Shown: piece by piece, positions 1 to 64,000 of the stretch
Layout of the letters: the number at the start of each line of letters is the position of its first letter
Position numbering within the stretch: position 1 is the stretch's first letter
DNA from: a virus
Lineage: Duplodnaviria; Caudoviricetes
Reading direction: 5' to 3' (one strand)
Virus record (IMG/VR): IMGVR_UViG_2551306162_000001
Location: 30,473 to 94,472 of that record
DNA: 64,000 bases
Program-made: the position numbers and the translations under genes
Notes under the pieces: model-generated
Database searches by the model: none
What the model was told of the DNA's origin: nothing
What the model saw: only the letters and a program-made list of their open reading frames with translations

Positions 1-227
1 ATCGCGTCGAGGCGGGACAGCTCGAGCGCGAGGTACTCCTCCGCGTTCTCGCGGGTGATCGCCGCGACGGCTTGGGTGATGTAGCGGCTCACGGTGGAGC
101 TCGATACGCCGAACTCGGCGGCGATCTCGGATTGCGACTTGCCGGCGAGGCGCATCTGCAGTGCTCGGTCGCGTCGCTCTTGGGTCTCGACGAGCTTCTC
201 GACGGGGACGGTCTTCTTTCGGGCCAT
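1..227 (-). CDS. HTH protein, probable terminase small subunit (partial, runs off window)
   Basis: Manual translation MARKKTVPVEKLVETQERRDRALQMRLAGKSQSEIAAEFGVSSSTVSRYI; HTH; position at end of the accessory arm. Confidence 0.55.
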   Translation of the reverse strand, partial: MARKKTVPVEKLVETQERRDRALQMRLAGKSQSEIAAEFGVSSSTVSRYITQAVAAITRENAEEYLALELSRLDA

Positions 228-443
228 GACTGGCGGGACCTCCAGGGCGCGGCGGGCTCCTGGCCGGACTCGCGTTCTAGGTGGTGGGGACGGCCGCCGC
301 CTGGGCGAGCCGGGAAAGCGGCACCACTCGGGTGCCGGTTGTTGCGTTAACGGGTTGGATCAGTGCCAGCCCGTGGTGGGTGTTGAGCACCCGGTAGGTG
401 CCGGGGATGTCGGTCCGGTAGACGAGGTCACCAGGGGCGATCT

Positions 444-677
444 TCATTTCCACACCTTCGGGAGACGCGCGTACGGGTCGACCCGCTCGGGGAGCAGGTT
501 CAGCAGGTGCGCGGCCGTGATGAGGATGGCGGCGCGCACGAGCAGCGGATGCCGCTCCAGGCCGCGGTCGACGCCTTCGGAGAGCAGTTCGCCCTCGGGC
601 GCGATGATTTCGAGTGCGGTGACGACGCCGGCCAGGGTGAGCCAGAGGTGCCCGGCGCGGATCTGGGAGCGCCGCAC
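444..677 (-). CDS. small actinophage membrane protein
   Basis: Hydrophobic, ELLSEGVDR..HP motif typical of actinophage genes near terminase. Confidence 0.6.
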   Translation of the reverse strand: MRRSQIRAGHLWLTLAGVVTALEIIAPEGELLSEGVDRGLERHPLLVRAAILITAAHLLNLLPERVDPYARLPKVWK

Positions 678-680
678 GGG

Positions 681-965
681 CTATTCCTCTTCGTCGTGGA
701 TGACGATGTCGGGGAAGGTGAGGGCGGCGCGCCTCTGTTCGAGCATGCCGAGCTGTACGTGCGGTGGGACAGCGTCGTCGCGGGTGAACGTGCCCACCGC
801 GGTCCAGATGTCGCCGTCCGCGTCGTAGCCGCGGCGTACCGCGATCACCATGTAGTCGGTGAGCAGTCCGGGCTCGTCGTCGCCGGGATCGTAGGCGCGC
901 CAGACGGTGTCGATCGCGTCGGTCAGGGCGTCGTCGGCGGCCTGCTGTTCAGGGGTTCGTGGCAT
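681..965 (-). CDS. hypothetical protein
   Basis: Tightly packed ORF, GC3 bias. Confidence 0.55.
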   Translation of the reverse strand: MPRTPEQQAADDALTDAIDTVWRAYDPGDDEPGLLTDYMVIAVRRGYDADGDIWTAVGTFTRDDAVPPHVQLGMLEQRRAALTFPDIVIHDEEE

Positions 966-1182
966 CGGCGGCCCACCTCAGCTTGTCGGGCGAGTAGCCG
1001 GACCAGTGGATGTCACCGACCACGACCACCGGGGTCTGCAGGTAGCCGAGTTCCCGGACAGCGGCGGCCGCGTCCGGGTCCTCGGTGACGTCGATCAGCG
1101 TGTACTCGGCCCCGAGCTGCTCCAGCTTCTTCTTCGTAGCGTTGCAGGGCTGGCAGTCGGGCTTGGTGTACACGGTGATCAA
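949..1182 (-). CDS. nrdH: NrdH-like glutaredoxin
   Basis: VYTKPDCQPC, TPVVV, HWSGY motifs. Confidence 0.9.
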   Translation of the reverse strand: MITVYTKPDCQPCNATKKKLEQLGAEYTLIDVTEDPDAAAAVRELGYLQTPVVVVGDIHWSGYSPDKLRWAADATNP

Positions 1183-1361
1183 GATTCGGTCAGTTCCTTA
1201 TTCAGTTGGTCGATTTCGGCCTCGGCGGCGGCCTGTGCCTCGGCAAGCGCTCGCTGCGCCCGCGCAAGGCGTAGCTCCGCGTCCAGCAGGCTGAACTGCG
1301 CGCTCTGCAGCGCCAGGGCGGCCTCGGCCGCCTCACGTTCGGGCGCGTCGAAGTAGCTCAC
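1179..1361 (-). CDS. hypothetical coiled-coil protein
   Basis: 4-bp overlap with nrdH. Confidence 0.5.
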   Translation of the reverse strand: MSYFDAPEREAAEAALALQSAQFSLLDAELRLARAQRALAEAQAAAEAEIDQLNKELTES

Positions 1362-1373
1362 GATGGCTCCAGC

Positions 1374-2051
1374 TCAGTAGATCTCGCGGTACCAGACGCC
1401 CCGCGCGTAGTTCGCGTACGACCAGGGGTTGAGGTCGTAGTTGCCGTGGACGCCGGTGTGCAGGTAGCCGTGCGGGCCCGCGTCCTCGTTGCACACCCAG
1501 TCGCCGGCGTTGCACACCGTCAAGACCGGGAAGTCGCCGAAGTCGGCGTCGGTGCCCGCGGCGCCAGCGAAGATCCCGATCAGCTCGGCGGGACCGGCGA
1601 GGGGGTTGCCGGCGAGGCCGTCGCCGCCGGGTCCAGCCGCGCGCTTGGGGTCGGAGACGAGGATCGCGGTGGCGTTGGGGACGTCCTTGTGCTGGGAGAC
1701 CCAGACGTGGACGACCGCGGCGCCGCCGGAGTGGCCGAGGATCTTGATGTGGGAGCCGGGGCAGCGGCCGCGGTATTCCCAGAACAGCCGATTCAACTCG
1801 CGGACGCCGTCGTTGATGCTGATGCTGTTGTAGCCGACGGGCTGGTCCGAGGGGATGTACAGGGAGGGCTGGCCGAGGTTCGGCGGGAAGGTTTCCAGGT
1901 CGATCTGGAAGCCGCCGACGCCGAACGCGAACGTGTCCGGGCAGCCGCCGGGGCCGTCGGCGCTGGCCGCTGGTGCGGCGAGCAGGCTCGCGGTGATGGT
2001 GGACGCGGTCAGCGCGACAGCAGCGAGCAGCCGGGTGAGGGTGTGGATCAT
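1374..2051 (-). CDS. secreted cutinase/PE-PPE-like serine hydrolase
   Basis: Signal peptide (APAASA), GHSGG nucleophile elbow, C..GDWVC, distal His. Confidence 0.75.
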   Translation of the reverse strand: MIHTLTRLLAAVALTASTITASLLAAPAASADGPGGCPDTFAFGVGGFQIDLETFPPNLGQPSLYIPSDQPVGYNSISINDGVRELNRLFWEYRGRCPGSHIKILGHSGGAAVVHVWVSQHKDVPNATAILVSDPKRAAGPGGDGLAGNPLAGPAELIGIFAGAAGTDADFGDFPVLTVCNAGDWVCNEDAGPHGYLHTGVHGNYDLNPWSYANYARGVWYREIY

Positions 2052-2364
2052 GGGGGCCTCCTGGCCTGGTGAAGCTGGGCCCGCCGGACTCCTAGGTAGC
2101 GGGAATGGTCCGGCGGGCGGGCCGCGGCGCGCTGTGCGCTGGCTCGCGGCCCCGCCACCTAGAGGCCCTGCGGCGCGCGCGGCGTGAGATCAGCGCGGCG
2201 GCCCCGAGTGCGGGAATGGGGCACGAGGGTGGTGGCGAAATCTGGGGTACTCGAGTACGGTCGTGGTAGACGCCCCCGCGAACGTTCACGTTGGCCGCCT
2301 CTTCGCTGAATGCGGTCTTGCCTCTGCCCCTCCGGGTTACGCGAGCGGGGGCTTCGCCATACCC

Positions 2365-2712
2365 TCAGGCGGCCGTGTCGAACGGCGAGCCGAAATCCTG
2401 TACACGCTGCGGGAATAGGTCTGCGGACCAGTCAGCGGTCAAGTGCAGCTTCTCCCGGCCGTTGACAACCGTCGGCATCTCGACCGAGAACCCGGCCAGC
2501 GCAGCAGACCATCGAGTGCCCGACTGGTCCATCGTCAGGTACATGCGGAAGTCGCTCTTGGTGCGGCCGTGGTCGATGATCGCTCGCGCGGGCGCCGAGC
2601 CGACAGGCATGGTCACGAACGACTCGCCGTCGGCGAAGGTGTGTACGAGGTTGAAGTCCTTGTCCCACAGCTTGACTTGGCGGCCGTCGCACGCAGTCAA
2701 GGCATCACACAT
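2365..2712 (-). CDS. hypothetical protein (resembles N-terminus of actinophage minor tail proteins)
   Basis: VKLWDKDFNL motif; resemblance from memory only. Confidence 0.4.
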   Translation of the reverse strand: MCDALTACDGRQVKLWDKDFNLVHTFADGESFVTMPVGSAPARAIIDHGRTKSDFRMYLTMDQSGTRWSAALAGFSVEMPTVVNGREKLHLTADWSADLFPQRVQDFGSPFDTAA

Positions 2713-2962
2713 CGTCGTCCTCCAGCCGGGTTTTGCGGCTGACCTTCACGAGGCGGGCGAAGACGGTGAGTGTGACCTGCACGGCTTGGTTGGCGCCGAT
2801 CGTCATCTCGTGGACGGTGACAGGGGCTTCGCGCGGCACCAGGACGGGTTTCCCGTTGATGCGGACTTCGCGGGGGACGATGATACCTGCGGCGCCGGAC
2901 CGGTCGTCGCTGTCGGTGTACTCGATGACTTCGATGTCGCAGCAATCGGGGATGTCGGCCAT
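2705..2962 (-). CDS. hypothetical protein
   Basis: RBS GGAG before MADIPDCC. Confidence 0.5.
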   Translation of the reverse strand: MADIPDCCDIEVIEYTDSDDRSGAAGIIVPREVRINGKPVLVPREAPVTVHEMTIGANQAVQVTLTVFARLVKVSRKTRLEDDDV

Positions 2963-2991
2963 TCGGGTCTCCTGGTCTGTACGATCGCCGC

Positions 2992-3387
2992 GTGAAGAAG
3001 GGCTCCGATGCCGACTGGCTGCGGCGACTGGGGGAAATCGTTGTTGCGCACCGAGAATCGCTTGGAATCTCAAACCGTCACGAGTTCGCGCACCTGACCG
3101 GCCTTTCCTACCGGCTTCTCGGCGACCTTGAGCGCGGCCGCCGCGCGCTTCATCCGGCCACCTACGCGGTCCTTGAGAACGCGTTGGACTGGACTCCGGG
3201 CAGCGTGGACCGGATCGCGGATGGCAAGGACCCGGTTCGGCTTGTCCGGGTAGAAGCGCATGGTGACGAGGTGACCGTGATGTTGCAGTCGGTTCCTGAC
3301 GAGGTGTTGATGGCTGAGCTAGGTCGTCGTTTGGCCGTGCGGCGGCAGATCGGGCTCCACGGTCGCGACGTCGAGTTCACCGGGTAG
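2992..3387 (+). CDS. XRE-type HTH DNA-binding protein
   Basis: RESLGISNRHEFAHLTGLSYRLLGDLERG..LDWTPGS; TACGAT-N6-GTG leaderless start. Confidence 0.75.
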   Translation: MKKGSDADWLRRLGEIVVAHRESLGISNRHEFAHLTGLSYRLLGDLERGRRALHPATYAVLENALDWTPGSVDRIADGKDPVRLVRVEAHGDEVTVMLQSVPDEVLMAELGRRLAVRRQIGLHGRDVEFTG

Positions 3388-3775
3388 GTAGCGCCGACAG
3401 CCGCAGTCCGGGCCGCCTTTCGGGCACGCGCGGTCCAGCACCTCGGCGGGATCCTCGTATTCGTCTGCCCAGCGCAGCAGCGCGCGCTTCTCGCGGGTGC
3501 GCTGCGTTTGCTTGTCCGGCTGGTCGCCGCAGCCCTCGACGCAGCCGAAGCACTTGTGCATGTGCCCAGTGCCGCGGCCGTACACGAGCGGACGAGCGCC
3601 AGTCGCGCCGAGCATCCGAGCCACCGCGGCTAGACGCTGTGGGCGTCGTAGGCGAGCAGGACGTCCGGGTGCAGCGGATCGAGCACTCGGTCGATCTCGG
3701 AAACGAACCCGTCGACGTGGTCGGAATCCTCCAGACCGAAGTGGATGCCGATCGCCTCCGCGACGCACCGCACCG

Positions 3776-4024
3776 TTACTCCAGGTGCTTCTTCACGGTT
3801 CCAGATGTTCTCCACCAAGGTCCTTCCGGGGTCTCGCATGCGGCGTCATGACACCTGCACGGCAAACCGTCGAGGATGCATGGGACATTGATGTCCGCAT
3901 CATCCGGGTAGCCGTGCTCGTCGCGCCAGGCCGCGGTCGCGCGCTTCTCGCGTCGACGGACGGCACTGTGCGTCGGCGGGCGGCAGCAGCCAGCCGAGCA
4001 GTTCGGGTGAACCATCATCGCCAC
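3776..4024 (-). CDS. hypothetical Cys-rich protein
   Basis: ORF with Cys clusters. Confidence 0.4.
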   Translation of the reverse strand: MAMMVHPNCSAGCCRPPTHSAVRRREKRATAAWRDEHGYPDDADINVPCILDGLPCRCHDAACETPEGPWWRTSGTVKKHLE

Positions 4025-4119
4025 GGAGCACCGCCAGATACATCTGAAAAAGAAACCCGCAGCTCAGTGGCCGAATCCGGCCGACCGGCGGATTACATCT
4101 GAAAAAGGGACCGCGCCGG

Positions 4120-4434
4120 CTACAGGCGCCCCCCGCGCGTCTTCGTCGTCAGGTGCCATGCCATGCAACGGCACTGGTACACCCTTCGCGCTGGGTTACC
4201 GCCGCCCGGCGGAATCTTCCACGTGCGGCCCTTGGCCTGCATCGCGGCCTCCCGCGTCGGGAAGGACCGCTTCTCAGGATGAGGGCACAAGTCGCGGTTC
4301 TGCTCGCGGGCATGGTTCGCGGCCTTCTCTTCGGTCTTGCCACGGGTGTGTCCCGTCCACGACTTGCCGCACGAGCAGGTCACGATGTAGTCATGCTGTC
4401 CGCGCTTCTCCAGCGTGTACGTGTGCGGCTCCAC
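4120..4434 (-). CDS. Zn-binding phage protein (paralog of 19931-20260)
   Basis: CSCG...CP.P.K...RVYQCRC..WHLT. Confidence 0.65.
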   Translation of the reverse strand: MEPHTYTLEKRGQHDYIVTCSCGKSWTGHTRGKTEEKAANHAREQNRDLCPHPEKRSFPTREAAMQAKGRTWKIPPGGGNPARRVYQCRCMAWHLTTKTRGGRL

Positions 4435-4561
4435 GCGGCCAGGATACCTAGGTGGGGAGCTGTATCGTGGTCCCCGTCTTCCACAGACCGGGCCTACCTA
4501 CGGGCAAGGCGTCCCGGCTCTTTCATGACCGACCGGCTTCTACAGTCGTCCCGCCATATTG

Positions 4562-4641
4562 TCCGGCCGGATGGAGTCGAACCACCAATGCCCGAAGACA
4601 GCTGATTTACAGTCAGCCTGCACCACCAGGTGCACGACCGG
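4562..4641 (-). tRNA. tRNA-Tyr(GUA)
   Basis: Anticodon arm GCTGA-CTGTAAA-TCAGC, long variable arm, GGTTCGACTCC T-arm. Confidence 0.9.
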
Positions 4642-4642
4642 T

Positions 4643-4683
4643 TGGGGTGACCGGTGGGCCTCGACCACTTCGGCTTCGGCCAC
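4643..4683 (-). pseudogene. internally deleted tRNA-His-like remnant (acceptor stem + D arm + C73-CCA)
   Basis: GTGGCCG-AAGCCGAAGTGGTCGAGGC-CCAC-CGGTCAC-C-CCA. Confidence 0.6.
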
Positions 4684-4685
4684 AG

Positions 4686-4758
4686 TCGATCCAGGAGGAG
4701 TCGAACCTCCGACACACGCCGTATCAGGGCGCTGCTCTAACCACTGAGCTACAGACCG
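4686..4758 (-). tRNA. tRNA-Ile(GAU)
   Basis: TAGCTCAGTGGTTAGAGC D arm, loop CTGATAC, GGTTCGACTCC. Confidence 0.88.
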
Positions 4759-4801
4759 TGGGATAGCCCGGCTGCCCTTGCGGGGAGGTCGGGCCATTGC
4801 G

Positions 4802-4874
4802 GGCCTCCGCCAGGCTTCGAACCCGGAACCTGCCGATTACGAAACGGCTGCTCTGCCAGTTGAGCTACGGAGGC
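4802..4874 (-). tRNA. tRNA-Thr(CGU)
   Basis: GCCTCCG/CGGAGGC acceptor, loop TTCGTAA. Confidence 0.88.
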
Positions 4875-4879
4875 GTATG

Positions 4880-4954
4880 TCTGCCCGGCGCGACTCGAAC
4901 GCGCGATTTCCTGCACCCAAGGCAGGCGGGATGGCCAAACTTCCCTACGGGCGG
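4880..4954 (-). tRNA. tRNA-Pro(UGG)
   Basis: CCTGC-CTTGGGT-GCAGG anticodon arm, GTTCGAGTC T loop. Confidence 0.85.
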
Positions 4955-4960
4955 ATGTTG

Positions 4961-5034
4961 ATGCGGTGGCGGGATTCGAACCCGCGACTCTGGCTTATGA
5001 GACCAGCGAGGTAACCGAGCTGCTCCACACCGCA
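4961..5034 (-). tRNA. tRNA-Met(CAU), fMet-like D arm
   Basis: GGAGCAGCTCGGT D arm, loop CTCATAA, GGTTCGAATCC. Confidence 0.88.
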
Positions 5035-5220
5035 ATGTATTCGCCGCGAGGTCCTGTTACCGCTGCCGCAGGTTCCGCGAATTCTCCCGGTCGCTACTCG
5101 GGAGCCGTATTGCGCGGTCCCCGCAGCCTCGCCGTCCGGCGAGTAATCTGCGGGGCCACTTCCGACCACATCCGCGAACGGGTCGGCTACAGATTCAACG
5201 ATACGGCCGCGGTCAAACCG
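5035..5220 (-). ncRNA. candidate structured ncRNA (~185 nt)
   Basis: At least 5 nested helices, no credible ORF, abuts tRNA-Met 5' end. Confidence 0.55.
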
Positions 5221-5222
5221 TT

Positions 5223-5468
5223 TCAGGAGAGTCCGATCGGGTCGCCGAGCACTGCGCCGTCCGTGTGCCGAAGCGGCCAGAATGTCTGTGGGTTGCCGTG
5301 CTCGTCCATGAACAGGATCCACTTGGTCCCGTCGCCGCGGATGCCTTCGATCCAGCCGGTGTGGGCCTGGAACTGCTCGCGGGACACCTCGTTGCCGGCG
5401 GCGTCGCAGTGGATGCGGGTGGCGATGGCCTCGGCGGGCTTGTAGCGGCCGATGGTGATGTTATGCAT
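5223..5468 (-). CDS. hypothetical protein within tRNA array
   Basis: RBS GGAG, MHNITIGRYK... Confidence 0.6.
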   Translation of the reverse strand: MHNITIGRYKPAEAIATRIHCDAAGNEVSREQFQAHTGWIEGIRGDGTKWILFMDEHGNPQTFWPLRHTDGAVLGDPIGLS

Positions 5469-5517
5469 GGATGCTCCGGTGTGTTGTGCTGGAACATCCA
5501 TCCAGCGAGGGTGTGGG

Positions 5518-5742
5518 TCAGACGCGCGGCGGCCAGTTCCAGTGGCCCGGCGTGGGGGTTTCCGCGAACGGGACGCGTTCCTTGTGGCTGGTGCCGTTGC
5601 GGTAGATGACGAACAGGTCCACGGTGTCGTCGCCGTAGACGTGGGTGACCTTCGCCGCGACCGGCTCGGGCAGGTGTTCGCCGCCGGGCGTGCCGAACGT
5701 CTGATAGTGGACGTCGCGGCTGATGGACGGTTTCTGGCTCAT
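5518..5742 (-). CDS. hypothetical protein within tRNA array
   Basis: KPSISRDVHY...WNWPPRV, a familiar phage small-protein pattern. Confidence 0.7.
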   Translation of the reverse strand: MSQKPSISRDVHYQTFGTPGGEHLPEPVAAKVTHVYGDDTVDLFVIYRNGTSHKERVPFAETPTPGHWNWPPRV

Positions 5743-5743
5743 G

Positions 5744-5817
5744 TGCCCCCCGAGAGATTCGAACTCCCAACATCCTGATCCTAAGTCAGGCGCCTCTGCC
5801 AGTTGGGCCAGAGGGGC
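5744..5817 (-). tRNA. tRNA-Leu(UAG), short variable loop
   Basis: CCTGA-CTTAGGA-TCAGG, GTTCGAATC, A73. Confidence 0.88.
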
Positions 5818-5904
5818 GGGCCCGGCCGAGTTTCGCTTCATTGAGAGGCGTAGCCGGGGTGCTACTACCCGGAGAAGCGTGTACACGTTCCGAGGTTCGC
5901 TTTG

Positions 5905-5976
5905 CCAGGACGGGGAGAATCGAACTCCCGACACGCGGGTTTGGAATCCGCTGCTCTGCCACTGAGCTACATCCCA
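5905..5976 (-). tRNA. tRNA-Trp(CCA)
   Basis: Loop TTCCAAA, G73. Confidence 0.88.
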
Positions 5977-6340
5977 ATGTGACGGACGCTGGCTGTTTCT
6001 AGTACTGCGCCAGTCGTTTACAGGCACCCATCCGTCCAGGGGCCGCCCGTCGTCGTCACCGCGGCGGGGAGTGCGTGCCCCTGTTGCCCCGGCGACTCCC
6101 TGTCGCCGGACCGCGAAGTTAGTGGGTGGGGAGTTTCCTAGGCTCCGACCGGGGCATGGACCGTAAGGCATGTAGTCCCCGGTGCTGCGACTTGCCCGCT
6201 GAGGCATCGGTTTCCGGCCGCTAAGCCTTCCCTCAGGCACTTGCCCGTCGGGTTGCCGACATCGCACACATTCGCGGCCCGGTCACGCATTAGCCGCTCA
6301 CTCTGTCACCACCAGCGTCGGCCGCTAAACCGACGCTTTG
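5977..6340 (-). ncRNA. candidate large ornate ncRNA (~360 nt)
   Basis: More than 10 helices incl. long-range pairings; fills the whole gap between two tRNAs. Confidence 0.65.
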
Positions 6341-6413
6341 TGCCCCCCGCGCGATTCGAACGCGCATCTACGGCTGTTTGAAGGCCGCGCCTCTGCCGTT
6401 GGGCCAGAAGGGC
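6341..6413 (-). tRNA. tRNA-Leu(CAA), short variable loop
   Basis: Body paralogous to Leu(UAG); loop TTCAAAC with C31-A39 mismatch. Confidence 0.8.
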
Positions 6414-6417
6414 AAAT

Positions 6418-6494
6418 GTCCCCGCGCCCTGGAATTGAACCAGGTCCCTGACGCATCTTTCAGCGACCGCTCTACCGGTGAGCTAGCCGGGGAC
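6418..6494 (-). tRNA. atypical tRNA-like RNA (8-nt loop UGAAAGAU, extended bulged acceptor)
   Basis: Canonical D arm GCTC-ACCGGTA-GAGC and T arm CCTGG-TTCAATT-CCAGG; aberrant anticodon arm. Confidence 0.6.
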
Positions 6495-6632
6495 TATTCA
6501 GTTTTTGCCATGAGGGCTGTCGCCTGGTCGGGTCGCCGACTGGATTTTGAGACAGCTCACGCAGGGATAAAGATATCGGGCAGAATCCGAGAAACCGACG
6601 CACCAGATAACGATTCGGTAACGATGAATTCC

Positions 6633-6669
6633 ACGCCAACTATAGTTGCGCTACGCCAACTTTAGTTGC
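6633..6669. promoter_or_regulatory. tandem palindromic boxes upstream of tRNA operon
   Basis: ACGCCAACTATAGTTGC and ACGCCAACTTTAGTTGC, 20 bp apart. Confidence 0.5.
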
Positions 6670-6693
6670 CGCCACCCCCGACGCCGAGGCTGG

Positions 6694-6957
6694 TCACGAC
6701 GTCACCTCCTCGGTGAGCTGCGCATCGAGGTACGCCTTCGCCCGCAGGATCAGCAAGGTGAGCGTGTCCAGCAGCGACCGCACCAACAGCAGGTCCCCGC
6801 GCGCCGTCGCGTTCTCGACCGCCGTCCCGTACCGGTGGATATCGGCCAGCACCGCGGCGCGCTGCCCGGCCGTCGGGTGATGCCACAGCCGATGGTCGGC
6901 CAGCCGCTCGGTCGTCGAGTCGCCGAGCAGGGTGTTGCAGTCCGGGCAGTAGTACAT
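6694..6957 (-). CDS. hypothetical Zn-finger protein
   Basis: YCPDC...H..WH. Confidence 0.55.
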   Translation of the reverse strand: MYYCPDCNTLLGDSTTERLADHRLWHHPTAGQRAAVLADIHRYGTAVENATARGDLLLVRSLLDTLTLLILRAKAYLDAQLTEEVTS

Positions 6958-6959
6958 AA

Positions 6960-7535
6960 TCAGCTCCACAACTCGGGCATGATGTCGACGAAGTCGTGGC
7001 GGGCCTGTCGAATGCGTTCGTTGTAGGCCGCGGTGCGTTCACGGAGCGCTTCATGCACCGCCTCCTCCTCCGGTGTCTGCGGAATCATCCGACGAAGGCC
7101 GTTCGGAAGCACTTCCCAGTAGTCCTCACTGGTCCGGCCCGGCGGGTACAGGATCGCCAACTCGGCGTCGGTGAAGCGCGGAGGCTCTTCTGACAGGCGG
7201 TCGACCAACTCCTGATAGTGGGCACGGCGCTCGGGCGGGCACTGCACGACGGAGTGGTCCATGTGGTAGCGCAGCGACGCGATCGCGAGATCATTGAAGC
7301 TCGCATCGAACTCGTCAAGGATCCAGTCGAGCGACATCGGCGGCAGGCCGGTCAGCTCACGGTATGTCTTGCCGCGGCCGTGGAGTTCGATGTCCCACCG
7401 CCACAGCGGGATGCACCACACATGCTCAGTCAACCGGCCGCGCGAGTGAGACCACCGCGACCCCGTCGACCACTCCGGATAGTGCGTCTGAATCGACATC
7501 CACCCGAGACGCGGGATGCTCAGCGACTTGTACAT
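6960..7535 (-). CDS. hypothetical protein
   Basis: Operonic packing. Confidence 0.6.
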   Translation of the reverse strand: MYKSLSIPRLGWMSIQTHYPEWSTGSRWSHSRGRLTEHVWCIPLWRWDIELHGRGKTYRELTGLPPMSLDWILDEFDASFNDLAIASLRYHMDHSVVQCPPERRAHYQELVDRLSEEPPRFTDAELAILYPPGRTSEDYWEVLPNGLRRMIPQTPEEEAVHEALRERTAAYNERIRQARHDFVDIMPELWS

Positions 7536-7873
7536 CAGCGGTCGTCCCCATTTCCTCCGAGCACGCCGCGCTCCCGGCGGGACGCGAGCTTCGCCAGGTT
7601 CGCGACCGCGATATCGCCCAGCGACAGGCCGAGTTCGTGGGCGGTCATCGCAACGTACCAGAGCAGGTCACCCAGCTCCTTACCCATCGCGTCCCGCTGC
7701 ACGACGGTGAGCTCGCCGGCGTGGTCGCGCAGCAGCTTCTTCACCTTGCCCTGCACTTCCCCTGCTTCGCCGAGGCCCAGCGCGCAGTACAGCAAGCCCG
7801 TGAGCTCGCCCTGGCCGGGATAGATCGCAGTGTCGGCCGCGCGGGACTGGTACCCGTCCAACGTCTCAGCCAA
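7535..7873 (-). CDS. MazG-like NTP pyrophosphohydrolase
   Basis: LGLGEAGEV...KELGDLLWY...N..KL. Confidence 0.9.
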   Translation of the reverse strand: MAETLDGYQSRAADTAIYPGQGELTGLLYCALGLGEAGEVQGKVKKLLRDHAGELTVVQRDAMGKELGDLLWYVAMTAHELGLSLGDIAVANLAKLASRRERGVLGGNGDDR

Positions 7874-8318
7874 GGTCGGTCTCCTTCGGGTTTGCGATCT
7901 CGATCAGGACATCGGCGTGACAGGATTTGTCGAGCGGGCACCAGCAAGCCAGGTCCCGGCCACCCAACTCGGCGCGCACGTGGGCGAGCAGTTCACCGCG
8001 GCCGAGGTTGTCCAGATCGCGGCCCAGGACGTACAGCCGGTACAGCTCGACGCACTGATCGCGGGTAGCGAGCCGCACGTCATGCCAGAACCCGACCGGT
8101 ATTCCGGCGTCATCCGTGCCGGTGCAAAAGAAGGTCCGCTGCCCAGTGGTCTTGTGCAGGCGGCCCTCGTACTCCCAGTCGGCGGCGACGCCGGGGACAC
8201 GGATCTGGGCCTGGCCGACGACGAACGGATTGCCCCACTTCGTGCCGCGCCCGACGTAGACGGCGCCGTCGGGCATCTTCCAGCCCTTCGTGCGTTTCCG
8301 CTGAATGCGCTCAGGCAT
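7866..8318 (-). CDS. DUF4326 family protein
   Basis: VYVGRGTKWGNPF...LACWCPLDKSCHADVL. Confidence 0.85.
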   Translation of the reverse strand: MPERIQRKRTKGWKMPDGAVYVGRGTKWGNPFVVGQAQIRVPGVAADWEYEGRLHKTTGQRTFFCTGTDDAGIPVGFWHDVRLATRDQCVELYRLYVLGRDLDNLGRGELLAHVRAELGGRDLACWCPLDKSCHADVLIEIANPKETDLG

Positions 8319-8529
8319 AGTCGGCCTCCAGCCAGACCAGCCGGCGCGTCATCCGCGATCCCATGTAGGCCAGCCAGTACAGCGGGTGCCATCGGCTGAC
8401 GCGCCGGTAGTGGTCCCCGCGGAGCTGGCGCACGTACCATCGGCCGTCCTCGCCCTCGCCGAGCAGGAGCAGGGTGTCGGCGCACACGCGGTCGGCGGTC
8501 TCGGTCCAGTGCTCAACGCGGTCAGCCAC
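8311..8529 (-). CDS. hypothetical protein
   Basis: Overlapping operon gene. Confidence 0.45.
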   Translation of the reverse strand: MADRVEHWTETADRVCADTLLLLGEGEDGRWYVRQLRGDHYRRVSRWHPLYWLAYMGSRMTRRLVWLEADYA

Positions 8530-9013
8530 GGCCGTCCTCCTCGGTGGGGATGTACACGGCCAGCAGGGGGCCGCCGCAATCGGCGTGGCCCTCTAGGTCT
8601 GCGCCGTCGTAGCGCTCGTCCTCGTCGCCCCACGCCGCCCAATGGATGTGGTCGTGTGTGCCGCCGTCGATCTCGTCCTCGACTTCCGACGGGCTGCACG
8701 CGCGCCGCCAGATGCAGGGGTCGGGGTTCGGGCAGTCGACGTGGAACAGGATCGTGCCGACGGGGAGCGTGTCGGCCTCGGCGGCCGTGGTGATCTCGCG
8801 GGCGGGTGGACGCACGCCCGCGGCGAGGATGGACGCGGCGAGCTTCCCGCGGCGGTATTCCTGCATCGCGTGAGCGCGGTGCTCGAAGCTGGGCCAGTCG
8901 GGGCGCCGGTGGTACTCCCGCTCGTCCTCCGGCCAGGTTTCGACGTACGGGCCTCGGTCAAGGTTCAGGCCGCTGCCCAGGATCACGGCGGCCAGGGTGT
9001 CGCGGTCGCTCAT
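8522..9013 (-). CDS. hypothetical protein
   Basis: Operonic packing, GC3 bias. Confidence 0.55.
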   Translation of the reverse strand: MSDRDTLAAVILGSGLNLDRGPYVETWPEDEREYHRRPDWPSFEHRAHAMQEYRRGKLAASILAAGVRPPAREITTAAEADTLPVGTILFHVDCPNPDPCIWRRACSPSEVEDEIDGGTHDHIHWAAWGDEDERYDGADLEGHADCGGPLLAVYIPTEEDGRG

Positions 9014-9086
9014 CGTCGTCCTCCTCGGGTGGTCACGACGCCGATGACGTAGCCAACGGCGAGGGAAATCCAGATCCAGATGTCCA

Positions 9087-9488
9087 TCACGCCTCCTCGG
9101 AGAGAAGTTCGGCCGCGCGCTGCCGGATCGACTCGTCGGCGCGGACCAGGTAGTGGGCGAACCCCGTGTACAGCTGCTCGACGCTGCCCATCTGCATGGT
9201 CGGGTTCAGGTCGAATCGGAGCCCGTGGCCAGCGAGGTCGGTGACGAACTCCTCGAGCTCGGCGACACGGGCCTGCAACTCGACCATCGTCGGCGCTGGG
9301 GTGTCGACACGGCGGTACTTCGACCGCAGGCTGCTGTAGTTCGTGCGCCGCTCCCGAGTCGACCCGGAAGTGCCTTTCACCAGCAGCTCGCAATCCCACT
9401 TCGACGCGAACAGCATGTCCACCACGACAACCGCGCGTTTGCCGTCCTTCGATACCCACTCAGAACCGGGCAGGTCAGTGAAGTTCAT
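9087..9488 (-). CDS. hypothetical protein
   Basis: Operonic packing. Confidence 0.55.
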   Translation of the reverse strand: MNFTDLPGSEWVSKDGKRAVVVVDMLFASKWDCELLVKGTSGSTRERRTNYSSLRSKYRRVDTPAPTMVELQARVAELEEFVTDLAGHGLRFDLNPTMQMGSVEQLYTGFAHYLVRADESIRQRAAELLSEEA

Positions 9489-10072
9489 CAGGCTGCCTTC
9501 CTTGGATTGGTGGCCGAAATGGCGCGGTAGTAGTCATCGGCAACCGCTTCGAAATCAAGTTCCGGGTGATGCCAGACGCGGCACCGTGCACGCGCGCACG
9601 CCAAGCAGGTCCGGCCGCCCTTCTTCTTCCACAGGGCCATGACGAGGTTCGGGTGCTCGAGAGGGTGGCCGCGCGGGCACTCGCGCTTGTTCACGTTGTG
9701 GTCTGTTCCGTGGCGCCGGCGGTCCCGCTGGTTCTCAGAGTGTGAGTCCCACCGGAGGTTGGACACCGCGTTGTTGCGCGGGTCACCGTCGTTGTGGCAC
9801 ACCTCCATTCCCTCGAACGGGCCGCCCAAGAACGCGATCGCAACGATGCGATGGACCAACGTCGCGGTGGACTTTCCGCGACTTGCCAGATGCACGCTCA
9901 CATGGCCCAGCGCGTTGATGCCGATAGGCGCCAGGATCTGACCGCGTGAGGTGCGGAGCGCACCTCCACGACACCGGACCAGTCGATCCAACGACCGGAC
10001 TCGGCCAGCGTCTGAAACCTCGTACTGCCCCTCGTAGCCGACTACCGGCAGCCACGTCTCAGAAGTCGTCAT
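9488..10072 (-). CDS. NUMOD4-HNH homing endonuclease
   Basis: WLPVVGYEGQYEVSDAGRVRS; VHRIVA; CHNDGDPRNNAVSNLRW. Confidence 0.92.
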   Translation of the reverse strand: MTTSETWLPVVGYEGQYEVSDAGRVRSLDRLVRCRGGALRTSRGQILAPIGINALGHVSVHLASRGKSTATLVHRIVAIAFLGGPFEGMEVCHNDGDPRNNAVSNLRWDSHSENQRDRRRHGTDHNVNKRECPRGHPLEHPNLVMALWKKKGGRTCLACARARCRVWHHPELDFEAVADDYYRAISATNPRKAA

Positions 10073-11015
10073 GGTCAGGCACCCCCAGCCGCATCAGCGG
10101 GACGCCAAGTCGGTACCAGAGGCGGCACACGGAAAGTCTGTCGTCGAATGCGCCCAGCACGTGAAAGCGATTCCGGATGTGCTCGTCAAACAAGCCGCTT
10201 TTCACCAGGTAGTCCGGCCGTTTGTCGCCCGCGGCGCGCATGTGCAGCTCGGTGAACATGACGCCGTGGTTGAGCAGCCAGTCGGCGGTCTCGGTCATGC
10301 AGTCGGAGTCGCGGCCGGACAGCACGATGATCGCGGAGTCGGCGGCCAGCTTCTGCACGACCTCGATGGTGTGCGCGATCGGCAGGTCGTCCTTGACCCG
10401 GCTGTAGTCGTAGATGTCGCGGTCCGGGTGCTTCTGCGCGAGCGTCCCGTCGACATCCACGATCCACGCAGGCGGCAGCGACGGGTCGGGCTCGTAGGGC
10501 ACCGGGTAGAAGTACAGGTCCGGGGACGGTTCGACCGGCGCCCACATCTTGCGCGGGAAGCGTTTGGCCAGCGCGCGGATCGCGTCCTCCCCCACCGTCC
10601 GGCCGCCATCCGCGCCGCGGGCGGCGTCACGGCGGACACATTCGTCTACGGGGGTTTCGAGGTCGATCACCTCGACGTCCGCGCCGTGCAGGGCGGCGAA
10701 GTTGGCCCAGCCGCGTGTCCACTGGGCGCGCAGGTTCATGGCGTCGACGAACACGTCGTAGCCGCCGTCGAGCAGGGCCGCTGCTTGGGCGCGTTCGGCT
10801 TTCGAGATGATCTCTTCCTGCGCGTGCGTGAGTCGGCCCTCCGCGGCGAACAGGGTGGCGCGCAGGTCGTCCCGCGACACCCGAGCCAGGTTGGGGTTGT
10901 CCGCGTGCATCCGCCGGAACAGGCTCGACTTCCCCGCCCCCGGCCAGCCGCGGGGAATGATCACCCGCGGGCTGGCCGGGACCGGGATCACGTCGACCAG
11001 ATCGGTGGCGGTCAT
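10059..11015 (-). CDS. polynucleotide kinase / 3'-phosphatase (T4 PseT-like)
   Basis: P-loop GWPGAGKS, SRDDLR, C-terminal HAD VDVDGTLA...SGR...FDDR. Confidence 0.9.
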   Translation of the reverse strand: MTATDLVDVIPVPASPRVIIPRGWPGAGKSSLFRRMHADNPNLARVSRDDLRATLFAAEGRLTHAQEEIISKAERAQAAALLDGGYDVFVDAMNLRAQWTRGWANFAALHGADVEVIDLETPVDECVRRDAARGADGGRTVGEDAIRALAKRFPRKMWAPVEPSPDLYFYPVPYEPDPSLPPAWIVDVDGTLAQKHPDRDIYDYSRVKDDLPIAHTIEVVQKLAADSAIIVLSGRDSDCMTETADWLLNHGVMFTELHMRAAGDKRPDYLVKSGLFDEHIRNRFHVLGAFDDRLSVCRLWYRLGVPLMRLGVPDHDDF

Positions 11016-11587
11016 GCTGCGACCCCACCTTCGGCCTCCAGGTCGACGGTGTTCTCGTCGTCGAGGGCTTTCGTCTCGTGCTGGAGGAAGATCGGCGACT
11101 TGGCCTTCAGTGTGGTCGGGTGCAGGGTGTCGACGGTGCGGATGCACACGCCTTCGTCGACGAGCTTCTTCGACCCCGACAGCGGGACCGCCTGGCCGTA
11201 GCCCTCGTCGTAGTAGCGGCGGTCGATCCAGTCGGCGGGGTCGAAATCCTTGTGCGCCAACTCCGTCAACACCGGCACCGTCTTCAGGCCGAGGTTCGCG
11301 CACCACTCGACGAGCTGGCCCCACGCGAGGTCGGTGATCAGGCCCTGCGGGTTGACGTGCGCGACACGGTACACGTACAGGTCAGCCTCGCCCTGGGGGA
11401 CGTTGTAGGTGTAGCCGGACTGGATCGGTTCGCCCTCGGGCGTCCAGCCGATGAGTTCGCCATAAACGACGAACCCCTCGGGAATCAGACCGTCGAGGCG
11501 ACGCCCGTAGTGCGTCCAGACGTCGCCGTTGAAATCGGCTGCCGTATCAGTCTTTCCAGTTGCCCGCGCCAGCAGCTTCTTCAGCAT
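11012..11587 (-). CDS. RNA ligase, C-terminal half of split gene
   Basis: Motifs III (VVYGELIG), IV (DEGVCI), V (LKAK); own RBS GGAGG-N7-ATG. Confidence 0.85.
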   Translation of the reverse strand: MLKKLLARATGKTDTAADFNGDVWTHYGRRLDGLIPEGFVVYGELIGWTPEGEPIQSGYTYNVPQGEADLYVYRVAHVNPQGLITDLAWGQLVEWCANLGLKTVPVLTELAHKDFDPADWIDRRYYDEGYGQAVPLSGSKKLVDEGVCIRTVDTLHPTTLKAKSPIFLQHETKALDDENTVDLEAEGGVAA

Positions 11588-12029
11588 GCTTCTTCCTCCG
11601 GTGATAGTCCTGCGAGTAGGTGTTTTCCGCGTCCTTGCACGGTTGGCAGCGGCAGGAGTAGAGGCCGTACATCGCGCGGGTGCCGTGCTGGACCCGCCCC
11701 TTTTCCTGTCGCCGTGGAGGTCGGGTCTCGTTGTGGGCCAACATCTCGCCGATACGGTTCGACCTTCGTGTACCCATGTACGGGAGAATCGCTGTCACGA
11801 CGTTGAGCACCTCGCGACGGTTTCCGATTCGCCACGTGTATGCCTGCTTGCGCCCCTCACGGAGTGCCTCTGCGCGGACCGAGCCGTAGCCGACAACGTC
11901 GCAGAGGCGCTGGATGACATCTCGATCAGTCATCGTGCAGTTGACAGCAAGCCCACCGTTGCCCTTGATGAGGAAGCAGCCTTCCCCTTCAAGCAGTCCA
12001 GCGACCCAAGCGGTTTCTTCCGGGGTCAA
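11547..12029 (-). CDS. single-motif LAGLIDADG homing endonuclease with C-terminal Zn motif
   Basis: AWVAGLLEGEGCF; HGT..Y..CRC..C; TTG start overlapping ligase-N stop (TTGA). Confidence 0.88.
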   Translation of the reverse strand: MTPEETAWVAGLLEGEGCFLIKGNGGLAVNCTMTDRDVIQRLCDVVGYGSVRAEALREGRKQAYTWRIGNRREVLNVVTAILPYMGTRRSNRIGEMLAHNETRPPRRQEKGRVQHGTRAMYGLYSCRCQPCKDAENTYSQDYHRRKKHAEEAAGAGNWKD

Positions 12030-12808
12030 CGGTCCACCTTCGAACCATAGAAGTGGTTCTGCTCCGCCTTCGGGTCCTTGATGACCCTTCGGCTGCCGTA
12101 CACGGTGTCGTAGATGTACTCGGCGACCGGCACCTTCAGCCAATGGGCGGCGAGCTTGTCACGCCAGGTCGGCTTCCGCTTCGCGATGGTGTTGCCGATC
12201 CGGATGCTCGTGCCGTGCAGCTTCTGGGTGATCACCACCCGCGCCTCCGGGTCGATCAGGTGTTCGTTGCCCCAGTAGCGGGTGGTGTCGTAGTGCTCGG
12301 GCAGGAACTTCGCGTCGACCCGCACGAACTTCTTGGTCGCCTTGGCCTGCGCCGACACCCGGCCGCTGCCCTTCACGGGCCGCTCGTACTTGCGGCAGAT
12401 CTCGTGGTCGTCGAGGGCGTCGAAGGTGTCGCCTGGTCGCAGCTTCGTCACGTCGTACCCGGTGTAGGCCAGCGACTCGAGCGGCATGAACAGGGCGTCG
12501 CTGCGGTGGCCGCGGAGCTTGATCGCTCGGACGCGGCGGTTGCGCTCCAGGTAGCCCTTCTCGGCCTGGTCAGCGTTCAGGCTGGGCTCGCGGTGCAGGT
12601 TGTTGGCCCGCGCGTACTCCTCCGACAGCTGCGTCTCGGCCGTGAACACGACGCCGAGATCACCGGCGGCGCGGGTCTTGTCGACGATCGCCTGGTAGCC
12701 CAGCAGCGGCGCGCCGGCGATGTTGTCGCAGCCGGCCAGCTCGTTCACCGCGGGCAGCTGGACGACCACGGCCGCGTAGTTCGCGTTCTTGGGTGTGGTG
12801 AGTGCCAT
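12026..12808 (-). CDS. RNA ligase (DRB0094-like), N-terminal half of split gene
   Basis: OB-fold N-term (RVRAIKLRGHRS), motif I TQKLHGTS, GSRR. Confidence 0.85.
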   Translation of the reverse strand: MALTTPKNANYAAVVVQLPAVNELAGCDNIAGAPLLGYQAIVDKTRAAGDLGVVFTAETQLSEEYARANNLHREPSLNADQAEKGYLERNRRVRAIKLRGHRSDALFMPLESLAYTGYDVTKLRPGDTFDALDDHEICRKYERPVKGSGRVSAQAKATKKFVRVDAKFLPEHYDTTRYWGNEHLIDPEARVVITQKLHGTSIRIGNTIAKRKPTWRDKLAAHWLKVPVAEYIYDTVYGSRRVIKDPKAEQNHFYGSKVDR

Positions 12809-12815
12809 GCCCGAA

Positions 12816-12866
12816 ACAGTACGTTACGGTCCAATGCATTGCAATGCCGTTTACTGTATTGGATTA
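12816..12866 (-). promoter_or_regulatory. leaderless promoter in pentamer array
   Basis: TTGCAA-N17-TACTGT-N7-ATG. Confidence 0.7.
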
Positions 12867-13613
12867 TCGCAGGTTGAGCAGCATAACGTTGTCCGCTATC
12901 GACCTGTCGTCCATGTCCAGGATGTGCACCTCGGTCCGGTAGTCGCGGCCGATGAGCGGCGCGTCGAGGCGGCAGTGGTAGTGGCCCGCGAACAGGTGCT
13001 GCGGCCGGACTTCGTCGACGACGCGGGCGAGGAGTTCCCGGTGTCGTTGCGCGGCCGCGAGCTCCGCGTCCGGGAACCCGATCGGGTTGCCCTCGATGCT
13101 CGGGATGCGGACGCCGTCGGGGACGTCGTGGCAGATCATGATGTCGGCGTGCCCGCCGTTGGCCGCGGTGACCGCCTCGCCGATGGTGATGGTCTCGCGT
13201 GCCCACCACTCGCGGCTGGGGGTGCGCCAGGGCCGGTCGACGGAGTGCGCGCCGCCGAGCGCCAGGAACGACACCCCTGACCAGGTCCAGCGGTAGGTGC
13301 GGGGCAGGTAGTAGAGGCGGTCGCGTAGCGGGATCGCGGTGACACCGCGCTCGGCTTCGCGCGGATCGAGGTAGTCGTACGAGTCGTGGTTGCCGCCAAC
13401 GAACCCGAGCGGCAGACGGGTCTCGCGGAGGACGCGTTCGACCCGGCCGAGGAACTTGGGGTGGAAGTCGTAGCCGAAGTCACCGACATGCAGGATCGCT
13501 TCGGCGCCTTGCTCGGCGGCGTAACGGATAGCGCGGGCGGCATGGTACTGGTTGCCGTGCCAATCTCCCGCTACCGCGATCCGCGACGGTTCGACCGTCT
13601 CCCAGCCCGTCAT
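12864..13613 (-). CDS. calcineurin-like metallophosphoesterase
   Basis: GDWHG, HVGDFG, GGNHD, GHYH. Confidence 0.9.
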   Translation of the reverse strand: MTGWETVEPSRIAVAGDWHGNQYHAARAIRYAAEQGAEAILHVGDFGYDFHPKFLGRVERVLRETRLPLGFVGGNHDSYDYLDPREAERGVTAIPLRDRLYYLPRTYRWTWSGVSFLALGGAHSVDRPWRTPSREWWARETITIGEAVTAANGGHADIMICHDVPDGVRIPSIEGNPIGFPDAELAAAQRHRELLARVVDEVRPQHLFAGHYHCRLDAPLIGRDYRTEVHILDMDDRSIADNVMLLNLR

Positions 13614-13912
13614 CGGTCGATCACCTTCATCGTGGCGGGCCCGTACCTGCGGGCCATGCCGGCGAGGTACTCGCGCCCGACCGGGTTGGCGGTGTGGACG
13701 CGGAGCACGGCGGGCCAGTAGTCCTCTTCGCAGAGGTAGCGGATGATCGGGCGGGTGGTGTCCTCGCCGCCGAGGTCGTGATCCAGCGACAACCCTTCGA
13801 ACGGCTCGCCCTTCTCGCGGCACTGGTCGATGCGGCGGACCGCTTCCCGGAAATCGGTGATCAACTCCCAGCCCTCGGGTGCGGGCCGCTCGTCGTCGAC
13901 GAACAGTCTCAT
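13610..13912 (-). CDS. cyclic-phosphate processing receiver-like protein
   Basis: LFVDDER, SLDHDLG, HTANPVG. Confidence 0.8.
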   Translation of the reverse strand: MRLFVDDERPAPEGWELITDFREAVRRIDQCREKGEPFEGLSLDHDLGGEDTTRPIIRYLCEEDYWPAVLRVHTANPVGREYLAGMARRYGPATMKVIDR

Positions 13913-14151
13913 CACTGACCCCACCCGAGTTGGCGGATGCGCCGCGCGCGGTCGCCGTAGAGTTCGCGGCGCGCTGCGCGTTCGAGGGCGGCGTCGTGGC
14001 GGCGGCAGATCCGGTACCCCCAGTGGTCGGGCACATCGGGCCAGTCGTCAGCGTCGTCGCACAGGTCCTGGTCGAGCGGCACCCGCAGCACCGAGTGCGC
14101 GATGTTGTCGGCCAGGCACCACCAGAACATGCCGGGGCAGTGGATGATCAT
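13912..14151 (-). CDS. hypothetical protein
   Basis: Operonic packing. Confidence 0.45.
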   Translation of the reverse strand: MIIHCPGMFWWCLADNIAHSVLRVPLDQDLCDDADDWPDVPDHWGYRICRRHDAALERAARRELYGDRARRIRQLGWGQ

Positions 14152-14492
14152 GCAGCAGACTCAATCCTGAAGTTGCCGACGTCGCGGGCTTTCTGAATGA
14201 GTGCGCCGATCTCTCCCATATCGCACGACGGGTGCGACGCTTCGGCGAGGCGCTTGTTCAGGTGTGCGATCAGCACCTGCGGCGTCGTGATCTCAGTCAG
14301 ATCGTTCACTGCGGTGTCCTCGAACGGGCTGGGGCAGGAGCAACCGGAATCGTCCGCCATGTACAGGCGGTGCGTGGTGCTGTCCTGCCATACGACCGTG
14401 TAGTCGAAGCAGTAGAAGCCGTCGGAGAAGTCGAGGGTGCCGACGATGGTGAGCCCGTACTGCTCGGGCGCGTAGTACATGTTCTCACGCAT
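14148..14492 (-). CDS. conserved phage protein
   Basis: DSGCSCPSPF motif. Confidence 0.6.
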   Translation of the reverse strand: MRENMYYAPEQYGLTIVGTLDFSDGFYCFDYTVVWQDSTTHRLYMADDSGCSCPSPFEDTAVNDLTEITTPQVLIAHLNKRLAEASHPSCDMGEIGALIQKARDVGNFRIESAA

Positions 14493-14496
14493 TGGG

Positions 14497-15141
14497 TTAC
14501 TCCAGGATTCCGTTGGGGAGCGGCGCGCCGATGAGCGCACCGAGGAGCCGGTACTGTTCGGGCGCCCAGCTGGTTCCGCAGGCGATGCACTGTGCGGAGC
14601 TGAGATTCGCGCGCAGGGCGTAGGTGCGGACTTCTTCACCTGCACCGTTTCGCGTGGTGACATCTAAGGCACCGCAGGAGGGGCAGGCTGCCCGCAGCTC
14701 CCACTCTCGTTCCTCGTCCAGCAGCGCACGCACCCGCCGCGCCCACTCGTGCACCTGCCGTGTCATCCGCCGTACAGCAGCGAGATCCTCAGGCGCCCAC
14801 GGGTGGTCGGCCAGCGCGTACAGCCGGCGCGGTGTCACAGCCCGGCCGGGCACGCTGGCCTGTCCGATCGACCACTCCCCTACCCGGCGGTCGATCACCT
14901 CGAGCAGCGATAGCGCGTCAGCCCAGCCGGGCGCGCGGGAGCCGGGTTCGGGCCGGCGGGCGCCGCTGCCGTCCTGCTGCTGGCCGTGGGTGGATTCGGC
15001 GAGCTGGTCGTAGAGCGAGTCGATCGGGACCGATACCTGGCGGCCGTCGCGCTCGACGCGTTCTACCTGCATGCCGACGAGGGCGTGGACGGCGTCGGCC
15101 AGCGCGCGGCGGTGGCCGACGACCAGATCGTCTTCACTCAC
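14497..15141 (-). CDS. Zn-ribbon phage protein (possible late regulator)
   Basis: SLYDQL...CPSCG...CIACG..W. Confidence 0.6.
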   Translation of the reverse strand: MSEDDLVVGHRRALADAVHALVGMQVERVERDGRQVSVPIDSLYDQLAESTHGQQQDGSGARRPEPGSRAPGWADALSLLEVIDRRVGEWSIGQASVPGRAVTPRRLYALADHPWAPEDLAAVRRMTRQVHEWARRVRALLDEEREWELRAACPSCGALDVTTRNGAGEEVRTYALRANLSSAQCIACGTSWAPEQYRLLGALIGAPLPNGILE

Positions 15142-15333
15142 GCTGCTCGTCCTCTGGTTCGGTCTTGCCCCACGGATAGCCGCAGGCGGAGACGATCGTT
15201 TCGGGGTAGTCCGTCGTGCTGGTGACGAACTCGCCGGTGTGGACCAGGCCGCCGTTCGCGTACTCCGGTAGATCGGTCATGTCGTGCTCCGTGGGTCGGG
15301 TGCGGTGCTCGCGCGGGCGCGGCCTGGGATGTT

Positions 15334-15561
15334 TCAACGGCCCGCCGTGTAGCGCAGGCGCATCATCGCTGCGACCTTGTCGATGCTCTTCGCGGCGTCG
15401 AACGCGTCAGCGATGTCGACGCAGGCGACCATCGGCTTGCCGCGCATGGCGATCGGCCGTTGCCGTCGGTCGGCACGCCACAGGAACCAGACCGACGCGA
15501 GGCTGGCGGCGAGGGTGACTGTCGCGAATACAAACGCGGCAACGACGAGGGCGGTGGTCAT
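15334..15561 (-). CDS. small membrane protein
   Basis: N-terminal TM helix. Confidence 0.45.
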   Translation of the reverse strand: MTTALVVAAFVFATVTLAASLASVWFLWRADRRQRPIAMRGKPMVACVDIADAFDAAKSIDKVAAMMRLRYTAGR

Positions 15562-16023
15562 GAATCGTTCTCCGTTTCGCCGAATAGGTCGGCGGGGGTG
15601 ACTAGCCGGTGGGAATGCTGGAGGGCGTGCACGATTTGGAGAGCCCGAAATTCTTCGGGGGTGACGTGTCGGCCGCGCCAGATTTCGCATCCGTGGGATA
15701 CGCAGATGAGTGCGATCACGCCTTTGTCAATCGGTGTCATCGAGACCCGCTGACGCCGCGATAACCGAGCCGAGAAACGTGGGCACCACGATCCACCAGA
15801 CGAGAACGGCCAGGCCAGCGGCGGCGAGGCTAGTTGCAATCCGGCTCATCTGGCTCGTCCTCCGGGTCGCGGAACGGCACCCAGGGTCGGCCGGGCATGG
15901 TCGGGTCGAGGTATCCGGGCGGCTGATATTCGCGCGGGCTGTTCACGTCTTCGCGTTCGCTCATCACATTCCTCCATCTCACTCACAGAATATGGACGGA
16001 GTCAAACCCGATTAACACAGAAA

Positions 16024-16050
16024 TGCCCGCCACCGAAAAGGTGACGGGCA
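16024..16050 (-). terminator. intrinsic terminator
   Basis: TGCCCGTCACC-TTTTC-GGTGGCGGGCA then TTTCTGTGTT. Confidence 0.65.
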
Positions 16051-16064
16051 ATTCCTAGGATCGG

Positions 16065-16526
16065 TCAGGCCGCTTCGCGGAGAATGCGTTCCGCCGCCAT
16101 CCGGACTTCGGGCCATCCCGGCGGCGGCGGCCCCTCGCCGTACAGCGCGTACAGCAGGATGTCGGTTCGCACGAACGCGTCGACGATCCCCGCGCGCCGC
16201 TGCTCTGCCTCGCACAGTGCACCGACGAGGTCGAGGAGCCTGCCGGCCTCGAGCGCGCGGGCCTGCCAGTGCGTGCAGGACTCCACCACCTCGGCCAGGC
16301 GCCGGTTCGTCGCCCGGTGGCTGTCGTCGATGGCCTCGGCGACATCGGCCGCGACCCGCCGTTCGGCCGACGCCTTGAGTGCACGCTCCTGCCAGAAGCG
16401 GCGCGACCTCCACACCACACGCAGCAGCCGACTGGCCTTCTGCCGCGCGCGGTCGTGACCGTAGATCACCGCCCCGTACAGGCGTGCCTGGTACGGGGAG
16501 ATGTCGGGCTCATCCACGACGGCCAC
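16065..16526 (-). CDS. hypothetical protein
   Basis: Operonic packing. Confidence 0.5.
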   Translation of the reverse strand: MAVVDEPDISPYQARLYGAVIYGHDRARQKASRLLRVVWRSRRFWQERALKASAERRVAADVAEAIDDSHRATNRRLAEVVESCTHWQARALEAGRLLDLVGALCEAEQRRAGIVDAFVRTDILLYALYGEGPPPPGWPEVRMAAERILREAA

Positions 16527-17361
16527 CGATCAGGCCGCGCTGCTCCCACGAGCTGATGTAGGTGTCGGTGAGCCAGCGGTCGATCGCGGCCTGGTCCGGC
16601 TCGGGCGGCAGGTCGGCCGAGACCGCGAGCTGGTTGAGCTGGTCGAGCAGGTCGGCCGCACGGTCGAGCGCTTCCTCCTTGGTGTGCTCGCCGCGGCGCA
16701 GCTCGGACAGCCAGGTGCGGTCGGGTTCAGGGATGGGGAGCGTGATACGGCTGGTGGTGAGCAGCTCCACGCCCTGGAGGCCGAGCCTGACCATGTGGTA
16801 GGCGAACTTGGTGTCGAATCCGTACACGTCGACCAGCTCGGGTCGATTGGTGTGCTTCTTCGACTTCACGCCGAGCAGCTGGTCTCGCTGGGAGATGAGG
16901 TACCCGCCGAACCGCTTCGCTACCTCGCGCGACAGCCAGCGTTCCGGGTACGCCTGGATGTCGCGGCCGATGTCGGTCTGGACGACGATCTCGGCGGGCG
17001 GAATGAACGCGAGCAGCAGGACCGTCGGGTTGCCTTGCGCTGCCAGCGCGCTCCACTTGCGCAGCGAATAGACGAGCAGGTCGAGGTCTCCAGTGCCGGA
17101 TCGGTGGCCTTCGGGTTGGGTGCGGTAGATGTACTGCTCAAAGAGGGCACCGCCGCCCTTGGTGATCGGGAAGGTCATCGTGGGCGGTTCGATGCAGACC
17201 CCCATCTCGTCGCGGTCGTCGTTGCCGGTGGTGACGCCGTGCAGGCCGGAGCCGACCTGGCCGAGCAGGACGATTCCGTTGCGGGCGATCTCGGCGTTGC
17301 GGTCGCTGCCGTGCGACATGGTGTTCGTGGAGTTGTCGGGCCACTGGTAGGTGGTGGTCAT
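16510..17361 (-). CDS. RlaP-like Pol-beta nucleotidyltransferase
   Basis: VGSGLHG..DDRDEMG, GNPTVL, FDTKFAYHMVRL. Confidence 0.85.
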   Translation of the reverse strand: MTTTYQWPDNSTNTMSHGSDRNAEIARNGIVLLGQVGSGLHGVTTGNDDRDEMGVCIEPPTMTFPITKGGGALFEQYIYRTQPEGHRSGTGDLDLLVYSLRKWSALAAQGNPTVLLLAFIPPAEIVVQTDIGRDIQAYPERWLSREVAKRFGGYLISQRDQLLGVKSKKHTNRPELVDVYGFDTKFAYHMVRLGLQGVELLTTSRITLPIPEPDRTWLSELRRGEHTKEEALDRAADLLDQLNQLAVSADLPPEPDQAAIDRWLTDTYISSWEQRGLIGGRRG

Positions 17362-18044
17362 GCTGCTGGGCCTTTCCGGGCGAGGTCGATCAGGGATTGC
17401 CGCCATGCGATGTCACGGCGTTCCGCGGCGATCTGCTGGTCGAGGTTGGCGTGGATCGGGGTCACGGACGCGACGCCGCGGACCATGGACAGGGCGGTGA
17501 CGGTGGCGGTCGCCTCGTCCTCGCGCAGGTCGGTGTCGAGGACGATGACGTAGCCGGAGTGGCGTGCGCTCACGGTGTCTCGCTTTCGGTAGTCGAGGTG
17601 GCGGTGGATGCCGAACGCGGTGAGGGCTTCGGCGGCGGGGCCGGCCATGAGGTCGGACCAGGAGCAGCCGCTGCTGGCGATCACGACGTCGAGGCGGCGG
17701 GCCGCGAGTTGCTCGCGCCAGTCCGGGCGGTCGTCGACGACGGCGGCCGGGCCGGTGATGGTGACCGTGCGGGATTCGCGGCGCCGCTGGTCGGCTCGGC
17801 GTTGAGCCTTCGTGCGGCCGGGACCGGGGACCGGGCGAAGCGGTACGCCGCTGACGCGGACGATGTTGGCCTCGGTGTTCTCCAGCGATCGGCGTCCGCC
17901 CGACGGCGTGCCGACGATCCGCAGGATCCGGCCGGTCGCGGGCCAGCGGATCTGGTGGTGGCTGCGACCGTCGAAGCCGAGGTACTCCCAGCCGGTGGCT
18001 TGTGCACGGGCCAGGAGGTCTTTCACGTCCTTCTGGCTGGTCAT
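17358..18044 (-). CDS. HicA-like N-terminal domain fused to phage domain
   Basis: GW...GRSHHQI...GTPS. Confidence 0.5.
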   Translation of the reverse strand: MTSQKDVKDLLARAQATGWEYLGFDGRSHHQIRWPATGRILRIVGTPSGGRRSLENTEANIVRVSGVPLRPVPGPGRTKAQRRADQRRRESRTVTITGPAAVVDDRPDWREQLAARRLDVVIASSGCSWSDLMAGPAAEALTAFGIHRHLDYRKRDTVSARHSGYVIVLDTDLREDEATATVTALSMVRGVASVTPIHANLDQQIAAERRDIAWRQSLIDLARKGPAA

Positions 18045-18511
18045 GCCGCCGCCACCATTCCAGCCTCCCGGGCGGTCGCGCGGGCACTGCGCCAGCAGGA
18101 TTCGACCCGGATCACGCGGGTTGCGAGGTGGGGCCGGTAGTAGCGGATGGCCTTGCGGGTCGGTCGAGGCAACCACGAGATCTCGGTGTCGAAGTAGGTC
18201 TCCATCGCGTGCCCGCCGCGGCCGGGGATCGGCGTGAGCGGCAGACCCCACACGGTCTCGCAGGTGCGGCGGATGAACGTCAATCCTTGCCACATGGCGC
18301 GGGTTTCACGGTCGCGTTCGGAGACGTCGTGGACGACGATTTCGTGGCCGAGGGCCATGGCCATCAGCAGGTCCGGGCCCGCGCTGGCGAGGACCTGCGG
18401 CCAGTGTTTGCCCTCGCACTGTGTGGACTGGATACGCGTGTAGTGGACGTCGACGCCGTGCAGGTGCGGGCACAGCAGGCCGCGGGTGAGGTTCGCGAAG
18501 TGGATGGTCAC
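18041..18511 (-). CDS. conserved hypothetical protein
   Basis: FANLTRGL..RIQST.CE. Confidence 0.55.
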   Translation of the reverse strand: MTIHFANLTRGLLCPHLHGVDVHYTRIQSTQCEGKHWPQVLASAGPDLLMAMALGHEIVVHDVSERDRETRAMWQGLTFIRRTCETVWGLPLTPIPGRGGHAMETYFDTEISWLPRPTRKAIRYYRPHLATRVIRVESCWRSARATAREAGMVAAA

Positions 18512-18696
18512 GGGGCGACCTCCGGCGGGAGCACGAACGCGGCCCACTTCGCCAGGCAGGGCATGGAGCAAAAGTGGTGGTCGTAGCCGAGGCCCTGGGT
18601 GATCACGATCCACGGCGCGGGCGGGGTGACGTCGTTCGCCCTGGTGACCATGACCGAGTTGCTGCAGGACTTGACCTCGCAGCAGTAGGCGATCAT
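18508..18696 (-). CDS. small Zn-binding protein
   Basis: C...C...HFCS..C. Confidence 0.5.
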   Translation of the reverse strand: MIAYCCEVKSCSNSVMVTRANDVTPPAPWIVITQGLGYDHHFCSMPCLAKWAAFVLPPEVAP

Positions 18697-18971
18697 GCGG
18701 CACGCTCCACGACTTCCCAGGCGCTGGTGTGGATCTCGCGGCGCGTGACGACGACCTGATAGTCCGCGTCCAGCAGCTGCTTGCGGTGGGCCCAGACGTT
18801 GGTGCCGTCGGCGAGCAGGTGGAATTCCTCGCCGGTCTGCGGGTTGCGGTACATCAACCGGTACTCCGAGCGGGTGGTCGCGGTGTCGGTGAGCCGCGGC
18901 ACGTAGGGCTCGTAGTCGTGGTCCATGGGGCCTCCGATGAGCCGGGCCAGGCGGCTGATGATCGTGGTCAT
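18693..18971 (-). CDS. hypothetical protein
   Basis: 4-bp overlaps. Confidence 0.5.
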   Translation of the reverse strand: MTTIISRLARLIGGPMDHDYEPYVPRLTDTATTRSEYRLMYRNPQTGEEFHLLADGTNVWAHRKQLLDADYQVVVTRREIHTSAWEVVERAA

Positions 18972-19390
18972 GCTGCGTTCTCCTTGGTGCTGTAGGTGAT
19001 TTCGAGCCACATGCGCCCGCCCTCGCCTTTGACGGGCGGGTGGATGACGGGTTCGGGTTTCCCCATGTAGCCGGGGGTGTCGTCGGGGACGAGGCCGTAG
19101 CCGGCGAAGTTCTTCCCGCCGGCGGCGAGGCCGTCGTAGATCGGTTTCGCGGTGGCGGTGAGGTTGTCGGTGTCACGGCGCCGTTTGTCGCGCGGCTGGT
19201 AGTGCAGCTGCACGGTCACGTAGTCCAGGCCGCGAGGAAGGTCGGCGTGGACGGCGAGCGCGACGGTGGTCTGCCGGATCTCGCGGATCTTCGCCGCCTT
19301 CGCCATGGCCGCGCCGCGCGTGTACCCGCGGTCGTTCATCGACAGGAGCGGGCGCGTCCAGGGCAGGTCGATCGTCACGGTGACGGTCAC
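18968..19390 (-). CDS. rusA: RusA-like Holliday junction resolvase
   Basis: RRRDTDNL..K...DGL...DD. Confidence 0.8.
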   Translation of the reverse strand: MTVTVTIDLPWTRPLLSMNDRGYTRGAAMAKAAKIREIRQTTVALAVHADLPRGLDYVTVQLHYQPRDKRRRDTDNLTATAKPIYDGLAAGGKNFAGYGLVPDDTPGYMGKPEPVIHPPVKGEGGRMWLEITYSTKENAA

Positions 19391-19659
19391 AGGGGCACCA
19401 CCGTGCAGAAGCTGTCGAAGTCTGGGAATTCCCGCTGACAGTGCTTGCAGACAGCTCGGTAGCCGTCGGCCACGGCCCGCTCGAACAGGCCACGCAGCCT
19501 GTTGACGCATGGCGTGCACATCAGCATGTCGTCACAGCCGTGCTGGTTGACCCAACATGTCGCGGTCGGCCGATACCCGCCGTCATGTCGCCGATGGCCA
19601 CACTCCGGTCGGAGGTCTTCGGCGTGCTCGATACTGATGTCGATGGCGGGGGCGGTCAC
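19387..19659 (-). CDS. Zn-binding protein, tandem paralog A
   Basis: W..QHGC....C..C...ADG....C..C. Confidence 0.6.
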   Translation of the reverse strand: MTAPAIDISIEHAEDLRPECGHRRHDGGYRPTATCWVNQHGCDDMLMCTPCVNRLRGLFERAVADGYRAVCKHCQREFPDFDSFCTVVPL

Positions 19660-19934
19660 GGCAGCCTCAGCGGGGTGAGCCGGAACAGCGCGTCGAGGTC
19701 GGTGAAGTCGGTGGCACAGACCAGGCAGCGCACGGTGCCGCCGTCGGCGATCAGGCCGCTGTAGTAGCTGTGGTCCCGCTGGAAGCAGTCCGTGCAGGTC
19801 AGGGTGTCCCAGCAGCCGTGCTGGTCGAGCCAGAAGTCGGCGGCCGGTGGGGTGTGCTGGTGTCGGCTGTCGCCACAGGTCGGCTGGAAGTCGAGGTGGT
19901 CGATGCCTTTCCGGCGGCGGGGCAGGATCCTCAT
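19656..19934 (-). CDS. Zn-binding protein, tandem paralog B
   Basis: W..QHGC....C..C...ADG....C..C. Confidence 0.6.
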   Translation of the reverse strand: MRILPRRRKGIDHLDFQPTCGDSRHQHTPPAADFWLDQHGCWDTLTCTDCFQRDHSYYSGLIADGGTVRCLVCATDFTDLDALFRLTPLRLP

Positions 19935-20260
19935 GCTGCATGTCCTGACTGATCGGGGGCGGGTCGTTTGGTGGTGTGCCACTTGCGGCAGCGGCACAGG
20001 TAGACGCGGGTCGGGCGGGCGCCGGGCTTCTGCGCGCGCCAGAAGCGGGCGAGCGCGGCTTCGGCTTCGGCCTGGGTGCCGTGGCCCTTCTTGTGCGGGG
20101 TAGGGCAGGACCGGTCGCGGGCGGCGTCGATGGTGTGGCGGTAGAGCATCGCGGTCGCGGTCGCACGGTCGGGCCGGACTTCGGTGTGCCCGCACGTGCA
20201 GGTCGCAGCGTGGCTGCCGTTGTTGCGGCGGCGGACCGTGGCGAGGACGTGATCAGTCAT
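19931..20260 (-). CDS. Zn-binding phage protein (paralog of 4120-4434)
   Basis: CTCG...CP.P.K...RVYLCRC..WHTT. Confidence 0.65.
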   Translation of the reverse strand: MTDHVLATVRRRNNGSHAATCTCGHTEVRPDRATATAMLYRHTIDAARDRSCPTPHKKGHGTQAEAEAALARFWRAQKPGARPTRVYLCRCRKWHTTKRPAPDQSGHAA

Positions 20261-20474
20261 CGGGCATCGTCCCTCCGGCGCGGAGCACGGCCAGGAGCTT
20301 GTCGAGGTCGAGTTTGGTGACGGCGGCGACGGCGATCACCTGGTCGGCCAGGTTGAGGACAATGCCGCGGGTGTCGCCGAGCTCGAGGATGATGTCGATG
20401 CCGGTCATGTCGCTGCGGCGGCGGGCGGCGACGATCGCGGCGGAGTCACGCATTGAATCCACCATGTCGGTCAC
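20253..20474 (-). CDS. hypothetical protein
   Basis: Operonic packing. Confidence 0.45.
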   Translation of the reverse strand: MTDMVDSMRDSAAIVAARRRSDMTGIDIILELGDTRGIVLNLADQVIAVAAVTKLDLDKLLAVLRAGGTMPDD

Positions 20475-20800
20475 GCCGCATCCCCGAATGCGCTGAGCTG
20501 GTCGGGGTTCGGCCGGTGGATGGGTTCCTTGTCGCGGTAGATCCGGCCGCCCCACACACCGGGCACACGAAGGCCGGACGCGGCTTCGAGCCTGGCGTGC
20601 AGGTCGCGGCAGAGCTGGCGCGTTTCGTCCGAGCAGGAGAAGCAGATGCCGGCGGCGCGTTTGCGGCGGGCCGCGGCAGCGAGCTTGTCTTCGCCGGGGA
20701 GCATCCAGTCCCACTGCGAACCGTGGTGGACGCGCATCCACTGCTCGTGTTCGACGCTGGTGCAGGGGGCGCCAGCGAACAGGTTCGGTTGCTTTTTCAT
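20471..20800 (-). CDS. WhiB-family transcription factor
   Basis: C...ICFSC....C...GVWGG. Confidence 0.75.
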   Translation of the reverse strand: MKKQPNLFAGAPCTSVEHEQWMRVHHGSQWDWMLPGEDKLAAAARRKRAAGICFSCSDETRQLCRDLHARLEAASGLRVPGVWGGRIYRDKEPIHRPNPDQLSAFGDAA

Positions 20801-20946
20801 GCGGCGTTCACCGCCGCGATGATCGGCGCGATGATGCATGCCACGAGAACGAGGAGGACGCCGGCAAGGGCGCCGATGAGGCGGAGGACGATCTGTTTTG
20901 TCACGTGTATCTCCTGGTAGTTGCCCATTTTGCGCCCCCTCGCTGA

Positions 20947-20994
20947 TCTTGCATTACATTGCTTGACACTACGGTCTATTGCATTGGAATGCAA
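20947..20994 (-). promoter_or_regulatory. promoter in pentamer array
   Basis: TTGCAT-N17-TAGTGT. Confidence 0.65.
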
Positions 20995-21219
20995 GAACAT
21001 CGGCGATCCCGTTCCGTGGAAGTTGCCTCCTCGTGGCGGTGTGCAGTTACCGGCCAGTCACCTCGTAGCTGGTGGCGTGCTAGCGGTCTTTCGCGTAGCG
21101 CAGTGCCCAGCCGACGAATCCCCAGAAGCAGGCCAGGGCGAGCCCGGTGATCAGCCAGACCGGCCAGTCCGAGCCGGGCTCGCCGCGGGTTGCGAGCACG
21201 TCGAGGACGAGATGGTCGG

Positions 21220-21498
21220 TCATGCGACGCGTCCGTACCGGTTGCGGCTCGCCTTGGATGCCCGTGCGGCGCTCGCGGCGCGCCGGATGCGGGCGATCTG
21301 CACGTTCGGGTTCACGGGTTGGGGCTTTCGACCTTCGGCCGCGGTGCGTGCCGCGCAGATGGCGTGCAGCTTCGTGAGGTAGTCGTCGATCGCGAGGTCC
21401 ATCGCCGTGCCGCGGCGGGAGTAGTCGGCGATTTCGGCGGCGTCTTCGACGGCCCGGTATTCGGGCGAGTTGTAGTCGAGCCCTCCGTGTCGGGTCAT
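21220..21498 (-). CDS. hypothetical protein
   Basis: Operonic packing. Confidence 0.5.
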   Translation of the reverse strand: MTRHGGLDYNSPEYRAVEDAAEIADYSRRGTAMDLAIDDYLTKLHAICAARTAAEGRKPQPVNPNVQIARIRRAASAARASKASRNRYGRVA

Positions 21499-21914
21499 GA
21501 CAGGTGTCCTTTCGAGTCGAGGGTGAGCGGGCCGGTGAGCTGGTCGAAGGCTCGGCGTTCGGCGGCGGCGATCTGGTCCTCGAGCCATGCGCGTGCGGTC
21601 TTGTCGTCGGCCGCGCCGATCACGAAGATCGACTCGTCCTCGATGAGGCCGAGGAGTTCGCCGGCGACGGTGTCGGCGTAACGGATTCGTCCGGTGTCGA
21701 GTTCTTCGACCTGGATCTGGCCGTAGGTGCCGCAGGGGTCACCGATCCAGCGGTAGCGACCGGAAAGGGTGATCGCCCACCCGCCGATGCACTGCTCGAT
21801 CGCACCGCCCTCGGCCCGGTGCCGGAAGTAGGACTGGTTGTGGGTGGAGCGGTGCCGCGTGATCTGGGTGTGGATCTTGCGGAGCAGGGGCAGGCGATCA
21901 TCCATGGTGCTCAC
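21495..21914 (-). CDS. conserved phage protein
   Basis: HNQ....CIGGWA motif. Confidence 0.55.
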   Translation of the reverse strand: MSTMDDRLPLLRKIHTQITRHRSTHNQSYFRHRAEGGAIEQCIGGWAITLSGRYRWIGDPCGTYGQIQVEELDTGRIRYADTVAGELLGLIEDESIFVIGAADDKTARAWLEDQIAAAERRAFDQLTGPLTLDSKGHLS

Positions 21915-21940
21915 CGTTTCGTGTGGTTCAGGTTGGTGTG

Positions 21941-22408
21941 TCAGGCGCTGTCGGCGAGGTAGTCGGCCAGCGCTTCGATTTGCGCGGCGGCCTTCTCGGT
22001 ATTACCGCTGGTGAGGCTGTGCCGGATTTCGTCGAGACGACCGACCAGCTTGCCGAGGATGACCGTGGGGATCGGCGTGGGACCGATCAGGCGGTCGATC
22101 TCCCGGATTCGCTCGAGCGCGACTTGTTCGAGGCGAAGCCGCCTACGCTTGCGGTCGCTGGCTTCCTGCTTCGCCAGGAGGTACGCCCGTGTGGGGGTAG
22201 TGGGATGCCGGCCGGGGTGGGCAGCCAGGATGGCGTTCTCGTGTCCGTTCTGCAGTTTGATGGACTCGGAGATGCCGACCAGCTCATGTCGCCAACGGCG
22301 CAGGTTTTCGCGCCTGCGCAGGATCTTGCAGCTGGTTCCGGCGCCGAATCGGTCCCGCAGGTCTTGGTTGACCATCGCCCGGAAGTCGGTGTCGCTGTAT
22401 TCGCTCAA
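21941..22408 (-). CDS. hypothetical protein
   Basis: Operonic packing. Confidence 0.5.
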   Translation of the reverse strand: MSEYSDTDFRAMVNQDLRDRFGAGTSCKILRRRENLRRWRHELVGISESIKLQNGHENAILAAHPGRHPTTPTRAYLLAKQEASDRKRRRLRLEQVALERIREIDRLIGPTPIPTVILGKLVGRLDEIRHSLTSGNTEKAAAQIEALADYLADSA

Positions 22409-22590
22409 GACGGTTCACTCCGCTGAAGGTGCGTGTAGAGCTGCGCGCAGCCGCCGTCGCGGGTGGCGCGCAGGAGGGTTCCGTTGTGGCAGCCGCCTTC
22501 GCTGACGACTGCCATGGCCTCGGCGAACAGGGCGCGCGCGTCTTCGACGTCGACCGCGGCGATGTAGACGCTGATACCGGTGTCGGTCAT
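22405..22590 (-). CDS. hypothetical protein
   Basis: Operonic packing. Confidence 0.4.
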   Translation of the reverse strand: MTDTGISVYIAAVDVEDARALFAEAMAVVSEGGCHNGTLLRATRDGGCAQLYTHLQRSEPS

Positions 22591-22591
22591 G

Positions 22592-23338
22592 TCAGGCCTC
22601 CTGTCGGCGGTAGGCGGTCAGTCGGCAGTGGATGCCCCAGTAAGTGGGGTGGTAGGGCGCCTGGCCGATCTCCACCCAGCCGGTGGCGAGGGCCTGGTAG
22701 AAGGCGTCGTCGGCTGTGCAGCCGCCGTCCGCTTCGCCCGCGAAGATCACCGTGTCCCCGCTGTAGTGGCTGAGCGCGGCGGCAGCCATCGGGTCGTCGT
22801 AGGGCGGCCAGACGAGCAGCAGGGCACGGTCCGGGTGCAGCCCGGCCGCAGCTTCATCGCCGATCTGTACGTCTGCCCACTGCTGCTCGACCTCCCACGA
22901 CTTGTTGTCGTAGGCCGCGACATCGACGCCGAGCTGCCGCAACTGCCACGCCCAATATCCGGCCCCGGCCCCGATCTCGACCATGTCCCGTCCGCCGAGG
23001 TGCGCCTTGATCCACAGCAGGTCCGCGGGGGAAGGGATCGACCAGGCGAAGGTCTTGCACATTTCGCTGCGGTTCGCTGTCGGGTAAGGCCGCCGCGGCG
23101 AGAACCAGCCAACCTGCCACTCGTCGTCGCCGGGCCATGCGGGCTCGTTGCGGGCCATCAACCGAATGAGCTGCCAATAGGGATTGTCCGTGCCGACGTG
23201 GACGTCGAGTTCGGTGTTGGCGAACATCGGGTAGGCCGTGTCGCGCCTGGCACCGTTGAGCAGGGTGAGGGCGTCGTCGATGCCGCAGTTGTAGGTGTCG
23301 TGGCCGATGCTGAAGGTGACCTTCACGCTGGTGTTCAT
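22592..23338 (-). CDS. class I SAM-dependent methyltransferase-like protein
   Basis: VEIGAGAGYWA, LLLVWPPY. Confidence 0.7.
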   Translation of the reverse strand: MNTSVKVTFSIGHDTYNCGIDDALTLLNGARRDTAYPMFANTELDVHVGTDNPYWQLIRLMARNEPAWPGDDEWQVGWFSPRRPYPTANRSEMCKTFAWSIPSPADLLWIKAHLGGRDMVEIGAGAGYWAWQLRQLGVDVAAYDNKSWEVEQQWADVQIGDEAAAGLHPDRALLLVWPPYDDPMAAAALSHYSGDTVIFAGEADGGCTADDAFYQALATGWVEIGQAPYHPTYWGIHCRLTAYRRQEA

Positions 23339-23601
23339 GCCGCGTCCGCCTGCCCGATGTAGGAGACGTAGGTGACACGGTTGCGGGTGCTGGCGGTGAA
23401 CTCGCCGGCGGGGAGCTGCTTGTACGCGCCGCGGCGCACCATGGCGCCGATGTTGTAGCAGGTGTTCTTGCCGGTGGTCGGGAACGGCCACGCCTTCCAC
23501 ATGCCGGGATTCCGGCGCAGGGTGAGGGCGAAGCGTTCGAGGGTGGCGTGGCTCTTGTTTTCGGTCTTGGGCAGCTCGGCGAGCAGTGCGTTCTTGGTCA
23601 T
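23335..23601 (-). CDS. small basic protein, probably DNA-binding
   Basis: LRRNPG.W...YVSYIG pattern. Confidence 0.5.
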   Translation of the reverse strand: MTKNALLAELPKTENKSHATLERFALTLRRNPGMWKAWPFPTTGKNTCYNIGAMVRRGAYKQLPAGEFTASTRNRVTYVSYIGQADAA

Positions 23602-23920
23602 GGCTGGCGCATCCTCCTTCGGGGTGTGGTCGGGTTGGCTGGTAGGGGCGGCGCCCGAGAGATGTGAGGGTCGATCTCGGGCGCCGCGCTCCTCGCTCCC
23701 CTATGGGCGGCCGTCGCGCGCTGGCGTTCTGGTGGAGCGCCGCGGTCGCGCAGGGAAGGTCTCGGTTAGCCCTCGCCGGCGAGGACGGGCGGGCTGTCGG
23801 TGTCGCGGGGGACGGTGGCGAAGTGCGCGGCGAGCGGGTCGCGGCCGAGCTGGGCGAGCAGGCGTTTCACGGGGATCTGGTCGCGCTTCCACCAGACGCG
23901 GGCGTGACGGCCGAGCGTGT

Positions 23921-24307
23921 TCACCAGGACACCTCCTCGTTGAGGTCGACCCGCAATCGCTGCTGCGGCCCGGGCAGGCAGCAGGCGTCGCCGAGGAGGT
24001 CGTGAAATTCTTTGCGGCCGAACGTCTTGGACGGGAACGTGACCTGCGGACCGCGGCCACCATCGCCTGCGGACAGGTCGAACAGGCCATCACCGATCTT
24101 GCGGGCGCCACGGACGTTGATCTGTCCGGTCATCAACCAGAAGAAGGCGTCGGCTTCTCGGTAGAGGGGGTAGATGCCCGGCTGAACGGAGACATGGGTG
24201 GCGAGCGGTTCGTCCGCGAGCGCCGCGTCGAGCGGGTAGATCCGCCACTTCAGGATCTCCACGGTGCCGATCTCTCGGATGTCCGCGCCGGACTGCGTGT
24301 CGGTCAT
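23921..24307 (-). CDS. hypothetical protein
   Basis: Operonic packing. Confidence 0.55.
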   Translation of the reverse strand: MTDTQSGADIREIGTVEILKWRIYPLDAALADEPLATHVSVQPGIYPLYREADAFFWLMTGQINVRGARKIGDGLFDLSAGDGGRGPQVTFPSKTFGRKEFHDLLGDACCLPGPQQRLRVDLNEEVSW

Positions 24308-24467
24308 TTCGTGGCTCCGTACTTCTGCGCGATGGCGTAGGCGCGGTCGGCGAAGTCGGGGTCGCCGAGCCAGCGGAGGTCGTGGGCAAGGGATTCGACT
24401 TCGCCGATGAGCTGCGTCATCCGGTTGCGGCGGGCGGCGAGAGACAGGAGGAGAGCGAGCACGGTCA

Positions 24468-24770
24468 TCACAGGCCGCCTTCCGCGAAGCATCCGCAGCC
24501 GGGGCAGTGGTGCTGGAACATGCCAGGCCGCCACGTGGCGCGGTTGTCGAGCCGGTAGCCGTTCGGGAGGATGACTTCGTGGCCGCTGCGGTTGTAGAGC
24601 GGTCGGCCCTGCCGGATCGCTGCGCTGATCCGCCAGGTGTCGCTCGGATGGAACGCCTGGCCAGTGAGGCAGTCGGTGCAGCCGCAGCCTTCGGGATCGA
24701 TACCGAAACCGTTGTCCTTGAAATCGGTTTTGAGCCAAATGCCGTCGCGGCGGCCGTCGTAGTCGCTCAT
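24468..24770 (-). CDS. hypothetical Cys-rich protein
   Basis: CGCTDC, CPGCGC. Confidence 0.55.
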   Translation of the reverse strand: MSDYDGRRDGIWLKTDFKDNGFGIDPEGCGCTDCLTGQAFHPSDTWRISAAIRQGRPLYNRSGHEVILPNGYRLDNRATWRPGMFQHHCPGCGCFAEGGL

Positions 24771-24973
24771 GCCCGGCCGCCCTTCTCGGTGTCCGCATCG
24801 GTCAGGTGGTTTCGGGCGGCGAGCGCGGCGGCGAGGTAGCGGGCCTGCACGCTGTTGGGCTCGGCCAGCCAGCTGGCCTGGGAGCCGAGGCTGTTGAGCG
24901 CGCAGTAGATGGCCAGCGCGAGCCGCTCCAGTTCGGGATCCCAGATGGACTCTTCGAAGTGGTCGGGTTTCAC
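24767..24973 (-). CDS. hypothetical protein
   Basis: 4-bp overlaps. Confidence 0.45.
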   Translation of the reverse strand: MKPDHFEESIWDPELERLALAIYCALNSLGSQASWLAEPNSVQARYLAAALAARNHLTDADTEKGGRA

Positions 24974-25209
24974 GGGTTCTCCTGGTGGTCTTCGAGGTAG
25001 GCGTCGCAGCGGTCGCGGAGTTCGCGGACCTGCGGCGGGGTGAGGTCGGCGCGGAGTTTCGGGCCGGGACCGGTGGCGTTGGTGGCGACGCGCAGGTGCA
25101 TGTGGGCGTCGCCGGGTTCGGCGATGACTTCGACCGCGTAGCCGTCGCGGTCGACGAGCGGGGCGTCGCCGTAGAGGGTTTCGCCCCGCGCGTCGTGGCG
25201 GGTGTTCAC
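24970..25209 (-). CDS. hypothetical protein
   Basis: 4-bp overlaps. Confidence 0.45.
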   Translation of the reverse strand: MNTRHDARGETLYGDAPLVDRDGYAVEVIAEPGDAHMHLRVATNATGPGPKLRADLTPPQVRELRDRCDAYLEDHQENP

Positions 25210-25577
25210 GCCGCCGCCTGCGCCGGGGTTGCGTATCGCAGGTACCAGCCGTTGACCACGACCTTGATGTAGACGTCGTCCTCGTGGGCGAACGGTGCCG
25301 TCTCGTCGAGGATCTGGTCGAGCGCGGCCTTCGCGTGCTCGAAGCAGAACGCTTCCTCGACCACGCTGAGCGAGATCGGGGCGTCGGTGTCCTCGTCGTA
25401 GGCGATGCGCGTCCAGTCGACGTGGACCGACGCGGTGACCGAGTCGCCGTGACGGCAACCGCCTTCGTGGCATTCGGTGCCGACGAAGTCCTCGCCGTTC
25501 CAGTCGGTGTCGAGGCTGACGCGCGGGTCCTTCTCGGGGAGGCCGAGGGCTTCGCGGACCTGGGTTTCGGTGAGCAT
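25206..25577 (-). CDS. acidic hypothetical protein
   Basis: RBS, GC3 bias. Confidence 0.55.
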   Translation of the reverse strand: MLTETQVREALGLPEKDPRVSLDTDWNGEDFVGTECHEGGCRHGDSVTASVHVDWTRIAYDEDTDAPISLSVVEEAFCFEHAKAALDQILDETAPFAHEDDVYIKVVVNGWYLRYATPAQAAA

Positions 25578-25588
25578 GGTGTCGCCTT

Positions 25589-25879
25589 TCAGGCAGCGGC
25601 GGCCGGGGCCGCGAGGAGGACTTCGTGGACGGTGACGTCGGGGCAGGCGCTGATCAGGGCGAGGGTGTCGATGGCCTCGGCCGCGTGCTCCATGCACAGG
25701 TGGTGGGTGTCGGTCCAGGCGCCCGCGCTGTGCGAGTGCTCGACCTCGATGCGGACGAGGGCGTCGTAGGGGCACTCGTCGCACTCGCCGTAGATGACGC
25801 CCGGCTCGCGGGTGGTGAAGCCGCGGAAGTCGGTGGCGGTGACGCCGAGGAGGTCGGCGATGGCCTGGGTGGCGGTCAC
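25589..25879 (-). CDS. hypothetical Zn-binding protein
   Basis: CDEC...C..H. Confidence 0.55.
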   Translation of the reverse strand: MTATQAIADLLGVTATDFRGFTTREPGVIYGECDECPYDALVRIEVEHSHSAGAWTDTHHLCMEHAAEAIDTLALISACPDVTVHEVLLAAPAAAA

Positions 25880-26043
25880 GCCGCCACCTCCAGCGGGGTC
25901 TCGGCGAACTCGCAGTAGGTGACGCGCTCGCCGGTGCGGATGTCGCGCCAGGTCTGGCAGTCCTCGTGCCCGCAGGTGGGGCGGGGGTCCGTGGTGCTCA
26001 CGCGGGGTCCTTTCGTCGGCGGTTCCGGAGGGCCATCCGGTTT

Positions 26044-26083
26044 CAATACGTCGTAATCTAATCCAATGCATTGGACTACGCAA
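26044..26083 (-). promoter_or_regulatory. leftward promoter in pentamer array
   Basis: TTGCGT-N17-TAGATT; palindrome TCCAATGCATTGGA in spacer. Confidence 0.65.
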
Positions 26084-26229
26084 GGGCCTCGCGCGTCGAG
26101 CTTTCCGAGTTCACCACCTCGGCACGCCCCACCCCTCGGCCAGGGACGGCCCGACCAGCGCGATTCATCTGCACATATGCGGCCACAGCGGCTTGCCGGC
26201 GCATGCGTCAGGTAACGATCGAGGCAACG

Positions 26230-26270
26230 CCGTCCAATATCTTGCGTTCTATTCCAATGCACCGTAATGT
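26230..26270 (+). promoter_or_regulatory. rightward promoter in pentamer array
   Basis: TTGCGT-N17-TAATGT. Confidence 0.7.
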
Positions 26271-26323
26271 CGTCGTCAGCGGAACACGCCGCACCAGCCC
26301 CCACCGACACGGAAGGCCCCGAG

Positions 26324-26728
26324 ATGATCACCACCACCTACCGCCGCACCCGCGCCGCCCGCCTGGCTGCGGCCCGCATCATCGGCAAGCGCCTCGCCGG
26401 TGCCCAGGCCGTCCGCCTGGTCCGCGCCCTGCGCTCCCTCAACGGTGTGTGGGTGTCCGGCCAGATCGAGCGAGGCGAGATCATCACCGTGTCGCAGGCC
26501 ATGACCGCCCTCGGCGCCGACGCCGAGCTGGTGCGCCGCTTCGCCTCCCACGCGGGCAAGCGGATCAAGGCCGCCTGGATCGCCCACCACGGCGCGCACG
26601 AGCCGATGCGGATCTGGAAGTTCGTGCACGACCGCCCCCGCCAGGTCGCCGCCTACAAGCCCGCCGACCCCGCCATCCGCGACGGCCTCGCCGCCTACGA
26701 CCGCACCGCCCACCTCGTCGCCGCCTGA
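26324..26728 (+). CDS. basic hypothetical protein, first gene of rightward island
   Basis: RBS GGAAGG, GC3 bias. Confidence 0.6.
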   Translation: MITTTYRRTRAARLAAARIIGKRLAGAQAVRLVRALRSLNGVWVSGQIERGEIITVSQAMTALGADAELVRRFASHAGKRIKAAWIAHHGAHEPMRIWKFVHDRPRQVAAYKPADPAIRDGLAAYDRTAHLVAA

Positions 26729-26782
26729 CACCCCCACCCGGCCGGGGCACACCCGCCCCGGCCCCAACCCGAAAGGCACATC

Positions 26783-27055
26783 ATGAGCACCGAATTCGCG
26801 CCCGAACTGCTCACCTGGACCGCTCGGCCGATCCCCGGCGCCCCGGACCGGGAGGTCATGTTCACCGACCTGTCCTGCGCCGACGGCACCCTCCACGGCG
26901 TCGTTTTCCACCTCAACGGCGAGACCTGGGCGACCGTGATCGGGGTCGACGAGAACGGCACCGAGACCAACAGGGCGCTCGCCCACGGCCCGTTCACGCG
27001 AGACGACGCGAAGGACTGGGTCCGCGACACGCTCCTGCTGCTCACCGCCCCCTGA
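26783..27055 (+). CDS. hypothetical protein
   Basis: RBS GAAAGG. Confidence 0.6.
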   Translation: MSTEFAPELLTWTARPIPGAPDREVMFTDLSCADGTLHGVVFHLNGETWATVIGVDENGTETNRALAHGPFTRDDAKDWVRDTLLLLTAP

Positions 27056-27154
27056 CCGGTTGGCGGGGTCGACGCACAACGGCGTGCGGAAGGGACCAAC
27101 GACGCTCCCCCACAGACCCCGCCAACCCTCCACCGACCGACCGGAAGGACCGAC

Positions 27155-27379
27155 ATGAAACGCATCCGCATCGAAACCGGGTCCGACGTACGCCGCTGGG
27201 ACACCTACGAACTCGACGTGCCCGACGACTTCGACGGCGACACCGACGCCGGACAGCAGTACCTGCGCGACCGGCTCGGCGCCAACAGCGGCATCACCCT
27301 GGTCGACACGAGCTACGAGAACGAGTACGAGAAGTACCCGCCGGAGAAGGCGGACATCAACACCTGGACGGTGATCTGA
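27155..27379 (+). CDS. small acidic protein
   Basis: RBS GAAGGA; D/E-rich. Confidence 0.6.
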   Translation: MKRIRIETGSDVRRWDTYELDVPDDFDGDTDAGQQYLRDRLGANSGITLVDTSYENEYEKYPPEKADINTWTVI

Positions 27380-27565
27380 ATGCCTCGCATCTACCGCGTC
27401 GTCGGTGTCGACAAGGACGACGTCGTCCAGTTCGAGTGGGAGATGGCGACAGCGAGAAGCGCCCGGAAGGCGGCCGCAAGAGCGAATCGGCGCGCCGCCA
27501 AGCTCGACTCCCCGCACACCTGGCGCGCCGAGTACGCCGACATCGAGTGGAAGGCACTCCCGTGA
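27380..27565 (+). CDS. hypothetical protein
   Basis: Operonic packing. Confidence 0.5.
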   Translation: MPRIYRVVGVDKDDVVQFEWEMATARSARKAAARANRRAAKLDSPHTWRAEYADIEWKALP

Positions 27566-28044
27566 TCCTCGCACCCGCCGCCATCCCCGCCCTCGCCGCT
27601 GTCGAGATCGAGTACGGCAACGCCGACCTCGACGACCAGCCCGTCGCCGACCTGCAGCACACCCTCCACACCGCCTGGCTCGAGTACCGCCACCGCGCCA
27701 CCTCCAACCTCGACACCGAGGACCAGGCGTGGACCATCGGCCGCGTCGACGCCGCCCTCGCCCGCCACCGCGTCATCCGCGCCGAGATCATCGACGCCTA
27801 CCAGGTCCTCCACACGGATCTCGACGCGCACACCCCGGTCAGGATCGCCGACCTGCGTGCCGTCGTGCTCGACGCCACCTACTCGCGGCGCCGCCTGTTC
27901 GATCAGGCCATCGAGGCGCTCGGCCGGGAGGAGGGCGTGCATGTGCGGACCGAGGCCGACAGGAAGCGGCTGACCCGCTCCGACCATGACGCCGCGGTGA
28001 CGCTCGCCGGCACCCCGCGCCACCACCTGCTCATCGAAGCGTGA
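27562..28044 (+). CDS. hypothetical protein (wHTH-like C-terminus)
   Basis: VRIADLR...SR..FD.A...G..HHL. Confidence 0.55.
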   Translation: MILAPAAIPALAAVEIEYGNADLDDQPVADLQHTLHTAWLEYRHRATSNLDTEDQAWTIGRVDAALARHRVIRAEIIDAYQVLHTDLDAHTPVRIADLRAVVLDATYSRRRLFDQAIEALGREEGVHVRTEADRKRLTRSDHDAAVTLAGTPRHHLLIEA

Positions 28045-28055
28045 AAGGGACTCCC

Positions 28056-28468
28056 ATGACTGACATTCCCAGCTGGATCGAGGTGGGCGCGCCGGTGGCG
28101 TTCGTGGTCGCTGGCAGCTACGCCGCGTCCGTGGCGTTCGGCACCATCACCAAGATCGGCAAGAGGGACATCATGGCCGAGGTCGACGGCCGCGTCGAGC
28201 GCTTCAACGTCTCCCGGCGCACCGACTACGACGGCGTCGCCTGGCTGTCACGCAGCAGCGGCGGCCGCTGGTCCACCTTCCACGAGCTGGGCCCGGCCGA
28301 CTCGCCGCGCGCAGCTCACATGGCCGCGAAAGCCGGCAGGAGGCGGCCACCTACCGCATGGTCGCCACGTTCGAGAGCTTCCGCAACAGCAGCGAGGTCG
28401 CCGAGGCGAAGGTGCTGCGCGCGGCCGTCGACGAGTGGCTCGCCCTCCACGAGCGGCAGGAGAGCTGA
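28056..28468 (+). pseudogene. frameshifted hypothetical gene
   Basis: Coding-like frame switches near 28333; alternative frame RQEAATYRMV...ERQES* ends 28468. Confidence 0.5.
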
Positions 28469-28662
28469 CGTCAACTCCCCCAACATCACCTCGACCTGCC
28501 GTGTGTGCGCTCAGCTCGTGTTCTGGATCGAGTGTCCGACCGGCGGCTGGTGGGCGCACGACGAGCACCCCGACGACGACCACGACGCGGTCGCGCCGTT
28601 CGAGCCGAAGCAGCGCATGGACGACTCCGGCTGGCTGCACACCGTTCACCCGGGAACCGGCC

Positions 28663-28821
28663 GTGACCGCTGACGACCAGCCCACCGAGCGCCCGGACCT
28701 GGCGGCGTGGCGGAAGCGGGCCGAGCTTCGCCGTTCCAGCGCCGCCCAGCCGATCCCGTCCGGCAAGACCTACCAGCGCAAACCGAAACATCCCCAAGAA
28801 CAGGACAAACGAGATGGATAG
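28663..28821 (+). CDS. small basic phage protein
   Basis: ELRRSSAA.P......Y.RK.KH. Confidence 0.5.
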   Translation: MTADDQPTERPDLAAWRKRAELRRSSAAQPIPSGKTYQRKPKHPQEQDKRDG

Positions 28822-29248
28822 CGCCGAACCTCAGCCGCTGATCCCTGCCCCGGATGCCCCGCACGCCTACGTGGCCGTCAGGCGCATGCACAGCGTCAAC
28901 GCCGACCGGCCCGAGTGGGAGTACCCCGCTTACGTGGTTCCCGAGTGGGACCGCGAACGCATCGACGAACTCCGGCATTTCGGCTTCGCCCTCCTGCCGA
29001 TCGGCCCGGACGGGGACACCGGCACCCGTGCCGTCACCGAGCCGCGCAAGATCACCGACTTCGGCGAGTTCACGCACCTGCCCATCGGGACCGTCGTCGC
29101 GGGCACTGACACCGGCACCGTCTTCGAGCGCGTCGACTGCGGATGGATGCGGATGGGGCACAACATCCCCTGCTACCACTACGAGGTCTTCGAGCACGAC
29201 AAGGCCGCTGTCGTCCTGCGCATGGGGTCGGTGTCCGATGGCGCGTGA
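28814..29248 (+). CDS. hypothetical protein
   Basis: Operonic packing. Confidence 0.55.
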   Translation: MDSAEPQPLIPAPDAPHAYVAVRRMHSVNADRPEWEYPAYVVPEWDRERIDELRHFGFALLPIGPDGDTGTRAVTEPRKITDFGEFTHLPIGTVVAGTDTGTVFERVDCGWMRMGHNIPCYHYEVFEHDKAAVVLRMGSVSDGA

Positions 29249-29414
29249 CCGCGACACCCCGATCAGCCCGAATGCGTGTGGGTTGTGTGATGTCGACCGC
29301 GAGGAGCACCTCAACCTCTGGCACCCGGATGGGCCGGGCAGCGGCTGGCATCAGTGGATCGAACCGACCGACGCGCAACGCAAGCAACGACTCCTCGCTA
29401 GGAGAGCAGCATGA
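29238..29414 (+). CDS. small Zn-binding protein
   Basis: PNACGLC...H...H.W..P. Confidence 0.55.
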   Translation: MARDRDTPISPNACGLCDVDREEHLNLWHPDGPGSGWHQWIEPTDAQRKQRLLARRAA

Positions 29415-29785
29415 ACAGCGACGACCTGGCCAAGCTTCTCGACCCCGAGGCGTGGGCATTCGGTTGGTCGACCCTCGGCGAGGCGATCGAGATCCAGACC
29501 AGGCGCGAGCGGAGCCAGGTGTACGCCGAGCGCCTCATCGCCTCCGGATACACGGTGGTGAAACGTCCCACATGCGGGCCGCCCGAGGAGAAGACGAGCG
29601 GTGTCGTCGAGCCGCTCGTGCTGGAGGACCTGCGTCGCATGGTTGCCGCCACGCAGGACTGGTCGCCGGTCACGATCGTTCAGGTCGCACGGCTGGGCAG
29701 CACCCTCAATCCCAAGCGCGGCGCGTCCGTGCTGACCGCGGTACGGGGCAGCCTCGCCGCGCATCGAAAGCGAGACCTCAAATGA
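29411..29785 (+). CDS. hypothetical protein
   Basis: 4-bp overlaps. Confidence 0.5.
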   Translation: MNSDDLAKLLDPEAWAFGWSTLGEAIEIQTRRERSQVYAERLIASGYTVVKRPTCGPPEEKTSGVVEPLVLEDLRRMVAATQDWSPVTIVQVARLGSTLNPKRGASVLTAVRGSLAAHRKRDLK

Positions 29786-30342
29786 TGAAACCGCTGCTGT
29801 ACCTCGACGTCGACGGCCCGCTGAACCCGTTCGGCGCGAAGCCGGAGAAGCGTCCGGCCGGGTACGAAACCCACCGGCTGATGCCCGCTGAGTGGCTGGC
29901 CCGGCATCCGAACACCCCGCCCGAGCGGGTCACCCCGCTGCGTGTGTGGCTGAACACCGAGCACGGGCCGCGGCTGCTCGCCCTGGCCGGCGTGTTCGAG
30001 CTGGTGTGGGCGACCACCTGGGAGCACGAGGCCAACGCGATGATCGGTCCGCTGATCGGGTTGCCGGAGCTGCCGGTCGTCGAGTGGGACGATCGGCCGC
30101 GGCTGAACGTTTCGGGCACGTACTGGAAGACGCCCCAGCTGATCGACCATGCGGCGGGGCGGCCGTTCGCGTGGGTCGACGACTGCATCACCCGCCGCGA
30201 CCGCGAGTACGTGGACTGCTACCACGACGGGCCCGCGCTCCTGCGCTACGTCGACCCGGCGAAGGGGCTGCTCGACGACGACTTCACGACACTCGAGGCG
30301 TGGGGCACGTGTCAGTCCGGCGTGGCAGGATCGGCCGCATGA
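29782..30342 (+). CDS. HAD phosphatase (Swiss-army-knife RNA-repair-like family)
   Basis: LYLDVDGPLN, VWATTW, WK, AWVDD. Confidence 0.8.
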   Translation: MMKPLLYLDVDGPLNPFGAKPEKRPAGYETHRLMPAEWLARHPNTPPERVTPLRVWLNTEHGPRLLALAGVFELVWATTWEHEANAMIGPLIGLPELPVVEWDDRPRLNVSGTYWKTPQLIDHAAGRPFAWVDDCITRRDREYVDCYHDGPALLRYVDPAKGLLDDDFTTLEAWGTCQSGVAGSAA

Positions 30343-30908
30343 CCACCGACCCGCTCGACCAGCCGATCTACACGCGCCGAGACCTGATGCGGATCGGCCA
30401 CGCCCTCCTGCATGTCCCCCACACCGGGGAGATCGAGTTCACTGAGGGCCGCCCGCCCGCCGAGCCGACCCCCGACGTGCTGGTGTCGATGCTCGACCAG
30501 CTCGCCGGGATCCTGCGGGGGAAGATGGCCGCGCCGACCGAGGTCGAGAAGGCCGTGTGGGCGGCGTGGGGCGAGGTCGACGACAACGACCCGGCGCCGG
30601 TGAAACGGATCGCGGCGGCGCTCGGCATGACCCCGGCCGACGTGGCGTTCATCGTCTACCCGGCTGACGAGTTTGGGCCGTGGGACGACAGCCAGGAACC
30701 CGACCTCGAGGACGCTCATTTCGTGCCCGCCGCCGAGCAGGAAGACGACGCGCACGAGGACGACGAGCCGTGGACGTGCGATGTGTGCGACGAGCCCGCC
30801 GAGGTGATCGTGGTCCAGCCGAGCGAGGACGGCGGTCACCCGCATCCGCTGTGTGCCGAGCATGTCGAGCAGCTCGGCCGCGATCTCAAAGCCGACCGCG
30901 GCGACTAG
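30339..30908 (+). CDS. acidic hypothetical protein with HTH-like and Zn motifs
   Basis: VKRIAAALGMT; CDVC...C..H. Confidence 0.5.
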   Translation: MTTDPLDQPIYTRRDLMRIGHALLHVPHTGEIEFTEGRPPAEPTPDVLVSMLDQLAGILRGKMAAPTEVEKAVWAAWGEVDDNDPAPVKRIAAALGMTPADVAFIVYPADEFGPWDDSQEPDLEDAHFVPAAEQEDDAHEDDEPWTCDVCDEPAEVIVVQPSEDGGHPHPLCAEHVEQLGRDLKADRGD

Positions 30909-30918
30909 GGTGGCCCCG

Positions 30919-31095
30919 GTGAGTTTCCAGGTTGGTGACAAGGTCCGGCTAGGTGAGACGGTGTCCACCGTCTACGAGGTGGTCGAGTTCGACGACGACC
31001 CGGCGATCGTGAAGGTCGTGCGGGCGGATGCCGGCGAGCATCCGGGGGTGTATCCGCACTGGTGGCGGGCAGATCTGCTGCGGCCGGTGGAGTGA
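30919..31095 (+). CDS. small SH3/KOW-like protein
   Basis: FQVGDKVRL; TAGGGT-N7-GTG. Confidence 0.45.
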   Translation: MSFQVGDKVRLGETVSTVYEVVEFDDDPAIVKVVRADAGEHPGVYPHWWRADLLRPVE

Positions 31096-31131
31096 CGGCG
31101 ATTGGGGCAGTGAGGTTTTCACACCAACCCC

Positions 31132-31211
31132 TAGACAGGTCGTAAATTACGACCTATAGTTAGTGATGTCAGCAGGGCAGGCAAACGGCCAGCCCTCACC
31201 CCCAGAGGGAG
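31132..31211 (+). promoter_or_regulatory. promoter + palindromic operator + 5'UTR hairpin, copy 1
   Basis: TAGACA-GGTCGTAAATTACGACC-TATAGT; hairpin 31174-31196. Confidence 0.85.
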
Positions 31212-31217
31212 CATCCG

Positions 31218-31838
31218 ATGACCACCACCACCGCCGGCACCTGGAACAACCGCGTCGACAGCTACGCCGTGTCCGTCGGCCAGACCATCATCGAAAGCCT
31301 CGGCGAGTTCGCCAACGAATACGACATCGACGCCATCGAAGGCGAGTACCGCGCCGCGATCGACGCCGCGCTGCCCGAGGGTCTGCAGCTGGTCGGCGAC
31401 GAGTTCATCGCCGAGCTCGACGCCGACTACAGCGGCTACCCGGCCAGCGACGACGGCCGCCTCGACATCAAGGCCATCGTCGACGAGATCGATTTCTGGG
31501 CCATCGCCGAAAAGCACGAGGCCCCCTCCGTCTGGATCTACGAGGACAACTCCGGCGCCGTCTACATGGAGCGCGGAGGCGATGCCTGGGCGATCGGGCC
31601 GGTCACCGGCGACCTCGAGGGTCAGGCCACCGAGCACGCCAAGGCGTGGAACGCGCGCGACTGGGAGCCCAGCGAGGACGATGGCCAGACCCGCATCGCC
31701 GTCGCGCAGCTCGCCGACCTCGTCCACATCGCCACCTGGAACATCAACACCGGCCTCGACGTCGAGCGCGACGCCTACAGCGACCCCGTCGCGGGCGCCG
31801 GCGGCCGGGCGTTCCTCGGCGTCGACTCCGGCAACTGA
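31218..31838 (+). CDS. highly acidic protein, candidate anti-defence / DNA mimic
   Basis: D/E-rich 206 aa; directly upstream of Aca2-like gene. Confidence 0.6.
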   Translation: MTTTTAGTWNNRVDSYAVSVGQTIIESLGEFANEYDIDAIEGEYRAAIDAALPEGLQLVGDEFIAELDADYSGYPASDDGRLDIKAIVDEIDFWAIAEKHEAPSVWIYEDNSGAVYMERGGDAWAIGPVTGDLEGQATEHAKAWNARDWEPSEDDGQTRIAVAQLADLVHIATWNINTGLDVERDAYSDPVAGAGGRAFLGVDSGN

Positions 31839-31844
31839 CCCCAC

Positions 31845-31878
31845 ATGGCCGCTCGCCCTCCCCCGGGTGAGCGGCCAT
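31845..31878 (+). terminator. 14-bp stem-loop
   Basis: ATGGCCGCTCGCCC / GGGTGAGCGGCCAT. Confidence 0.55.
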
Positions 31879-31898
31879 TCCCACCTTAGGAGCGCCTC

Positions 31899-32330
31899 AT
31901 GCCCACCAACCCCGCCGAGACGTCGGAACTCGACCTAGAGGGCAACCCGATCGGACCGATGACCGCGGCCGAGTTCAAGGTCGTGCGTGAGTACCTCGGC
32001 CTGACCACGAGGTGGCTGTCCGAACAGTTCAACGTCGACGAACGCAGCGTGCAGCGCTGGGAGGGCGGGCAGCGCGTCATCCCCGAAGCTGTCCGCGAAG
32101 CCATGGAAGCCCTGGAGGCGCACGCCGGTGAGATGGTCGGACGTCTCGTCGCCGTGCTCAACGACATGGCCGAGCCCGCGGTGCTCACCTACCGCACCGA
32201 TCGCGAATTCCACCAGCACTTCCCCGAGGAGACCCGTCCGGCCGCGTGGCATCGGGCTGTGGTCGCCCGCGCGGTCCAGGAAGTGCCGGGCGTGTCGATC
32301 GACTACTGGAGCAGTGATGCAGCAGGCTGA
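31899..32330 (+). CDS. Aca2/YdiL (DUF1870)-like HTH regulator
   Basis: MTAAEFKVVREYLGL...RSVQRWEGGQRVIPEAV...YRTDREF...W.RAVVA matches the Aca2 layout. Confidence 0.8.
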   Translation: MPTNPAETSELDLEGNPIGPMTAAEFKVVREYLGLTTRWLSEQFNVDERSVQRWEGGQRVIPEAVREAMEALEAHAGEMVGRLVAVLNDMAEPAVLTYRTDREFHQHFPEETRPAAWHRAVVARAVQEVPGVSIDYWSSDAAG

Positions 32331-33261
32331 CAGTTTGGTGCCAGGCCAGCAGGTCAGCCTTGGCGAGGCGCTGAAACGAGCACCCGCAGCGCGTACATCG
32401 GCGGGACGCATCCGCGCGACCGCCCTGCCGAAGCTGCGCGACCAGACCCGCCAGTTCACCGCGGCGCCGTCCTACGACGAGAGCTCGGTCAGCGCCGAAC
32501 CGTTGCTGCCTCAGATCACGCGTCACCTGGAAATCTCCGAGTTGTACTGGGTTTCGGTCGACATGGCCGCACTGGCAGTGTCGGCCGGTGCGGCACTGGA
32601 TCTCGACGAGATCGACTTCGACGTCTGTCTCGCGCCGTCGCGCACCGGCCTGCTGCTGTTCGACGGCGGCGTCGGTGCGGTCACCTACGGAGACATCGAC
32701 TGCCCTGTCGATGCCGTGTCTTGGGGGCCGATGGCCGGTGGCCGTGGTCTGCTGTTGTGCTTCTACGTCGCCCGCTGGCGGATCCGCGACGGGCTGAGCG
32801 CGGCTGACATCCAGCTCGACGACACGTCCACCCCGCCGTTGATCCCGATCAGCACCACCGAAGACGTCGGCGCTACCGGTAGCGCCGACCGTCCCGCTGA
32901 CACAGTGCGGCGCGCGTTGATCGCGACCTGGCATCTGATGCAGCAGCCCACCGTGGCATGGACCGGCCGGGCCGAACCGGACAAGAAGACCGCTCGCGCC
33001 CACGCCCGGCTCGGCAAGGCGGTCGCCGAGGTCAACATCATCGACCTGCGCCGCCTCTATCAGGCGACCGACCCTGACCACGAGCCGGAGGAGAAACCCG
33101 GCCGGTACTCGCACCGATGGGTCGTGACCGGACACTGGCGCAACCAGCCCCACGGGCCGGACCGCGCGCAGCGCAAACGCATCTGGATCCCGGACCACGT
33201 GAAGGGCCCTGACGGCGCGCCGTTGCTGGTGCGCGAGCGGGTCAATGTGTGGCGCAGATGA
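32317..33261 (+). CDS. hypothetical protein with C-terminal GHWR motif
   Basis: YSHRWVVTGHWRNQPHG...WI..HVKGP. Confidence 0.65.
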   Translation: MQQADSLVPGQQVSLGEALKRAPAARTSAGRIRATALPKLRDQTRQFTAAPSYDESSVSAEPLLPQITRHLEISELYWVSVDMAALAVSAGAALDLDEIDFDVCLAPSRTGLLLFDGGVGAVTYGDIDCPVDAVSWGPMAGGRGLLLCFYVARWRIRDGLSAADIQLDDTSTPPLIPISTTEDVGATGSADRPADTVRRALIATWHLMQQPTVAWTGRAEPDKKTARAHARLGKAVAEVNIIDLRRLYQATDPDHEPEEKPGRYSHRWVVTGHWRNQPHGPDRAQRKRIWIPDHVKGPDGAPLLVRERVNVWRR

Positions 33262-33309
33262 TGGTTTCGGTCTGCGGCGGGGATTGTGTTCCGGGCTTTC
33301 CCGAGAGAC

Positions 33310-33387
33310 TTGACCGGTCGTAATTTACGACCTATAGTTGGGTCATCAGCGGGGCAGGCAACGGCCAGCCCCCACCCCCAGAGGGAG
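33310..33387 (+). promoter_or_regulatory. promoter + palindromic operator + 5'UTR hairpin, copy 2
   Basis: TTGACC-GGTCGTAATTTACGACC-TATAGT; hairpin 33351-33372. Confidence 0.85.
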
Positions 33388-33393
33388 ACCGAC

Positions 33394-33576
33394 ATGGACA
33401 CCAAGCTCGCCGCCAAGATGATCCCCACCATCGCCACCCAGGTCGCCGCCGCCAACACCTACCGCGCCGCCTGCGACGCCGAGACCTTCGCCCGCCGCGT
33501 CGCCCTGATCGCCTCCCCCCAGCAGGCCGCCGAGATCGACGCCCTCCTCGAGACCATGTGGGCCCGCAACCGCTGA
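33394..33576 (+). CDS. 60-aa helical protein under operator copy 2
   Basis: RBS GAGGGAG; MDTKLAAK... Confidence 0.65.
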   Translation: MDTKLAAKMIPTIATQVAAANTYRAACDAETFARRVALIASPQQAAEIDALLETMWARNR

Positions 33577-33583
33577 CCGGCCC

Positions 33584-33605
33584 GGCCCCCGCTCCGGCGG
33601 GGGCC
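33584..33605 (+). terminator. GC-rich stem-loop
   Basis: GGCCCCCGC-TCCG-GCGGGGGCC. Confidence 0.5.
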
Positions 33606-33626
33606 ACCCGGCGTTAGCCTGGCAGG

Positions 33627-33926
33627 GTGCCCGAGGACGACGACCCGATCCCGGCCGAGCAGGCCGCGGTCATGGCGGTGGTGATCGACCACATCGAGCC
33701 GGACCGGCCGCTCACCGCGGAGCAGCTGCACGCGCTCCTGGTCGCCGAGGTGGCCGACCCGCCGAGCCTGGCCGACGTCCGGGACGCGCTGGCGATCCTG
33801 GCCATGCCGCACGTCGGCTACCGGCCGGGTGAGCCTTCGGCTGTCGTGCTGGAGCGGATGCGAGACATGCTCGATGAGGCCGAGTCCGGGCCGCCGCCAA
33901 TCGACCTCGGCGACTTCCGGTACTGA
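33627..33926 (+). CDS. hypothetical protein
   Basis: TAGCCT-N6-GTG leaderless start. Confidence 0.5.
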   Translation: MPEDDDPIPAEQAAVMAVVIDHIEPDRPLTAEQLHALLVAEVADPPSLADVRDALAILAMPHVGYRPGEPSAVVLERMRDMLDEAESGPPPIDLGDFRY

Positions 33927-33949
33927 CCAGCCGCCGCTACGATTCGCTC

Positions 33950-34258
33950 ATGTGTTCGAATCCGATCGTGTGGCGGCTCGGCTCCACGACCGGCCTCGAC
34001 CCCAGCCAGCTCTACCGGGTCCGCGGCGGATGGGCCAGCCCCTCCCCCGCCGCCTGCCCGGCCGGCCACCCGCTCGGCCCGAACCGGGTCATCGTCGGCT
34101 CGGTCATGTGCCCCGACGTGCCCGGCACCGGCTGCCACCGCTCCTACCGGTGCCGCACCTGCGACGCGGTCATCCTGTGGCCGCCCGAGACCGCGGCCTG
34201 CGTGCACCGGCCATTCGACGGCCGATCAGTCCGCGATACCGGCGGCGTTCGCGAGTGA
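33950..34258 (+). CDS. Zn-binding hypothetical protein
   Basis: CPAGH...C....H...CRTC; TACGAT-N6-ATG. Confidence 0.55.
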   Translation: MCSNPIVWRLGSTTGLDPSQLYRVRGGWASPSPAACPAGHPLGPNRVIVGSVMCPDVPGTGCHRSYRCRTCDAVILWPPETAACVHRPFDGRSVRDTGGVRE

Positions 34259-35395
34259 ACGCAGGCTGCCGCTGGCACGGCGCTGCTGCTTGGCCGCGGT
34301 CTTGATCACCGACTTCACCGCGGAGCTGGACCGGAAGTGCTCCGAAGACGCCATCCGCGACTCGCACAGTGCGTTGATCGCCTCGTCGACATCACCGGCC
34401 AGCAGGTGCGCGCGGGCGGTGTCGATCCAGAAGTAGGCTTGACGTTCCTTGGGGAACCCCTTCGGCATCCGCGTGCTGCGGGCGATCTCCATCGCGCGGC
34501 CGGGCTCGCCCAGGTCGACCTCGGCGCACAGCTGGTAGAGCGCCAGGTTGGTCGGACCGACGGGGGTGTCGTAGATGATGCGGTCGCCGCCGATGTGTGG
34601 CGCCATCTGCGCGGCCTCGCGCAGGTGTGAGCGGGAGGCGTCGGCCTGCCCGGTTGCGGCCGCGATGGTGCCGGCACGCATGTGAAGGATGGTGAACACT
34701 GCTCCGGCGGTGGCGTCTTCGTCGACGAGCGGTTCGATGTCGCCGAGGGTCTTCTCGATCAGCCGCAGAGCCTGCTTGGTGGCGCCGACGCGGGCCAGCG
34801 TGGCCGCCTTGACGTAGGCGACGGTGGCAAGGAGCAGCGGGTCGCCGGATCGTGTTGCGGCCCATTCCATCCGCTCGGTCGCGGTGAGGCTGAGGTCGGT
34901 GTATCCGAGCTTGTGCGCGACGGTGTTCGCGGCGCGGTAGGCGTCGGTGAGCAGGGTGTAGGCCGGCGCGCCGACGTCGTTGCCGGAGATGAGAAGCTGA
35001 TCGACGAGGTCAGGCAATGCGCCGATGATCTTGCGGTACTTGGTGTTCTTGCGCCACTCGGCGACCTGGGCGGACTGGAAGCGCAGGTCCTGGATCGGCC
35101 GCGGCTCGAGGTCGGGATCCATGAGGTCGGTCGCGGCGAGCGAGCGCCGCAGGACGGGCAGCACGTCGGCGAGGTCTGCGTAGTCCTCGGCGGTGCCGTA
35201 CAGCCGTGACGCGTCGATCGCGAGCGCGCTGGCGATGGCGCCGATCCAGGTGGTGGATGCGGACGCGTGGCCTTTCTCGACCTTGGACAGCATGGATCGT
35301 GATACGCCGGCCCGGCGCGCAAGTTGTTCCTGGGTGAGGCCGGCCAGGTTGCGGTACTTCGCGATGTTCTCGCCGACGTCGTCGCCCTGCTTCAT
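34226..35395 (-). CDS. XRE HTH regulator with helical/TPR-like C-terminus
   Basis: GLTQEQLARRAGVSRSMLSKVEKG; TAGTGT-N7-ATG. Confidence 0.85.
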   Translation of the reverse strand: MKQGDDVGENIAKYRNLAGLTQEQLARRAGVSRSMLSKVEKGHASASTTWIGAIASALAIDASRLYGTAEDYADLADVLPVLRRSLAATDLMDPDLEPRPIQDLRFQSAQVAEWRKNTKYRKIIGALPDLVDQLLISGNDVGAPAYTLLTDAYRAANTVAHKLGYTDLSLTATERMEWAATRSGDPLLLATVAYVKAATLARVGATKQALRLIEKTLGDIEPLVDEDATAGAVFTILHMRAGTIAAATGQADASRSHLREAAQMAPHIGGDRIIYDTPVGPTNLALYQLCAEVDLGEPGRAMEIARSTRMPKGFPKERQAYFWIDTARAHLLAGDVDEAINALCESRMASSEHFRSSSAVKSVIKTAAKQQRRASGSLRSLANAAGIAD

Positions 35396-35517
35396 GCCCT
35401 GCACACTACGCCTGTTCATTTTGAACAATCATTGAACAATCGAACGTTCACACGGTCGTAGCGTCATCTTCAACGCCTCGCCGGGGCATCGCACCCGGCC
35501 GCATCTGAGGGGATGGG

Positions 35518-35724
35518 ATGACAGCGATAGACGATACACAGCAGGCGGTGCTTGACGCGTTACGCCCGGGCGGACAGCTGTCTCTCTCGGCGCTCGCGGC
35601 CTCGGTCGAAAAGCCGCGGTGGCGTGTGTATCTGGCGGCGCGACGGTTGCGGCGCCGCGGTCTGGTGTGGCAGTACTTCTCCGGCCTGTGGGTCGCTAGC
35701 CCGACCGGCCAGGTCGCGCGATGA
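35518..35724 (+). CDS. small winged-HTH protein
   Basis: wHTH pattern ending RGLV. Confidence 0.5.
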   Translation: MTAIDDTQQAVLDALRPGGQLSLSALAASVEKPRWRVYLAARRLRRRGLVWQYFSGLWVASPTGQVAR

Positions 35725-35984
35725 GCACCCGCAAGGGGCCGAGCGCGTTGGAGCAGTGGATGCTCGCGATGGTCATCAAGTACTGCGACGAAGAACCCCA
35801 GTCGGCAGAGATGCTCGCGAAGCTCACGAACCACAGCGAGCCCCACACCAGGAAGCTGCTGAAGCGGCTGGCCGAGCAGCGGCTGGCGAGTCACGGCGGG
35901 CGCAACCAGTGGCGGCCGACCCTGGCCGGGCTGAACTATGCCGACCAGCACCCGTACCCGCGTCGGCAGGCAGCGGCTTCGTGA
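35721..35984 (+). CDS. small winged-HTH protein
   Basis: L..L....L....W.PT.AG. Confidence 0.5.
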   Translation: MSTRKGPSALEQWMLAMVIKYCDEEPQSAEMLAKLTNHSEPHTRKLLKRLAEQRLASHGGRNQWRPTLAGLNYADQHPYPRRQAAAS

Positions 35985-36352
35985 CCGACCCCGATCCGGA
36001 CACGAAGCCGCCGGTCGCGGTCGGCTACCAGCGGACCAGCTTCGCCGATCTGCGCTCGGCGCGCGAGCGCCGCGGGATGCGGGACCTGGCCGACCGGTAC
36101 GGCTACGTGTACGCGCGGACCGTGAACCCGGTCGGCGCCGAGCAGCCGGTCGCGGTGCTGCTCGCGATCATCGGCGAGCTGGAGGCCGAGGCGGTGTTCG
36201 TGCCGTCCCTCGAGGTGTTCGAGGGCGGCGCGATCCCCCAAGAGCTTTTCGAGGCGGTCGTCGACGTGAACGTCGTCGAGCCCGAACGAACCTACTCGCG
36301 GCGGTTCTCCGTCGGCGAGTCCGATTTCGGACTGTTGAGAGGAGGTGAGTAA
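35981..36352 (+). CDS. resolvase-N-like small protein
   Basis: AVGY.R...LA..YGY...AEAVFVPSL. Confidence 0.55.
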   Translation: MTDPDPDTKPPVAVGYQRTSFADLRSARERRGMRDLADRYGYVYARTVNPVGAEQPVAVLLAIIGELEAEAVFVPSLEVFEGGAIPQELFEAVVDVNVVEPERTYSRRFSVGESDFGLLRGGE

Positions 36353-36636
36353 CCCAGATGCAGCAGATCCTCGGGACTGCCGGGCCTGATGGCAACGCCG
36401 GCAACTCCAACGCCAGCTTCTTCGACGCGCGGCAGGAGGCGGCCTTCGGCCACTCCAGCTGCTCGAACACCCGCAAGTCGGCGGTGAGCGCGCACAACCC
36501 GGACGTGTCCCCGGAGTAGTTGCTTCACCCCCTGTTCTGCCCCGCAGCTTCCGTCACAAGTCGCGCGGGGTAGCGGCCCCCGGCATCCATGTGGTCATGG
36601 TGTCGGGGGTTCGCTGTCTGCGGGGTGGGGATAGCG

Positions 36637-36664
36637 AGAAGGCCCCGACGGATCGGGGCCTTCT
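36637..36664. terminator. stem-loop terminator between convergent genes
   Basis: AGAAGGCCCCGA-CGGA-TCGGGGCCTTCT. Confidence 0.6.
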
Positions 36665-36738
36665 GCTGGGTAAACCGCCCCCACGCGAGCCGAAGCTGTG
36701 TGTAGTGACCGGGACACGATACCCCGGCAGCTGGCCAG

Positions 36739-38106
36739 TTACGAGGCTGGCAGCTCAGGCCGCCCAATCTGGTTTGCGTCGTACAGCAGCCGTAGGAGCG
36801 CTTCGGTGATATCGACGCGTTTCGTAGGCAGGGTGAACTCGCCCCGGTAATTTCGGGTCTGGTCCGCCGCAGTCAGTTCCCAGGAACCACTGACTTCCTC
36901 AGCCTCTGGCGGGACATTGTTGAGCACGAGCAGCACGAAGTCGCCGGCGATCGGTGAGTAGCGACGGGGACGAACATCGGCGAGGTTCATGAACGCCGCG
37001 GCAGAATCATCGCGAGGATTCACGAGCCGGAACCCTTCAGGTATCTGAAAGTCACTGCGCCCGAGGCCCGCGATGGCAGGCCAGCCAGGCGTTGACCCGA
37101 GCAGCGGGGGGCGTGTGCCCCACGCAGGAGGCAGGTCCGGAAGAATGTCATCCACCGCGTCCTGTGCTTTCACTATGCCAGCTACACCGGACTGGAATTC
37201 GACCTCGATCTCCACCTCGCGCAAGTACGACTGACCATGGTTCACGATCTGCAGGTGCGGTCGCTCGGCTTTGCTCCAGATCACCGCGAGCAAGAACTCA
37301 CTCCACGACTTTTTGACTAGGTATTCCCAGTTATCGAGCTCCTCGTCGAACTCCGCGGCGCTGCGGTTGTCTACGCCCAGGTAGCCGAGTGAGCCGAACG
37401 CGCGGCCGCCCTGGGCGCGGGCGCTCCCTCGGGCGAGGTGTTTGCGTACGTCGTCGATCCACTGCTGCTTCAAGCCAGATGGATACTTGGCCCGGTATGC
37501 GGCGCCTGTGACCAAAACGTCAACGTTGGCATCCGGCGGGCCGCCCGCTCGCAGCCTAGCGACGAGGTCGTCGATCTCCGCTGCGTTCGCTTCCCGTGTC
37601 TCGCTGGTTGGGCGAACGTAGACTGCCCCGTTGCGGAGCAGCGGAGTGCTCTTGGTGCCGTCCGAGAATTCCTTCTGACATGCGTAGATGGTTGATCCGT
37701 GCTCAGGCGGGTCGACCATGATGATGAGGACGACCTTGGTTGTGCCCGCTACCGGGAGTTGCCGGATCTCCCATCCAGGTTTGCTGCCGAATCCGGTGTA
37801 CTGGCCGACGCGGCTACGCAGGTCCTTCTCGTCGATCTGGGCGACGCCGTCGATTGATCCGTGTGCAACGCCGATCACCATGAGTGCGTGGCCGGCGAAG
37901 TACTTCGCCGCGACGTCCGGCATGCGGTTGGACGCACCCAGGATGTACTTCGCGACCTTCGCCTGACCGCTCTTCGTTGTGACGTCGACGTCGCTCTTGG
38001 CCTCTAGGTAGTGGGTCTCGGTCCTGTCGCCGTTGTCTCGGATGTACTCGACGATCTCCCACAGTTGCCTGTCACCCTTGGGGTAGACGGTGAGGTCAAG
38101 GTCCAT
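36739..38106 (-). CDS. Schlafen/AlbA_2-like domain protein (moron)
   Basis: ETHYLEAK...ILGASN...MVIGV...YVR; atypical codon usage; TACGAT-N6-ATG. Confidence 0.7.
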   Translation of the reverse strand: MDLDLTVYPKGDRQLWEIVEYIRDNGDRTETHYLEAKSDVDVTTKSGQAKVAKYILGASNRMPDVAAKYFAGHALMVIGVAHGSIDGVAQIDEKDLRSRVGQYTGFGSKPGWEIRQLPVAGTTKVVLIIMVDPPEHGSTIYACQKEFSDGTKSTPLLRNGAVYVRPTSETREANAAEIDDLVARLRAGGPPDANVDVLVTGAAYRAKYPSGLKQQWIDDVRKHLARGSARAQGGRAFGSLGYLGVDNRSAAEFDEELDNWEYLVKKSWSEFLLAVIWSKAERPHLQIVNHGQSYLREVEIEVEFQSGVAGIVKAQDAVDDILPDLPPAWGTRPPLLGSTPGWPAIAGLGRSDFQIPEGFRLVNPRDDSAAAFMNLADVRPRRYSPIAGDFVLLVLNNVPPEAEEVSGSWELTAADQTRNYRGEFTLPTKRVDITEALLRLLYDANQIGRPELPAS

Positions 38107-38148
38107 CACACGATCGTAAACATCGCCACCGACACGCACGATCGAGTT

Positions 38149-38562
38149 TCACCTCGGAGAGTGGTCCCACACAGGGATTCCGGCGGCGCGGGCGTGCCGC
38201 ATGCAGTGCTGGGTGCTGATCGACTTGCCGAGTGGGAACGCCAGGCACAGGTCGGCGCCGAGCCGGATCATCTCGAGGTTGCGGCGCGGGCCGGCGGCCG
38301 GGCAGTACGGGGTTCCGTCGCGGCGATACCGCGGCGCGTGCTTGCAAGCAGGGTCGCAGTGCTCCCAGTCGGCCGGATGCGGCTCGAGCGGCAGACCAGC
38401 GCTCCCCCAGATGTCCGCCGCGATCGAGTCGGCGCCCTCGGCCGCCCCGTGTACGAGGATGATCGGGCCCGGTTGCAGGTGACGCCACGCCGCGGCGAGC
38501 GCGTCCCGGATGACCTGCCGATCGGTCCAGTCCCGCGAGCCGGTGACCAGCAGTCGTTTCAC
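38149..38562 (-). CDS. DUF2493/YspA-like SLOG protein
   Basis: LVTGSRDW, VHGAAEGAD, AGPRRN. Confidence 0.85.
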   Translation of the reverse strand: MKRLLVTGSRDWTDRQVIRDALAAAWRHLQPGPIILVHGAAEGADSIAADIWGSAGLPLEPHPADWEHCDPACKHAPRYRRDGTPYCPAAGPRRNLEMIRLGADLCLAFPLGKSISTQHCMRHARAAGIPVWDHSPR

Positions 38563-38891
38563 GCGAGGGCCACCACGTATTGCCAGTCCTGCACGTCCAC
38601 GCTGCTCACCGCATGGCCAGCGTCAGCCAGTGCCGCCGCGACCCGCGCGCCGGTCTTGAGCGCCTGCGCGATCGTGGCGAGGTCATCGAGTTCCACGACG
38701 ACATTGGCGTCCGGCGGTGAGGCCCACGGCTTACCCGCTGGCTGGTGCACGACAGAGGTGCGCCCGCCGAAGGGCTCGACCACCGGCCGGACGCGAGCGT
38801 CGAGTTCTTCCAGGTGACCGAGGGTTTCGACGTCGTTCCACCGATCGATCGTCTCGTCGGGTTCCACGAAGAGGCGAATGCTGACGGTCAT
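38559..38891 (-). CDS. hypothetical protein
   Basis: 4-bp overlap. Confidence 0.5.
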   Translation of the reverse strand: MTVSIRLFVEPDETIDRWNDVETLGHLEELDARVRPVVEPFGGRTSVVHQPAGKPWASPPDANVVVELDDLATIAQALKTGARVAAALADAGHAVSSVDVQDWQYVVALA

Positions 38892-38901
38892 AGCGATCTG
38901 C

Positions 38902-39687
38902 CTACACGAGGATGCCCGCGGCGGTAGCCGCCTGGACCCAGGTGTGCCATTCGTCGACCATGGCGTCGGCGAAGGCGAGGTCGGTGATGCCGGCGGGGTC
39001 GAGGATCTGTTTGGCGTCGAGGTTGTCGATCAGGCCGGGCACCTCAAGGTCGTCCATGCTGTCCCAGTACGGCGCGTTGACGAGCGTCAGGACCTTCACG
39101 AACACGGGGTACCGCTTCAGCTCCTGCAGGATGCGGGTGACCTGCGGCCGGTCGGTCGGGTCGTCGTCGGTCACGATCACCACGTACAGCGGCGCGGTCG
39201 TGGTCTTCGCCATGTCGAGCACGACCTCCAGAGCCGCGGCGAGGTAGGTGCCGCCCATCTGGTTCGGGCGGAAGATGTCGCGGTCGACGACGCCGGCGTA
39301 GTTGTCGAGGGTGACCTCGACGGTCGGCCAGACGCGGGAGTCGAACGGGATAACCGGGATCCGGCCGTCGCCGTCGATCTGCAACGCGAAGGCGAGGGCG
39401 CGGTCGACGAGCTGCTGCACCATGCCGCGCCGGTAGCCGGAGTCCATGGAGTAGGAGTGGTCGAGGATCATGGCGGCCTCGGCGCGGACTCCGTCGAGAC
39501 CGGCCTTGGACAGCGAGATGCCCGCCTTGTCGAACTTCTTTGCCAGGTCGACCCCGGCGGCGGCGACGGTCGTGCGGGAGACGGCGGGGCCGGTGCCTTT
39601 GGTGAGGGTGACGGTGCGGGCCGCGGCCTGCACGCTGGCGGCGACTTCGGCGGTGGCCTGGGGGCGGGTGCGGGTGAAGATGCCCAT
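38902..39687 (-). CDS. vWA (TerF-like) domain protein
   Basis: MIDAS DHSYS, MGGT, VTD, DNLD. Confidence 0.8.
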   Translation of the reverse strand: MGIFTRTRPQATAEVAASVQAAARTVTLTKGTGPAVSRTTVAAAGVDLAKKFDKAGISLSKAGLDGVRAEAAMILDHSYSMDSGYRRGMVQQLVDRALAFALQIDGDGRIPVIPFDSRVWPTVEVTLDNYAGVVDRDIFRPNQMGGTYLAAALEVVLDMAKTTTAPLYVVIVTDDDPTDRPQVTRILQELKRYPVFVKVLTLVNAPYWDSMDDLEVPGLIDNLDAKQILDPAGITDLAFADAMVDEWHTWVQAATAAGILV

Positions 39688-39689
39688 GG

Positions 39690-39932
39690 TCAGGTGCTCC
39701 GTTCGGTGGGGTGGTCGAGGACGGTGAGGACGGCGTCGGCGAGCTGGTAGCAGTCGATCGCGGCTTCGCCGTCGTAGCCGGCGTTCGAGTCGATGCCGAC
39801 GGATCCGCCGCCGTCCATGCCGCATCGGCCGAGCTGGTGGAGCATGTTGATGCTCAGCGCGTGCGCGATGCACTCGCGCCGGAACGCGGGGTCCTTCAGG
39901 TCTTCGGCGAGGTCGTCCCAGAACACGCTCAC
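39690..39932 (-). CDS. hypothetical protein
   Basis: Operonic packing. Confidence 0.45.
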   Translation of the reverse strand: MSVFWDDLAEDLKDPAFRRECIAHALSINMLHQLGRCGMDGGGSVGIDSNAGYDGEAAIDCYQLADAVLTVLDHPTERST

Positions 39933-39938
39933 GGCGGC

Positions 39939-40493
39939 CTACCCGTAGGTGCAGTTGAGGTGCCAGCCGGGTTCGGCGTCGCCGACGTCCAGGCCGAGCA
40001 GTTCGACGAACCGCGCGAGCTGGCCGCGCCATTCCGGCTGCTCCACCAGCGGGTTCAGGCGTGTGGAGCTCCACCCATACACGTGCTGAACCGACGCCTT
40101 GATACGGACGGCGTACTGCGGGTCGCCGCCGTCGCATCCGTAGGAGTCGAGCTCGACCGGGACCGTGGCGAGTAGTTCGCGCCTGCGGTCTCGGCTGGCT
40201 GACCACGCCTGGTAGTCCGGCGAGGTCTCCTGGAACGTCTGCTGGCGGTCGCGGATCGTCTTCTCGGCGAGCTCGCGTGCCTCGCGCGGGAGTCGCCACA
40301 GCTCCTGACGCCCGTCTGGGTAGTCGGCCGGGAACGGGACTTCGATCCAGCCGAGGCGGCGGGCGAGTTCGTCTTCCCAGTCCTCGTCGTCCTGCATCCA
40401 CTGGGGTTCGTTGGTGGTGTCGGTGTCGTAGTTGTACTCGGGTTCGGGGAGGTCGTAGCCGAAGTACACGTCGGCTGAGGGGCTGCTACCCAT
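39939..40493 (-). CDS. hypothetical protein
   Basis: RBS GGAGG. Confidence 0.55.
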   Translation of the reverse strand: MGSSPSADVYFGYDLPEPEYNYDTDTTNEPQWMQDDEDWEDELARRLGWIEVPFPADYPDGRQELWRLPREARELAEKTIRDRQQTFQETSPDYQAWSASRDRRRELLATVPVELDSYGCDGGDPQYAVRIKASVQHVYGWSSTRLNPLVEQPEWRGQLARFVELLGLDVGDAEPGWHLNCTYG

Positions 40494-40797
40494 GGTGTCC
40501 TCCGAGGGGTTCGTCCTTGTAGGTGCGGGTGCCGTAGAAGTCCCGCTCGCTGGGCGCCAGCGAGTCGAGCGCCCAGTTGAAGATGTCGCAGATGGTCTGC
40601 ATCGCCTCGGCGTCCTTCTCGTCGTAGAACGCGCCAAGCTCGCCGGTGCCGCCACCGTCCCAGTTGATGGCCATGATCGGGCGGGAGCCGTCGCCGGGTT
40701 TCGATCCGGCGGGCCACCACACGCACAGGCGGCCACCGTCATTGGCTTTCGCCCACGCGAGGGCGCGCTGAGCCATCTCGGGGTGGATGTCGGTCAT
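40486..40797 (-). CDS. hypothetical protein
   Basis: Operonic packing. Confidence 0.5.
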   Translation of the reverse strand: MTDIHPEMAQRALAWAKANDGGRLCVWWPAGSKPGDGSRPIMAINWDGGGTGELGAFYDEKDAEAMQTICDIFNWALDSLAPSERDFYGTRTYKDEPLGGHHG

Positions 40798-41091
40798 TCG
40801 GTTGGTCTCCATTCGCCCTGGGTGCTGGTCCAGAGGCGTTGTAGTGGTCGGCCGGTGAACGCGGCGACGTCGCGGGCCTCTTCCTCGTCCGAGGTTTCGA
40901 TGATGGCGAGGCCGTGTTCGTCGCGGACCGACCAGAGGTTGGTGGGCTGCCAGTCCGCCATGACGGTCATGCGTCGTCGTCCTGGTTGCGGCGGGTGAGT
41001 AGTTCGGTGGCCCAGCGGCGGCGATCGGCTATCTGCTGGTCGGTGAGGTGCACGCGCTCGGGCTGCATGTCTTCCTCGGTGAGTGCGGACA

Positions 41092-41664
41092 TCAGCGCTC
41101 CCCGATGTTCGGGAAATTGCCGGATTCCGTGTCGCGCGGAATCGGCGAGTTTCCCGAACATTCCAGGTCAGAGCGGCGGAACGCGCGCGGCTTCACCGCG
41201 GCCTCGGCCAGCTTCGGCGCCGGGTCAGCCTGGTCGCCCTCGGCCATCAGCTTGTCGAACTGGTCGGCGGGCAACACGATCGGCGCGCACTCGTACTCGG
41301 CGATGGCCTGTTCCACGAGCAGCAGCGCGCTCTCGTAGTCGTCGCTGACGGCGATCAGCTCCAGCGCCTGGTACACGGCGGGCGCGTTCGGGAGGGCGCG
41401 CAGTGGGCCGGCGACGTGGTCCTCGATCAGCTCAGACACAATCCACGCGGCATCAGGGAGGACCGAGATCCTGCGGTCCTCGAGCGCCCACTTCAGGTAG
41501 ACCGCGGCCTTGCGGAGGTCTTCGACGCCGTTCTTCTCGCGGTGCCGCCAGATGTACTTGAAGGCATTCCCGGCGCAGAACGTCATGTGCCGCGTGATCG
41601 CGATGCATTCGCAGGTGAACCGCGACTGCGTGTAGTGCGCGGGGTGATTCACAACGTCGGTCAT
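41092..41664 (-). CDS. DUF3310 (SaV-like) protein
   Basis: VNHPAHY...F..GNAFKYIWR...KNGVEDLRKA. Confidence 0.85.
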   Translation of the reverse strand: MTDVVNHPAHYTQSRFTCECIAITRHMTFCAGNAFKYIWRHREKNGVEDLRKAAVYLKWALEDRRISVLPDAAWIVSELIEDHVAGPLRALPNAPAVYQALELIAVSDDYESALLLVEQAIAEYECAPIVLPADQFDKLMAEGDQADPAPKLAEAAVKPRAFRRSDLECSGNSPIPRDTESGNFPNIGER

Positions 41665-41673
41665 CGGGTCCTC

Positions 41674-41901
41674 CTAGCAGCCTCGCCGCTGGGTCTTGCG
41701 GGCTTTGCGGGCGGCGCGGTTGCGGGCGCGCCGGCGGGCCTTCTCGGCGTCGGGGACGGTGCCCTGGTAGACGTGCTTGCCCTGGAGGGCGAACAGGCTC
41801 GCGCGCGCGTACGGGGTGCCGAGCAGCGGTTCACGCTCGACGGCCGGCCGGAACTGCGCGGGGATGATCTGCATCAGGCCGCGGCCGATGGAGGTGGTCA
41901 T
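41674..41901 (-). CDS. small basic phage protein
   Basis: HVYQGTV...RRARNRAARKARK. Confidence 0.6.
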   Translation of the reverse strand: MTTSIGRGLMQIIPAQFRPAVEREPLLGTPYARASLFALQGKHVYQGTVPDAEKARRRARNRAARKARKTQRRGC

Positions 41902-41916
41902 GCGAGGGTCTCCTGG

Positions 41917-42117
41917 TCAGGCGACTTCGAGGACGAGCGAGGCGATGGAGTCGAGGATGTCGGCGACGGATTCGCGGCACTGCCGGCTCTTTCCGTCGAC
42001 CTGGACGATGGTCCGGTCGGGGTCGTCGGGGTCGGCCGCGATCACGCTGACCTGGCTGGCGCGCACGTACACCGGGTCGCCCTCGTCGTCGGTGAGGTGC
42101 AGGAAGGCGTCATTCAT
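41917..42117 (-). CDS. hypothetical protein
   Basis: 4-bp overlap. Confidence 0.5.
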   Translation of the reverse strand: MNDAFLHLTDDEGDPVYVRASQVSVIAADPDDPDRTIVQVDGKSRQCRESVADILDSIASLVLEVA

Positions 42118-43418
42118 GCTGTGTGGTCTCCTGAGGTGAATCGGATTGCGGTCGCATCGGCGGTGCCGAGTTCCTGCCAGCCCTCGCCTTGTGGGTCCTC
42201 GCGCCACAACCGGACGGTGACGTCCTGCGGCCGAATCGGCAGCCGCGGTCGCTGCGGCCGGTACACCCAGCGACGGGTGACCGTGTCGTACGCGGCGCGC
42301 TCGTAGGTGACGGTGTTCAGCTCGACCGTGGGGGACGGGTTCTGGAAGTCGAGCGGCGAGAACCTGGCCGGAGCCACGGTTTCCACGCGCTCGACGTTGA
42401 CCTCTACGGAACGCCCGTGCGCGTGCCCGCCCTCCATCACTCCCCCGACAGGCTTCGGCACCCATTGGGCAGTCACTGGATACCGGTCGGCCATAGCTTC
42501 CGAAGGCGTCGGCGTACCGGAGCTGACGGCCGTTTCAGAGAGGTGAATCACGACACCGGGGAAGCGCTCTCGGGCGGCGCGCTGCAGCACGGCTCGCAGT
42601 TGCAGCGCGACGATGTCGCTCCGCAGCCAGGTGCCACCACTGACTTGAACGGTGCATCGCAGGTTTTGCAGCGCGGCGACGCCCGCCATGTCCAGGACGC
42701 CGTGCATCGGCCGCCACACGCCAGCGGATGGTGGTGTGGCGGTGTAGATCTCCATCCACGGCCGCCCGCCGGGCTCGACACCGCGTTTCCAGGGGTTCGG
42801 GTTCTCCCGGTCCGCGTAGAGTTCGATTGTCTCGCGGCCGGTGCGCAGAACCCAGTGATGGTTCCAGAACCCGACACGGGCGGGAGAGTCGAGGGCTTCG
42901 AGCTCGTGCTGCATGAGGTCAACCACGTTGGCGCGCAGGCCGGTGGTGTCGTCGCAGCGCCACCAGCGCGGTTCGCCGGCCACCGGCCCCTCGTCCAGGC
43001 CGAGCGGGTCGGCGGGCAGCGACCGGAACGTCCACGGTGCCCACGGGTTCGTCGGGCTCGGGCGAAGGTAGTTGTCGGTGTACGAGCGGGGGTACTCGAA
43101 CGCTGGCGGGATCACGCCTCCGTCGTCGAACCCCGGGGACGGTTGGGCGGGTGGCGTGAATTCGCCGTCGAAGGTCGATCCGGGGCAGACGACGGGGCTG
43201 GTGTCGTCGGCGTACCGGTATTCGGGGTCGACGTAGCCGAGGCGGCGCATGAGCTGCATGCGGCGGGTGATGGCGAGGCCGTGCCAGTCGGCGTGGCACC
43301 ACGGGTGGGGGCAGGTGGTCTGGTTGACGTTGTGGTCGTAGCCGGACCGGTTGTCGTACTGGGACATCTGCCAGTCGACGAGTTCGTCGATCTCGTCCAC
43401 GATGTCGCGGTCAGGCAT
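42114..43418 (-). CDS. large mosaic hypothetical protein
   Basis: DIVDEIDELVD...CPH.C..DWHGL...CPGS. Confidence 0.55.
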   Translation of the reverse strand: MPDRDIVDEIDELVDWQMSQYDNRSGYDHNVNQTTCPHPWCHADWHGLAITRRMQLMRRLGYVDPEYRYADDTSPVVCPGSTFDGEFTPPAQPSPGFDDGGVIPPAFEYPRSYTDNYLRPSPTNPWAPWTFRSLPADPLGLDEGPVAGEPRWWRCDDTTGLRANVVDLMQHELEALDSPARVGFWNHHWVLRTGRETIELYADRENPNPWKRGVEPGGRPWMEIYTATPPSAGVWRPMHGVLDMAGVAALQNLRCTVQVSGGTWLRSDIVALQLRAVLQRAARERFPGVVIHLSETAVSSGTPTPSEAMADRYPVTAQWVPKPVGGVMEGGHAHGRSVEVNVERVETVAPARFSPLDFQNPSPTVELNTVTYERAAYDTVTRRWVYRPQRPRLPIRPQDVTVRLWREDPQGEGWQELGTADATAIRFTSGDHTA

Positions 43419-43743
43419 CCCCGACCTCCTCGACGGTGGTCCCGTCCGGCACTTCGAGGATCAGTGCGGGGTCACCAGCGCGGTCTGGGCGCTCAGCGAA
43501 CCGGATCGGGTAGGTCCAGCGAGGGTCGGAGTGCAGAACAGACAGGACCCATTCGGCGTCGGTTACTGGCGTCGCGCCGCAGAACTCAGCCGCGACCGCC
43601 AGCTGGGCGCCGGAGGGCGCGGTGAGCAGGATCGTGACGACCTTCCGCCAGGCGTTGAACTCCTCGCGGAAGTAGCCTTCCAGTTCGACAAGGTCATCGG
43701 ACGCACCGTAGATCCGCAGCATGCACAGTTCGCGGTCAGGCAT
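43411..43743 (-). CDS. hypothetical protein
   Basis: IYGASDDLVE motif. Confidence 0.55.
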   Translation of the reverse strand: MPDRELCMLRIYGASDDLVELEGYFREEFNAWRKVVTILLTAPSGAQLAVAAEFCGATPVTDAEWVLSVLHSDPRWTYPIRFAERPDRAGDPALILEVPDGTTVEEVGDA

Positions 43744-44158
43744 CGGCGTCACCGTCCAGCCAGGCCCGCACCGCGGTGAAGTCCACCGGGGTGCGACCGG
43801 GACCTTCGACAACGAAGCTGACATCCTCGATCTGGCTGGGCGAGATGTAGCAGTCGAAGGACAGCACCGACGAGAGACGGGCGAGGTCGTAGCCGAAGCT
43901 TGCCCACACGCGGGCTTCCGGCGTGCCGTTCATCCGTGCGCGTACCTGGTCCGCGAGTTCCCCGACGACGAACATGCGGGTGATACGCCAGCCTGGGATG
44001 TTGGCCGCGCATTCGTCGAGGGTCGACACGGTCCCGAATTTGGTTGGGTCTTCGACCCACGCCTTGTACATCCACGGCGTCATGCCGAGGTATTCGCGCA
44101 GGGATCGTGGGTCGTCGCCGTCGTGCCACTTTCCCACAAGGTCGTCGAGGTCAGGCAT
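43736..44158 (-). CDS. hypothetical protein
   Basis: WH....L.EYLGMT...Y..W. Confidence 0.55.
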   Translation of the reverse strand: MPDLDDLVGKWHDGDDPRSLREYLGMTPWMYKAWVEDPTKFGTVSTLDECAANIPGWRITRMFVVGELADQVRARMNGTPEARVWASFGYDLARLSSVLSFDCYISPSQIEDVSFVVEGPGRTPVDFTAVRAWLDGDADA

Positions 44159-44702
44159 CGGCGGCCTTGGCCTGCTCGTCGAACCGGATGATCGTCTCGG
44201 GGCCGACTTCGTGCAGACGCACGGTGATGTTGTCTTCCGGGAAGCCGGTCCAGATCGCGATGTAGTGCGCGGTGATACTCGCCAAGAACTGTCGATCCGC
44301 GATGTCGAGCGTGCGACCAGGGAAGTCGGTGACCCGCACATGCCAGCAATCGGGGTACGAGTGATCGATCATCGGCGTGACAAGCACGTCATAGACCGGC
44401 GGCACAGGACGGGTCGGCTCGAGTTCGCGGATGGCGGCGGCGATCAGCCGGTCGCATTCGCGGGTGTCGACCTTGTCGACGTAGCCGTGTTCGTCGAAGG
44501 TGATGGGGACGGCGCCGCCGCGGCCGAGTGCCGCGTACAGGTCCCAGACCCAGTCGGAGTTGCCGAACGGCCGCTTGCCGCTGAATCCTTCCGTGTACTT
44601 CCACACCTCGGCGAGCAGCGCGATGAGGTAGCCGCGAATGGTGTCGGCGCCGCTGTCGTTGCCGGGTTCGAGGGGGAGTTCGAGGATTTCCGCTGGGGTC
44701 AC
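44151..44702 (-). CDS. hypothetical protein
   Basis: FSGKRPFGNSDW motif. Confidence 0.6.
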   Translation of the reverse strand: MTPAEILELPLEPGNDSGADTIRGYLIALLAEVWKYTEGFSGKRPFGNSDWVWDLYAALGRGGAVPITFDEHGYVDKVDTRECDRLIAAAIRELEPTRPVPPVYDVLVTPMIDHSYPDCWHVRVTDFPGRTLDIADRQFLASITAHYIAIWTGFPEDNITVRLHEVGPETIIRFDEQAKAADA

Positions 44703-44779
44703 ACACTCATTCTCGAGCGCGCGTCAAACCCAGGATTTCGCGTGCGGCCGTGCGGATAGTGGGCCGCACGGCCGGCGGT

Positions 44780-45013
44780 CTACTTACGGGGTTTCAGGCC
44801 GGGGGTGCCGGGTTCGATGCCGTGTTCGCGGGCGATCTTCCGTACGTGCGGGGCGGTGTACGGGGAGGCTTCGGCGACCTTGGTCGGTAATTCGCCTTCG
44901 CGTAATGCATTCACAACGGCCGCTATTACTTCTTGTCGCGCCTTTTCGACGCGCTCGTTTAGGCTCTCGTACCGCTTGGTAGCGGCTATTAGCCTGTCCA
45001 GTGCTTCCGTCAC
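44780..45013 (-). CDS. small HTH protein
   Basis: PTKVAEASPYTAPHVRKIAR; TACGAT-N6-GTG. Confidence 0.7.
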   Translation of the reverse strand: MTEALDRLIAATKRYESLNERVEKARQEVIAAVVNALREGELPTKVAEASPYTAPHVRKIAREHGIEPGTPGLKPRK

Positions 45014-45074
45014 GCCGCGATCGTATCGCCAGCGACAATTCCGAGGTTGCAGCAGAAACATAGAAAACGATACG

Positions 45075-45100
45075 CTAAAGCGCTTTCCTAAAGCGCTTTC
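45075..45100. promoter_or_regulatory. tandem operator
   Basis: CTAAAGCGCTTTC x2, each containing palindrome AAAGCGCTTT. Confidence 0.55.
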
Positions 45101-45133
45101 CATGATCGGTTTAACGGCGGAGGTTCATAGCTT

Positions 45134-45451
45134 GTGACCAGCACTGATAGCGAATGCAGCATCGAGATTCTGCCGACCATTTCCAGCGGCGGCGTGCGCT
45201 GCTACACGGGCGTGTGTCGCCCCTGCGGCGTGTCGGTGATGGCTGCCACACGCGCGGACGCCCGCGCCCGCTGGGACCACCACCGCACAGTCCCCGCCCC
45301 GCCGGCCAGCGTGCTCACCGAGCCGGTGACCCGCGACCTGGTCGACGACTGGGCCGACTGGTTCCTCAACGGCCGCGGCTACCTACAGGCGTCGACGACC
45401 CGCTGCGCGCACGGGCGGCGGCTGACGGAGTTCTGCGACACCTGCGACTAG
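45134..45451 (+). CDS. Cys/His-rich hypothetical protein
   Basis: RBS GGAGG; C..C, C.H....C..C. Confidence 0.5.
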   Translation: MTSTDSECSIEILPTISSGGVRCYTGVCRPCGVSVMAATRADARARWDHHRTVPAPPASVLTEPVTRDLVDDWADWFLNGRGYLQASTTRCAHGRRLTEFCDTCD

Positions 45452-46116
45452 GCGGCGGCCGCGAGTTCGGTGGGCGGTTCCTGTTCGAGGCGGCGGGCGA
45501 TCAGCTCGCAGTACCGCTCCTCCAGCTCGACACCGGTGGCGGGTCGGCCCAGGTTGCGGGCGGCGACGAGGGTGGAGCCGGAGCCGGCGAACGGGTCGGC
45601 GATGGCGCCTTCGCTGCGGTCGATGAGCAGCTCCATCAGCGTGACGGGTTTGGGGGTGGGGTGGCCGACCTTGCGGGCGAGGGAGCTCATGCCGACGCTG
45701 GTGCGCAGGACGGACCCGATGCGCCGGTGGGTGCCTTTGGGCCAGCGTCCCCACAGGTAGATTTCCTCGTGGGAGCTGCCGAACGCGCAGGCGAGGTCGC
45801 CCATGCCGGGGCCGGTGCCGTCGGTCTTGTCCCAGACGAGGACGAGTTTCGGGTTGGGCGGTCGGGGGATGCGCCAGGTGCCGAACACGGCGGCGGTGGA
45901 GCCAGGGTTGCGGGTGAACCAGGCAGCGAGGGCTTGGTCGCGGATTTCGGTGGTGTCGTCTCCGGCGATGAGTGTTTTTCGTCCGCCGCGGCCGGTGTAG
46001 CTCATTCCGTAGGGCGGGTCGGTGATGAGCGTTTCGGCGTCGAGCCATTCGGAATTGTCGAGGCATGATCCGTGGAATAGTCGGATATTGCCGGATTCGT
46101 AATACGGGGCCGCCAT
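45448..46116 (-). CDS. N4C/N6A DNA methyltransferase (beta class)
   Basis: TDPPYG, HPTPKP, DPFAGSGST. Confidence 0.92.
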   Translation of the reverse strand: MAAPYYESGNIRLFHGSCLDNSEWLDAETLITDPPYGMSYTGRGGRKTLIAGDDTTEIRDQALAAWFTRNPGSTAAVFGTWRIPRPPNPKLVLVWDKTDGTGPGMGDLACAFGSSHEEIYLWGRWPKGTHRRIGSVLRTSVGMSSLARKVGHPTPKPVTLMELLIDRSEGAIADPFAGSGSTLVAARNLGRPATGVELEERYCELIARRLEQEPPTELAAAA

Positions 46117-46177
46117 TCAAGCCCCCTTCACATATTTCACGATCCGATTGTCACTCGCCCTGTCAACCCGAACCGGG

Positions 46178-46633
46178 TTATTGGAATCCGAGCCGTGCCG
46201 AGAACTTCTGGAACCAGTCGTATTCGTTGCCGTAGCCAGCTTCTTCGACGGCATTCAGGGCGGCCACGATGTCGCTGACGGCTGCGTCCATGCTCCCGTT
46301 CGCCTCGGCGCTGCGTATCCGCTTGGCTGCCGCGGCCAGCGCACGCCGGCGGGGTTCGTCGAGCCAGTCGAGGAGGGCGGGCAGCGGGATGCCTTCGTCT
46401 GCGGCGAACGAGCGCCGGTACGGCCCGCATTCGACGGTGAGGACGTTGTCGATGCTGGCGCAGGTGTCGCAGTGGCCGCCGTGTTCGACGTGCTCGTGGA
46501 CGTAGACCGGGTCGCTGGCGTTGAAGCGGGCGCGGATGGCGTCGGCGAGTGGCCCGGATACGAGGGACCGCCGATAGCCGTCCTCGTCGTCACCGGTGGA
46601 CTCGGCAACGGTGAGCAGGTGGTATTCCGTCAC
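46178..46633 (-). CDS. hypothetical protein
   Basis: GHCDTC motif. Confidence 0.5.
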   Translation of the reverse strand: MTEYHLLTVAESTGDDEDGYRRSLVSGPLADAIRARFNASDPVYVHEHVEHGGHCDTCASIDNVLTVECGPYRRSFAADEGIPLPALLDWLDEPRRRALAAAAKRIRSAEANGSMDAAVSDIVAALNAVEEAGYGNEYDWFQKFSARLGFQ

Positions 46634-47139
46634 GTGTCGCTCTCCTCGGCGAGGGCTTCGGCGACACCCCACCGGCCGACGCGCAGGTGTGGCGCGATCT
46701 GCTTCGCGAGGGCGAGGGCTTCGTCGAACGGGAACCGGTGCGCGGCAAGCCATTCGTCGTGGCGCTCGCTGGGTATGGATTCCGGGGATCGGCTGCCGTC
46801 GGCGGCGTAGCAGCGCCCCAGGTGGGTGACCGCCCATAGGCCGTGCCCGCGGTATTCGACGTTGATCGTGAACGCGGCGCGCTCGAGGTGGTCGCGGGGC
46901 ACGCACGACACCTCGAATCGGCCGACGTCGAGGTCTGGCTCGGGCAGGGTGCGGTGGGGTTCCGCGAGCCGGAAGACGTGCCGGAACCGGTGGCCGGTGC
47001 GCGCGTGCCCACAGGAGGCACAGAACTCGATCGGGGTGCTGTTCGCTGTGGGCCGCTGTTCAGGATCGTTGAACGTCGACGACGGCTGAACGAGCGCTCG
47101 GACTTCCGCTCGAAGGCGCAGCATCTCCTCGGGCGTCAC
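46630..47139 (-). CDS. hypothetical protein
   Basis: VEYRG...WAV...PSER.DEW...RF. Confidence 0.55.
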   Translation of the reverse strand: MTPEEMLRLRAEVRALVQPSSTFNDPEQRPTANSTPIEFCASCGHARTGHRFRHVFRLAEPHRTLPEPDLDVGRFEVSCVPRDHLERAAFTINVEYRGHGLWAVTHLGRCYAADGSRSPESIPSERHDEWLAAHRFPFDEALALAKQIAPHLRVGRWGVAEALAEESDT

Positions 47140-47348
47140 GCGGCCAGCTCGTTCGGTTCGAGGGAGAAGAACAGGACCACGTGGTCCTCCGGCGCGCCGA
47201 CCTGCTCGGCTATCCAGCGGATCACGTCCTCAACAGCGTTCTGTCGAGATTGGCCGACCCGGAGTTTCACGGTGCCCCGCCGCTCGCTGAACTGGACGCC
47301 CAGCGGGGTCGGCCAGGTCAGGGTGATCATGAAGTAGTAGTCCCGCAT
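47136..47348 (-). CDS. hypothetical protein
   Basis: VLFFSLEPNEL ending. Confidence 0.5.
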   Translation of the reverse strand: MRDYYFMITLTWPTPLGVQFSERRGTVKLRVGQSRQNAVEDVIRWIAEQVGAPEDHVVLFFSLEPNELAA

Positions 47349-47572
47349 CAGTGCCCCGTCTTCTTCGGCTTCTTCTTGTGCTTGGGCTTGTCGTGGTCGG
47401 GTTCCCACTCGTAGCCGGGCAGCCCGGCCTCGCAGTAGGAGTCGTCGACGAGGACGTCACCGCGGTCGAGTTCGCACCAGCGCGTCGGCCGGTTGCAGGC
47501 GGTGGCTCCTGTGCCGGCGAGCACGGCGAGGGCGAGAACGGTCGCGGCGGTGCGGGTTCGGCTCTGGAACAT
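47348..47572 (-). CDS. small lipoprotein
   Basis: Signal + ATAC lipobox. Confidence 0.55.
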   Translation of the reverse strand: MFQSRTRTAATVLALAVLAGTGATACNRPTRWCELDRGDVLVDDSYCEAGLPGYEWEPDHDKPKHKKKPKKTGH

Positions 47573-47814
47573 CAGGGATGCTCTCCCGGGTCTGGTTGGG
47601 TCACGGCGCCGGCGAAACAGTCGACCGCGATGCTTGCGCCTTGAGCGGTGTCATGGGTGAAGACCAGGCACCTGCGCCCGGTGCCCTGATCGGTGTAGCG
47701 CTGGACGCGAACTCCATTGGGGCTGCCGGTGTCGGAGTTCGCGACGGCAACACCCACGCCGGCCGAGGCGATCACCGCGAGTACCGCGGCGGCGGTGCGG
47801 GTTCGGGTGGTCAT
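47572..47814 (-). CDS. small secreted protein
   Basis: Signal peptide. Confidence 0.5.
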   Translation of the reverse strand: MTTRTRTAAAVLAVIASAGVGVAVANSDTGSPNGVRVQRYTDQGTGRRCLVFTHDTAQGASIAVDCFAGAVTQPDPGEHP

Positions 47815-48038
47815 TTGACCTCGCTGGTGGTGAAGAAGACGACCAGCCGGTCGTCCTCGTGGGTGACGTGCGCCCAGTCGTCCAAGGTGGGGATGCTGCC
47901 GTGGTGGGCGGCGTATCCGCTGCGGGCGAACGCGATGGCTTCGAGGAAGTCCCCGACCGGGACCTTGCCGCTGTCGTCAAGCGGGACGACCCATTCGTGG
48001 TGGGTTTCGACGCGGGTACGGGACGTGACGATGCTCAT
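47811..48038 (-). CDS. hypothetical protein
   Basis: 4-bp overlaps. Confidence 0.5.
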   Translation of the reverse strand: MSIVTSRTRVETHHEWVVPLDDSGKVPVGDFLEAIAFARSGYAAHHGSIPTLDDWAHVTHEDDRLVVFFTTSEVK

Positions 48039-48274
48039 GCGAGCTGCTCCTTGTCGCGAATGTAGGTAGCGGTGTCGAAGGCCAGCGAGACGGCGCGCCG
48101 CCAAGGCCTGAGATAGCCGACCTCGTAACCGGTGTGGCCGCACAGCACGCACACCGCCCAGCCCTGCACGCGGCCGTTCAATCCGCGCACTGCGCCGACG
48201 TGCACGCGCGGGGATCGCTGGCCCGCGGCGCTATACCGGTTGAGGAACCGGTCGAGCGCCGCACCGTCCGTCAT
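48035..48274 (-). CDS. hypothetical protein
   Basis: 4-bp overlaps. Confidence 0.45.
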   Translation of the reverse strand: MTDGAALDRFLNRYSAAGQRSPRVHVGAVRGLNGRVQGWAVCVLCGHTGYEVGYLRPWRRAVSLAFDTATYIRDKEQLA

Positions 48275-48627
48275 TCGCCGGCCGCTATCTGCTGTCCGGT
48301 CCAGGGCAGGTGCAGGCCGTCGCTGGCACGGCGGGGCACCACGTGCACGTGGAGGTGGAAGACGGTCTGGGTGGCTTCGGCGCCGATGCTGGTGATGATG
48401 TTCGCCGAGGGCGTGCGGGCGGCGATCTCGGCCGCGTACTTCATCACGACGCCGGTGAGAGTGGGCCAGGTGGTGGCGTCGTCGACGTGCTTGCGTGGGA
48501 TGACCAGCAGGTGTCCGGGTGTGACCGGGTTGAGGGGAACGATCGCGATGGCCTCGCGCCACTGGTCGACGATGGTCGCGGGCGCGCCGTCATCCAGGAT
48601 CGCGCAGAACGGGCAACGGTTCGTCAT
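48271..48627 (-). CDS. HIT family hydrolase
   Basis: CPFC, PGHLLVIP, QTVFHLHVHVVP. Confidence 0.92.
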   Translation of the reverse strand: MTNRCPFCAILDDGAPATIVDQWREAIAIVPLNPVTPGHLLVIPRKHVDDATTWPTLTGVVMKYAAEIAARTPSANIITSIGAEATQTVFHLHVHVVPRRASDGLHLPWTGQQIAAGE

Positions 48628-48872
48628 GGCTGGTCCTCGTTGACGTTGGCCGGGGTCGTGACAGTGCGGCTCTCCCAGTTGCAGTCGACGGAGGTGGAGC
48701 CGGAGTTGGCGTTGTCGCGGACGATGACGCACAGCACGCTGCCGCCGTCGGGGGTGGGGATGCGGCGTACTTCGTGGTCGACGGCCGAGGTGTCGTTGGC
48801 GCAGCCGGCGAGGGTGACCGCAGCGGCGAGGGCGAGGCCGGCGAGCAGGGCGGCGCGGCGCGGGCTGGTCAT
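48624..48872 (-). CDS. small lipoprotein
   Basis: LAGC lipobox. Confidence 0.6.
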   Translation of the reverse strand: MTSPRRAALLAGLALAAAVTLAGCANDTSAVDHEVRRIPTPDGGSVLCVIVRDNANSGSTSVDCNWESRTVTTPANVNEDQP

Positions 48873-49369
48873 GCTGCCGCCTGGGTGAGCCATGCGTCGA
48901 TCTGGTCGCGGATGGTGCGCGCCTGGTCGACGGCGAGGTGGGCGGCGATGTCGCGCCCGTCCTTGTCCTCGATGCGCAGCCACACGTGCGGGGCGCTGGC
49001 GGCAGAGGATTCGTAGACCGACACCTCGTCCCCGTAGGCGGTTTCAACCGGCGCCCAGTGGAAGAACCCGCGCACGCTGTACTTCCCGGGCAGGTCCGCG
49101 ACCGGTGCGTACAGGCGGGCGAAGACGTCTTCGCGCAGGACGGTGGTGGTGCCGTTCGGTGTGCGGAGGATCCAGTTGTTGGGCTGGACTTCGCCGCCGC
49201 CGGGGCCGCCGATGATGAACCAGCGGATGTCGGTGTCGTCCTCGTTCGGCGCGCCGATGTTCGCGTCGGGGCAGAACGCGAGCAGGTCGGCTTTTGTCGA
49301 GGTGCCGAGGCGGAAATGGATGGCTTCGACGGTGGCCGGCCGCGTCTGGTACTTCGGGTAATCAGCCAT
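48869..49369 (-). CDS. hypothetical two-domain phage protein
   Basis: VEAI.F...F...Y; YG..VSVYESSAA..PHVWL. Confidence 0.6.
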   Translation of the reverse strand: MADYPKYQTRPATVEAIHFRLGTSTKADLLAFCPDANIGAPNEDDTDIRWFIIGGPGGGEVQPNNWILRTPNGTTTVLREDVFARLYAPVADLPGKYSVRGFFHWAPVETAYGDEVSVYESSAASAPHVWLRIEDKDGRDIAAHLAVDQARTIRDQIDAWLTQAAA

Positions 49370-49787
49370 TGGTTTCCTCTCGGCGTTGGCGGGCGCGCGC
49401 GATGGCTTCCCGGAATTCGGGTGACGGGCCGGTGTTCTCGGCGCGCATGCGGGCGATCGTGCCGGGCGGGACGATCGTGCGGTCGACGCCGACGCCGTAG
49501 ACGGCGCGCGCGGCCTTCTTCAGCTCGTCGATGAGAGCCTGGTCGCGCTGCTGCTTGGCGTGGATCGCCGCGTAGTTCTGCTGGGTCTCGGCGCGCAACG
49601 CCTCGAGCTGCTTGGTGCGTGCAATGGCGAGGTCGATCATGTTGACCAGGCCGCCGTCGCCGTCGACGACCTTCCGCAGGTGCGGCGGGAGCGTGTCGTA
49701 CTGCTCGTCACCGCCCTCGTACGTGCGCAGGGTCGCCTCGCGGATCCGCTCGAGCTCGGTGACGGTCAGGTCAGGGCTGTCGGTCAT
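49362..49787 (-). CDS. hypothetical protein
   Basis: Operonic packing. Confidence 0.5.
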   Translation of the reverse strand: MTDSPDLTVTELERIREATLRTYEGGDEQYDTLPPHLRKVVDGDGGLVNMIDLAIARTKQLEALRAETQQNYAAIHAKQQRDQALIDELKKAARAVYGVGVDRTIVPPGTIARMRAENTGPSPEFREAIARARQRREETNG

Positions 49788-49953
49788 CGGTACTGGTACC
49801 TCTCTCCGGTGATGCGTTCCCAGGTCGCGATGGTCACGTCTCCTTCGGCTCGGCAGGTCGGGCACTGGCCGGCCGCGGTGGTGGGGCCCTTGATCGAGGC
49901 CCAGCCGGTTCCGGTTCCTTGGCAGGTCGGGCAGACGAGCCGCAGGGAGCCGG

Positions 49954-50235
49954 TCATTCGGGGGCGTCCGTCCAGGCGGTGACGTAGCGCTGCATGAGGC
50001 GGTCGTCGGTTTCGTCGGTCACCGCGTAGGCGGCCAGGCGCTCGACACCCGTGGGCAGCAGGTCACCGAGCGCGTCGACCATTCGCGCGGCCCATCGGCG
50101 GTAGATTTGTTGGAACGCAGGTCGCTCCGACTCCCACGCTCGACCGTCCAGCTTCGCCTCGGCGCGGTGGTGCTCGGCCCATGCCTCGCGCGCGATCCGT
50201 TCGATCGCTTCGGCGCGGATCTGTTCGGCGGTCAC
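49954..50235 (-). CDS. hypothetical protein
   Basis: Operonic packing. Confidence 0.5.
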   Translation of the reverse strand: MTAEQIRAEAIERIAREAWAEHHRAEAKLDGRAWESERPAFQQIYRRWAARMVDALGDLLPTGVERLAAYAVTDETDDRLMQRYVTAWTDAPE

Positions 50236-50927
50236 GCGGATTCCTCAAGGACCGGTGCGATGTTGCCGGTGACCTTGTCGTAGACCCGCATCGCCCAGCG
50301 CGCGTCACCGAGCGCCGTGTGCCGCTCCTCCTCGGTGGGCGGTTCGACGCCAATCAGCCGGGAGAGGTCGTCAGACTTCCACGGCGGGTTGATCGCAGCG
50401 ATCGAGTCGAAGCGCCGCGCTCGGTCCTCCAACGACTCTTCGCCGTCGGGCATGTCGAACGCTCCCCGAGCACGAAGGCCGGCGAGGTAGCCGACGGTGA
50501 GGTTCTCGATGTCGATGAGGTGGTAGTGCCAGGCGGGGGTGAGTCCGTTGTCGCGCAGCAGCGGAGCGAGAGTCTCGGTGTCGAAGTTCGGGACAGCGCC
50601 GACGACGTGCGCGCCGTGGGTCCAGCGGGCGACGATCTCGGCTGCGGTCCACGGCTCGACCATGCCGCGTTTGCCTGACTCTGGTCGGGTCAGCGGGTTC
50701 AGCGGTGCGAGGGTTTCGCGGGTTGAAAGCCATTGGCCGACGGGGTGGCGGTCGTAGAACCGGCCAACGCGCAACCCGAACGGATCCGCGGTGGCGAGGT
50801 CGATGTCGACGAAGAACGACAGCTCACGCTCGCCGGCGTCGTCGCGGCGGATCATGGCGATTTCCCAGGCTTTCCGACCAGGGTGTACGCCGTCGGTTTC
50901 GGTGTCGAGGAACACGAGAGGGGTCAT
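50232..50927 (-). CDS. DEDDh 3'-5' exonuclease
   Basis: FLDTET, PNFD, HTALGDA. Confidence 0.85.
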   Translation of the reverse strand: MTPLVFLDTETDGVHPGRKAWEIAMIRRDDAGERELSFFVDIDLATADPFGLRVGRFYDRHPVGQWLSTRETLAPLNPLTRPESGKRGMVEPWTAAEIVARWTHGAHVVGAVPNFDTETLAPLLRDNGLTPAWHYHLIDIENLTVGYLAGLRARGAFDMPDGEESLEDRARRFDSIAAINPPWKSDDLSRLIGVEPPTEEERHTALGDARWAMRVYDKVTGNIAPVLEESA

Positions 50928-51271
50928 GCGGTGGGCTCCTGCGCGGTGAGGGCGGTGATGATGCGTTCGGCGTGCTGGGTGGTTTCGCTGTGGGTAGCGA
51001 TGCCACCGTTCGGTGTTTCGACGAGCGACACCTTGCAGGCGCGTTGGCCGTTGACCTGGAGGCCGTTGAGGATCTGCACGTAGCGTTCGGTGAGTTCCCA
51101 CATGAGGGCTTCGGCGTCGATCCAGTCGGCGACCAGCTCGACGAGCCGGGCGTGGCTGATGGCGTCGGGGTTGTCGCGCAGGGTTTGGGCGCCGGCGGCG
51201 AGGCGGGATTGGAGGTCGGCGGTGATCATCGGCTCGCCGGCGATGTTTTCCGGTTCGGGCTGGTCGGTCAT
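50924..51271 (-). CDS. hypothetical protein
   Basis: 4-bp overlaps. Confidence 0.5.
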   Translation of the reverse strand: MTDQPEPENIAGEPMITADLQSRLAAGAQTLRDNPDAISHARLVELVADWIDAEALMWELTERYVQILNGLQVNGQRACKVSLVETPNGGIATHSETTQHAERIITALTAQEPTA

Positions 51272-51618
51272 GCGGCCGGTTCTCCTTCGAGCGTGTGCAT
51301 GGTGGGGACGATCAGGTGGAGGTCGCACCGCCACACGCCGTCGGTGTCGATGTCGGGGCGGTGCCCGTACGGTCGGCACCCGTCGGAGGTGACGCGAACC
51401 CACGCGCGCGTCGCGTCGAACCGCACCTCTTCGTCGCCCCGCCAGTACCCCGGCCTGCCCCTGAATACCGTTGAGATCAGGTCGATGTAGGTGAAGAGGC
51501 TGGGGTTGTCGGGCGTGTCGATCCACACGCGTTGCCCAGCCTGGATGCTGTCGGCGAGGCGGACGAGGTCGGATTGTCCGAGTAGGTCGAGGAGTAGCGT
51601 GAACGCGGGCTCGTTCAC
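51268..51618 (-). CDS. hypothetical protein
   Basis: 4-bp overlaps. Confidence 0.5.
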   Translation of the reverse strand: MNEPAFTLLLDLLGQSDLVRLADSIQAGQRVWIDTPDNPSLFTYIDLISTVFRGRPGYWRGDEEVRFDATRAWVRVTSDGCRPYGHRPDIDTDGVWRCDLHLIVPTMHTLEGEPAA

Positions 51619-52013
51619 GTCGGGTTTCCTTCGACGGCTTTCCGGAGTTCGCGCGCGCACTCGCGGGCGATGGCGGCGAACAGGTCGTTGCGCAGGTCGC
51701 TCTCGCCGTCCCACTGCCGCAGCAGGGCCTGTACGCGGTCGAGTGCATCGAGCAGGTGGGGCAGGTTTGTCATCGCCCAGGCGATCGCGTGCGCGTCGGC
51801 CTTATCGTTCAGGCTCGTGCCGGCGGTAGCGAACCGTTCAAGCAGGCCGTCCGCGGTGGTGCCGACGGCCCAGTAGTCGGTGAGCACGATCCCGCTCGGC
51901 GGCGTGGCTGACCACTCGCCGAGGGTGGCTTCGGCGAGCAGGGAGCGGCCTTCCGCGAGCAGGTGAGTAACCGGCGGCGGGGTCACCGGCCGGGTCCATT
52001 CACTGATGCGCAC
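51615..52013 (-). CDS. Ead/Ea22-like hypothetical protein
   Basis: AT.G.W...ADA..IA.A...LP.LLD; start uncertain. Confidence 0.5.
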   Translation of the reverse strand: MRISEWTRPVTPPPVTHLLAEGRSLLAEATLGEWSATPPSGIVLTDYWAVGTTADGLLERFATAGTSLNDKADAHAIAWAMTNLPHLLDALDRVQALLRQWDGESDLRNDLFAAIARECARELRKAVEGNPT

Positions 52014-52029
52014 ATCTTGATTCCACTAC

Positions 52030-52212
52030 TCATGTCAAACCCGCAGCCGCCACAGCGATCAGCACCACGACAAGGCCGCCGACGACCGTGCCGACGACCG
52101 ATCCCACGAACCCAGCCCACGCGAACCGGCGCGCTTCCTCGGTCGGCGCGGTGTACGCGCACAGCGCGAGCGCCAGCAGCCAACCGGCGCTGAACACCAA
52201 CGCCGCGATCAT
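52030..52212 (-). CDS. small membrane protein
   Basis: Two hydrophobic helices. Confidence 0.5.
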   Translation of the reverse strand: MIAALVFSAGWLLALALCAYTAPTEEARRFAWAGFVGSVVGTVVGGLVVVLIAVAAAGLT

Positions 52213-52991
52213 GCCGCGACCCTCTCAGTGCAGCCACAGGCCCCCCAGTCGTCCGGATCGAACATCGCTGGCTGCTGCTCAATCCGCTCACGAAACGCGC
52301 CCAGCGTCAGAGGCTTCACCGCACCGCCGGCGCGATCGCGGAGAATGGCAACGTCTCGCCCGAGCATCGCGCGCGTCCGTTCCTCCTCCGCTTCCCACTC
52401 GAGGTAGCGCGGCCGGTTCACGGTCAGCAGCAACGCCCACTGCGCCTGGCCGCCACGAACGCAGGCCCCGCCGCAGTTCGCGTGCGCGAACCCCTGCCGG
52501 TAGAGCCGCGGCGGCTCGATCCCGCGTGCACGAAACAGGGCCAGGAGGTCCGGCTTGGAGACGTAGGGCGGATCGAGCAGCGGCGACCGGATCGCCCACG
52601 GCTTCCAGGGCTCCACCGCGGCGGCATGCCGTTCGGGTTCGGTCCAGTCGAAGCCGAGGTAGATGACCGCTTCCTCAGGGGCGTAGTGGTGTTCGAGATG
52701 GTTGCGCAGCAGCTCTCGTTTGAGCACGCGGGAGCAGACCGCCATGCGGTTGTTGGGCACCACCCGCTCGTCGCGGCCGACCTCCATCGGAGTGCGACCG
52801 TCCGCGATGATGTCCCACGTGCAGCCGAGCCGCTCGGCGACCTCGTGTCCGAAGCGCCAGTTGTCCGCGTCTTCGACCTTGGTGTCGGCAGTGAGGAGTA
52901 CGACGTTGCTGGCGCCGTGTTCCTCGACAACCCGCCACGCGACCTCGGCCGATCCTGCGCCGGTGGAGAACTGGACGATGTGGGTGGTCAT
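52209..52991 (-). CDS. PAPS-reductase-like (PP-loop) protein
   Basis: FSTGAGS, ADT..ED, CSRVLK, HANCGGACV, GACGC. Confidence 0.75.
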   Translation of the reverse strand: MTTHIVQFSTGAGSAEVAWRVVEEHGASNVVLLTADTKVEDADNWRFGHEVAERLGCTWDIIADGRTPMEVGRDERVVPNNRMAVCSRVLKRELLRNHLEHHYAPEEAVIYLGFDWTEPERHAAAVEPWKPWAIRSPLLDPPYVSKPDLLALFRARGIEPPRLYRQGFAHANCGGACVRGGQAQWALLLTVNRPRYLEWEAEEERTRAMLGRDVAILRDRAGGAVKPLTLGAFRERIEQQPAMFDPDDWGACGCTERVAA

Positions 52992-54745
52992 GCTGCGACC
53001 TGCTCACCGTGCAGGACCGCGCGCAGGCGACGTCCGAGCCACTCCCCCACCGCCGGCGAGACCGCGTTGCCGTAGCCGTCGACCTGGTTGCGCGCCGACC
53101 CCCACACCTTGAACGTGCCCGGCTGATCACCGAAGTCGGGATCGAACCCGCAGCCGCGGCCGACCTCGTAGGCGCGCAGCATCCGGAAATAGCAGTCCTC
53201 GAGCTGGATCTCGGCCAGGAGGTCACGCCATTCACCGACCACGAGTCCGGTGGTGTCGCGCGAGGTGAGGGTGCCGAACGGTTCGGTGACCGGGTGGGGC
53301 GCGGTCGCGTCGGCCCCGCTGCCGTTCTGCTTGAACCAGCCCGCGGCCGTGAGCAGGCCGGGGATCTGCTCCGAGGTGACTGTCGGCATCGCCTCGGCAT
53401 GGATCGTCGGCCGGGTGTTCTTGCGGAACGGGATGATTCCGGTGACCACGCCGAGGGTTTCGGAACCGGGCTGGGTCGGCAGCGCCGCGTCGACGCCGCG
53501 GGGCGCGCCCTGGTAGTTGGTGACCGAGGCGAACAGCAGCGCCCGGTCCTCGGTCGCGGTGACCGTGTCCATCGGGCGCGTGAAGTGCTGGCCGTCCCCG
53601 TTGTGGCGGTGCGCGAACATGACCGTGCCTGTAGCGACGGTGGCCGGCGGCGCGATGGGGCCGGTGGACAGGAGCGCGGTCTCCTGCTGGCTGGTCTGGG
53701 TGGCCATCGGCTGGCCGAGGTGCTTCTCGACACCGTGTACCGACTTCGCGGGCATGAGGACGGCGGGGAACTCGGCGAACCGGGCGCGGCAGCGTTCCGC
53801 GCGCGCCATGGTCGCCGGCGCGAGGGGTTTGGTGCGGTCGCCGATGCGGGTGCCGAGGTCGGACAGGTCGAGCGCGTTCAGTGACGGCGACATCGGCGGG
53901 ACGACTTCACGACGGCACCGCGGGCACCGGTAGTTGTACTGGGAGCCGTAGCGGACGGCGCCGGTCAGCGGGATACCGGTCTTCCACGACCACACGGCTT
54001 CCACGGCCTGGTCGCAGGCGTGGCACCACGACAGCGGGCAGTGGTCCAGGTCCGGGGTGGGCAGATGCTTCTGCCAGAACACCACGTAGAGGCGGTCGCG
54101 GGACTGCGGGACACCGAAGAACATGCTGTTCAACCGCAGCTCGCGGTACTCGTAGCCGATGGTGTCGAACTGCTTCAGCCACCACCGGTAGGTCGTCCCG
54201 TCGCCGATCTTCTTGCGGCCGGGGATCGCGGGCCCCCAGGAGACGAGTTCGGTCGTGCATTCGACGATGATCACCCGCGGCCGATGCCGGTCGGCGTAGT
54301 GGAGCACGCAGTTCGCGGTCGCCCGGTCCCGCTCCGAACGGGTCACGCGCTCATCGAATTCGGGGTCGTCGAGGTCGAACAGGTTCGCGCCCTGCTCGTA
54401 GGCCTTCTTCGTGTTCGCCTGGCTGTGGTTGACGCAGGAGACGCCGGCGACGAGGAGGTCGCCCGCGGGCAGGTCCCGCGCCGAGTGGTAGTCGGCGGAC
54501 TCGGGGTCGACGAGGTTCGCGATCCAGTGCTCGGCGTGCGGGTGGTTCGCCTCGTGGATCTGGACTTTGTAGTCGTTGTGGTTCGCGGCCATGATCGTGG
54601 TGAACCCTGCTGCTTCGATGCCCTGGGTGAGGCCGCCGAAGCCGCTGAAGAGGTCGACGGCGATGAGGTCGTCGTGGCGGAACCGTCGCTGTCGGGTGGC
54701 CGGCCGGTGGGTTGCGGTGCGGGCGCGGGTTTTGGTGGTGCTCAC
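52988..54745 (-). CDS. C5 cytosine DNA methyltransferase (divergent motifs)
   Basis: DLFSGFGG, GVSCVNHS, PQSRDR, GNAVSP. Confidence 0.88.
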   Translation of the reverse strand: MSTTKTRARTATHRPATRQRRFRHDDLIAVDLFSGFGGLTQGIEAAGFTTIMAANHNDYKVQIHEANHPHAEHWIANLVDPESADYHSARDLPAGDLLVAGVSCVNHSQANTKKAYEQGANLFDLDDPEFDERVTRSERDRATANCVLHYADRHRPRVIIVECTTELVSWGPAIPGRKKIGDGTTYRWWLKQFDTIGYEYRELRLNSMFFGVPQSRDRLYVVFWQKHLPTPDLDHCPLSWCHACDQAVEAVWSWKTGIPLTGAVRYGSQYNYRCPRCRREVVPPMSPSLNALDLSDLGTRIGDRTKPLAPATMARAERCRARFAEFPAVLMPAKSVHGVEKHLGQPMATQTSQQETALLSTGPIAPPATVATGTVMFAHRHNGDGQHFTRPMDTVTATEDRALLFASVTNYQGAPRGVDAALPTQPGSETLGVVTGIIPFRKNTRPTIHAEAMPTVTSEQIPGLLTAAGWFKQNGSGADATAPHPVTEPFGTLTSRDTTGLVVGEWRDLLAEIQLEDCYFRMLRAYEVGRGCGFDPDFGDQPGTFKVWGSARNQVDGYGNAVSPAVGEWLGRRLRAVLHGEQVAA

Positions 54746-54941
54746 AGCGGCGGCCTTTCTGCCGTGTTTTGGGGCGTTTCGGACACGGTTCCCTGTCGAA
54801 CGTGTGTTCGTGCGGGAGCGTGGATGCTGGGCGGGTGGATGGCGGCGTTGCGGACGGGCGCGGGGCGTCGTCGGCACCTGGAGGGGACTGCAGGTAACTG
54901 CGTCCCATGTACGGAGTTCCGTTTTGAGACCGTCTGGTTTG

Positions 54942-55325
54942 TCATGCTGCGGCCCGTTTCCGCACCAGCCGAGCCACGCACGGGCACCGCGCTTCGAGCC
55001 CGGATGCCGCGGTGCAGGCCTGTCCGGCGTCGGCGTGGCAGTTGGGGCAGGGGTCGGCGAGGGCGGCGTTGATCTGGTAGGCGGCGAGGACGGCGCGACG
55101 CTTCGGTGGGGGCTGGGGTGCGTTGCGGGCCTGGATTCCGACGACGATGTCGGCGATTTCGCGGGCGGTGGGCATGAACGCGTTGGTGCGCTGGTGGATG
55201 TGGATGGCTTCGGAGACGATGTCGAGGGGCAGCCCGCCGAGGATGTCGGTCCAGTGGCGGAGGGCGGTGTCGGTGACGCCGATCCCGATTTCTTCGAGGA
55301 TCGCCTCGATGTCAACCCGGTTCAT
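54942..55325 (-). CDS. helicase-loader-like protein with Zn finger
   Basis: W...L......A...H....MPT; CPNC......C. Confidence 0.5.
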   Translation of the reverse strand: MNRVDIEAILEEIGIGVTDTALRHWTDILGGLPLDIVSEAIHIHQRTNAFMPTAREIADIVVGIQARNAPQPPPKRRAVLAAYQINAALADPCPNCHADAGQACTAASGLEARCPCVARLVRKRAAA

Positions 55326-55882
55326 GCGGCGTCGCCTTCCTCGGTCGCGTCGCCGGTGAAGGCACGGAACGCGGGCTTGGGGCCCTGGCCTTCGCGCAGG
55401 AGCTTCCACAAGGGTTCGAGGTGCCGCGGGGGCTGTTCGAGCTGTTCGCGGGTGCGGGTGAGGCGGGCGCGGAGTTCGGTGGCCTGTTCGGGGGTGAGGG
55501 TGATCTCGGGGGTGCGGCCGTGGGCGACGGCGCGGGAGTAGCGGTGGGCGGTATTGGGGTGAAATCCCATGTCCTGGAGGGCGTAGTTGGCTTCGTCCAT
55601 GAGGCGGCGCCGGTCGTCGGGGAGGCCGCGCAGGGATTCGAAGTAGGCGGTTTTGGCGTGGGCGATGATGGAGGCGGGGATGGGCCGGTAGCCGGGGGCT
55701 TCGTTCTGGTAGGCGTGGTCGACGCCGGCGAGGAGTTCGTCGTGGCTGAGCCGGGAGTCGTCGAAGGCTTTGGCCCAGGCGACGATCGCGGTCTGGCTGG
55801 GGGTGGGGAACCAGAGGTCGTAGCCGGAGCAGCGCTGGAGGGCTTCGCGGGCGGTGTCGATGGGGCTGGGTGTGGCGGTCAT
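55322..55882 (-). CDS. replication-associated protein
   Basis: Follows initiator; YD.WFP.PS...AWA. Confidence 0.55.
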   Translation of the reverse strand: MTATPSPIDTAREALQRCSGYDLWFPTPSQTAIVAWAKAFDDSRLSHDELLAGVDHAYQNEAPGYRPIPASIIAHAKTAYFESLRGLPDDRRRLMDEANYALQDMGFHPNTAHRYSRAVAHGRTPEITLTPEQATELRARLTRTREQLEQPPRHLEPLWKLLREGQGPKPAFRAFTGDATEEGDAA

Positions 55883-56838
55883 GCGATCTCTTCCACGTAG
55901 TCGGCGTCGAGGATGGTGAGCAGGGGCCGGTCTCCCCCGCGCCCGGTGGGCAGGGCGGTCTGGTTGGTGCCGGGGATGAGCCCGAGGCTGCGTTTGGCGG
56001 CTTCGGCGGCTTCTTCCCAGCCGAGGACTTTGCGGTCGTTGTAGGCGAGGGGTGTGCCGCTGTTCGCGGTTGCGGCGGGTGCGCGGCGGGCTTTGACGGC
56101 GTCGTCGACGAGGTGCCGGAAGAGGCCGAGGCGGGCGTCGGGGCGCGCCATCCATGTTTCGAGTCCGGTGGCGATGTCGTCGGGGTCGACGCCGGCGTGC
56201 AGCAGCGCGGAGGCCTGGATGGCGAGCGCGGTGCGGGTGGGCTGGGAGAGGCCCTGGGTGGCGTGGCGGACGAGCTTCCAGCCGTCGGGCGGCACCGCGG
56301 GGCCGGTGGCCTCGGTGGTGGGTTCGCGCCGCGGCGGTTCGTCGTGCGCGTCCGCGTTGCTTACGTAAGCAGCGCTAGGTACGTAAGTAGAGTTCTCTTC
56401 TTCTATCTCTATCTCTGCTACGTTTTCGCTAAGCGGATCGCTAGCAGCTGCTAGCCCGCTGCTAGGCCGTTTCGGGGTGTTCCGCTTGGCGTTGGCCGCC
56501 TTCCGCAAACCGCCCTTCTGCCCGGCTGACCTGGCCTTTTCTTTGGCTGCGTCGACCTCGGCGCGCGTCTGGTTATGCTGCGCGTAGTCGTGGAAGATGA
56601 CGCAATTCTGTTCTGCGTCTTCGGAACAGACGCCGGTAGCGAGAACCGCTTTTCTGTTCCGATCTGTTCCCATCTTCCGCCACGCGGGGAGCGCGACGCG
56701 GCCGTCGGTGAGGTACTCGCGGCAGTGCATGATGGCCTTGACGATGAGCCACTTCTGGGCGTCGTTGAGCGACGCGAACTTCGGGTGGCGGTCCATGTCG
56801 ACGGCCAGCGTGATGAAGATCCGGTTGTCCTTCGGCAC
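55879..56838 (-). CDS. phage replication initiator (O-like)
   Basis: HPK...LTDG...HDY..HN; internal GCTAG repeats. Confidence 0.75.
   Translation of the reverse strand: MPKDNRIFITLAVDMDRHPKFASLNDAQKWLIVKAIMHCREYLTDGRVALPAWRKMGTDRNRKAVLATGVCSEDAEQNCVIFHDYAQHNQTRAEVDAAKEKARSAGQKGGLRKAANAKRNTPKRPSSGLAAASDPLSENVAEIEIEEENSTYVPSAAYVSNADAHDEPPRREPTTEATGPAVPPDGWKLVRHATQGLSQPTRTALAIQASALLHAGVDPDDIATGLETWMARPDARLGLFRHLVDDAVKARRAPAATANSGTPLAYNDRKVLGWEEAAEAAKRSLGLIPGTNQTALPTGRGGDRPLLTILDADYVEEIA
56357..56466. repeat. putative iteron origin within initiator gene
   Basis: GCTAG/GCTAC/GCTAA at ~10-12 bp spacing plus TC-rich tract and TACGTA palindromes. Confidence 0.55.
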
Positions 56839-56870
56839 TGCGTGGGTCCGTCCTTTCTGCTCGTGCGGGG

Positions 56871-57599
56871 TCAGGCGCTGCGGAGGCGGCCTCGCCGGTC
56901 GGCGAGGTTGCGGCGGTCGCTGGCCCGGTCGCAGGTCTTGCAGCGGCGGTGGCCGCGGCTGTCCCGGCGGGTGTTGGCGGGCGTGTACCGGTGACCGTTG
57001 AGGCAGACAGGCCGGTCGGCCAGGCGGATGCCGGTGGCGGCCCAGTCCGGCTGCACGCGCGGGTCGTCGATATCGAGGCCCTCCCACGCCAGCGGCGCGG
57101 CGAGACCGTGTTTGCGGGCCGTTGCGGCGGCACGCTGGCTCGGCCCTGGCGTGCCGGACAGCTCTTCGTAGAGGGCTCGGACGGCGGCCCAGCGGCCGTA
57201 GGTGACCCGCTGGGCGTTGCAGATCTGGCTGATCGTGCTGCTGTCGATCTCGAGGCGCTCGGCGATGTCCCACCGGGTCCAGCCGAGCGCCTGCAGTGCC
57301 TGGATGCGTCGGGTGGCGCCGATGGCGAGGACGCGGTGCTGGCGCGGGTGCGGGAGGTGTGTGACGGCCAGGATCCGGGCGGCCAGGGTCACGGTGATCT
57401 GCGCGTGGAGAGGCAGGTTCTGGATGACCTGGCGTGAGCACTCGGCGACGTAGCCGATCATCTGCGGGGTGACGCCGATGGCGTGCAGCTCCATGACATG
57501 TTCGACGACCGGCACGACGTCGGTGTAGAGCTCGATGCCGTTGGCTTTGCGCCACCGGTACCGCTTGGTGTCGAGGGTCCGCGGTGCGAGATCGCTCAT
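56871..57599 (-). CDS. HTH DNA-binding protein with C-terminal Zn motif
   Basis: GATRRIQALQALGW...IAE; CLNGH...CKTC. Confidence 0.7.
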   Translation of the reverse strand: MSDLAPRTLDTKRYRWRKANGIELYTDVVPVVEHVMELHAIGVTPQMIGYVAECSRQVIQNLPLHAQITVTLAARILAVTHLPHPRQHRVLAIGATRRIQALQALGWTRWDIAERLEIDSSTISQICNAQRVTYGRWAAVRALYEELSGTPGPSQRAAATARKHGLAAPLAWEGLDIDDPRVQPDWAATGIRLADRPVCLNGHRYTPANTRRDSRGHRRCKTCDRASDRRNLADRRGRLRSA

Positions 57600-58429
57600 G
57601 CTGCGGCCTCCTCGGCGAGCTTGCGCTTGCGGCGGCGCAGCAGGTGGTCGCCGGCCTTGCGGTCGATCTGCAAGGCTTCCGCGACCTGTGTCCCGGTCCA
57701 GCCGTGTGCGACGGCGTGATCGAGGAACGCTTCGCGCTCGGCGGCGGGGATGGTGCCGGCGGGCGCGGTGTGCTGGCCGGTGATGAGGCGCGCCAGCAGC
57801 ACCTCGTCGACCCCGGCCTCGGTGTCCGGGCTGTCCATGGCCGGGACCGCGTCCGGGTGGTCGATGTCGATGTCTTCCCAGGCCATGGGAGACGCGAATC
57901 CCTGGTTGATCGCCTTCTTCTGCCCAATCGTCGAGGGGCCGGGGCGGCCGGAGAGCCGTTCGTAGGCGCGGTGGATCGCTTCCCAGGTGCGACCTTGGAT
58001 GACGGTGACCCGCATGACGCGTCCGATGGTTGCGACGTAGTGAAGTCCGGATGCCTCGGCGATATCGCTGTAGCGCCAGCCGATAGCCAGCAGGGCACGG
58101 ATGCGTCGCTGGGCACCGAGTGAGGGCACGTACCGGTCCGCCTGAGCGGGGCAGGGCACGTGCGACACCTGCAGGAGCCTCTGCGCGTGCTGGGCTCGGG
58201 CTGTCGGGTAAACGCGCAGGCGATAGTTCGCGACGGTCTTCTGGGTGAGGCCTGCCGCGGCGGCGATCGAGCTGTCGTTGAATCCGAGCGACACCAGCCA
58301 GCACACGTGGTCCTGGGCGGGTGTGGCGTCGACGATCGTGGAGGGTGCGTTGCGGGCTCGGCGCAACCTCCAGAGCTTCTGGGCCTTGTACGTGCCGAGT
58401 ACGGGCACCGTGGAGGCGGTCGGGGTCAT
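57596..58429 (-). CDS. HTH DNA-binding protein (paralog of adjacent gene)
   Basis: GAQRRIRALLAIGW...IAE; P.AWE.IDID.P. Confidence 0.7.
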   Translation of the reverse strand: MTPTASTVPVLGTYKAQKLWRLRRARNAPSTIVDATPAQDHVCWLVSLGFNDSSIAAAAGLTQKTVANYRLRVYPTARAQHAQRLLQVSHVPCPAQADRYVPSLGAQRRIRALLAIGWRYSDIAEASGLHYVATIGRVMRVTVIQGRTWEAIHRAYERLSGRPGPSTIGQKKAINQGFASPMAWEDIDIDHPDAVPAMDSPDTEAGVDEVLLARLITGQHTAPAGTIPAAEREAFLDHAVAHGWTGTQVAEALQIDRKAGDHLLRRRKRKLAEEAAA

Positions 58430-59118
58430 GCTGCTTCGCTTTCAGGCACGGCCTGGATGGGCCATTCGGTGCGGACGCTGGAGAAGTCGCGGTCGTTGCG
58501 GCGCAGGTAGTCCCGGAACCGGTGGGCTTCCTCCCGGTACCAGTGGGTCTGGCGCTCCATCAGCTGGTCCGGCGTGTAGTCGGCGAGATAGGGGAAAACG
58601 CGCGGGAGTTTCCAGGCGAGGCGTGCCGCGGCGAGGGCGTCGGCTTCAGCGTCGTGCGCGTCCTCGAGGCGCATCCCGTAATGCATCATCACCGCGGACA
58701 ACTTCCGGGAGCCCTTGCGGAATCGGTCGACCTGTTTGTCGAGGACGAACGGGTCGACGACGAGGCCGGCGACGGCGAATCCGGGTGAGTGCGCGGCGAT
58801 CAGGGACAGGTCGAAGGACCCGTTGTAGATCGCCAGCGCGCGCCCTTCGGCCCACACCGCCTGCAGTTCGGTGACGACGTCGGTGACGACGTCGGCGTGG
58901 GGGCGGCCGTGCTTCTGGACGTACTCGTCGTCGTAGCCGTGGATCTCGGTGGCCGCGGCCGGGATCGGGACGCCGGGGTCGGCGACCCAATGCCGGCGGG
59001 CGACGTCGCCGCCGTCGATCCGGAGGACGCACGCGGTGACGATCCGCGCGGTGTGCGGGTCCGGGCTAGTTGTCTCGAGGTCAAAGCTGGCCAGGGGCAG
59101 GGTCGTCCAGCTAGTCAC
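58426..59118 (-). CDS. DnaQ-like exonuclease
   Basis: FDLETT, YNGSFD, AHDAEADA. Confidence 0.9.
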   Translation of the reverse strand: MTSWTTLPLASFDLETTSPDPHTARIVTACVLRIDGGDVARRHWVADPGVPIPAAATEIHGYDDEYVQKHGRPHADVVTDVVTELQAVWAEGRALAIYNGSFDLSLIAAHSPGFAVAGLVVDPFVLDKQVDRFRKGSRKLSAVMMHYGMRLEDAHDAEADALAAARLAWKLPRVFPYLADYTPDQLMERQTHWYREEAHRFRDYLRRNDRDFSSVRTEWPIQAVPESEAA

Positions 59119-59347
59119 GGTCGCCCCGTTCAGTGGCTGCGGCGATGGATTCGCCGGGCAGGACGTAGATGGCGTGCAGGCCGGGGTTCGCGTTGGCGTA
59201 GCGCAACGCCTTCAGCTCCTGGTCGCCGAAGTTGACGACCTCGTAGCAGTCGCCGCCCTGCCCCGGCCGAGATCCCTCGACCGGGTAGACGAGCCACGAA
59301 CCGTCGACGACGTCGGAGGCCACCGTGAGGTTGTCGCGCCGCATCAC
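59111..59347 (-). CDS. hypothetical protein
   Basis: ELKALRYA motif. Confidence 0.5.
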   Translation of the reverse strand: MMRRDNLTVASDVVDGSWLVYPVEGSRPGQGGDCYEVVNFGDQELKALRYANANPGLHAIYVLPGESIAAATERGDRD

Positions 59348-59982
59348 TGCTCCGGCGGGATGTCGGAGTAGTCGGCCGGGGCGTCGGGGACGTGCCCGTC
59401 GGACGGCGCGGCCTGCTCAGCGCTGACGGTGTTGGCGCGGTCTTTCCACAGCTGCACGAGTCGGTTCCGGTGCTGGCCGAGGTTGAACGTCTTGAGTAGG
59501 GCGACGATCGTGTCGAGCGCTTCGTGGGTTTCGGCCCGCTCGATGTCTGCGGCGATCTCCTCGGCCTGCTCGGCGGTAATCAGGGGTGGCCCAGCGGGGA
59601 GCGGCTCGACCACGTACGGCTTGCGCTGCCCGCGGGTGACGGTCAGTGCGAGGGTCAGCTTCCTGGGGATATCGGACATGTGGGAGATGCGGATGCCACC
59701 GACCTTCTCGGGACCGAAACGGATCTCGGGGTCGCGGTAGATCTTCAGGCGGCGGCCCGTGTATGCCTTGGCGTCCGCGCCCCAGGCGTTGATGAGGACC
59801 CGGATCATCGATTTGCCCGGTCGGTACGGCCGACCGGGGCCGAACTCGGCGGTGACGATCTCGACCGGCTGTTCGGCGTTGCCGCGGCGAGTTTCGACGA
59901 TGGTGACCACGCGCGGTCCCGACATCAGGTCGTCGGCGTTGATCTGGTCGGACTTGGGGGCGGCGGCGTCGGAGATGTCCAT
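59344..59982 (-). CDS. putative ssDNA-annealing partner of YqaJ
   Basis: PKSDQINADDL...P.KSM.RVL...GGIRISHMS; adjacent to YqaJ. Confidence 0.6.
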   Translation of the reverse strand: MDISDAAAPKSDQINADDLMSGPRVVTIVETRRGNAEQPVEIVTAEFGPGRPYRPGKSMIRVLINAWGADAKAYTGRRLKIYRDPEIRFGPEKVGGIRISHMSDIPRKLTLALTVTRGQRKPYVVEPLPAGPPLITAEQAEEIAADIERAETHEALDTIVALLKTFNLGQHRNRLVQLWKDRANTVSAEQAAPSDGHVPDAPADYSDIPPEQ

Positions 59983-59983
59983 G

Positions 59984-60862
59984 TCAGAAGCTCATTTCGG
60001 TGAGTTCGCGTTCGGTGGTCGGCAGGCCTTCGACCGCGGCGCGATAGCGGCGGATCATGTCGGCGGCGGTGTCCTCGAAGGCCTTGCCTGCGGCGAGGAT
60101 CGCGTTGAACCAGCGGCGGTCCGGGTAGACCCGTGTGACCCACATCGGCATGCCGCCGGCGTAGCTGACGTAGTCGAGCCAGGACCGGCCGGAGACGAGC
60201 AGTCCTGCCTGGCACTGGGCCATGTTGTCGGCGGGGACGCGTCCGGCGAGGATGTGTTCGACGTGGATCTTTGGGCGTCGGGACTTGATTTCGATCAGGC
60301 CGTCGGCCCCGACGAGTCCGTCCGGTGAGTAGCCGAGGTGGAAGCCGGGGTATTCGCGGACCATGAAGCCGGTCTCGGTGACCGCGGCGTAGTGCTCGCT
60401 GTACTTGTCGCGGGCGCGGGGTTCGTCTTCGATGCCGCGGAACATGTCGTCGCTCATGAACACCGGGTCGGTCCAGCCGGTGATGCGTTCGGCTACGAGC
60501 AGTGCCGTGAGGCTGCGCGAGGTGTCGTTGTTGGCGACCTCGAGGACGGTGTGTGCGGCGTGACGGCGTGCCATGTCGGCGCGTTCGGCGTGGAGCGACT
60601 TGATGGTGGTGTCGGCGTGGACCTTGCTGCGGCAGGACTCGCTGGGGGGCGCGTCGCAGGCGGGGCAGGTGTAGTCGATCGCGGACAGTTTCCGGGCGCT
60701 GATGAGGCTGCCGATCGTGGAGGCGGTGAGCATTCCGCAGCGCTGGGCCAGCCACTCGTCCGAGCCCTGGATGAGGTTCGGATAGAGGACGAGGCGGGAT
60801 TGCGGCCATTCCTGGCTGCCACGCTCAGCGCGGGGGAGTTCTTGGTGCAGAGCGGGATTCAC
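59984..60862 (-). CDS. YqaJ / lambda-exonuclease family nuclease with Zn-finger insert
   Basis: QGSDEW..R...TAS, GYSPDGLV, EIK, QCQ. Confidence 0.88.
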   Translation of the reverse strand: MNPALHQELPRAERGSQEWPQSRLVLYPNLIQGSDEWLAQRCGMLTASTIGSLISARKLSAIDYTCPACDAPPSESCRSKVHADTTIKSLHAERADMARRHAAHTVLEVANNDTSRSLTALLVAERITGWTDPVFMSDDMFRGIEDEPRARDKYSEHYAAVTETGFMVREYPGFHLGYSPDGLVGADGLIEIKSRRPKIHVEHILAGRVPADNMAQCQAGLLVSGRSWLDYVSYAGGMPMWVTRVYPDRRWFNAILAAGKAFEDTAADMIRRYRAAVEGLPTTERELTEMSF

Positions 60863-61064
60863 CACAGGGGGCTCCAATGGGCCAGCCAGGGTGCGGCGCC
60901 GAGGAAGATGCCGAGGGCGATGCACCAGGCGTATGCGGTCGAAGAGTTCTCGGCTCGTCGGAGCCGGGATGTAGGGTGCGGGGCGGTCATGCTGCGGAGT
61001 CCTTTCGTCGCGCGGTGTGACCAGCCAGTCCCCCAGGGCCATGGGGGGCTGGCACCTAACAACT

Positions 61065-61117
61065 TGGTGCAGTTCATTGCACTGCATTACAGTACGTTGG
61101 ACAGAACTCTTTCGCAA
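61065..61117 (-). promoter_or_regulatory. main leftward early promoter in pentamer array
   Basis: TTGCGA-N17-TACTGT. Confidence 0.7.
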
Positions 61118-61120
61118 GGC

Positions 61121-61302
61121 GTTGTGCGTTGCGCACCAGTTGCGCACCCTGTTGCGCGGGGTGTTGCGCGCGACGAAGGACACGTCTCTTACACGGGAAC
61201 CGCCCTGAACTGGGCAGATGACGGGTATCGTGGGAGGAAAGTCACGGCTCGTTACAGTTGACTGTCTTCTGTTGCGCTCTATTACGCGATAACATGCGCA
61301 AC
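61121..61302. promoter_or_regulatory. GTTGCGC operator repeats in immunity region
   Basis: Copies at 61128, 61139, 61151, 61163, 61271 and inverted at 61296. Confidence 0.55.
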
Positions 61303-61335
61303 GGAAGGAACCACCCACTTGCGAGAGGCACGCTG

Positions 61336-61824
61336 ATGATCGAAGTCGTGGCCCCGCCACCTACCTCCAGCCGATGGTGGCCATACGTGTCGTCGAACAT
61401 GGAGGCCAGCGGGGTGAAGGACGTCGTCAGGCTGTCCGAGCTCACGGGCATTCCGAAGTCCACGATCTACAACTGGGGACGGCAATTCGAGAGCGGCACC
61501 GGGAGTTTCCGGACCGATGTCGATCACGTGCGGCGCATCGCCTACGCACTGAACCGTCCGGTGCTCGAGGCGTTTGTGAACGCCGGACTGCTGTCCCGGG
61601 ACGACCTGGACGAGGACGTGCCGCAGGTGGCGCCCCCAGTCGAGGACCTGACCAACGATGCCCTCATCGCCGAGATCGCCCGGCGACTGAAGAAGGCTGG
61701 GAAGGATGCGGCCGCCGCGGAGCCGAGCGAGGCGGAAGCCGAGGCACCGGCGCGCGGTAAGCCGGGCCGGCGGCGGGCCACGCCGGTCGGGCAGGTGGTT
61801 CGCCGGCCGAAGCCGCGGGCTTGA
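61336..61824 (+). CDS. immunity repressor-like HTH protein
   Basis: LSELTGIPKSTIYNW...IAYALNRPVLEAFVNAGLL; divergent from early operon. Confidence 0.8.
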   Translation: MIEVVAPPPTSSRWWPYVSSNMEASGVKDVVRLSELTGIPKSTIYNWGRQFESGTGSFRTDVDHVRRIAYALNRPVLEAFVNAGLLSRDDLDEDVPQVAPPVEDLTNDALIAEIARRLKKAGKDAAAAEPSEAEAEAPARGKPGRRRATPVGQVVRRPKPRA

Positions 61825-61851
61825 TGCGCCCATGACTTGACGTTCAACGAG

Positions 61852-61880
61852 AACGGCCCCCGCCGATGGCGGGGGCCGTT
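61852..61880. terminator. bidirectional terminator
   Basis: AACGGCCCCCGCC-GAT-GGCGGGGGCCGTT. Confidence 0.7.
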
Positions 61881-61897
61881 TCAGTCTCTGTGCTCAG

Positions 61898-62335
61898 TCA
61901 GGCTGCGGCGCGCTGGGCGCGGCGGGTGATCTCGATGGCGCGGACGCGTTCGGCGAAGGGGTCGCCGTCGTCGACGGGGACGCTGATTTCGGTGTGCCAG
62001 GTGCCGTCGGGGGTCTGGATCCAGGCGTCCTGGGCGCTGGGTCGGTGGACGAAGGCTTCGACGCCGAGCTGGCAGAGGACTTCGAGTTCGTCGTCGGTGA
62101 CGCCTCCGGGTCCGTCGTGGTCGCGCGGCCACACCCCGACGCCGCCGTCCGATTCGACGGTGAGGTGCCCGATCTCCTTCCACATCTGCCCGTCGTCGGA
62201 GAACCAGTAGGCGGCGACGCGGTCGGGCGGGTGGGTGGTGACTCCGAGGTCGGCGACTCCGTCGGAGAGGTCGGGGTGGAGGGGGATGGGATGGAAGGGG
62301 CTGATCTTGGGGCCTGGATCGGGGCTGAGCGTCAT
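61898..62335 (-). CDS. hypothetical protein
   Basis: RBS AGGA, GC3 bias. Confidence 0.5.
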   Translation of the reverse strand: MTLSPDPGPKISPFHPIPLHPDLSDGVADLGVTTHPPDRVAAYWFSDDGQMWKEIGHLTVESDGGVGVWPRDHDGPGGVTDDELEVLCQLGVEAFVHRPSAQDAWIQTPDGTWHTEISVPVDDGDPFAERVRAIEITRRAQRAAA

Positions 62336-62737
62336 TGGTCGTCCTGATGTCGTCGTGATGTCGGGTGAGGCCCGTGGTGCTGCGTGCCGCCCCGGCGGGA
62401 TGCCGGTCGGTAACCGAGTGGCGTGTTGGTGGGGTTGACGCGGGTTACGCTTCGGTAGCGTTATTGGAGTCCGATTGTCACCTGCGTCCGTCCCTCCGCT
62501 GTCACATCTGGGCGGTTGACCTGCGGCTTCCCCCGACGGAAGTGGCGCAGCTCAGACCCGGATTTTGCCGGATACCTAGCCTCTAAAACGAGGTTGCCCG
62601 AACTGTACTACTAAGATTCTGAGTACCACAACAGACCCCTCGGCCCGTTACCAATCCGTTGCCAAGTGCAAGTTTCATGGCGTGTCATGTGGGTATCGGT
62701 GCCCCATATATGTCTCATTTGAGGCTACGGTGAGGCG

Positions 62738-63067
62738 GTGACGGAGGCTCCACGAACGCTCGACCAAGCGCTAGGCAGGGTGATAGCCCGGCGCCGTGAA
62801 TTGCAGAAGATGCCGGACGGGAAGCATATGACGCAGGCGAACCTGGCCGAGTTGCTCGATACGTCGACTCCGCGCGTGCGGAATTTCGAACAGGGTCGGC
62901 AAGCGGTGCCGATCACGTTCCTGTGGCAGCTCGCGGGCTTGTTTCATTGTCGCGTCACCGACCTCATCGATGAAGCCGAGACGTTGCTCCAAGCAGCGGG
63001 GATCACGCCAACGGCGCCGAAGCCGAACGCGGCGATGCGCAACATCGGGCGTTCGCTGGGCTGGTGA
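62738..63067 (+). CDS. XRE HTH regulator
   Basis: MTQANLAELL...VRNFEQG; TACGGT-N6-GTG. Confidence 0.75.
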   Translation: MTEAPRTLDQALGRVIARRRELQKMPDGKHMTQANLAELLDTSTPRVRNFEQGRQAVPITFLWQLAGLFHCRVTDLIDEAETLLQAAGITPTAPKPNAAMRNIGRSLGW

Positions 63068-63093
63068 ATGGGACCGTCTAAACCGCTTACCGT

Positions 63094-63843
63094 ATGCGGT
63101 TTCGGACCCCCGCCGACCACGCACGATATACAGTCCGATTTGTGTCGGTTGTAGGTTGGTTCGTGGTTGCTGTCGGTGTCGCGCGGCTGTCGATCTGGAG
63201 GGCGAGCCCGCGATCGCATCGATTCACCCTGGCATTGCTGCTTACCGGAATCGGGTTCCTGCTGCCCGCAATCGGATTCGACTTCGGCCAGAACGGCGAT
63301 GGAGAGTCTTTCTGGGCGAAGTTGGTCTACACCCTCGTCGCGGTGATGGCGTGCGAGCTGTACGGGTGGGTGCTGCTCGACGGCGCGGCGGCCGAGATCA
63401 CCGAGGGCGACTACGACGGCCACAAACGCTGGTTCAGGCCCGCGGTGTGGGCGTGGCGGTCGCTGATCGCGATGACCGCGGTGGCGCTGATGATCCCCAA
63501 CGCTCCCCTGCTGGGCACGCTCGCGCTGGCGGTGGTGATCACCGTCGTCGCGGGGCTCGGTGTCGCCGCGCTGGTGCGGGTGCTGCGCGGTGCGCGGGCG
63601 TCGACGAAGTTCGCGGCCGCGGCCCTGCCGGGGGCGGTCGGGGTGATCCTGCTGGGTTTCGTGGTGGTGGCCGTGTGGGGCTCGCGCAGCGACCCGGATT
63701 GGCTGGCGCATCACGAGGCGCTGGTGCAGACGATAGTGACCGCGCCCGCGGCTATCGCGCTGGCTATCGCTGGGCTACTGGGGTTGTGGGTGGCGCTGCG
63801 GGACCGTATCGCGGCGCGGCGAGAGGCGTCGCAGAGGTCGTGA
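63094..63843 (+). CDS. multi-pass membrane protein
   Basis: About 7 hydrophobic segments; start uncertain. Confidence 0.65.
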   Translation: MRFRTPADHARYTVRFVSVVGWFVVAVGVARLSIWRASPRSHRFTLALLLTGIGFLLPAIGFDFGQNGDGESFWAKLVYTLVAVMACELYGWVLLDGAAAEITEGDYDGHKRWFRPAVWAWRSLIAMTAVALMIPNAPLLGTLALAVVITVVAGLGVAALVRVLRGARASTKFAAAALPGAVGVILLGFVVVAVWGSRSDPDWLAHHEALVQTIVTAPAAIALAIAGLLGLWVALRDRIAARREASQRS

Positions 63844-63907
63844 TCGGGGCCGCTGGGCGGGCCGTGAGGGTGCCCGCTCAGGTCGTCTACAAGCCGTCCG
63901 AGGACCA

Positions 63908-63990
63908 CCGACAACACCCGACAACACCGAACAACACCAACAAAGCCCAGGTCACACGGGGTTCTCGTGGAATCCCTGTGACCTGGGCCT
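63908..63990. repeat. 10-bp-phased repeats plus hairpin, att-region-like
   Basis: ACAACACC at 63911/63921/63931; GCCCAGGTCACA / TGTGACCTGGGC stem. Confidence 0.45.
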
Positions 63991-64000
63991 TTGCGGTCTA

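Follow-up and report, generated by a model that had tools for sequence, protein, structure and literature searches.

Two tRNA genes of a phage tRNA operon enclose about 360 nucleotides, and the locus poses the question of whether this interval makes an RNA in its own right and, if it does, an RNA of which kind. The interval occupies positions 5977 to 6340 of the window, i.e., of the whole 64,000-nucleotide stretch of DNA analysed here, which is included in the Nocardia contig C146. A sequence-only reading had described it as an ornate non-coding RNA exactly bracketed by two tRNAs, the processing of which would release it. The bracketing is as exact as described (Table 1), and all genes near the RNA lie on the minus strand; as the flanking tRNAs share this orientation, the RNA corresponds to the reverse complement of the window text. 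ARAGORN calls eight tRNAs in the window, on the minus strand only.

The gene content around the RNA is phage-like and syntenic across related loci: it includes a LysB-type cutinase, an HNH/NUMOD4 endonuclease, a MazG protein and a polynucleotide kinase-phosphatase (PNKP), together with an RNA ligase domain, an RlaP nucleotidyltransferase and a calcineurin-like phosphoesterase. The RNA ligase is represented by two ORFs in the window; the ligase domain is on 11012-11587, and the second ORF (12026-12808) has only a sub-threshold OB-fold match (21.5 bits vs. a cut-off of 27). Immediately upstream of the RNA, the tRNA-like gene carries a CAA anticodon, measures 73-74 nt, lacks a long variable arm and reaches 42.3 bits with the Rfam tRNA model, its D and anticodon stems containing mismatches. 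Both tRNA-Leu genes of the window (tag, at 5743-5817, and caa) are 74-75 nt long and devoid of the long variable arm of bacterial tRNA-Leu; tRNA-Leu(tag) of the Nocardia ignorata relative has 83 nt. Between tRNA-Leu(tag) and tRNA-Trp, positions 5821-5857 (minus strand) give a sub-threshold match to the abiF RNA motif (30.4 bits vs. a cut-off of 37, E 0.0066).

At the 5′ end of the operon, a −10-like motif, TGAATAGT, stands a few bases before the first tRNA-like unit; among 18 loci, 14 have the same or a similar A/T-rich motif before their first unit, in variants such as TGAATA, TTCATA or CAATAA, and in the locus L059 it is found 13 nt before the RNA itself. Since a scan for consensus promoters gave no hits, the promoter role of TGAATAGT-type motifs is one that we infer. 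The first unit after TGAATAGT, at 6417-6490 (minus strand), is shaped like a tRNA, with acceptor, D and T arms and a non-standard anticodon arm, and is called by neither ARAGORN nor Rfam; its 3′ 26 nt are identical to the locus L036, and comparable odd units precede the RNA in L002, L031 and L052. Further upstream, in the interval that separates the tRNA operon from the genes before it, ACGCCAACT(A/T)TAGTTGC occurs twice in tandem at 6630-6680, each copy with the palindrome CAACTATAGTTG or a near copy of it, in an arrangement that resembles operator sites.

The extent of the RNA was set by its relatives. Among 401 genomes of the family, a search at the DNA level returned two real relatives, both of which match the query over positions 137-364 only, equivalent to 6113-6340 of the window, so that the unit of about 360 nt originally proposed shrinks to a conserved core of 228 nt, the remaining 136 nt being absent from relatives. 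The core begins with CAAAGCG, one base past the discriminator of the tRNA or tRNA-like gene that precedes it, and CUCCCCACC concludes its paired part, leaving a tail of ~12 nt; the covariance model R1 aligns with the core over positions 1-228 at 276.5 bits. The spacer that separates the core from tRNA-Trp has no counterpart in any of the relatives’ loci compared, and the helices suggested within 5977-6112, including 6089-96/6102-09 and the CAGGGGC and GACGGA stems, thus fall in sequence that is not conserved. Folding energies, expressed against shuffles, amount to z = −2.6 for the spacer, to −1.05 (tRNA strand) and −2.10 (opposite strand) for the whole stretch, and to +0.14 for the 228-nt core alone; in DNA of 64% G+C they are uninformative, as core and stretch fold no better than shuffled sequence, and the reality of each helix was therefore judged by comparison with the relatives. 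Another inter-tRNA stretch of the window, at 5035-5220 (minus strand) and 5′ of tRNA-Met, shares 95% identity over 66 nt with the L002 stretch between core and tRNA-Met and has a 23-nt module in common with L003, L053 and L102; in the window, an insertion comprising tRNA-Trp, tRNA-Leu(tag) and a 92-aa ORF seems to separate this module from the core.

Table 1. Features of the RNA locus, in window coordinates; the percentages refer to paired cells of the alignment.
Feature	Position	Strand	Remarks
-10-like motif TGAATAGT	6493..6500	minus	a few bases 5′ of the operon’s first tRNA-like unit
tRNA-Leu(caa), 5′ neighbour of core	6340-6413 (6341..6413)	minus	ARAGORN; 3′ end abuts core
Conserved core RNA, 228 nt	6113..6340	minus	similarity of relatives spans exactly this range
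P0, 5′-terminal hairpin, 9 bp, UAGC-containing loop	6314..6337	minus	double changes at 9/9 pairs; 95.4% paired
P1 5′ strand, GGUGG	6309..6313	minus	partner CCACC at 6125-6129; closes the multi-branch core
Junction UGACAGAGUG	6299..6308	minus	same in all aligned relatives but one
P2 hairpin, GCGGCU/GGCCGC	6274..6297	minus	double changes at 5/6 pairs; 99% paired
Junction AAUGUG	6267..6272	minus	invariant across all relatives
P3-P4 domain	6187..6265	minus	P3 GCGAU/GUCGC, P4 GUCGG/CCGAU
P5 hairpin, ACCGGG/CCCGGU, inner GCC/GGU stem	6148..6183	minus	outer double changes at 5/6 pairs
P6 hairpin, 4-6 bp, 7-nt loop CURGNMA	6125..6146	minus	continuous with P1 3′ strand CCACC
Spacer, three hairpins	5977..6112 (136 nt)	minus	between core and tRNA-Trp; not conserved
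tRNA-Trp, 3′ neighbour	5904-5976	minus	ARAGORN and Rfam

The sequence-only reading had proposed checking the RNA with a covariance model made from homologs; R1 was built from the relatives, and covariation was found. The fold supported by this comparison consists of a 5′ hairpin (P0) and a multi-branch core closed by the GGUGG/CCACC helix (P1). In a diverse alignment of 17 sequences, 94.8% of cells are paired and compensatory changes occur at 45 of the 63 pairs, by which the structured non-coding RNA is genuine; none of 500 shuffles equalled this result, and sliding the partners by 1-3 columns left 37-46% of cells paired. Aligned to the model, 19 sequences give 96.4% of cells paired and compensatory changes at 30 of the 63 pairs. 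Plain MAFFT followed by RNAalifold on 8 sequences yields 63 pairs, 10 of which show compensatory changes, and the same model-free combination applied to 15 sequences recovers P2, P3, P4, the small hairpins, P5 and P6, with 20 compensatory pairs. Many of the conserved pairs are G-U, which would be A-C on the opposite strand, and the RNA strand is thus the tRNA strand; the 1-nt indels that separate near-identical (98%) copies exclude a protein-coding function.

Within this fold, P1 is paired in 98.8% of cells and shows one double change, from G-C to A-U, in L117. The junction UGACAGAGUG departs from its common form in L037/L051 only, where GAGGG replaces GAGUG, and for the UGU of the second junction, AAUGUG, pairing with ACA in the 5′ junction is predicted, through pairs that never vary. 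P3 carries double changes at 5 of 5 pairs, with 100% of cells paired, and P4 at 4 of 5 pairs; the region that they enclose forms four small hairpins, of which two are capped by YAGC tetraloops. The inner stem of P5 is weak, with 67.6% of cells paired. P6 retains its loop while its stem covaries (GGAG/CUCC to GGG/CCC, ACG/CGU or AGG/CCU), and this stem-loop stacks on P1 without a gap, at its 3′ strand. Inspection by eye for a kissing interaction of the P0 loop with the P6 loop revealed no clear covariation.

The complementary segments listed in the sequence-only reading all exist, at the coordinates given there or within a base or two (CAGGGGC/GCCCCTG at 6037-43/6077-83, GACGGA/TCCGTC at 5981-86/6031-36 and GTGAC/GTCAC at 5979-83/6305-09), as do the internal repeats TTAGCGGCCG and CGGGCAAGT, each present twice, but only some of the helices survive comparison. 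The hairpin 6314-21/6330-37 is P0, and it covaries together with TGCGA/TCGCA and ACCGGGG/CCCCGGT; CTGAGG/CCTCAG is present in the sequence but ambiguous across relatives, with 85-96% of cells paired. The long-range helix 6108-17/6271-80 (10 bp with one mismatch), the local GTCGG/CCGAC hairpin and the TTAGC/GCTAA pseudoknot all lack compensatory changes, with 75-84% of cells paired in each case; GUCGG covaries instead with a CCGAU located 45 nt downstream. Closure by GTGAC/GTCAC likewise gives way to GGUGG/CCACC.

Could this fold belong to an RNA already described? Rfam 15, searched at the gathering thresholds and at E ≤ 10 with the window, four relatives and the phage Bromden, returned tRNAs and, in the core, only a weak terC match (16.5 bits, E 3.5). 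The GOLLD model (RF01998) has no hit at E ≤ 10 in the window, L002, L003, L032, L037 or L124, and the ROOL model (RF03087) no match at the same threshold in the window, the relatives or Bromden. ROOL is an RNA of ~580 nt with several pseudoknots, described mainly from Firmicutes and rumen samples. Like the RNA studied here, GOLLD and ROOL are encoded by phages or prophages, in or beside tRNA islands, and to this extent the likeness to them drawn in the sequence-only reading stands; the RNA is, however, a quarter to a third of their size and finds no match with either model. In GOLLD, of ~800 nt, a conserved 3′ domain is combined with a variable 5′ domain, whereas the conserved unit here is 228 nt long, its variable part lies 3′ of the core, and its conserved junction strands sit near both ends. 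The GOLLD linker can carry tRNAs (PMC12286853); a tRNA is thus sometimes embedded in GOLLD, as it is in this RNA in L055. GOLLD has also been reported from Mycobacterium tRNA arrays (Morgado et al. 2020, as cited in PMC12286853), and ROOL is described as a phage or prophage RNA near tRNA islands with no known protein partner (PMC12286853).

The other known RNAs of comparable setting fare no better. No tmRNA is found in the window by ARAGORN or Rfam, and the 1-nt indels between close copies exclude a tag reading frame. Rfam models of bacterial and archaeal RNase P RNA have no hit on the window or the relatives; a CR-V-like stretch, ACAGAGUGAGCGGCUA, is kept in the relatives only as far as ACAGAGUG. 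The core has no hit to the Y RNA/YrlA model (RF02553), the sole YrlA signal (20.5 bits, sub-threshold) being off the core, on the upstream tRNA-like pair of L002. With YrlA, the RNA has in common a non-coding part combined with a tRNA-like module and a link to RNA-repair genes; in YrlA, however, the tRNA-like part is internal and the Ro-binding stem closes the molecule, whereas the tRNA-like unit of the present locus stands apart, as a 5′ neighbour. The window holds no Ro/TROVE gene, the only one of the genome being on contig C270. The Rfam 6S models gave no hit, and 6S and Ms1 adopt a rod-like fold with a central bubble, unlike the multi-branched fold supported by covariation here. The core is called as a tRNA by neither ARAGORN nor RF00005; its resemblance to a tRNA cloverleaf would reside in the order of its arms only. 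That the RNA is a very divergent GOLLD, ROOL, tmRNA, RNase P RNA or Y RNA missed by the models is, in our estimation, most improbable: the phage and tRNA-island context shared with GOLLD and ROOL and the adjoining tRNA-like module, comparable to that of the Y RNA-like YrlA, would fit, but none of these models hits at E ≤ 10 on the window or several relatives, the RNA is much smaller than GOLLD or ROOL and has no tag reading frame, and the only TROVE/Ro gene is on another contig.

By description only, the RNA also recalls species 1 and 2 (rnaC, rnaD) of phage T4, small stable RNAs of unknown function that are encoded in the phage tRNA cluster and released by tRNA-processing enzymes; these are shorter and belong to a coliphage. 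MALAT1/mascRNA offers a eukaryotic parallel, in which fusion to a tRNA-like unit lets RNase P or RNase Z set one end of a longer non-coding RNA; there, the tRNA-like unit lies 3′ of the long RNA, whereas here it lies 5′ and processing is predicted. Literature searches turned up no description of this RNA. The possibility of a new class, raised from the sequence, agrees with the lack of any match from the GOLLD, ROOL, tmRNA, RNase P, 6S and Y RNA models, and the minus-strand core is a member of a previously uncatalogued family of phage RNAs.

Relatives were found through pattern scans and with R1. The RNA is present in 11 of 151 Nocardia species genomes, in the form of prophages, and as these copies come from related prophages the counts are not independent. 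A further member resides in a prophage of another genus of the same family, integrated at tRNA-Met; searches of 150 genomes of the order, and of the family outside Nocardia, gave a single weak member beyond the Nocardia copies (G055). Other members are on IMG/VR and metagenome contigs of soil and viral origin; the IMG/VR contigs L032, L037 and L038 have ids that point to isolate genomes, L032 being the N. ignorata contig of L036. The copy of N. farcinica NCTC11134 sits in an unannotated stretch of a record that is almost without annotation. Neither the stretch nor the Nocardia-type core finds a blastn match among 50,697 phage records.

A shorter subtype keeps P0, P1, the junction strands, P2 and P6 and replaces the middle (P3-P4) domain by a different one. 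It scores 22-31 bits with R1, the copies of Mycobacterium phages, which were first picked up via a scan with an 18-base motif, reaching 22-23 bits only. Its carriers are the prophage of the other genus and the cultured Mycobacterium phages Bromden and DyoEdafos, to which Chaser is added by blastn only. In Bromden, a cultured cluster L-type phage, the 290-nt gap between tRNA-Pro and tRNA-Trp (NC_053510.1, 65392-65681; L127:3501-3790) holds the short subtype, and the inter-tRNA gap with the RNA is unannotated in both Bromden and DyoEdafos. Most of the Bromden stretch is matched by DyoEdafos and Chaser, and its 5′ third only by Aegeus and Baudelaire. The family is thus carried by phages and prophages of Nocardia, a related genus and Mycobacterium.

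The position of the RNA relative to tRNAs is as regular as its fold. A tRNA or tRNA-like gene ends 0-4 nt 5′ of the core in nearly all loci; the exceptions are L059, without any tRNA, and L110, without an upstream ARAGORN call. In L093, which also lacks such a call, a tRNA-like T-arm and acceptor strand can be read by eye 5′ of the core. The upstream unit of Nocardia copies is often odd, with a Leu, Ser or Tyr anticodon without the long variable arm or with a non-standard anticodon arm; distant members stand behind ordinary tRNAs (tRNA-Asn in L111 and L115, tRNA-Arg in L117, tRNA-Pro in Bromden and DyoEdafos). On the 3′ side, tRNA-Trp or tRNA-Met frequently comes next, and L067 and L111 have a tRNA on each side, the 3′ one a few bases after CCACC. 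In L055, from one Nocardia genome, a tRNA-Met(cat) is predicted within the last peripheral hairpin of the P3-P4 domain (L055:1640-1725), which suggests that the RNA tolerates a break; if this tRNA is excised, the RNA is left as two pieces.

Such an intimate association with tRNA genes would also be expected of a cis-acting element of the operon, a spacer that orders cleavage by RNases E, P and Z or shields the precursor and has no function after release. The RNA lies within tRNA arrays and abuts a tRNA, and other inter-tRNA spacers of these phages are hairpin-rich too and partly shared. The long-range helices and the invariant or nearly invariant junctions are, however, kept even though the flanking tRNAs differ completely; the RNA of L059 stands alone behind a promoter-like motif, without a tRNA, and in L038 and L054 an ORF rather than a tRNA follows it. 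We thus hold a purely cis-acting role to be unlikely. The ORFs themselves invite the comparison with a riboswitch or a protein-binding leader controlling a downstream gene, since L038, L054, L059 and L093 have an ORF with a ribosome-binding site ~20-130 nt downstream; such control is extremely unlikely, as those proteins are mutually unrelated, tRNAs come next in most loci and no terminator or sequestering hairpin is conserved. A ribozyme, self-cleaving at the tRNA junction or acting on tRNAs, is very unlikely as well: the near-invariant UGACAGAGUG and the invariant AAUGUG occupy a multi-helix junction, as in catalytic cores, and the 5′ end of the RNA coincides exactly with the 3′ end of a tRNA, but no Rfam ribozyme model matches, hammerhead-like and RNase P-like motifs noticed by eye are not conserved among relatives, and RNase Z accounts for the junction without RNA catalysis.

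The reading preferred here, to which a probability of about 0.6 is given, is that of an uncatalogued family of ~210-260-nt RNAs of Mycobacteriales phages and prophages that would be made from tRNA operons, released by tRNA-processing enzymes and, most likely, active in trans. The RNA would be an early part of the phage tRNA operon transcript, close to its 5′ end. A cut by RNase Z past the discriminator of the preceding tRNA or tRNA-like unit would generate the 5′ end of the RNA, while its 3′ end would come from RNase P cutting where the next tRNA starts, or from another nuclease; the placement of the RNA in an operon where cuts at the flanking tRNAs would free it thus agrees with the sequence-only reading. 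In this manner, tRNA-processing enzymes of the host may turn part of the operon transcript into a discrete, stable RNA. Its genomic context suggests that this RNA most likely acts in trans, possibly as a folded binding surface (a decoy, a sponge or a cofactor) in the contest between phage and host over tRNAs and translation. RNA-repair genes lie beside Nocardia-type copies in several loci; as they are absent beside the copy of N. farcinica NCTC11134 and the distant members, an obligatory link to PNKP, RNA ligase and RlaP is rejected as a general rule.

A more specific and rather doubtful version would see in the RNA an oversized mimic of the tRNA shape, made by the phage from its tRNA operon, that traps or redirects a tRNA-recognising host enzyme (an anticodon nuclease, a toxin or a processing enzyme being candidates) or presents a substrate to the phage repair enzymes. 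Compared with a class II tRNA, the order of the arms is P1 (5 bp), a 2-nt UG linker, P2, P3-P4, P5 at the place of the variable arm and P6, the last with a 5-bp stem and a 7-nt loop and continuous with the 3′ strand of P1.

A view of phage tRNA islands as tools of counter-defence is gaining ground, and GOLLD and ROOL are large RNAs of such islands whose function is unknown. The present RNA combines a strongly supported fold with a constant junction to a tRNA; its natural variants include a copy with a tRNA within a hairpin, a stand-alone copy without a tRNA and the short subtype, and since members occur in cultured M. smegmatis phages (Bromden, DyoEdafos, Chaser), deletion, probing and pull-down are feasible now. 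Beside GOLLD and ROOL, this is a third family of tRNA-island RNAs, much smaller than these, unrelated to them and found in a different group of hosts, the Mycobacteriales.

Follow-up and report, generated by a model that had tools for sequence, protein, structure and literature searches.

In Aeromonas phage Aeh1, the nrdA gene is split into nrdA-a and nrdA-b with mobE between them, and the split enzyme has been proven active (Friedrich et al. 2007; Crona et al. 2011, PMC3045599; PMC2988022). The enzyme genes 39/60 of phage T4, with mobA, and 43A/43B of Aeromonas phage 25 are likewise split in association with free-standing endonucleases, and the separately translated polypeptides reassemble (PMC2988022). 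All of the T4-family free-standing endonucleases that have been reviewed belong to the HNH or GIY-YIG families (PMC2988022).

Here we describe a comparable locus in a window of 64,000 nucleotides, the whole stretch of DNA analysed, from a tailed-phage record (IMGVR_UViG_2551306162_000001, positions 30,473 to 94,472). Sequence comparison confirmed that the phage-type RNA-repair ligase gene of this Nocardia-like genome is carried as two separately translatable genes, cut by a selfish LAGLIDADG cassette.

Results

Organization of the split ligase locus

The first-pass annotation had described a nucleotidyltransferase domain split by a free-standing LAGLIDADG gene that is neither an intron nor an intein, and this reading was borne out by Rfam searches, fold comparison, and frame checks. 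The features of the locus are listed in Table 1. Alignment with uninterrupted homologues, which had been proposed as a check, fixed the insert at 12040..11525; its size, given earlier as about 520 bp, is exactly 516 bp, nearly all of it the endonuclease ORF as had been stated. The insert separates the Ser and Asp codons of QNHFYGS/DVWTHYG (the slash marks the junction), and removal of the 516 bp restores this sequence. The closest relatives are uninterrupted proteins of 426 aa, 84% identical to both halves, with nucleotides 82-87% identical. The ORF leaves just 11 nt and 22 nt of the insert uncovered and the Rfam search was negative, in agreement with the earlier statement that no room is left for a group I ribozyme. 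Read through the insert, the ligase frame meets three stops, and a different frame encodes the endonuclease, as expected from the claim of an out-of-frame gene with no intein ends.

Table 1 Features of the split ligase locus in the window.
Feature	Length	Position	Strand	Remarks
RNA ligase N-half ORF	260 aa	12026..12808	(-)	ends ...QNHFYGSKVDR-stop; OB-like domain, K196 (KLHG), YGSRR
Insert	516 bp	11525..12040	(-)	DNA and protein alignment against intact L005, G174, G109
Free-standing single-motif LAGLIDADG endonuclease gene, TTG start	160 aa	11547..12029	(-)	483 nt including stop
TTGA overlap of endonuclease TTG start and N-half TGA stop		12026..12029	(-)	AAGGTGG 4 nt upstream
GGAGG Shine-Dalgarno (SD) for C-half		11595..11599	(-)	7 nt before ATG
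RNA ligase C-half ORF	191 aa	11012..11587	(-)	21-aa leader, then motifs III, IIIa, IV, V
Pnkp (polynucleotide kinase-phosphatase)	318 aa	10059..11015	(-)	ATG overlaps C-half stop as ATGA (11015..11012)
Calcineurin-like phosphoesterase gene		12864..13619	(-)	just upstream of ligase; operon context

The N-half ends in a foreign tail of four residues, KVDR, followed by a stop. As the annotation had it, the cassette supplies a TTGA-coupled start for the endonuclease and a GGAGG-N7-ATG inside its own 3' end, where the SD falls in the codons of the basic RRKK tail. The leader given to the C-half had been put at about 20 aa; its presence was confirmed, and its length is 21 aa, encoded by the cassette (11587..11525) ahead of DVWTHYG. 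The F-x-G that had been pointed out at both junctions is real; the leaders of two other C-halves (P0146 and P0201) also end in FNG, whereas those of six (L006, L009, L122, P0144, P0148, and P0157) do not. The ATGA coupling of the C-half to Pnkp was also found as described. No terminator-like site was found on the coding strand across the operon, and no second ligase copy of the same family is present in the genome. The phosphoesterase neighbour is also found at the intact relative L005.

Ligase halves

The motif I lysine (K196), the GSRR element, and the C-terminal end that the annotation had read in the N-half were all recovered from the sequence; the OB fold matched PHA02142 (PF21189) at a sub-threshold 21.5 bits against a cut-off of 27. 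The C-half matched PF09414 with 41.4 bits and carries motifs III, IIIa, IV, and V, as had been claimed, at E44, Y73/R74, D144-E145-G146, and K161/K163, respectively. The residues of motifs I, III, IIIa, IV, and V from both halves all fall in invariant alignment columns. The split thus runs within the nucleotidyltransferase domain and separates motifs I and Ia, in the N-half ORF, from motifs III-V in the other ORF.

The family was placed by fold search and not by PDB sequence search, in which Omega gp162 gave no match; a PDB profile search gave a weak match to T4 Rnl2 only. An AF2 model of an intact ligase homologue had Naegleria gruberi RNA ligase as its best match (E ~1e-15, ~415 alignment columns). 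On the basis of this model, the ligase is an NgrRnl-like (Rnl5-type) RNA ligase with predicted nick-sealing activity. NgrRnl and DraRnl (Rnl5 family; PDB 5COT and entries beginning 6VT) share with the phage ligase the order of an N-terminal OB-like domain and a nucleotidyltransferase domain, whereas sequence identity to them is only 16-18%, the TM-score is 0.39-0.48, and the phage protein is ~90 aa longer. We know of no biochemistry for the phage ligase clade. In the model of the intact homologue, confidence is low around the split site (residue blocks 241-260), which comes just ahead of helix 258-266. Both halves contribute beta-strands to the modelled nucleotidyltransferase domain, so that reassembly would need co-folding.

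Endonuclease

The endonuclease motif is VAGLLEGEG, in which E14, G15, E16, and G17 are nearly invariant among 24 relatives. With 15.8 bits each, LAGLIDADG_3 and LAGLIDADG_1 fell short of their cut-offs (22.5 and 23.1, respectively), and one relative (P0123) has PF00961. The AF2 model (pLDDT 93.5) found I-CreI as its best Foldseek match, with an E value of 4e-6, a TM-score of 0.54, and an rmsd of 3.0 over 115 columns. Judged from this fold, the protein is an I-CreI-like LAGLIDADG homing endonuclease of the homodimeric type, with putative site-specific cleavage. It shares with I-CreI (PDB 1T9I/1BP7) the alpha-beta-beta-alpha-beta-beta-alpha core and the acidic residue that ends the motif helix. 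However, the I-CreI gene sits in a group I intron whereas the phage gene is free-standing, and I-CreI is without the extra C-terminal helical module (GTR..Y..CRC..C) that the phage enzyme shares with actinophage HNH proteins. A scan of the putative target for pseudo-palindromes gave at best 7/11 (site B) and 8/11 (site A), which was not significant against a background best-of-29 mean of 6.1.

Recurrence and mobility

The annotation had implied that a split RNA ligase was unique, which did not hold: there are dozens in database sequences, and gp89, gp90, and gp91 of Mycobacterium phage BaboJay (GenBank MK016491) are annotated in GenBank as 'RNA ligase', 'HNH endonuclease', and 'RNA ligase'. 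In at least nine other DNA loci, members of the same ligase family are split by the same endonuclease family, at three sites close to one another. The tripartite layout occurs at the window's site in L006, L009, and L122, ~12 codons upstream of it in L129, and ~30 codons upstream in BaboJay, L042/L010, L043, and L127/L128; two further contigs have it by their gene tables only. No fewer than 35 additional ORFs of C-half size begin within the same zone, one split lineage (P0143) is carried by 24 contigs, the longest of which reaches 143 kb, and the split forms are scattered polyphyletically over the ligase tree. The split ligase is a recurrent instance of the known "genes-in-pieces" phenomenon, and we found no paper in the literature on an endonuclease-split RNA ligase or on the split of BaboJay gp89/90/91.

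A split-like locus on a short contig, L007 (P0031), is followed by a non-LAGLIDADG ORF. An apparent rule, by which insert length is divisible by 3 and the endonuclease is read in frame -1, was true for seven loci and was rejected, being broken by L127 and L129. A search of 266 other genomes of the window's genus found no other split, and in the ligase tree the terminal branch leading to the window's C-half is short.

The BaboJay ligase belongs to the same family as the window's, and its endonuclease, mislabelled HNH, is of the window's endonuclease family with an identity of 37-41% depending on the method. The two loci also share the ATGA stop/start overlap and the placement of the C-half ATG just past the endonuclease basic tail, whereas the BaboJay insertion lies between motif I and YGSR. 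Compared with unsplit relatives that are 99% identical, BaboJay has a 504-bp insert flanked by divergent tracts of ~60 nt and ~25 nt, which are consistent with co-conversion; from these sequences, its insertion looks like recent homing. Of 157 matching records, nearly all with at least 95% identity, BaboJay alone had the insert. Across the split loci, endonuclease identities did not track ligase identities. When the window was compared with its closest intact relatives, the first 90 nt downstream showed a slight dip (0.73-0.83), and no clear co-conversion tract was seen. The sequence evidence for mobility accordingly comes from the element family and not directly from the window's copy.

Expression signals and conservation of the halves

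An SD-like purine tract and a start codon precede the C-half in the window and in eight other loci (L043 was outside this count). In L127 and L129 the N-half and the C-half are in different frames, and C-half expression there would therefore occur only by independent initiation. Among 14 half-ORFs translated from the DNA of seven split loci, none had a frameshift or an internal stop. Conserved columns were defined as those kept in at least 97% of the intact proteins. The 41 C-halves deviated in 10 of 656 cells in these columns, with E279, D379, E380, R385, K396, and K398 kept in all, and the 10 N-halves deviated in 8 of 320, with K196 kept in all. The dN/dS values against an intact relative were 0.21 for the N-half, 0.09 for the C-half, and 0.17 for Pnkp. 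In P0168, an intact C-half stands behind a decayed remnant of the endonuclease.

Because the halves are open and the C-half start signals and the catalytic residues are kept at the split loci, it is plausible that the two halves reassemble into an active ligase. Given its absence from the other same-genus genomes and the short terminal branch of its C-half, the window's insertion may be recent, and the open frames and low dN/dS may therefore reflect the history before the split. Since the endonuclease spreads horizontally and the splits are polyphyletic, conservation across loci is no proof of long persistence after splitting.

Discussion

We consider it reasonably probable that a mobile free-standing LAGLIDADG cassette inserted in an Rnl5-type ligase gene of a phage or prophage and that the two halves co-fold with RNA repair retained. 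An I-CreI-like cassette would have entered at the conserved ...NHFYGx/D[IVL]WT..., between motifs Ia and III. The endonuclease would cut intact ligase alleles during co-infection or in encounters between phage and prophage, and the cassette would then be copied in by recombinational repair, that is, by intron-less homing. The cassette terminates the N-half after four foreign codons, with its own weak TTG start overlapping that stop, and its purine-rich 3' end provides, in another frame, the SD and ATG from which translation of the C-half restarts with the 21-aa leader. The two polypeptides may fold together into a single nucleotidyltransferase domain whose active site is composite, the N-half contributing K196 and motif Ia and the C-half motifs III-V, so that RNA repair, together with the downstream Pnkp, would be kept. 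Counting against this reading, the ligase can probably be dispensed with in culture, since BaboJay was isolated on M. smegmatis.

A more far-reaching proposal is that this LAGLIDADG lineage is a specialised gene-splitting cassette, whose basic tail doubles out of frame as a portable ribosome-binding site, start, and basic-hydrophobic leader, so that several sites could be colonised with the two-piece enzyme still working. We put this forward only tentatively, as a rather doubtful extension.

The ligase could instead have been inactivated, the ORFs being halves of a recent pseudogene that have not yet decayed and are tolerated because the enzyme can be spared, and the signals serving only endonuclease expression and read-on into Pnkp. 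In favour of this, no other allele in the window's genus sample is split, BaboJay clearly acquired its insertion recently, polyphyly would allow each split to be young, and the split runs through an interwoven domain. Against this stand the undamaged half-ORFs at seven loci and the catalytic residues kept in every C-half and N-half compared, together with a C-half SD and start that persist even at loci whose halves are in different frames, and despite 40-70% divergence of the endonuclease. The spread of the P0143 lineage, the P0168 C-half that outlived its endonuclease, and the inteins that the same ligase family hosts, which keep function, also speak against inactivation. We regard a pseudogene as unlikely, though deserving serious weight.

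Two further explanations would yield a full-length ligase. The insert might be an atypical small self-splicing group I intron, of the kind known from Cluster J mycobacteriophages, with a ribozyme overlapping the endonuclease ORF and the ligase made from spliced mRNA. Exact removal of the insert does restore the conserved protein, and, with Cys at the variable codon, a U...G pair at the boundaries can be drawn manually. Small atypical introns of actinophages are efficiently spliced, and the LittleE capsid intron offers a precedent in that it holds a LAGLIDADG gene with a similar C-terminal module (PMC3706429); however, the LittleE endonuclease lies on the opposite strand inside a larger intron. 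Against an intron, the window's insert has very few nucleotides outside the ORF, and these non-ORF ends are not conserved between loci. An Rfam intron search found no match at E<=10 in the window region nor at E<=1 in seven related loci, and the insert RNA folded no better than its shuffles (z = -0.94). Stop/start coupling and a C-half SD and start, none of which an intron would need, were present at every locus examined, and splicing is in our judgement very improbable. Joining of the halves by a degenerate or split intein, or by ribosome readthrough or bypass of the insert, is less probable still, to the point of being negligible. The insert is a multiple of 3 in the window and six other loci, true inteins of the same ligase family lie at motif I (KxHG/S), and inteins with out-of-frame endonucleases have been reported in actinophages (bioRxiv 10.1101/2025.01.02.630785). 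An intein or split intein was nevertheless rejected, because the frame contains stops, no Hint blocks are present, and the tails are short; moreover, the leader ends in FNG followed by Asp and not in HN followed by Cys, Ser, or Thr. The mutually out-of-frame halves of L127 and L129 argue against any such joining, and the insert is ten times the bypass gap of T4 gene 60.

The split ligase extends endonuclease-driven gene fission to a new enzyme class, the ATP-dependent RNA ligases of the covalent nucleotidyltransferase superfamily, and also to free-standing LAGLIDADG enzymes of actinobacterial phages. Between motifs I and III, the fold is naturally split at three points, which mark places where it may tolerate fragmentation; if it does, they would help in the design of split enzymes. 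The laboratory strain M. smegmatis mc2 155 supports growth of BaboJay and of its unsplit, 99%-identical Cluster E relatives, which together form a ready system for measuring homing, co-conversion, and the cost of splitting. There is also an annotation risk, because the halves and the endonuclease are readily miscalled as two ligases and an "HNH endonuclease", as in BaboJay.

The split genes 39/60 of T4 and 43A/43B of phage 25 involve HNH or GIY-YIG endonucleases and replication enzymes of T4-like phages, and neither LAGLIDADG enzymes nor an RNA ligase. The mobE-split nrdA of Aeh1, which the first-pass annotation had named as the parallel, is indeed the right analogue (PMC3045599, PMC2988022). 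In both systems, a free-standing endonuclease gene lies within a conserved enzyme gene, giving two ORFs and a fragmented active site; RNA and protein splicing are absent, the endonuclease start overlaps the upstream stop, and the insertion makes new termini. By analogy with the insertion-derived tails of Aeh1 NrdA-a/b, the C-half leader might act as an assembly tag. The N-half tail, at only four residues, is unlike the essential tails of NrdA-a/b, a point against the co-folding reading. Activity has been proven for the Aeh1 enzyme, whereas for the window's ligase it is predicted. The endonuclease is LAGLIDADG here and HNH in Aeh1, the host phage is actinobacterial, unlike Aeh1, and the target is probably an accessory RNA ligase, whereas the RNR gene of Aeh1 is described as critical for nucleotide metabolism. 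Furthermore, in contrast to Aeh1, the restart SD and ATG of the window are embedded in the coding 3' end of the endonuclease itself, and members of its cassette family are found in many lineages, at three adjacent sites.

Organization of the split ligase locus

All genes of the split-ligase region lie on the minus strand. The N-half stop and the TTG start of the middle ORF overlap as TTGA, with AAGGTGG 4 nt upstream, and the operon's coding strand showed no terminator-like site. The closest proteins to the ligase halves among 5.8 billion searched were uninterrupted 426-aa Nocardia "RNA ligase family proteins", the best match (P0002) showing 84% identity to the N-half and the same to the C-half. 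Alignment with these proteins revealed a clean break: the intact protein reads QNHFYGS/DVWTHYG, and the window reads ...FYGS-KVDR* and ...DFNG-DVWTHYG. The insert was delimited by DNA comparison with three intact alleles (the closest with 87% nucleotide identity), and only 11 nt before and 22 nt after the middle ORF lie outside it. The first-pass annotation had described a ligase gene split by an insert of about 520 bp; the split was confirmed, and the size is corrected to exactly 516 bp. The middle ORF is indeed out of frame with the ligase, whose frame is closed by three stops within the insert.

The insert ends in 12 nt (DFNG) that resemble the exon immediately before it (HFYG), perhaps the remnant of a target half-site that was duplicated; FNG-ending leaders also occur in two other C-halves, P0146 and P0201. 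The start of a second, free-standing homing endonuclease gene overlaps the end of the polynucleotide kinase-phosphatase (Pnkp) gene by 14 nt, so that the RNA-repair operon holds two different selfish nuclease genes. In the intact Nocardia relative (L005), a TROVE (Ro60-like) gene lies upstream of the phosphoesterase-ligase-Pnkp block, and an extra ORF absent from the window lies between ligase and Pnkp.

Features of the split ligase region and of related loci (window coordinates unless a locus is named)
Feature	Position	Strand	Description
Ligase N-half	12808..12026	-	260 aa, C-terminus ...QNHFYGSKVDR*
Insert	12040..11525		516 bp
Middle ORF	12029..11547	-	160 aa, TTG start
Ligase C-half	11587..11012	-	191 aa, ATG start
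Pnkp	ATG overlaps C-half stop as ATGA, 11015..11012	-	318 aa
Second endonuclease gene	9488-10072	-	NUMOD4 + HNH_3, 194 aa
Insert end	11525-11536	-	GATTTCAACGGC (DFNG)
Upstream exon	12041-12052	-	CACTTCTATGGT (HFYG)
TROVE gene	L005:1323-2942
Extra ORF	L005:5278-5580		100 aa
Intergenic endonuclease relatives	L123:1035-1580, L124:220-693, L008:3001-3447
Relative with doubled module	L129:2056-2535
Other N-half (P0031)	L007:1618-2653		259 aa, ending ...FYTTDIWTD-DR*

Identification of the gene products

In Pfam, the N-half matched the PHA02142 OB fold below threshold, the C-half matched RNA_ligase (41.4 bits), and the gene downstream matched AAA_33 plus HAD_PNKP; phrog_968 "RNA ligase" takes in both halves. 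The AlphaFold2 model of an intact homologue (mean pLDDT 85) matched Naegleria gruberi RNA ligase best (5COT, 6VT*; E about 1e-15, about 415 columns), with T4 Rnl2 and TbREL1 ranking next, and the predicted architecture is an N-terminal OB plus nucleotidyltransferase, as in the Rnl5 group. In this model, both halves contribute strands to the nucleotidyltransferase domain, and the break falls within a low-confidence stretch (residue blocks 241-260), directly ahead of helix 258-266. The catalytic motifs are divided between the halves as first proposed: in intact-ligase numbering, the invariant residues K196 (KLHG) and S239/R240 belong to the N-half, and E279, Y308/R309, D379-E380-G381, and K396/K398 (E44, Y73/R74, D144-146, and K161/K163 in the window C-half) to the C-half.

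The LAGLIDADG matches of the middle ORF in Pfam were all sub-threshold. Its model (pLDDT 93.5) has an alpha-beta-beta-alpha-beta-beta-alpha core with I-CreI as the best structural match (TM 0.54), and GEG of the VAGLLEGEG motif is nearly invariant across its relatives, in agreement with the original assignment as a LAGLIDADG gene. At its C-terminus, a helical module with GTR..Y..CRC..C has its match in a PHROG family labelled "HNH endonucleases"; comparable module sharing was noted for LittleE gp14 (PMC3706429). This module (GT..Y..GCRC..C) is doubled in some relatives (in L129 and P0128); its occurrence in actinophage HNH proteins as well suggests a portable DNA-binding unit.

Examination of splicing and bypass

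An intron was rejected: the window region matched no Rfam intron family at E<=10, nor did seven related loci at E<=1, and the insert RNA showed no excess folding stability over its shuffles (z = -0.94). A split intein was also rejected: Hint blocks are absent from the split ligase locus, a 4-aa tail and a 21-aa leader would not be long enough, and Asp follows the FNG at the leader's end. The initial description of the insert as intron-less and lacking intein ends thus stands. Read-through or bypass is ruled out as a general mechanism because the halves are in different frames in two related loci.

Recurrence and mobility of the insertion

The first-pass annotation knew of no other such RNA ligase, which was not borne out. 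An endonuclease search reached Mycobacterium phage BaboJay, with gp89 "RNA ligase", gp90 "HNH endonuclease", and gp91 "RNA ligase" in GenBank; gp90 has 37-41% identity, by method, to the window endonuclease. Among further loci, fetched by endonuclease family or by C-half-sized ligase ORFs, the identical three-gene layout was found at three insertion sites. Site B, FYGx/D[IVL]W, which is the window's, is used in L006 (endonuclease 52-53% identity) and in L009 and L122 (63-66%); site B', VIK[DS]/..NxQNHYY, in L129; and site A, which lies between motif I and YGSR, about 30 codons ahead of site B, in BaboJay, L042 (a Mycobacterium colombiense prophage identical to L010), L043 (a Rhodococcus MAG), and L127/L128. 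Gene tables of two more contigs show the same layout. The GC content of split loci ranges from 45% to 60%, indicating that the element is not limited to one phage group. The 90%-clustered database contains 66 C-half-length ligase ORFs, with starts clustering at reference positions about 220-226, 235-247, and 256-257; 27 of the 150 best representatives (50% identity) are <=261 aa, contig-edge fragments among them.

In L007, another ligase N-half is followed by a 74-nt gap, an unrelated non-LAGLIDADG ORF, and the contig end; a different element may have entered a nearby site here. Three proteins of the same ligase family (P0207, P0271, and P0334; 780-837 aa) carry canonical inteins with Hint and LAGLIDADG_2, that of P0207 directly after motif I (KxHG/S). 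Counted with the split sites, these make the nucleotidyltransferase region a hot-spot with at least four homing-element insertion sites.

The BaboJay insert was present in that phage alone among 157 matching phage records. Outside the 504-bp insert and the divergent stretches that flank it (about 60 nt on the upstream side and 25 nt on the downstream side), BaboJay is about 99% identical to its unsplit Cluster E relative AmericanBeauty; co-conversion in homing from a diverged donor would be expected to leave this pattern. Endonuclease identities are out of step with ligase identities across split loci (69% against 49% for the N-half between BaboJay and L043), and split forms are scattered in the ligase tree. 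Some relatives of the endonuclease (41-52% identity) split no gene but are intergenic, those of L123 and L124 within a comparable RNA-repair neighbourhood and that of L008 elsewhere; two lie directly upstream of a calcineurin-like phosphoesterase gene, the window ligase's neighbour.

Probable function of the split ligase

The sequences suggest that the split ligase may still be functional. None of the 14 half-ORFs translated from seven split loci has an internal stop. As originally claimed, the insert supplies the C-half restart: GGAGG, 7 nt, and ATG all lie within the 3' end of the endonuclease gene, and a purine-rich SD-like tract and start codon also precede the C-half in eight other loci. 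In the window, L006, and BaboJay, the ATG lies embedded immediately behind the basic RRKK/RKRK tail of the endonuclease, and these start signals are kept despite 40-70% endonuclease divergence. At columns conserved in >=97% of intact proteins, 41 split C-halves deviate in 10 of 656 cells, none at a catalytic residue, and 10 N-halves in 8 of 320, all retaining K196. The dN/dS values against the intact Nocardia allele were 0.21, 0.09, and 0.17 for the N-half, C-half, and Pnkp, respectively, and the window genome has no second ligase of the same family. In the P0168 lineage, the endonuclease has decayed and the C-half behind it is still intact. The P0168 ORF (293 aa; 8 member sequences, 4 contigs) joins the first ~47 aa of a LAGLIDADG enzyme, degenerate sequence, and an in-frame, intact site-A C-half, as if the endonuclease had decayed and the gene had stayed split.

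Two points count against function. None of the 266 other same-genus genomes searched carried the window's insertion, which may be young. In addition, because of horizontal spread, the conservation seen among split loci may be older than the splits.

Comparison with known systems

No publication describing the split ligase of BaboJay, or any RNA ligase split by a LAGLIDADG gene, turned up in our literature search. The mechanism class, endonuclease-split phage enzyme genes, is already known. Aeh1 nrdA is split by mobE, and its activity needs both halves and the insertion-derived tails (PMC3045599); mobA in T4 gene 39/60 and the split gene 43 of phage 25 are other cases (PMC2988022). The present system differs in that its endonuclease is of the LAGLIDADG instead of the HNH or GIY-YIG type, its target is an RNA ligase, it occurs in actinobacterial phages, its restart signals lie within the endonuclease coding sequence, and it has three neighbouring target sites.

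Follow-up and report, generated by a model that had tools for sequence, protein, structure and literature searches.

A putative Aca2-type regulon with palindromic promoter spacers and leader hairpins in a tailed phage of a high-GC actinobacterium

Organization of the Locus

The locus described here is carried by a ~94-kb siphovirus-like tailed phage of a high-GC actinobacterium and comprises orf206, the gene of a helix-turn-helix (HTH) regulator, orf314, and orf60, followed by the flanking gene orf99 (Table 1; all positions are those of the window, i.e., the whole 64,000-nucleotide stretch of DNA that was analysed). Two near-identical ~85-bp modules (31132-31217 and 33310-33393), each with a near-consensus promoter, precede orf206 and orf60, respectively. 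In both modules, a perfect 17-bp palindrome, GGTCGTAAWTTACGACC, forms the exact spacer between the -35 and -10 elements, and a predicted inverted-repeat operator is present inside the core promoter of the regulator's own operon (P1) as well as in P2. The initial annotation had described palindrome-as-spacer modules, one regulator for two promoters, and a strong hairpin after each cargo gene in an actinobacterial phage, and this description held throughout: every element of the modules was found in its place, a single regulator gene accompanies two operator-bearing promoters, both hairpins were recovered, and the element proved to be a tailed phage of an actinobacterium.

The host assembly (6.8 Mb, 99.99% complete) contained neither a match to Cas1 nor a CRISPR array; an anti-CRISPR function of the cargo as such is therefore unlikely in the present host. 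A blastn search with positions 30800-34000 gave no match among 50,697 phage records, and the sequencing runs yielded only small-share wastewater and sludge contigs, with no RNA dataset listed.

Table 1. Features of the putative regulon, with positions in the window
Feature	Position	Strand	Description
Promoter P1	31132..31160	+	-35 TAGACA; operator GGTCGTAAATTACGACC (31138-31154) as spacer; -10 TATAGT
Hairpin 1, module 1	31174..31196	+	A-GGGC-A-GGC-AAACG-GCC-A-GCCC-U; 62.4 bits with model R1
Hairpin 2 and ribosome site, module 1	31197..31217	+	CCC 31200-31202 / GGG 31207-31209; ATG 31218
orf206, first cargo gene	31218..31838	+	206 aa; net charge ~-30, pI 4.05
Hairpin between orf206 and regulator	31845..31878	+	14 bp; -31 kcal/mol; z -4.6
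Regulator, Aca2/YdiL-family HTH	31899..32330	+	143 aa; matches PF08965 and PDB Aca2
orf314, AcrVA2-like fold	32317..33261	+	314 aa; phrog_15934; start overlaps regulator stop (ATGA)
Promoter P2	33310..33338	+	-35 TTGACC; operator GGTCGTAATTTACGACC (33316-33332); -10 TATAGT
Hairpin 1, module 2	33351..33372	+	G-GGGC-A-GGC-AACG-GCC-A-GCCC-C; 65.1 bits with model R1
Hairpin 2 and ribosome site, module 2	33373..33393	+	CACCCCCAGAGGGAG; ATG 33394
orf60, second-promoter cargo gene	33394..33576	+	60 aa; orphan small helical protein
Terminator-like hairpin after orf60	33584..33605	+	GGCCCCCGC-uccg-GCGGGGGCC; 9 G-C pairs
orf99, flanking gene	33627..33926	+	60% identical in Nocardia contig L007

The Regulator and Its Operators

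The assignment of the regulator to the Aca2 family, which had been proposed from an alignment by eye, was upheld by profile comparison. Residues 21-117 align with positions 1-99 of the 118-position profile PF08965 (Aca2_YdiL) at 26.2 bits (cut-off 23.8), and the best relatives in the PDB are all Aca2 structures (7vjo, E 4.3e-5; 8w35, E 7.9e-4; 7b5j, E 0.013), the first non-Aca2 relative being an unrelated HTH protein with an E value of 0.1. The regulator also matches the DNA-binding proteins phrog_664 and phrog_955, and many of the 46 homologues found are named DUF1870 or Aca2/YdiL-like at their source. Single-protein searches with the regulator returned only a partial Zoogloea HTH match from genome contigs and none from IMG/VR; the IMG/VR relatives were recovered by alignment-based search.

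The palindrome is specific to the two promoters. Its only copies in the window are the two operators, compared with 0.03 expected by chance, and none of 100 shuffles contained two matches even when three mismatches were allowed. Throughout the 6.8-Mb assembly, just the two module copies were found at up to two mismatches, and none of 400 genomes from this family contained the exact palindrome, a single match being found at one mismatch. P1 and P2 are also the only sigma-70-like promoters that match at 10 of 12 positions between 24.5 and 36.5 kb, where 0.5 would be expected. Mining with the operator, as the initial annotation had suggested, gave few matches: the two exact matches in IMG/VR (L003 and L004) are both in low-GC sequence, lack a module, and were rejected as chance occurrences, and the combined operator-plus-hairpin pattern gave no match in IMG/VR or in JGI metagenomes.

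Besides the window, 31 loci, mostly actinophage loci from IMG/VR, carry a -35 element, a spacer, a -10 element, a hairpin, and an ATG in this arrangement on the strand of the regulator; their spacers are 17-19 bp long and palindromic in most clades. One counterpart is Nocardia contig L007, in which the same two modules surround a regulator of 55% identity, and the same operator core occupies the same place as in P1. Across ~30 loci, the sequence of the operator tracks that of the recognition helix of the regulator: helix V-Q-R-W pairs with GTCGTAAnTTACGAC, V-R-H-W with CTTCCTAAnTTAGGAAG, V-H-R-W with TGTCCGACTTCCTGACA, and V-N-R-W with TGTCATAATTTATGACA. Aca2-type control at the predicted DNA operators is very likely.

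Leader Hairpins

Both modules continue into a leader with two predicted hairpins. The initial annotation had pointed to a 5'UTR hairpin with a compensatory A-U to G-C change, and RNAfold reproduced it in both copies as a 5-bp stem, an A/A 1x1 internal loop, a 3-bp stem, and a loop of 4-5 nt (hairpin 1), the closing pair being A-U in the first copy and G-C in the second. A further small hairpin (hairpin 2), in which CCC pairs with GGG, was predicted across the Shine-Dalgarno sequence of both copies; in module 1, its GGG half is part of the GGGAG Shine-Dalgarno, and CACCCCCAGAGGGAG is found exactly at 31197-31211 and 33373-33387. The folding energies of the leaders are not better than those of shuffled sequence (z -0.7 and -1.2), so support for the hairpins comes from conservation.

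For hairpin 1, this support takes the form of covariation. Instances were selected by an anchor that puts no constraint on the variable positions. Of the 34 unique ones, 31 form the outer variable pair (UA 15, GC 11, CG 3, and GU 2) and 29 the inner one (CG 14, GC 10, and UA 5); the shuffle means were ~15 and the observed values were reached in 0 of 10,000 shuffles, a statistic that overstates independence because the relatives have common ancestry. Hairpin 2, predicted in every copy, has columns that are invariant among the relatives, so covariation speaks neither for nor against it; its GGG would stay conserved as a ribosome site in any case. In the whole genome, the two modules were the only strong matches to model R1 (65 and 62 bits), with 22.5 bits for the match that ranked next, and Rfam contains no family for the leader.

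Hairpin 1 and the DNA operator have no relation in sequence, and the hairpin remains constant while the operators diverge. We lean towards the view that the regulator has the leader RNA as a second target, by analogy with Aca2 of phage ZF40. A constant hairpin beside diverging operators would be compatible, too, with a host factor or with an element that simply serves stability or translation, and it is possible, with a clearly smaller probability, that the hairpins are a cis-acting leader unbound by the regulator, the control by which would then be transcriptional only; such a leader might stabilise the 5' end against RNases, act as a translational brake sequestering the Shine-Dalgarno, or be the target of an RNA-binding factor from the host. 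The near-constancy of the hairpin over clades that differ in operators and recognition helices, together with its lack of relation to the operator half-site, would suit this explanation, as would the locus L008, in which one hairpin copy is located inside an operon without a promoter, and the so far negative EMSAs for the predicted RNA motifs of Aca10 and Aca12 (PMC13551039). On the other hand, the motif was seen only beside Aca2-like genes, although it was searched only in loci chosen for such a gene; ZF40 Aca2 is known to bind two 5'UTR hairpins in addition to promoter inverted repeats, and for Aca2 operons of actinobacteria an RNA motif is on record, with copies described inside operons as well (PMC13551039). 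On balance, binding of the leader by the regulator is the preferred reading.

Cargo Genes

Comparison with L007 delimits the variable part of the locus. All three cargo positions of L007 are occupied by genes that are non-homologous to those of the present phage; the regulator and orf99 are conserved. The variable slot is bounded on its right by orf99, which does not count among the cargo. L007 also has a hairpin in the position of 31845-31878, which is likely a partial terminator or attenuator, and one with a U-rich tail in the position of 33584-33605. By sequence, orf206, orf60, and orf314 gave no match to a defence or anti-defence family.

The product of orf314, whose gene is coupled to that of the regulator and had not been named in the initial annotation, is the best lead among the cargo and the only one with an anti-defence-like fold in its predicted structure. 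Its AF2 model (pLDDT 86, pTM 0.85) retrieved AcrVA2 (7ci2_A) as the first Foldseek match (E 3e-4, probability 0.98; next match E 0.13), and VIA aligned 203 residues with AcrVA2 at Z 9.5 and an rmsd of 4.3 (next Z 3.9), spanning 36-297 of the model and 0-316 of the chain; the three-domain AcrVA2 fold extends over the full length of the model. Identity to AcrVA2 is ~8-13%, neither phmmer nor a 38-sequence profile retrieved AcrVA2 from the PDB at E <=10, and orf314 matched no PDB chain by sequence. Four residues, R267, G272, H273, and W274, are identical in all 38 homologues, and H266, W268, and R275 are nearly invariant; some homologues bear a precomputed match to Pfam PF26125, for which a literature search gave no paper. 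From the modelled fold, orf314 probably encodes an effector of the AcrVA2/FinQ family, and there is about an even chance that it acts in an AcrVA2/FinQ-like manner on a target of the host or of a rival element.

The product of orf206 had been singled out as very acidic, in agreement with its computed charge and pI (Table 1); in a high-GC actinobacterial proteome, such acidity by itself is weak evidence for a DNA mimic of the kind of the anti-restriction proteins Ocr and ArdA. Its N-terminal domain (residues 1-101; signature MTTT-x-YGTW ... DYDIDAI ... YRAAI-x-ALP) is of a family whose members are repeatedly found just 5' of Aca2-like genes, with homologues in this position in 10 loci (L009, L011, L019, L022, L023, L024, L029, L032, L043, and L046). 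Among the loci fetched here, no other family occurs as often as the first gene of an Aca2-type operon in actinophages. The C-terminal half is shared only with P0002, and orf206 would be a fusion of the N-terminal domain with an extra acidic half in the present phage. Contigs L069-L071 carry orf206 homologues with neither the leader motif nor an adjacent Aca2-like gene. No family for orf206 was found in Pfam, PHROG, PADLOC, or NCBIfam, and there was no usable Atlas match, no Foldseek match at E <0.3, and no VIA score above Z = 4.4. When orf60 was compared with 1.84 billion representatives, only itself and one low-complexity match were retrieved, and its Atlas matches are generic short helices.

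An anti-defence role may tentatively be considered for orf206 and is rather doubtful for orf60. It is somewhat unlikely that the N-terminal domain of orf206 (~100 residues) founds a new anti-defence family with a new fold; if true, it would, together with orf60, be directed against a non-CRISPR defence of high-GC actinobacteria, those with mycolic acids or others.

Proposed Regulation and Alternative Explanations

We consider it probable that the locus is an Aca2-type negative-feedback regulon. In a cell free of the regulator, both promoters would fire, P1 directing synthesis of orf206 and, via read-through of the attenuator hairpin, of the regulator and the translationally coupled orf314, and P2 that of orf60. 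As the regulator accumulates, it would, presumably as a dimer, occupy the spacer palindromes of P1 and P2 and exclude RNA polymerase. Transcripts are predicted to start near 31167 and 33345, a few bases 5' of the two-hairpin leader, in which pairing between CCC and the Shine-Dalgarno GGG would form hairpin 2, and the regulator, by analogy with ZF40 Aca2, may block translation when bound there. The outcome would be a short, capped burst of cargo expression. The cargo positions are exchangeable accessory slots, and the genes in them most likely serve anti-defence or inter-element conflict.

The regulon might also be real but serve as a general early-gene switch, with the regulator acting as a Cro-like delayed-early repressor and the cargo consisting of host-takeover, superinfection-exclusion, or other accessory genes without an anti-defence role. 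Several observations are compatible with such a switch, including mycobacteriophage Bipper and a Typha-like contig, in which 5-6 modules are located within ~5 kb by the integrase and precede many unrelated small genes, an HTH-like family of 168 aa among the cargo families, the lack of CRISPR-Cas in the host, and the fact that only ~3% of DUF1870 proteins adjoin known acr genes (PMC9410906). However, orf314 has the AcrVA2 fold, the cargo is swapped between close relatives within a conserved frame in the fashion of acr loci, and the phage has just two modules, so that most of its early genes would be outside Aca2-like control; a general switch appears unlikely.

Two further explanations are very improbable. 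The palindromes could be operators of the convergently encoded 400-aa XRE-family regulator at 34226-35428, which is only 0.6 kb away, strongly matches phrog_5823 ('transcriptional regulator'), and would serve as a prophage immunity repressor, the Aca2-like protein having its target elsewhere, but the operator changes together with the Aca2-like recognition helix, and the Aca2-like gene lies within its would-be target operon as in every characterised aca locus. Equally remote is a toxin-antitoxin-like pair of an MqsA-like autoregulating antitoxin and an mRNA-destroying toxin encoded by orf314, which would draw on a weak match of the regulator to the MqsA family TIGR03830 (31.6 bits, cut-off 61.8), the annotation of Bipper gene 48 as 'Antitoxin', the overlap of the two genes, and the mRNA loss triggered by AcrVA2 (bioRxiv 10.1101/2022.11.29.518452), but only 5 of ~55 loci of relatives (L016, L022, L027, L036, and L065) have an orf314 homologue directly after the regulator, so the pair is not obligate, and Aca2 is structurally similar to MqsA without being an antitoxin (PMC9410906).

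As an Aca2-type regulon, the locus would offer a clean, fully parsed actinophage example of combined DNA and RNA control, and the comparative set provides testable pairs of operators and recognition helices as well as a covarying leader hairpin. It is also a signpost to three cargo genes in exchangeable slots, one AcrVA2-like, one recurrent and acidic, and one orphan; to our knowledge, few anti-defence proteins of actinobacterial phages are known. An AcrVA2-like gene in a host free of Cas12a and CRISPR would help to find further targets of this family.

Comparison with Known Systems

In Cluster K mycobacteriophages, the SAS/ESAS elements are a repeated motif located right 5' of several start codons and include the ribosome site. 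The multi-copy modules of Bipper and the Typha-like contig look similar, whereas the modules described here differ in sequence and have their own promoter and operator, a covarying hairpin, and a link to an Aca2-like gene.

The product of orf314 is close in length to AcrVA2 from Moraxella bovoculi and to FinQ (PDB 7CI1, 7CI2), and the fold matches over its whole extent. It carries a His/Arg-rich, largely invariant C-terminal motif (H266 R267 W268 ... G272 H273 W274 R275); in AcrVA2, the conserved C-terminal residues are H286, R288, and H291 (bioRxiv 10.1101/2022.11.29.518452). Its occurrence on a mobile element of a host without Cas12a is typical of the AcrVA2/FinQ family, but it was linked to this fold by its modelled structure, with no match to AcrVA2 at the sequence level.

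The locus matches the published class of multi-operon Aca2 systems with DNA-plus-RNA control and an "actino-motif" (Birkholz 2024, Feussner 2026), and its leader would correspond to the "actino-motif" of Aca2 operons as judged from the published description alone (PMC13551039). The regulator is only a distant match to Aca2 (E 4e-5 to PDB Aca2) and is extended by 20 residues at its N-terminus, the sequences of operator and hairpins are not those of the known operons, and a likely attenuator hairpin is present between cargo and regulator. Unlike acr-aca loci, the phage locus has no known acr gene by sequence and the host lacks CRISPR-Cas. DEAD/HA helicases have been found in aca2 operons (PMC13551039), and one of the relatives (L010) carries such a gene. 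As in the acrIF8-aca2 operon of ZF40 and the actino-motif operons (PMC13551039; Birkholz 2019, 2024), an inverted repeat is embedded in the core promoter, a small cargo gene precedes that of the DUF1870/Aca2_YdiL regulator, and a two-hairpin 5'UTR extends from just after the predicted transcription start to the ribosome site; in line with the prediction that Aca proteins regulate neighbouring operons (PMC13551039), putative sites for the one regulator are also present at the neighbouring operon.

Source Phage and Gene Content

The window is part of contig C146 (94,472 bp, 68% G+C), which is held in an actinobacterial assembly of 6.8 Mb and 71.6% G+C. Because the first 30 kb of C146 encode terminase, portal, major head protein, and a 1,919-aa tape measure, and phage-type accessory genes also lie within the window (see table), C146 is a tailed phage, either a prophage, an episome, or a co-sequenced phage; neither terminal repeat nor host flank was seen on it. 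The XRE-family regulator gene and its divergent ORF may constitute the phage immunity switch.

Features of the window (window positions)
Feature	Position	Strand	Remarks
tRNA cluster, eight genes	4561-6413	-	Tyr, Ile, Thr, Pro, Met, Leu-TAG, Trp, Leu-CAA
RNA ligase	12026-12808	-	phrog_968; near tRNA cluster
Nucleotidyltransferase	16510-17406	-	phrog_388; near tRNA cluster
Rightward gene block	24985-33926		contains two-module region
Weak leader-model match	26735-26785	+	11 bits, E 0.35
ORF at weak match	26783-27055		
Promoter P1	31132-31160		
Operator, copy 1	31138-31154		
orf206	31218-31838		cargo
Aca2-like regulator	31899-32330		143 aa
orf314	32317-33261		cargo; overlaps regulator stop codon
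Promoter P2	33310-33338		
Operator, copy 2	33316-33332		
orf60	33394-33576		cargo
orf99	33627-33926		flanking gene
XRE-family regulator	34226-35428	-	400 aa; phrog_5823, E 2e-67; convergent with regulon
87-aa ORF	35721-35984		divergent from XRE gene
466-aa ORF	36739-38139	-	no PADLOC match
DNA methyltransferase	52988-55315	-	775 aa; phrog_116
RecE-like exonuclease	59984-61360	-	458 aa; phrog_149

Promoters, Operators, and Leader Hairpins

All elements of the two modules described in the initial annotation are present in the window. The 17-bp palindrome GGTCGTAAWTTACGACC occurs there only at the two operators (0.03 expected), the whole genome has just these two copies, and the exact sequence is absent from 400 genomes of the same family. 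At both sites it is, as had been proposed, the exact spacer between the -35 and the TATAGT -10, and P1 and P2 are the sole strong sigma-70-type matches within 12 kb.

Hairpin 1 of the leader starts 13-14 bases 3' of the -10 and is composed of two stems of 5 and 3 bp separated by an A/A internal loop and capped by a loop of 4-5 nt; CACCCCCAGAGGGAG and the ATG follow, and the CCC in CACCCCCAGAGGGAG can pair with the Shine-Dalgarno GGG. The compensatory change noticed earlier is found at the closing pair: copy 1 has A-U there and copy 2 has G-C. Across relatives, hairpin 1 is far more conserved than the operators, yet it covaries at two variable positions. Among 34 unique sequences, chosen by an anchor that left these positions free, the outer pair was formed in 31 (UA 15, GC 11, CG 3, GU 2) and the inner pair in 29 (CG 14, GC 10, UA 5); shuffles gave about 15 and reached the observed values in 0 of 10,000 trials, although relatedness of the sequences inflates such figures. 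With three pair types at both positions across clades, the covariation is solid. Hairpin 2 is invariant, and thus uninformative, within the clade of the window regulator, and in the Streptomyces-type clade CCGG-AAGGAnC-CCGG takes its place, with the ribosome site enclosed; the two-hairpin plan is kept across clades while details vary.

A genome scan with R1, the covariance model of the leader built here, returned only the two modules as strong matches (65 and 62 bits; next 22.5), so the regulon consists of two promoters. The weak match within the gene block has another G+C-rich hairpin, with CCCGAAAGG and an ORF's start codon ATG after it, and is probably not the same motif.

The Regulator and Its Relatives

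The regulator, previously aligned with Aca2 by eye, scores above the Pfam gathering threshold for Aca2_YdiL, and the three closest relatives of solved structure are all Aca2. Its 46 homologues (about 35-59% identity) come from Streptomyces, Nocardia, and metagenomes, several bearing the source names DUF1870 or Aca2/YdiL-like. A 95-kb Nocardia sp. contig (L007), which encodes a 55%-identical regulator, has both modules at matching places, each with -35, operator core GTCGTAATTTACGAC as spacer, -10, and hairpin 1 (the second copy with one G-U), followed by CACCC-n-CCAAGGG and ATG. An alignment-based search of IMG/VR yielded 54 loci with regulator relatives, in about 30 of which R1 and a script located a leader upstream of the regulator and on its strand, nearly always preceded by a promoter whose 17-19 bp spacer is palindromic in most clades.

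These palindromes vary by clade and change along with the recognition helix: V-Q-R-W accompanies GTCGTAAnTTACGAC, V-R-H-W CTTCCTAAnTTAGGAAG or CTTCCAGATCTGGAAG, V-H-R-W TGTCCGACTTCCTGACA, and V-N-R-W TGTCATAATTTATGACA. This co-change, the best evidence available, argues that the operator is read by the Aca2-like protein and not by the nearby XRE regulator. Operator control by the Aca2-like protein is very probable, and RNA binding, demonstrated for Aca2 of ZF40 and extended here by analogy, is somewhat favored. The initial reading of one Aca2-like regulator acting on two promoters is supported.

In mycobacteriophages (Bipper, genes 43-49, L013/L014; and a 75,687-bp contig, L044), five to six promoter-plus-leader modules lie within about 5 kb adjoining the integrase, each preceding a different small gene; their inner stem is GGU/ACC, not GGC/GCC, and the spacer motif CCGTCTAGTGAGC has no obvious palindrome.

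Cargo Genes and Host Context

The regulator and the right-hand neighbor orf99 are 55% and 60% identical between the window phage and L007, whereas the cargo is unrelated at all three positions (206/162, 314/216, and 60/64 aa). Such exchange of cargo is typical of accessory and anti-defense slots. None of orf206, orf314, and orf60 matched defense or anti-defense families.

The gene orf314, absent from the initial annotation, has about 145 actinobacterial homologues; in five other loci a homologue comes directly after the regulator, and one of these loci (L022) has the same trio of orf206-type gene, regulator, and orf314-type gene. Its predicted model is confident (pLDDT 86), and the crystal structures of AcrVA2 were the sole significant PDB matches (Foldseek E 3e-4, next 0.13; VIA Z 9.5 over 203 residues, next 3.9). 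Near its C-terminus it carries an invariant H-R-W ... G-H-W-R motif, reminiscent of H286, R288, and H291, which are essential in AcrVA2. As sequence searches gave no link to AcrVA2, family membership rests on fold, and chances are about even that the modeled protein has an AcrVA2/FinQ-like role. FinQ and other AcrVA2 orthologues occur widely on mobile elements whose hosts lack Cas12a (bioRxiv 10.1101/2022.11.29.518452).

The product of orf206 has a net charge of -30, and its first 100 residues belong to a family whose members immediately precede the regulator in 10 loci; the model of this domain (pLDDT >90) matched no known fold. Three further homologues are on phage-like contigs without the module. 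On a phage-like metagenomic contig, a 71-aa gene 1.6 kb from an orf206 homologue (L070:4680-4895, minus strand) has a precomputed Acb2_Tad1_hairpin Pfam match (anti-CBASS/Thoeris sponge family). orf60 is an orphan small helical protein. The initial view of orf206 and orf60 as candidate anti-defense factors is plausible, being tentative for orf206 and rather doubtful for orf60.

Neither Cas1 nor a CRISPR array was found in the 99.99% complete host assembly, and "anti-CRISPR" is therefore an unlikely label in this host; the cargo is more likely aimed at a different defense system or at a rival mobile element. The genome's only k-mer repeat with CRISPR-like spacing is a 24-mer in four copies (G000:C69:45057).

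The regulon most likely works as a capped burst. On entry, P1 and P2 would fire, read-through would be limited by the strong hairpins 3' of orf206 and orf60, and the regulator would then shut both promoters and probably the leaders. Both hairpins were found as initially described (z -4.6 after orf206), and L007 has hairpins at equivalent positions.

Comparison with Known Aca2 Systems

Only about 3% of DUF1870 proteins accompany known acr genes (PMC9410906), and Rfam holds no family for the leader. In phage ZF40, Aca2 silences the acr-aca promoter through inverted repeats and also stops translation by attaching to a conserved pair of hairpins in the 5'UTR (PMC13551039). The same paper describes two kinds of RNA motif, a proteo-motif and an "actino-motif"; the DNA motif overlaps the promoter, transcription begins 10-15 nt further downstream, and the RNA motif follows at once. 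Control of neighboring operons by Aca proteins is predicted there, leader motifs are also described between genes within one operon, and aca2 operons often include a DEAD/HA helicase. All the sequence features among these are seen in the window and its relatives, the actino-motif being compared by description only: L010, a relative locus, carries a DEAD/HA helicase, and in L008 (2664-2714) a leader hairpin without upstream promoter or operator lies between two genes of a single operon, like the published intra-operon motif. The regulatory design is therefore already published, and this locus adds one member to a known class.
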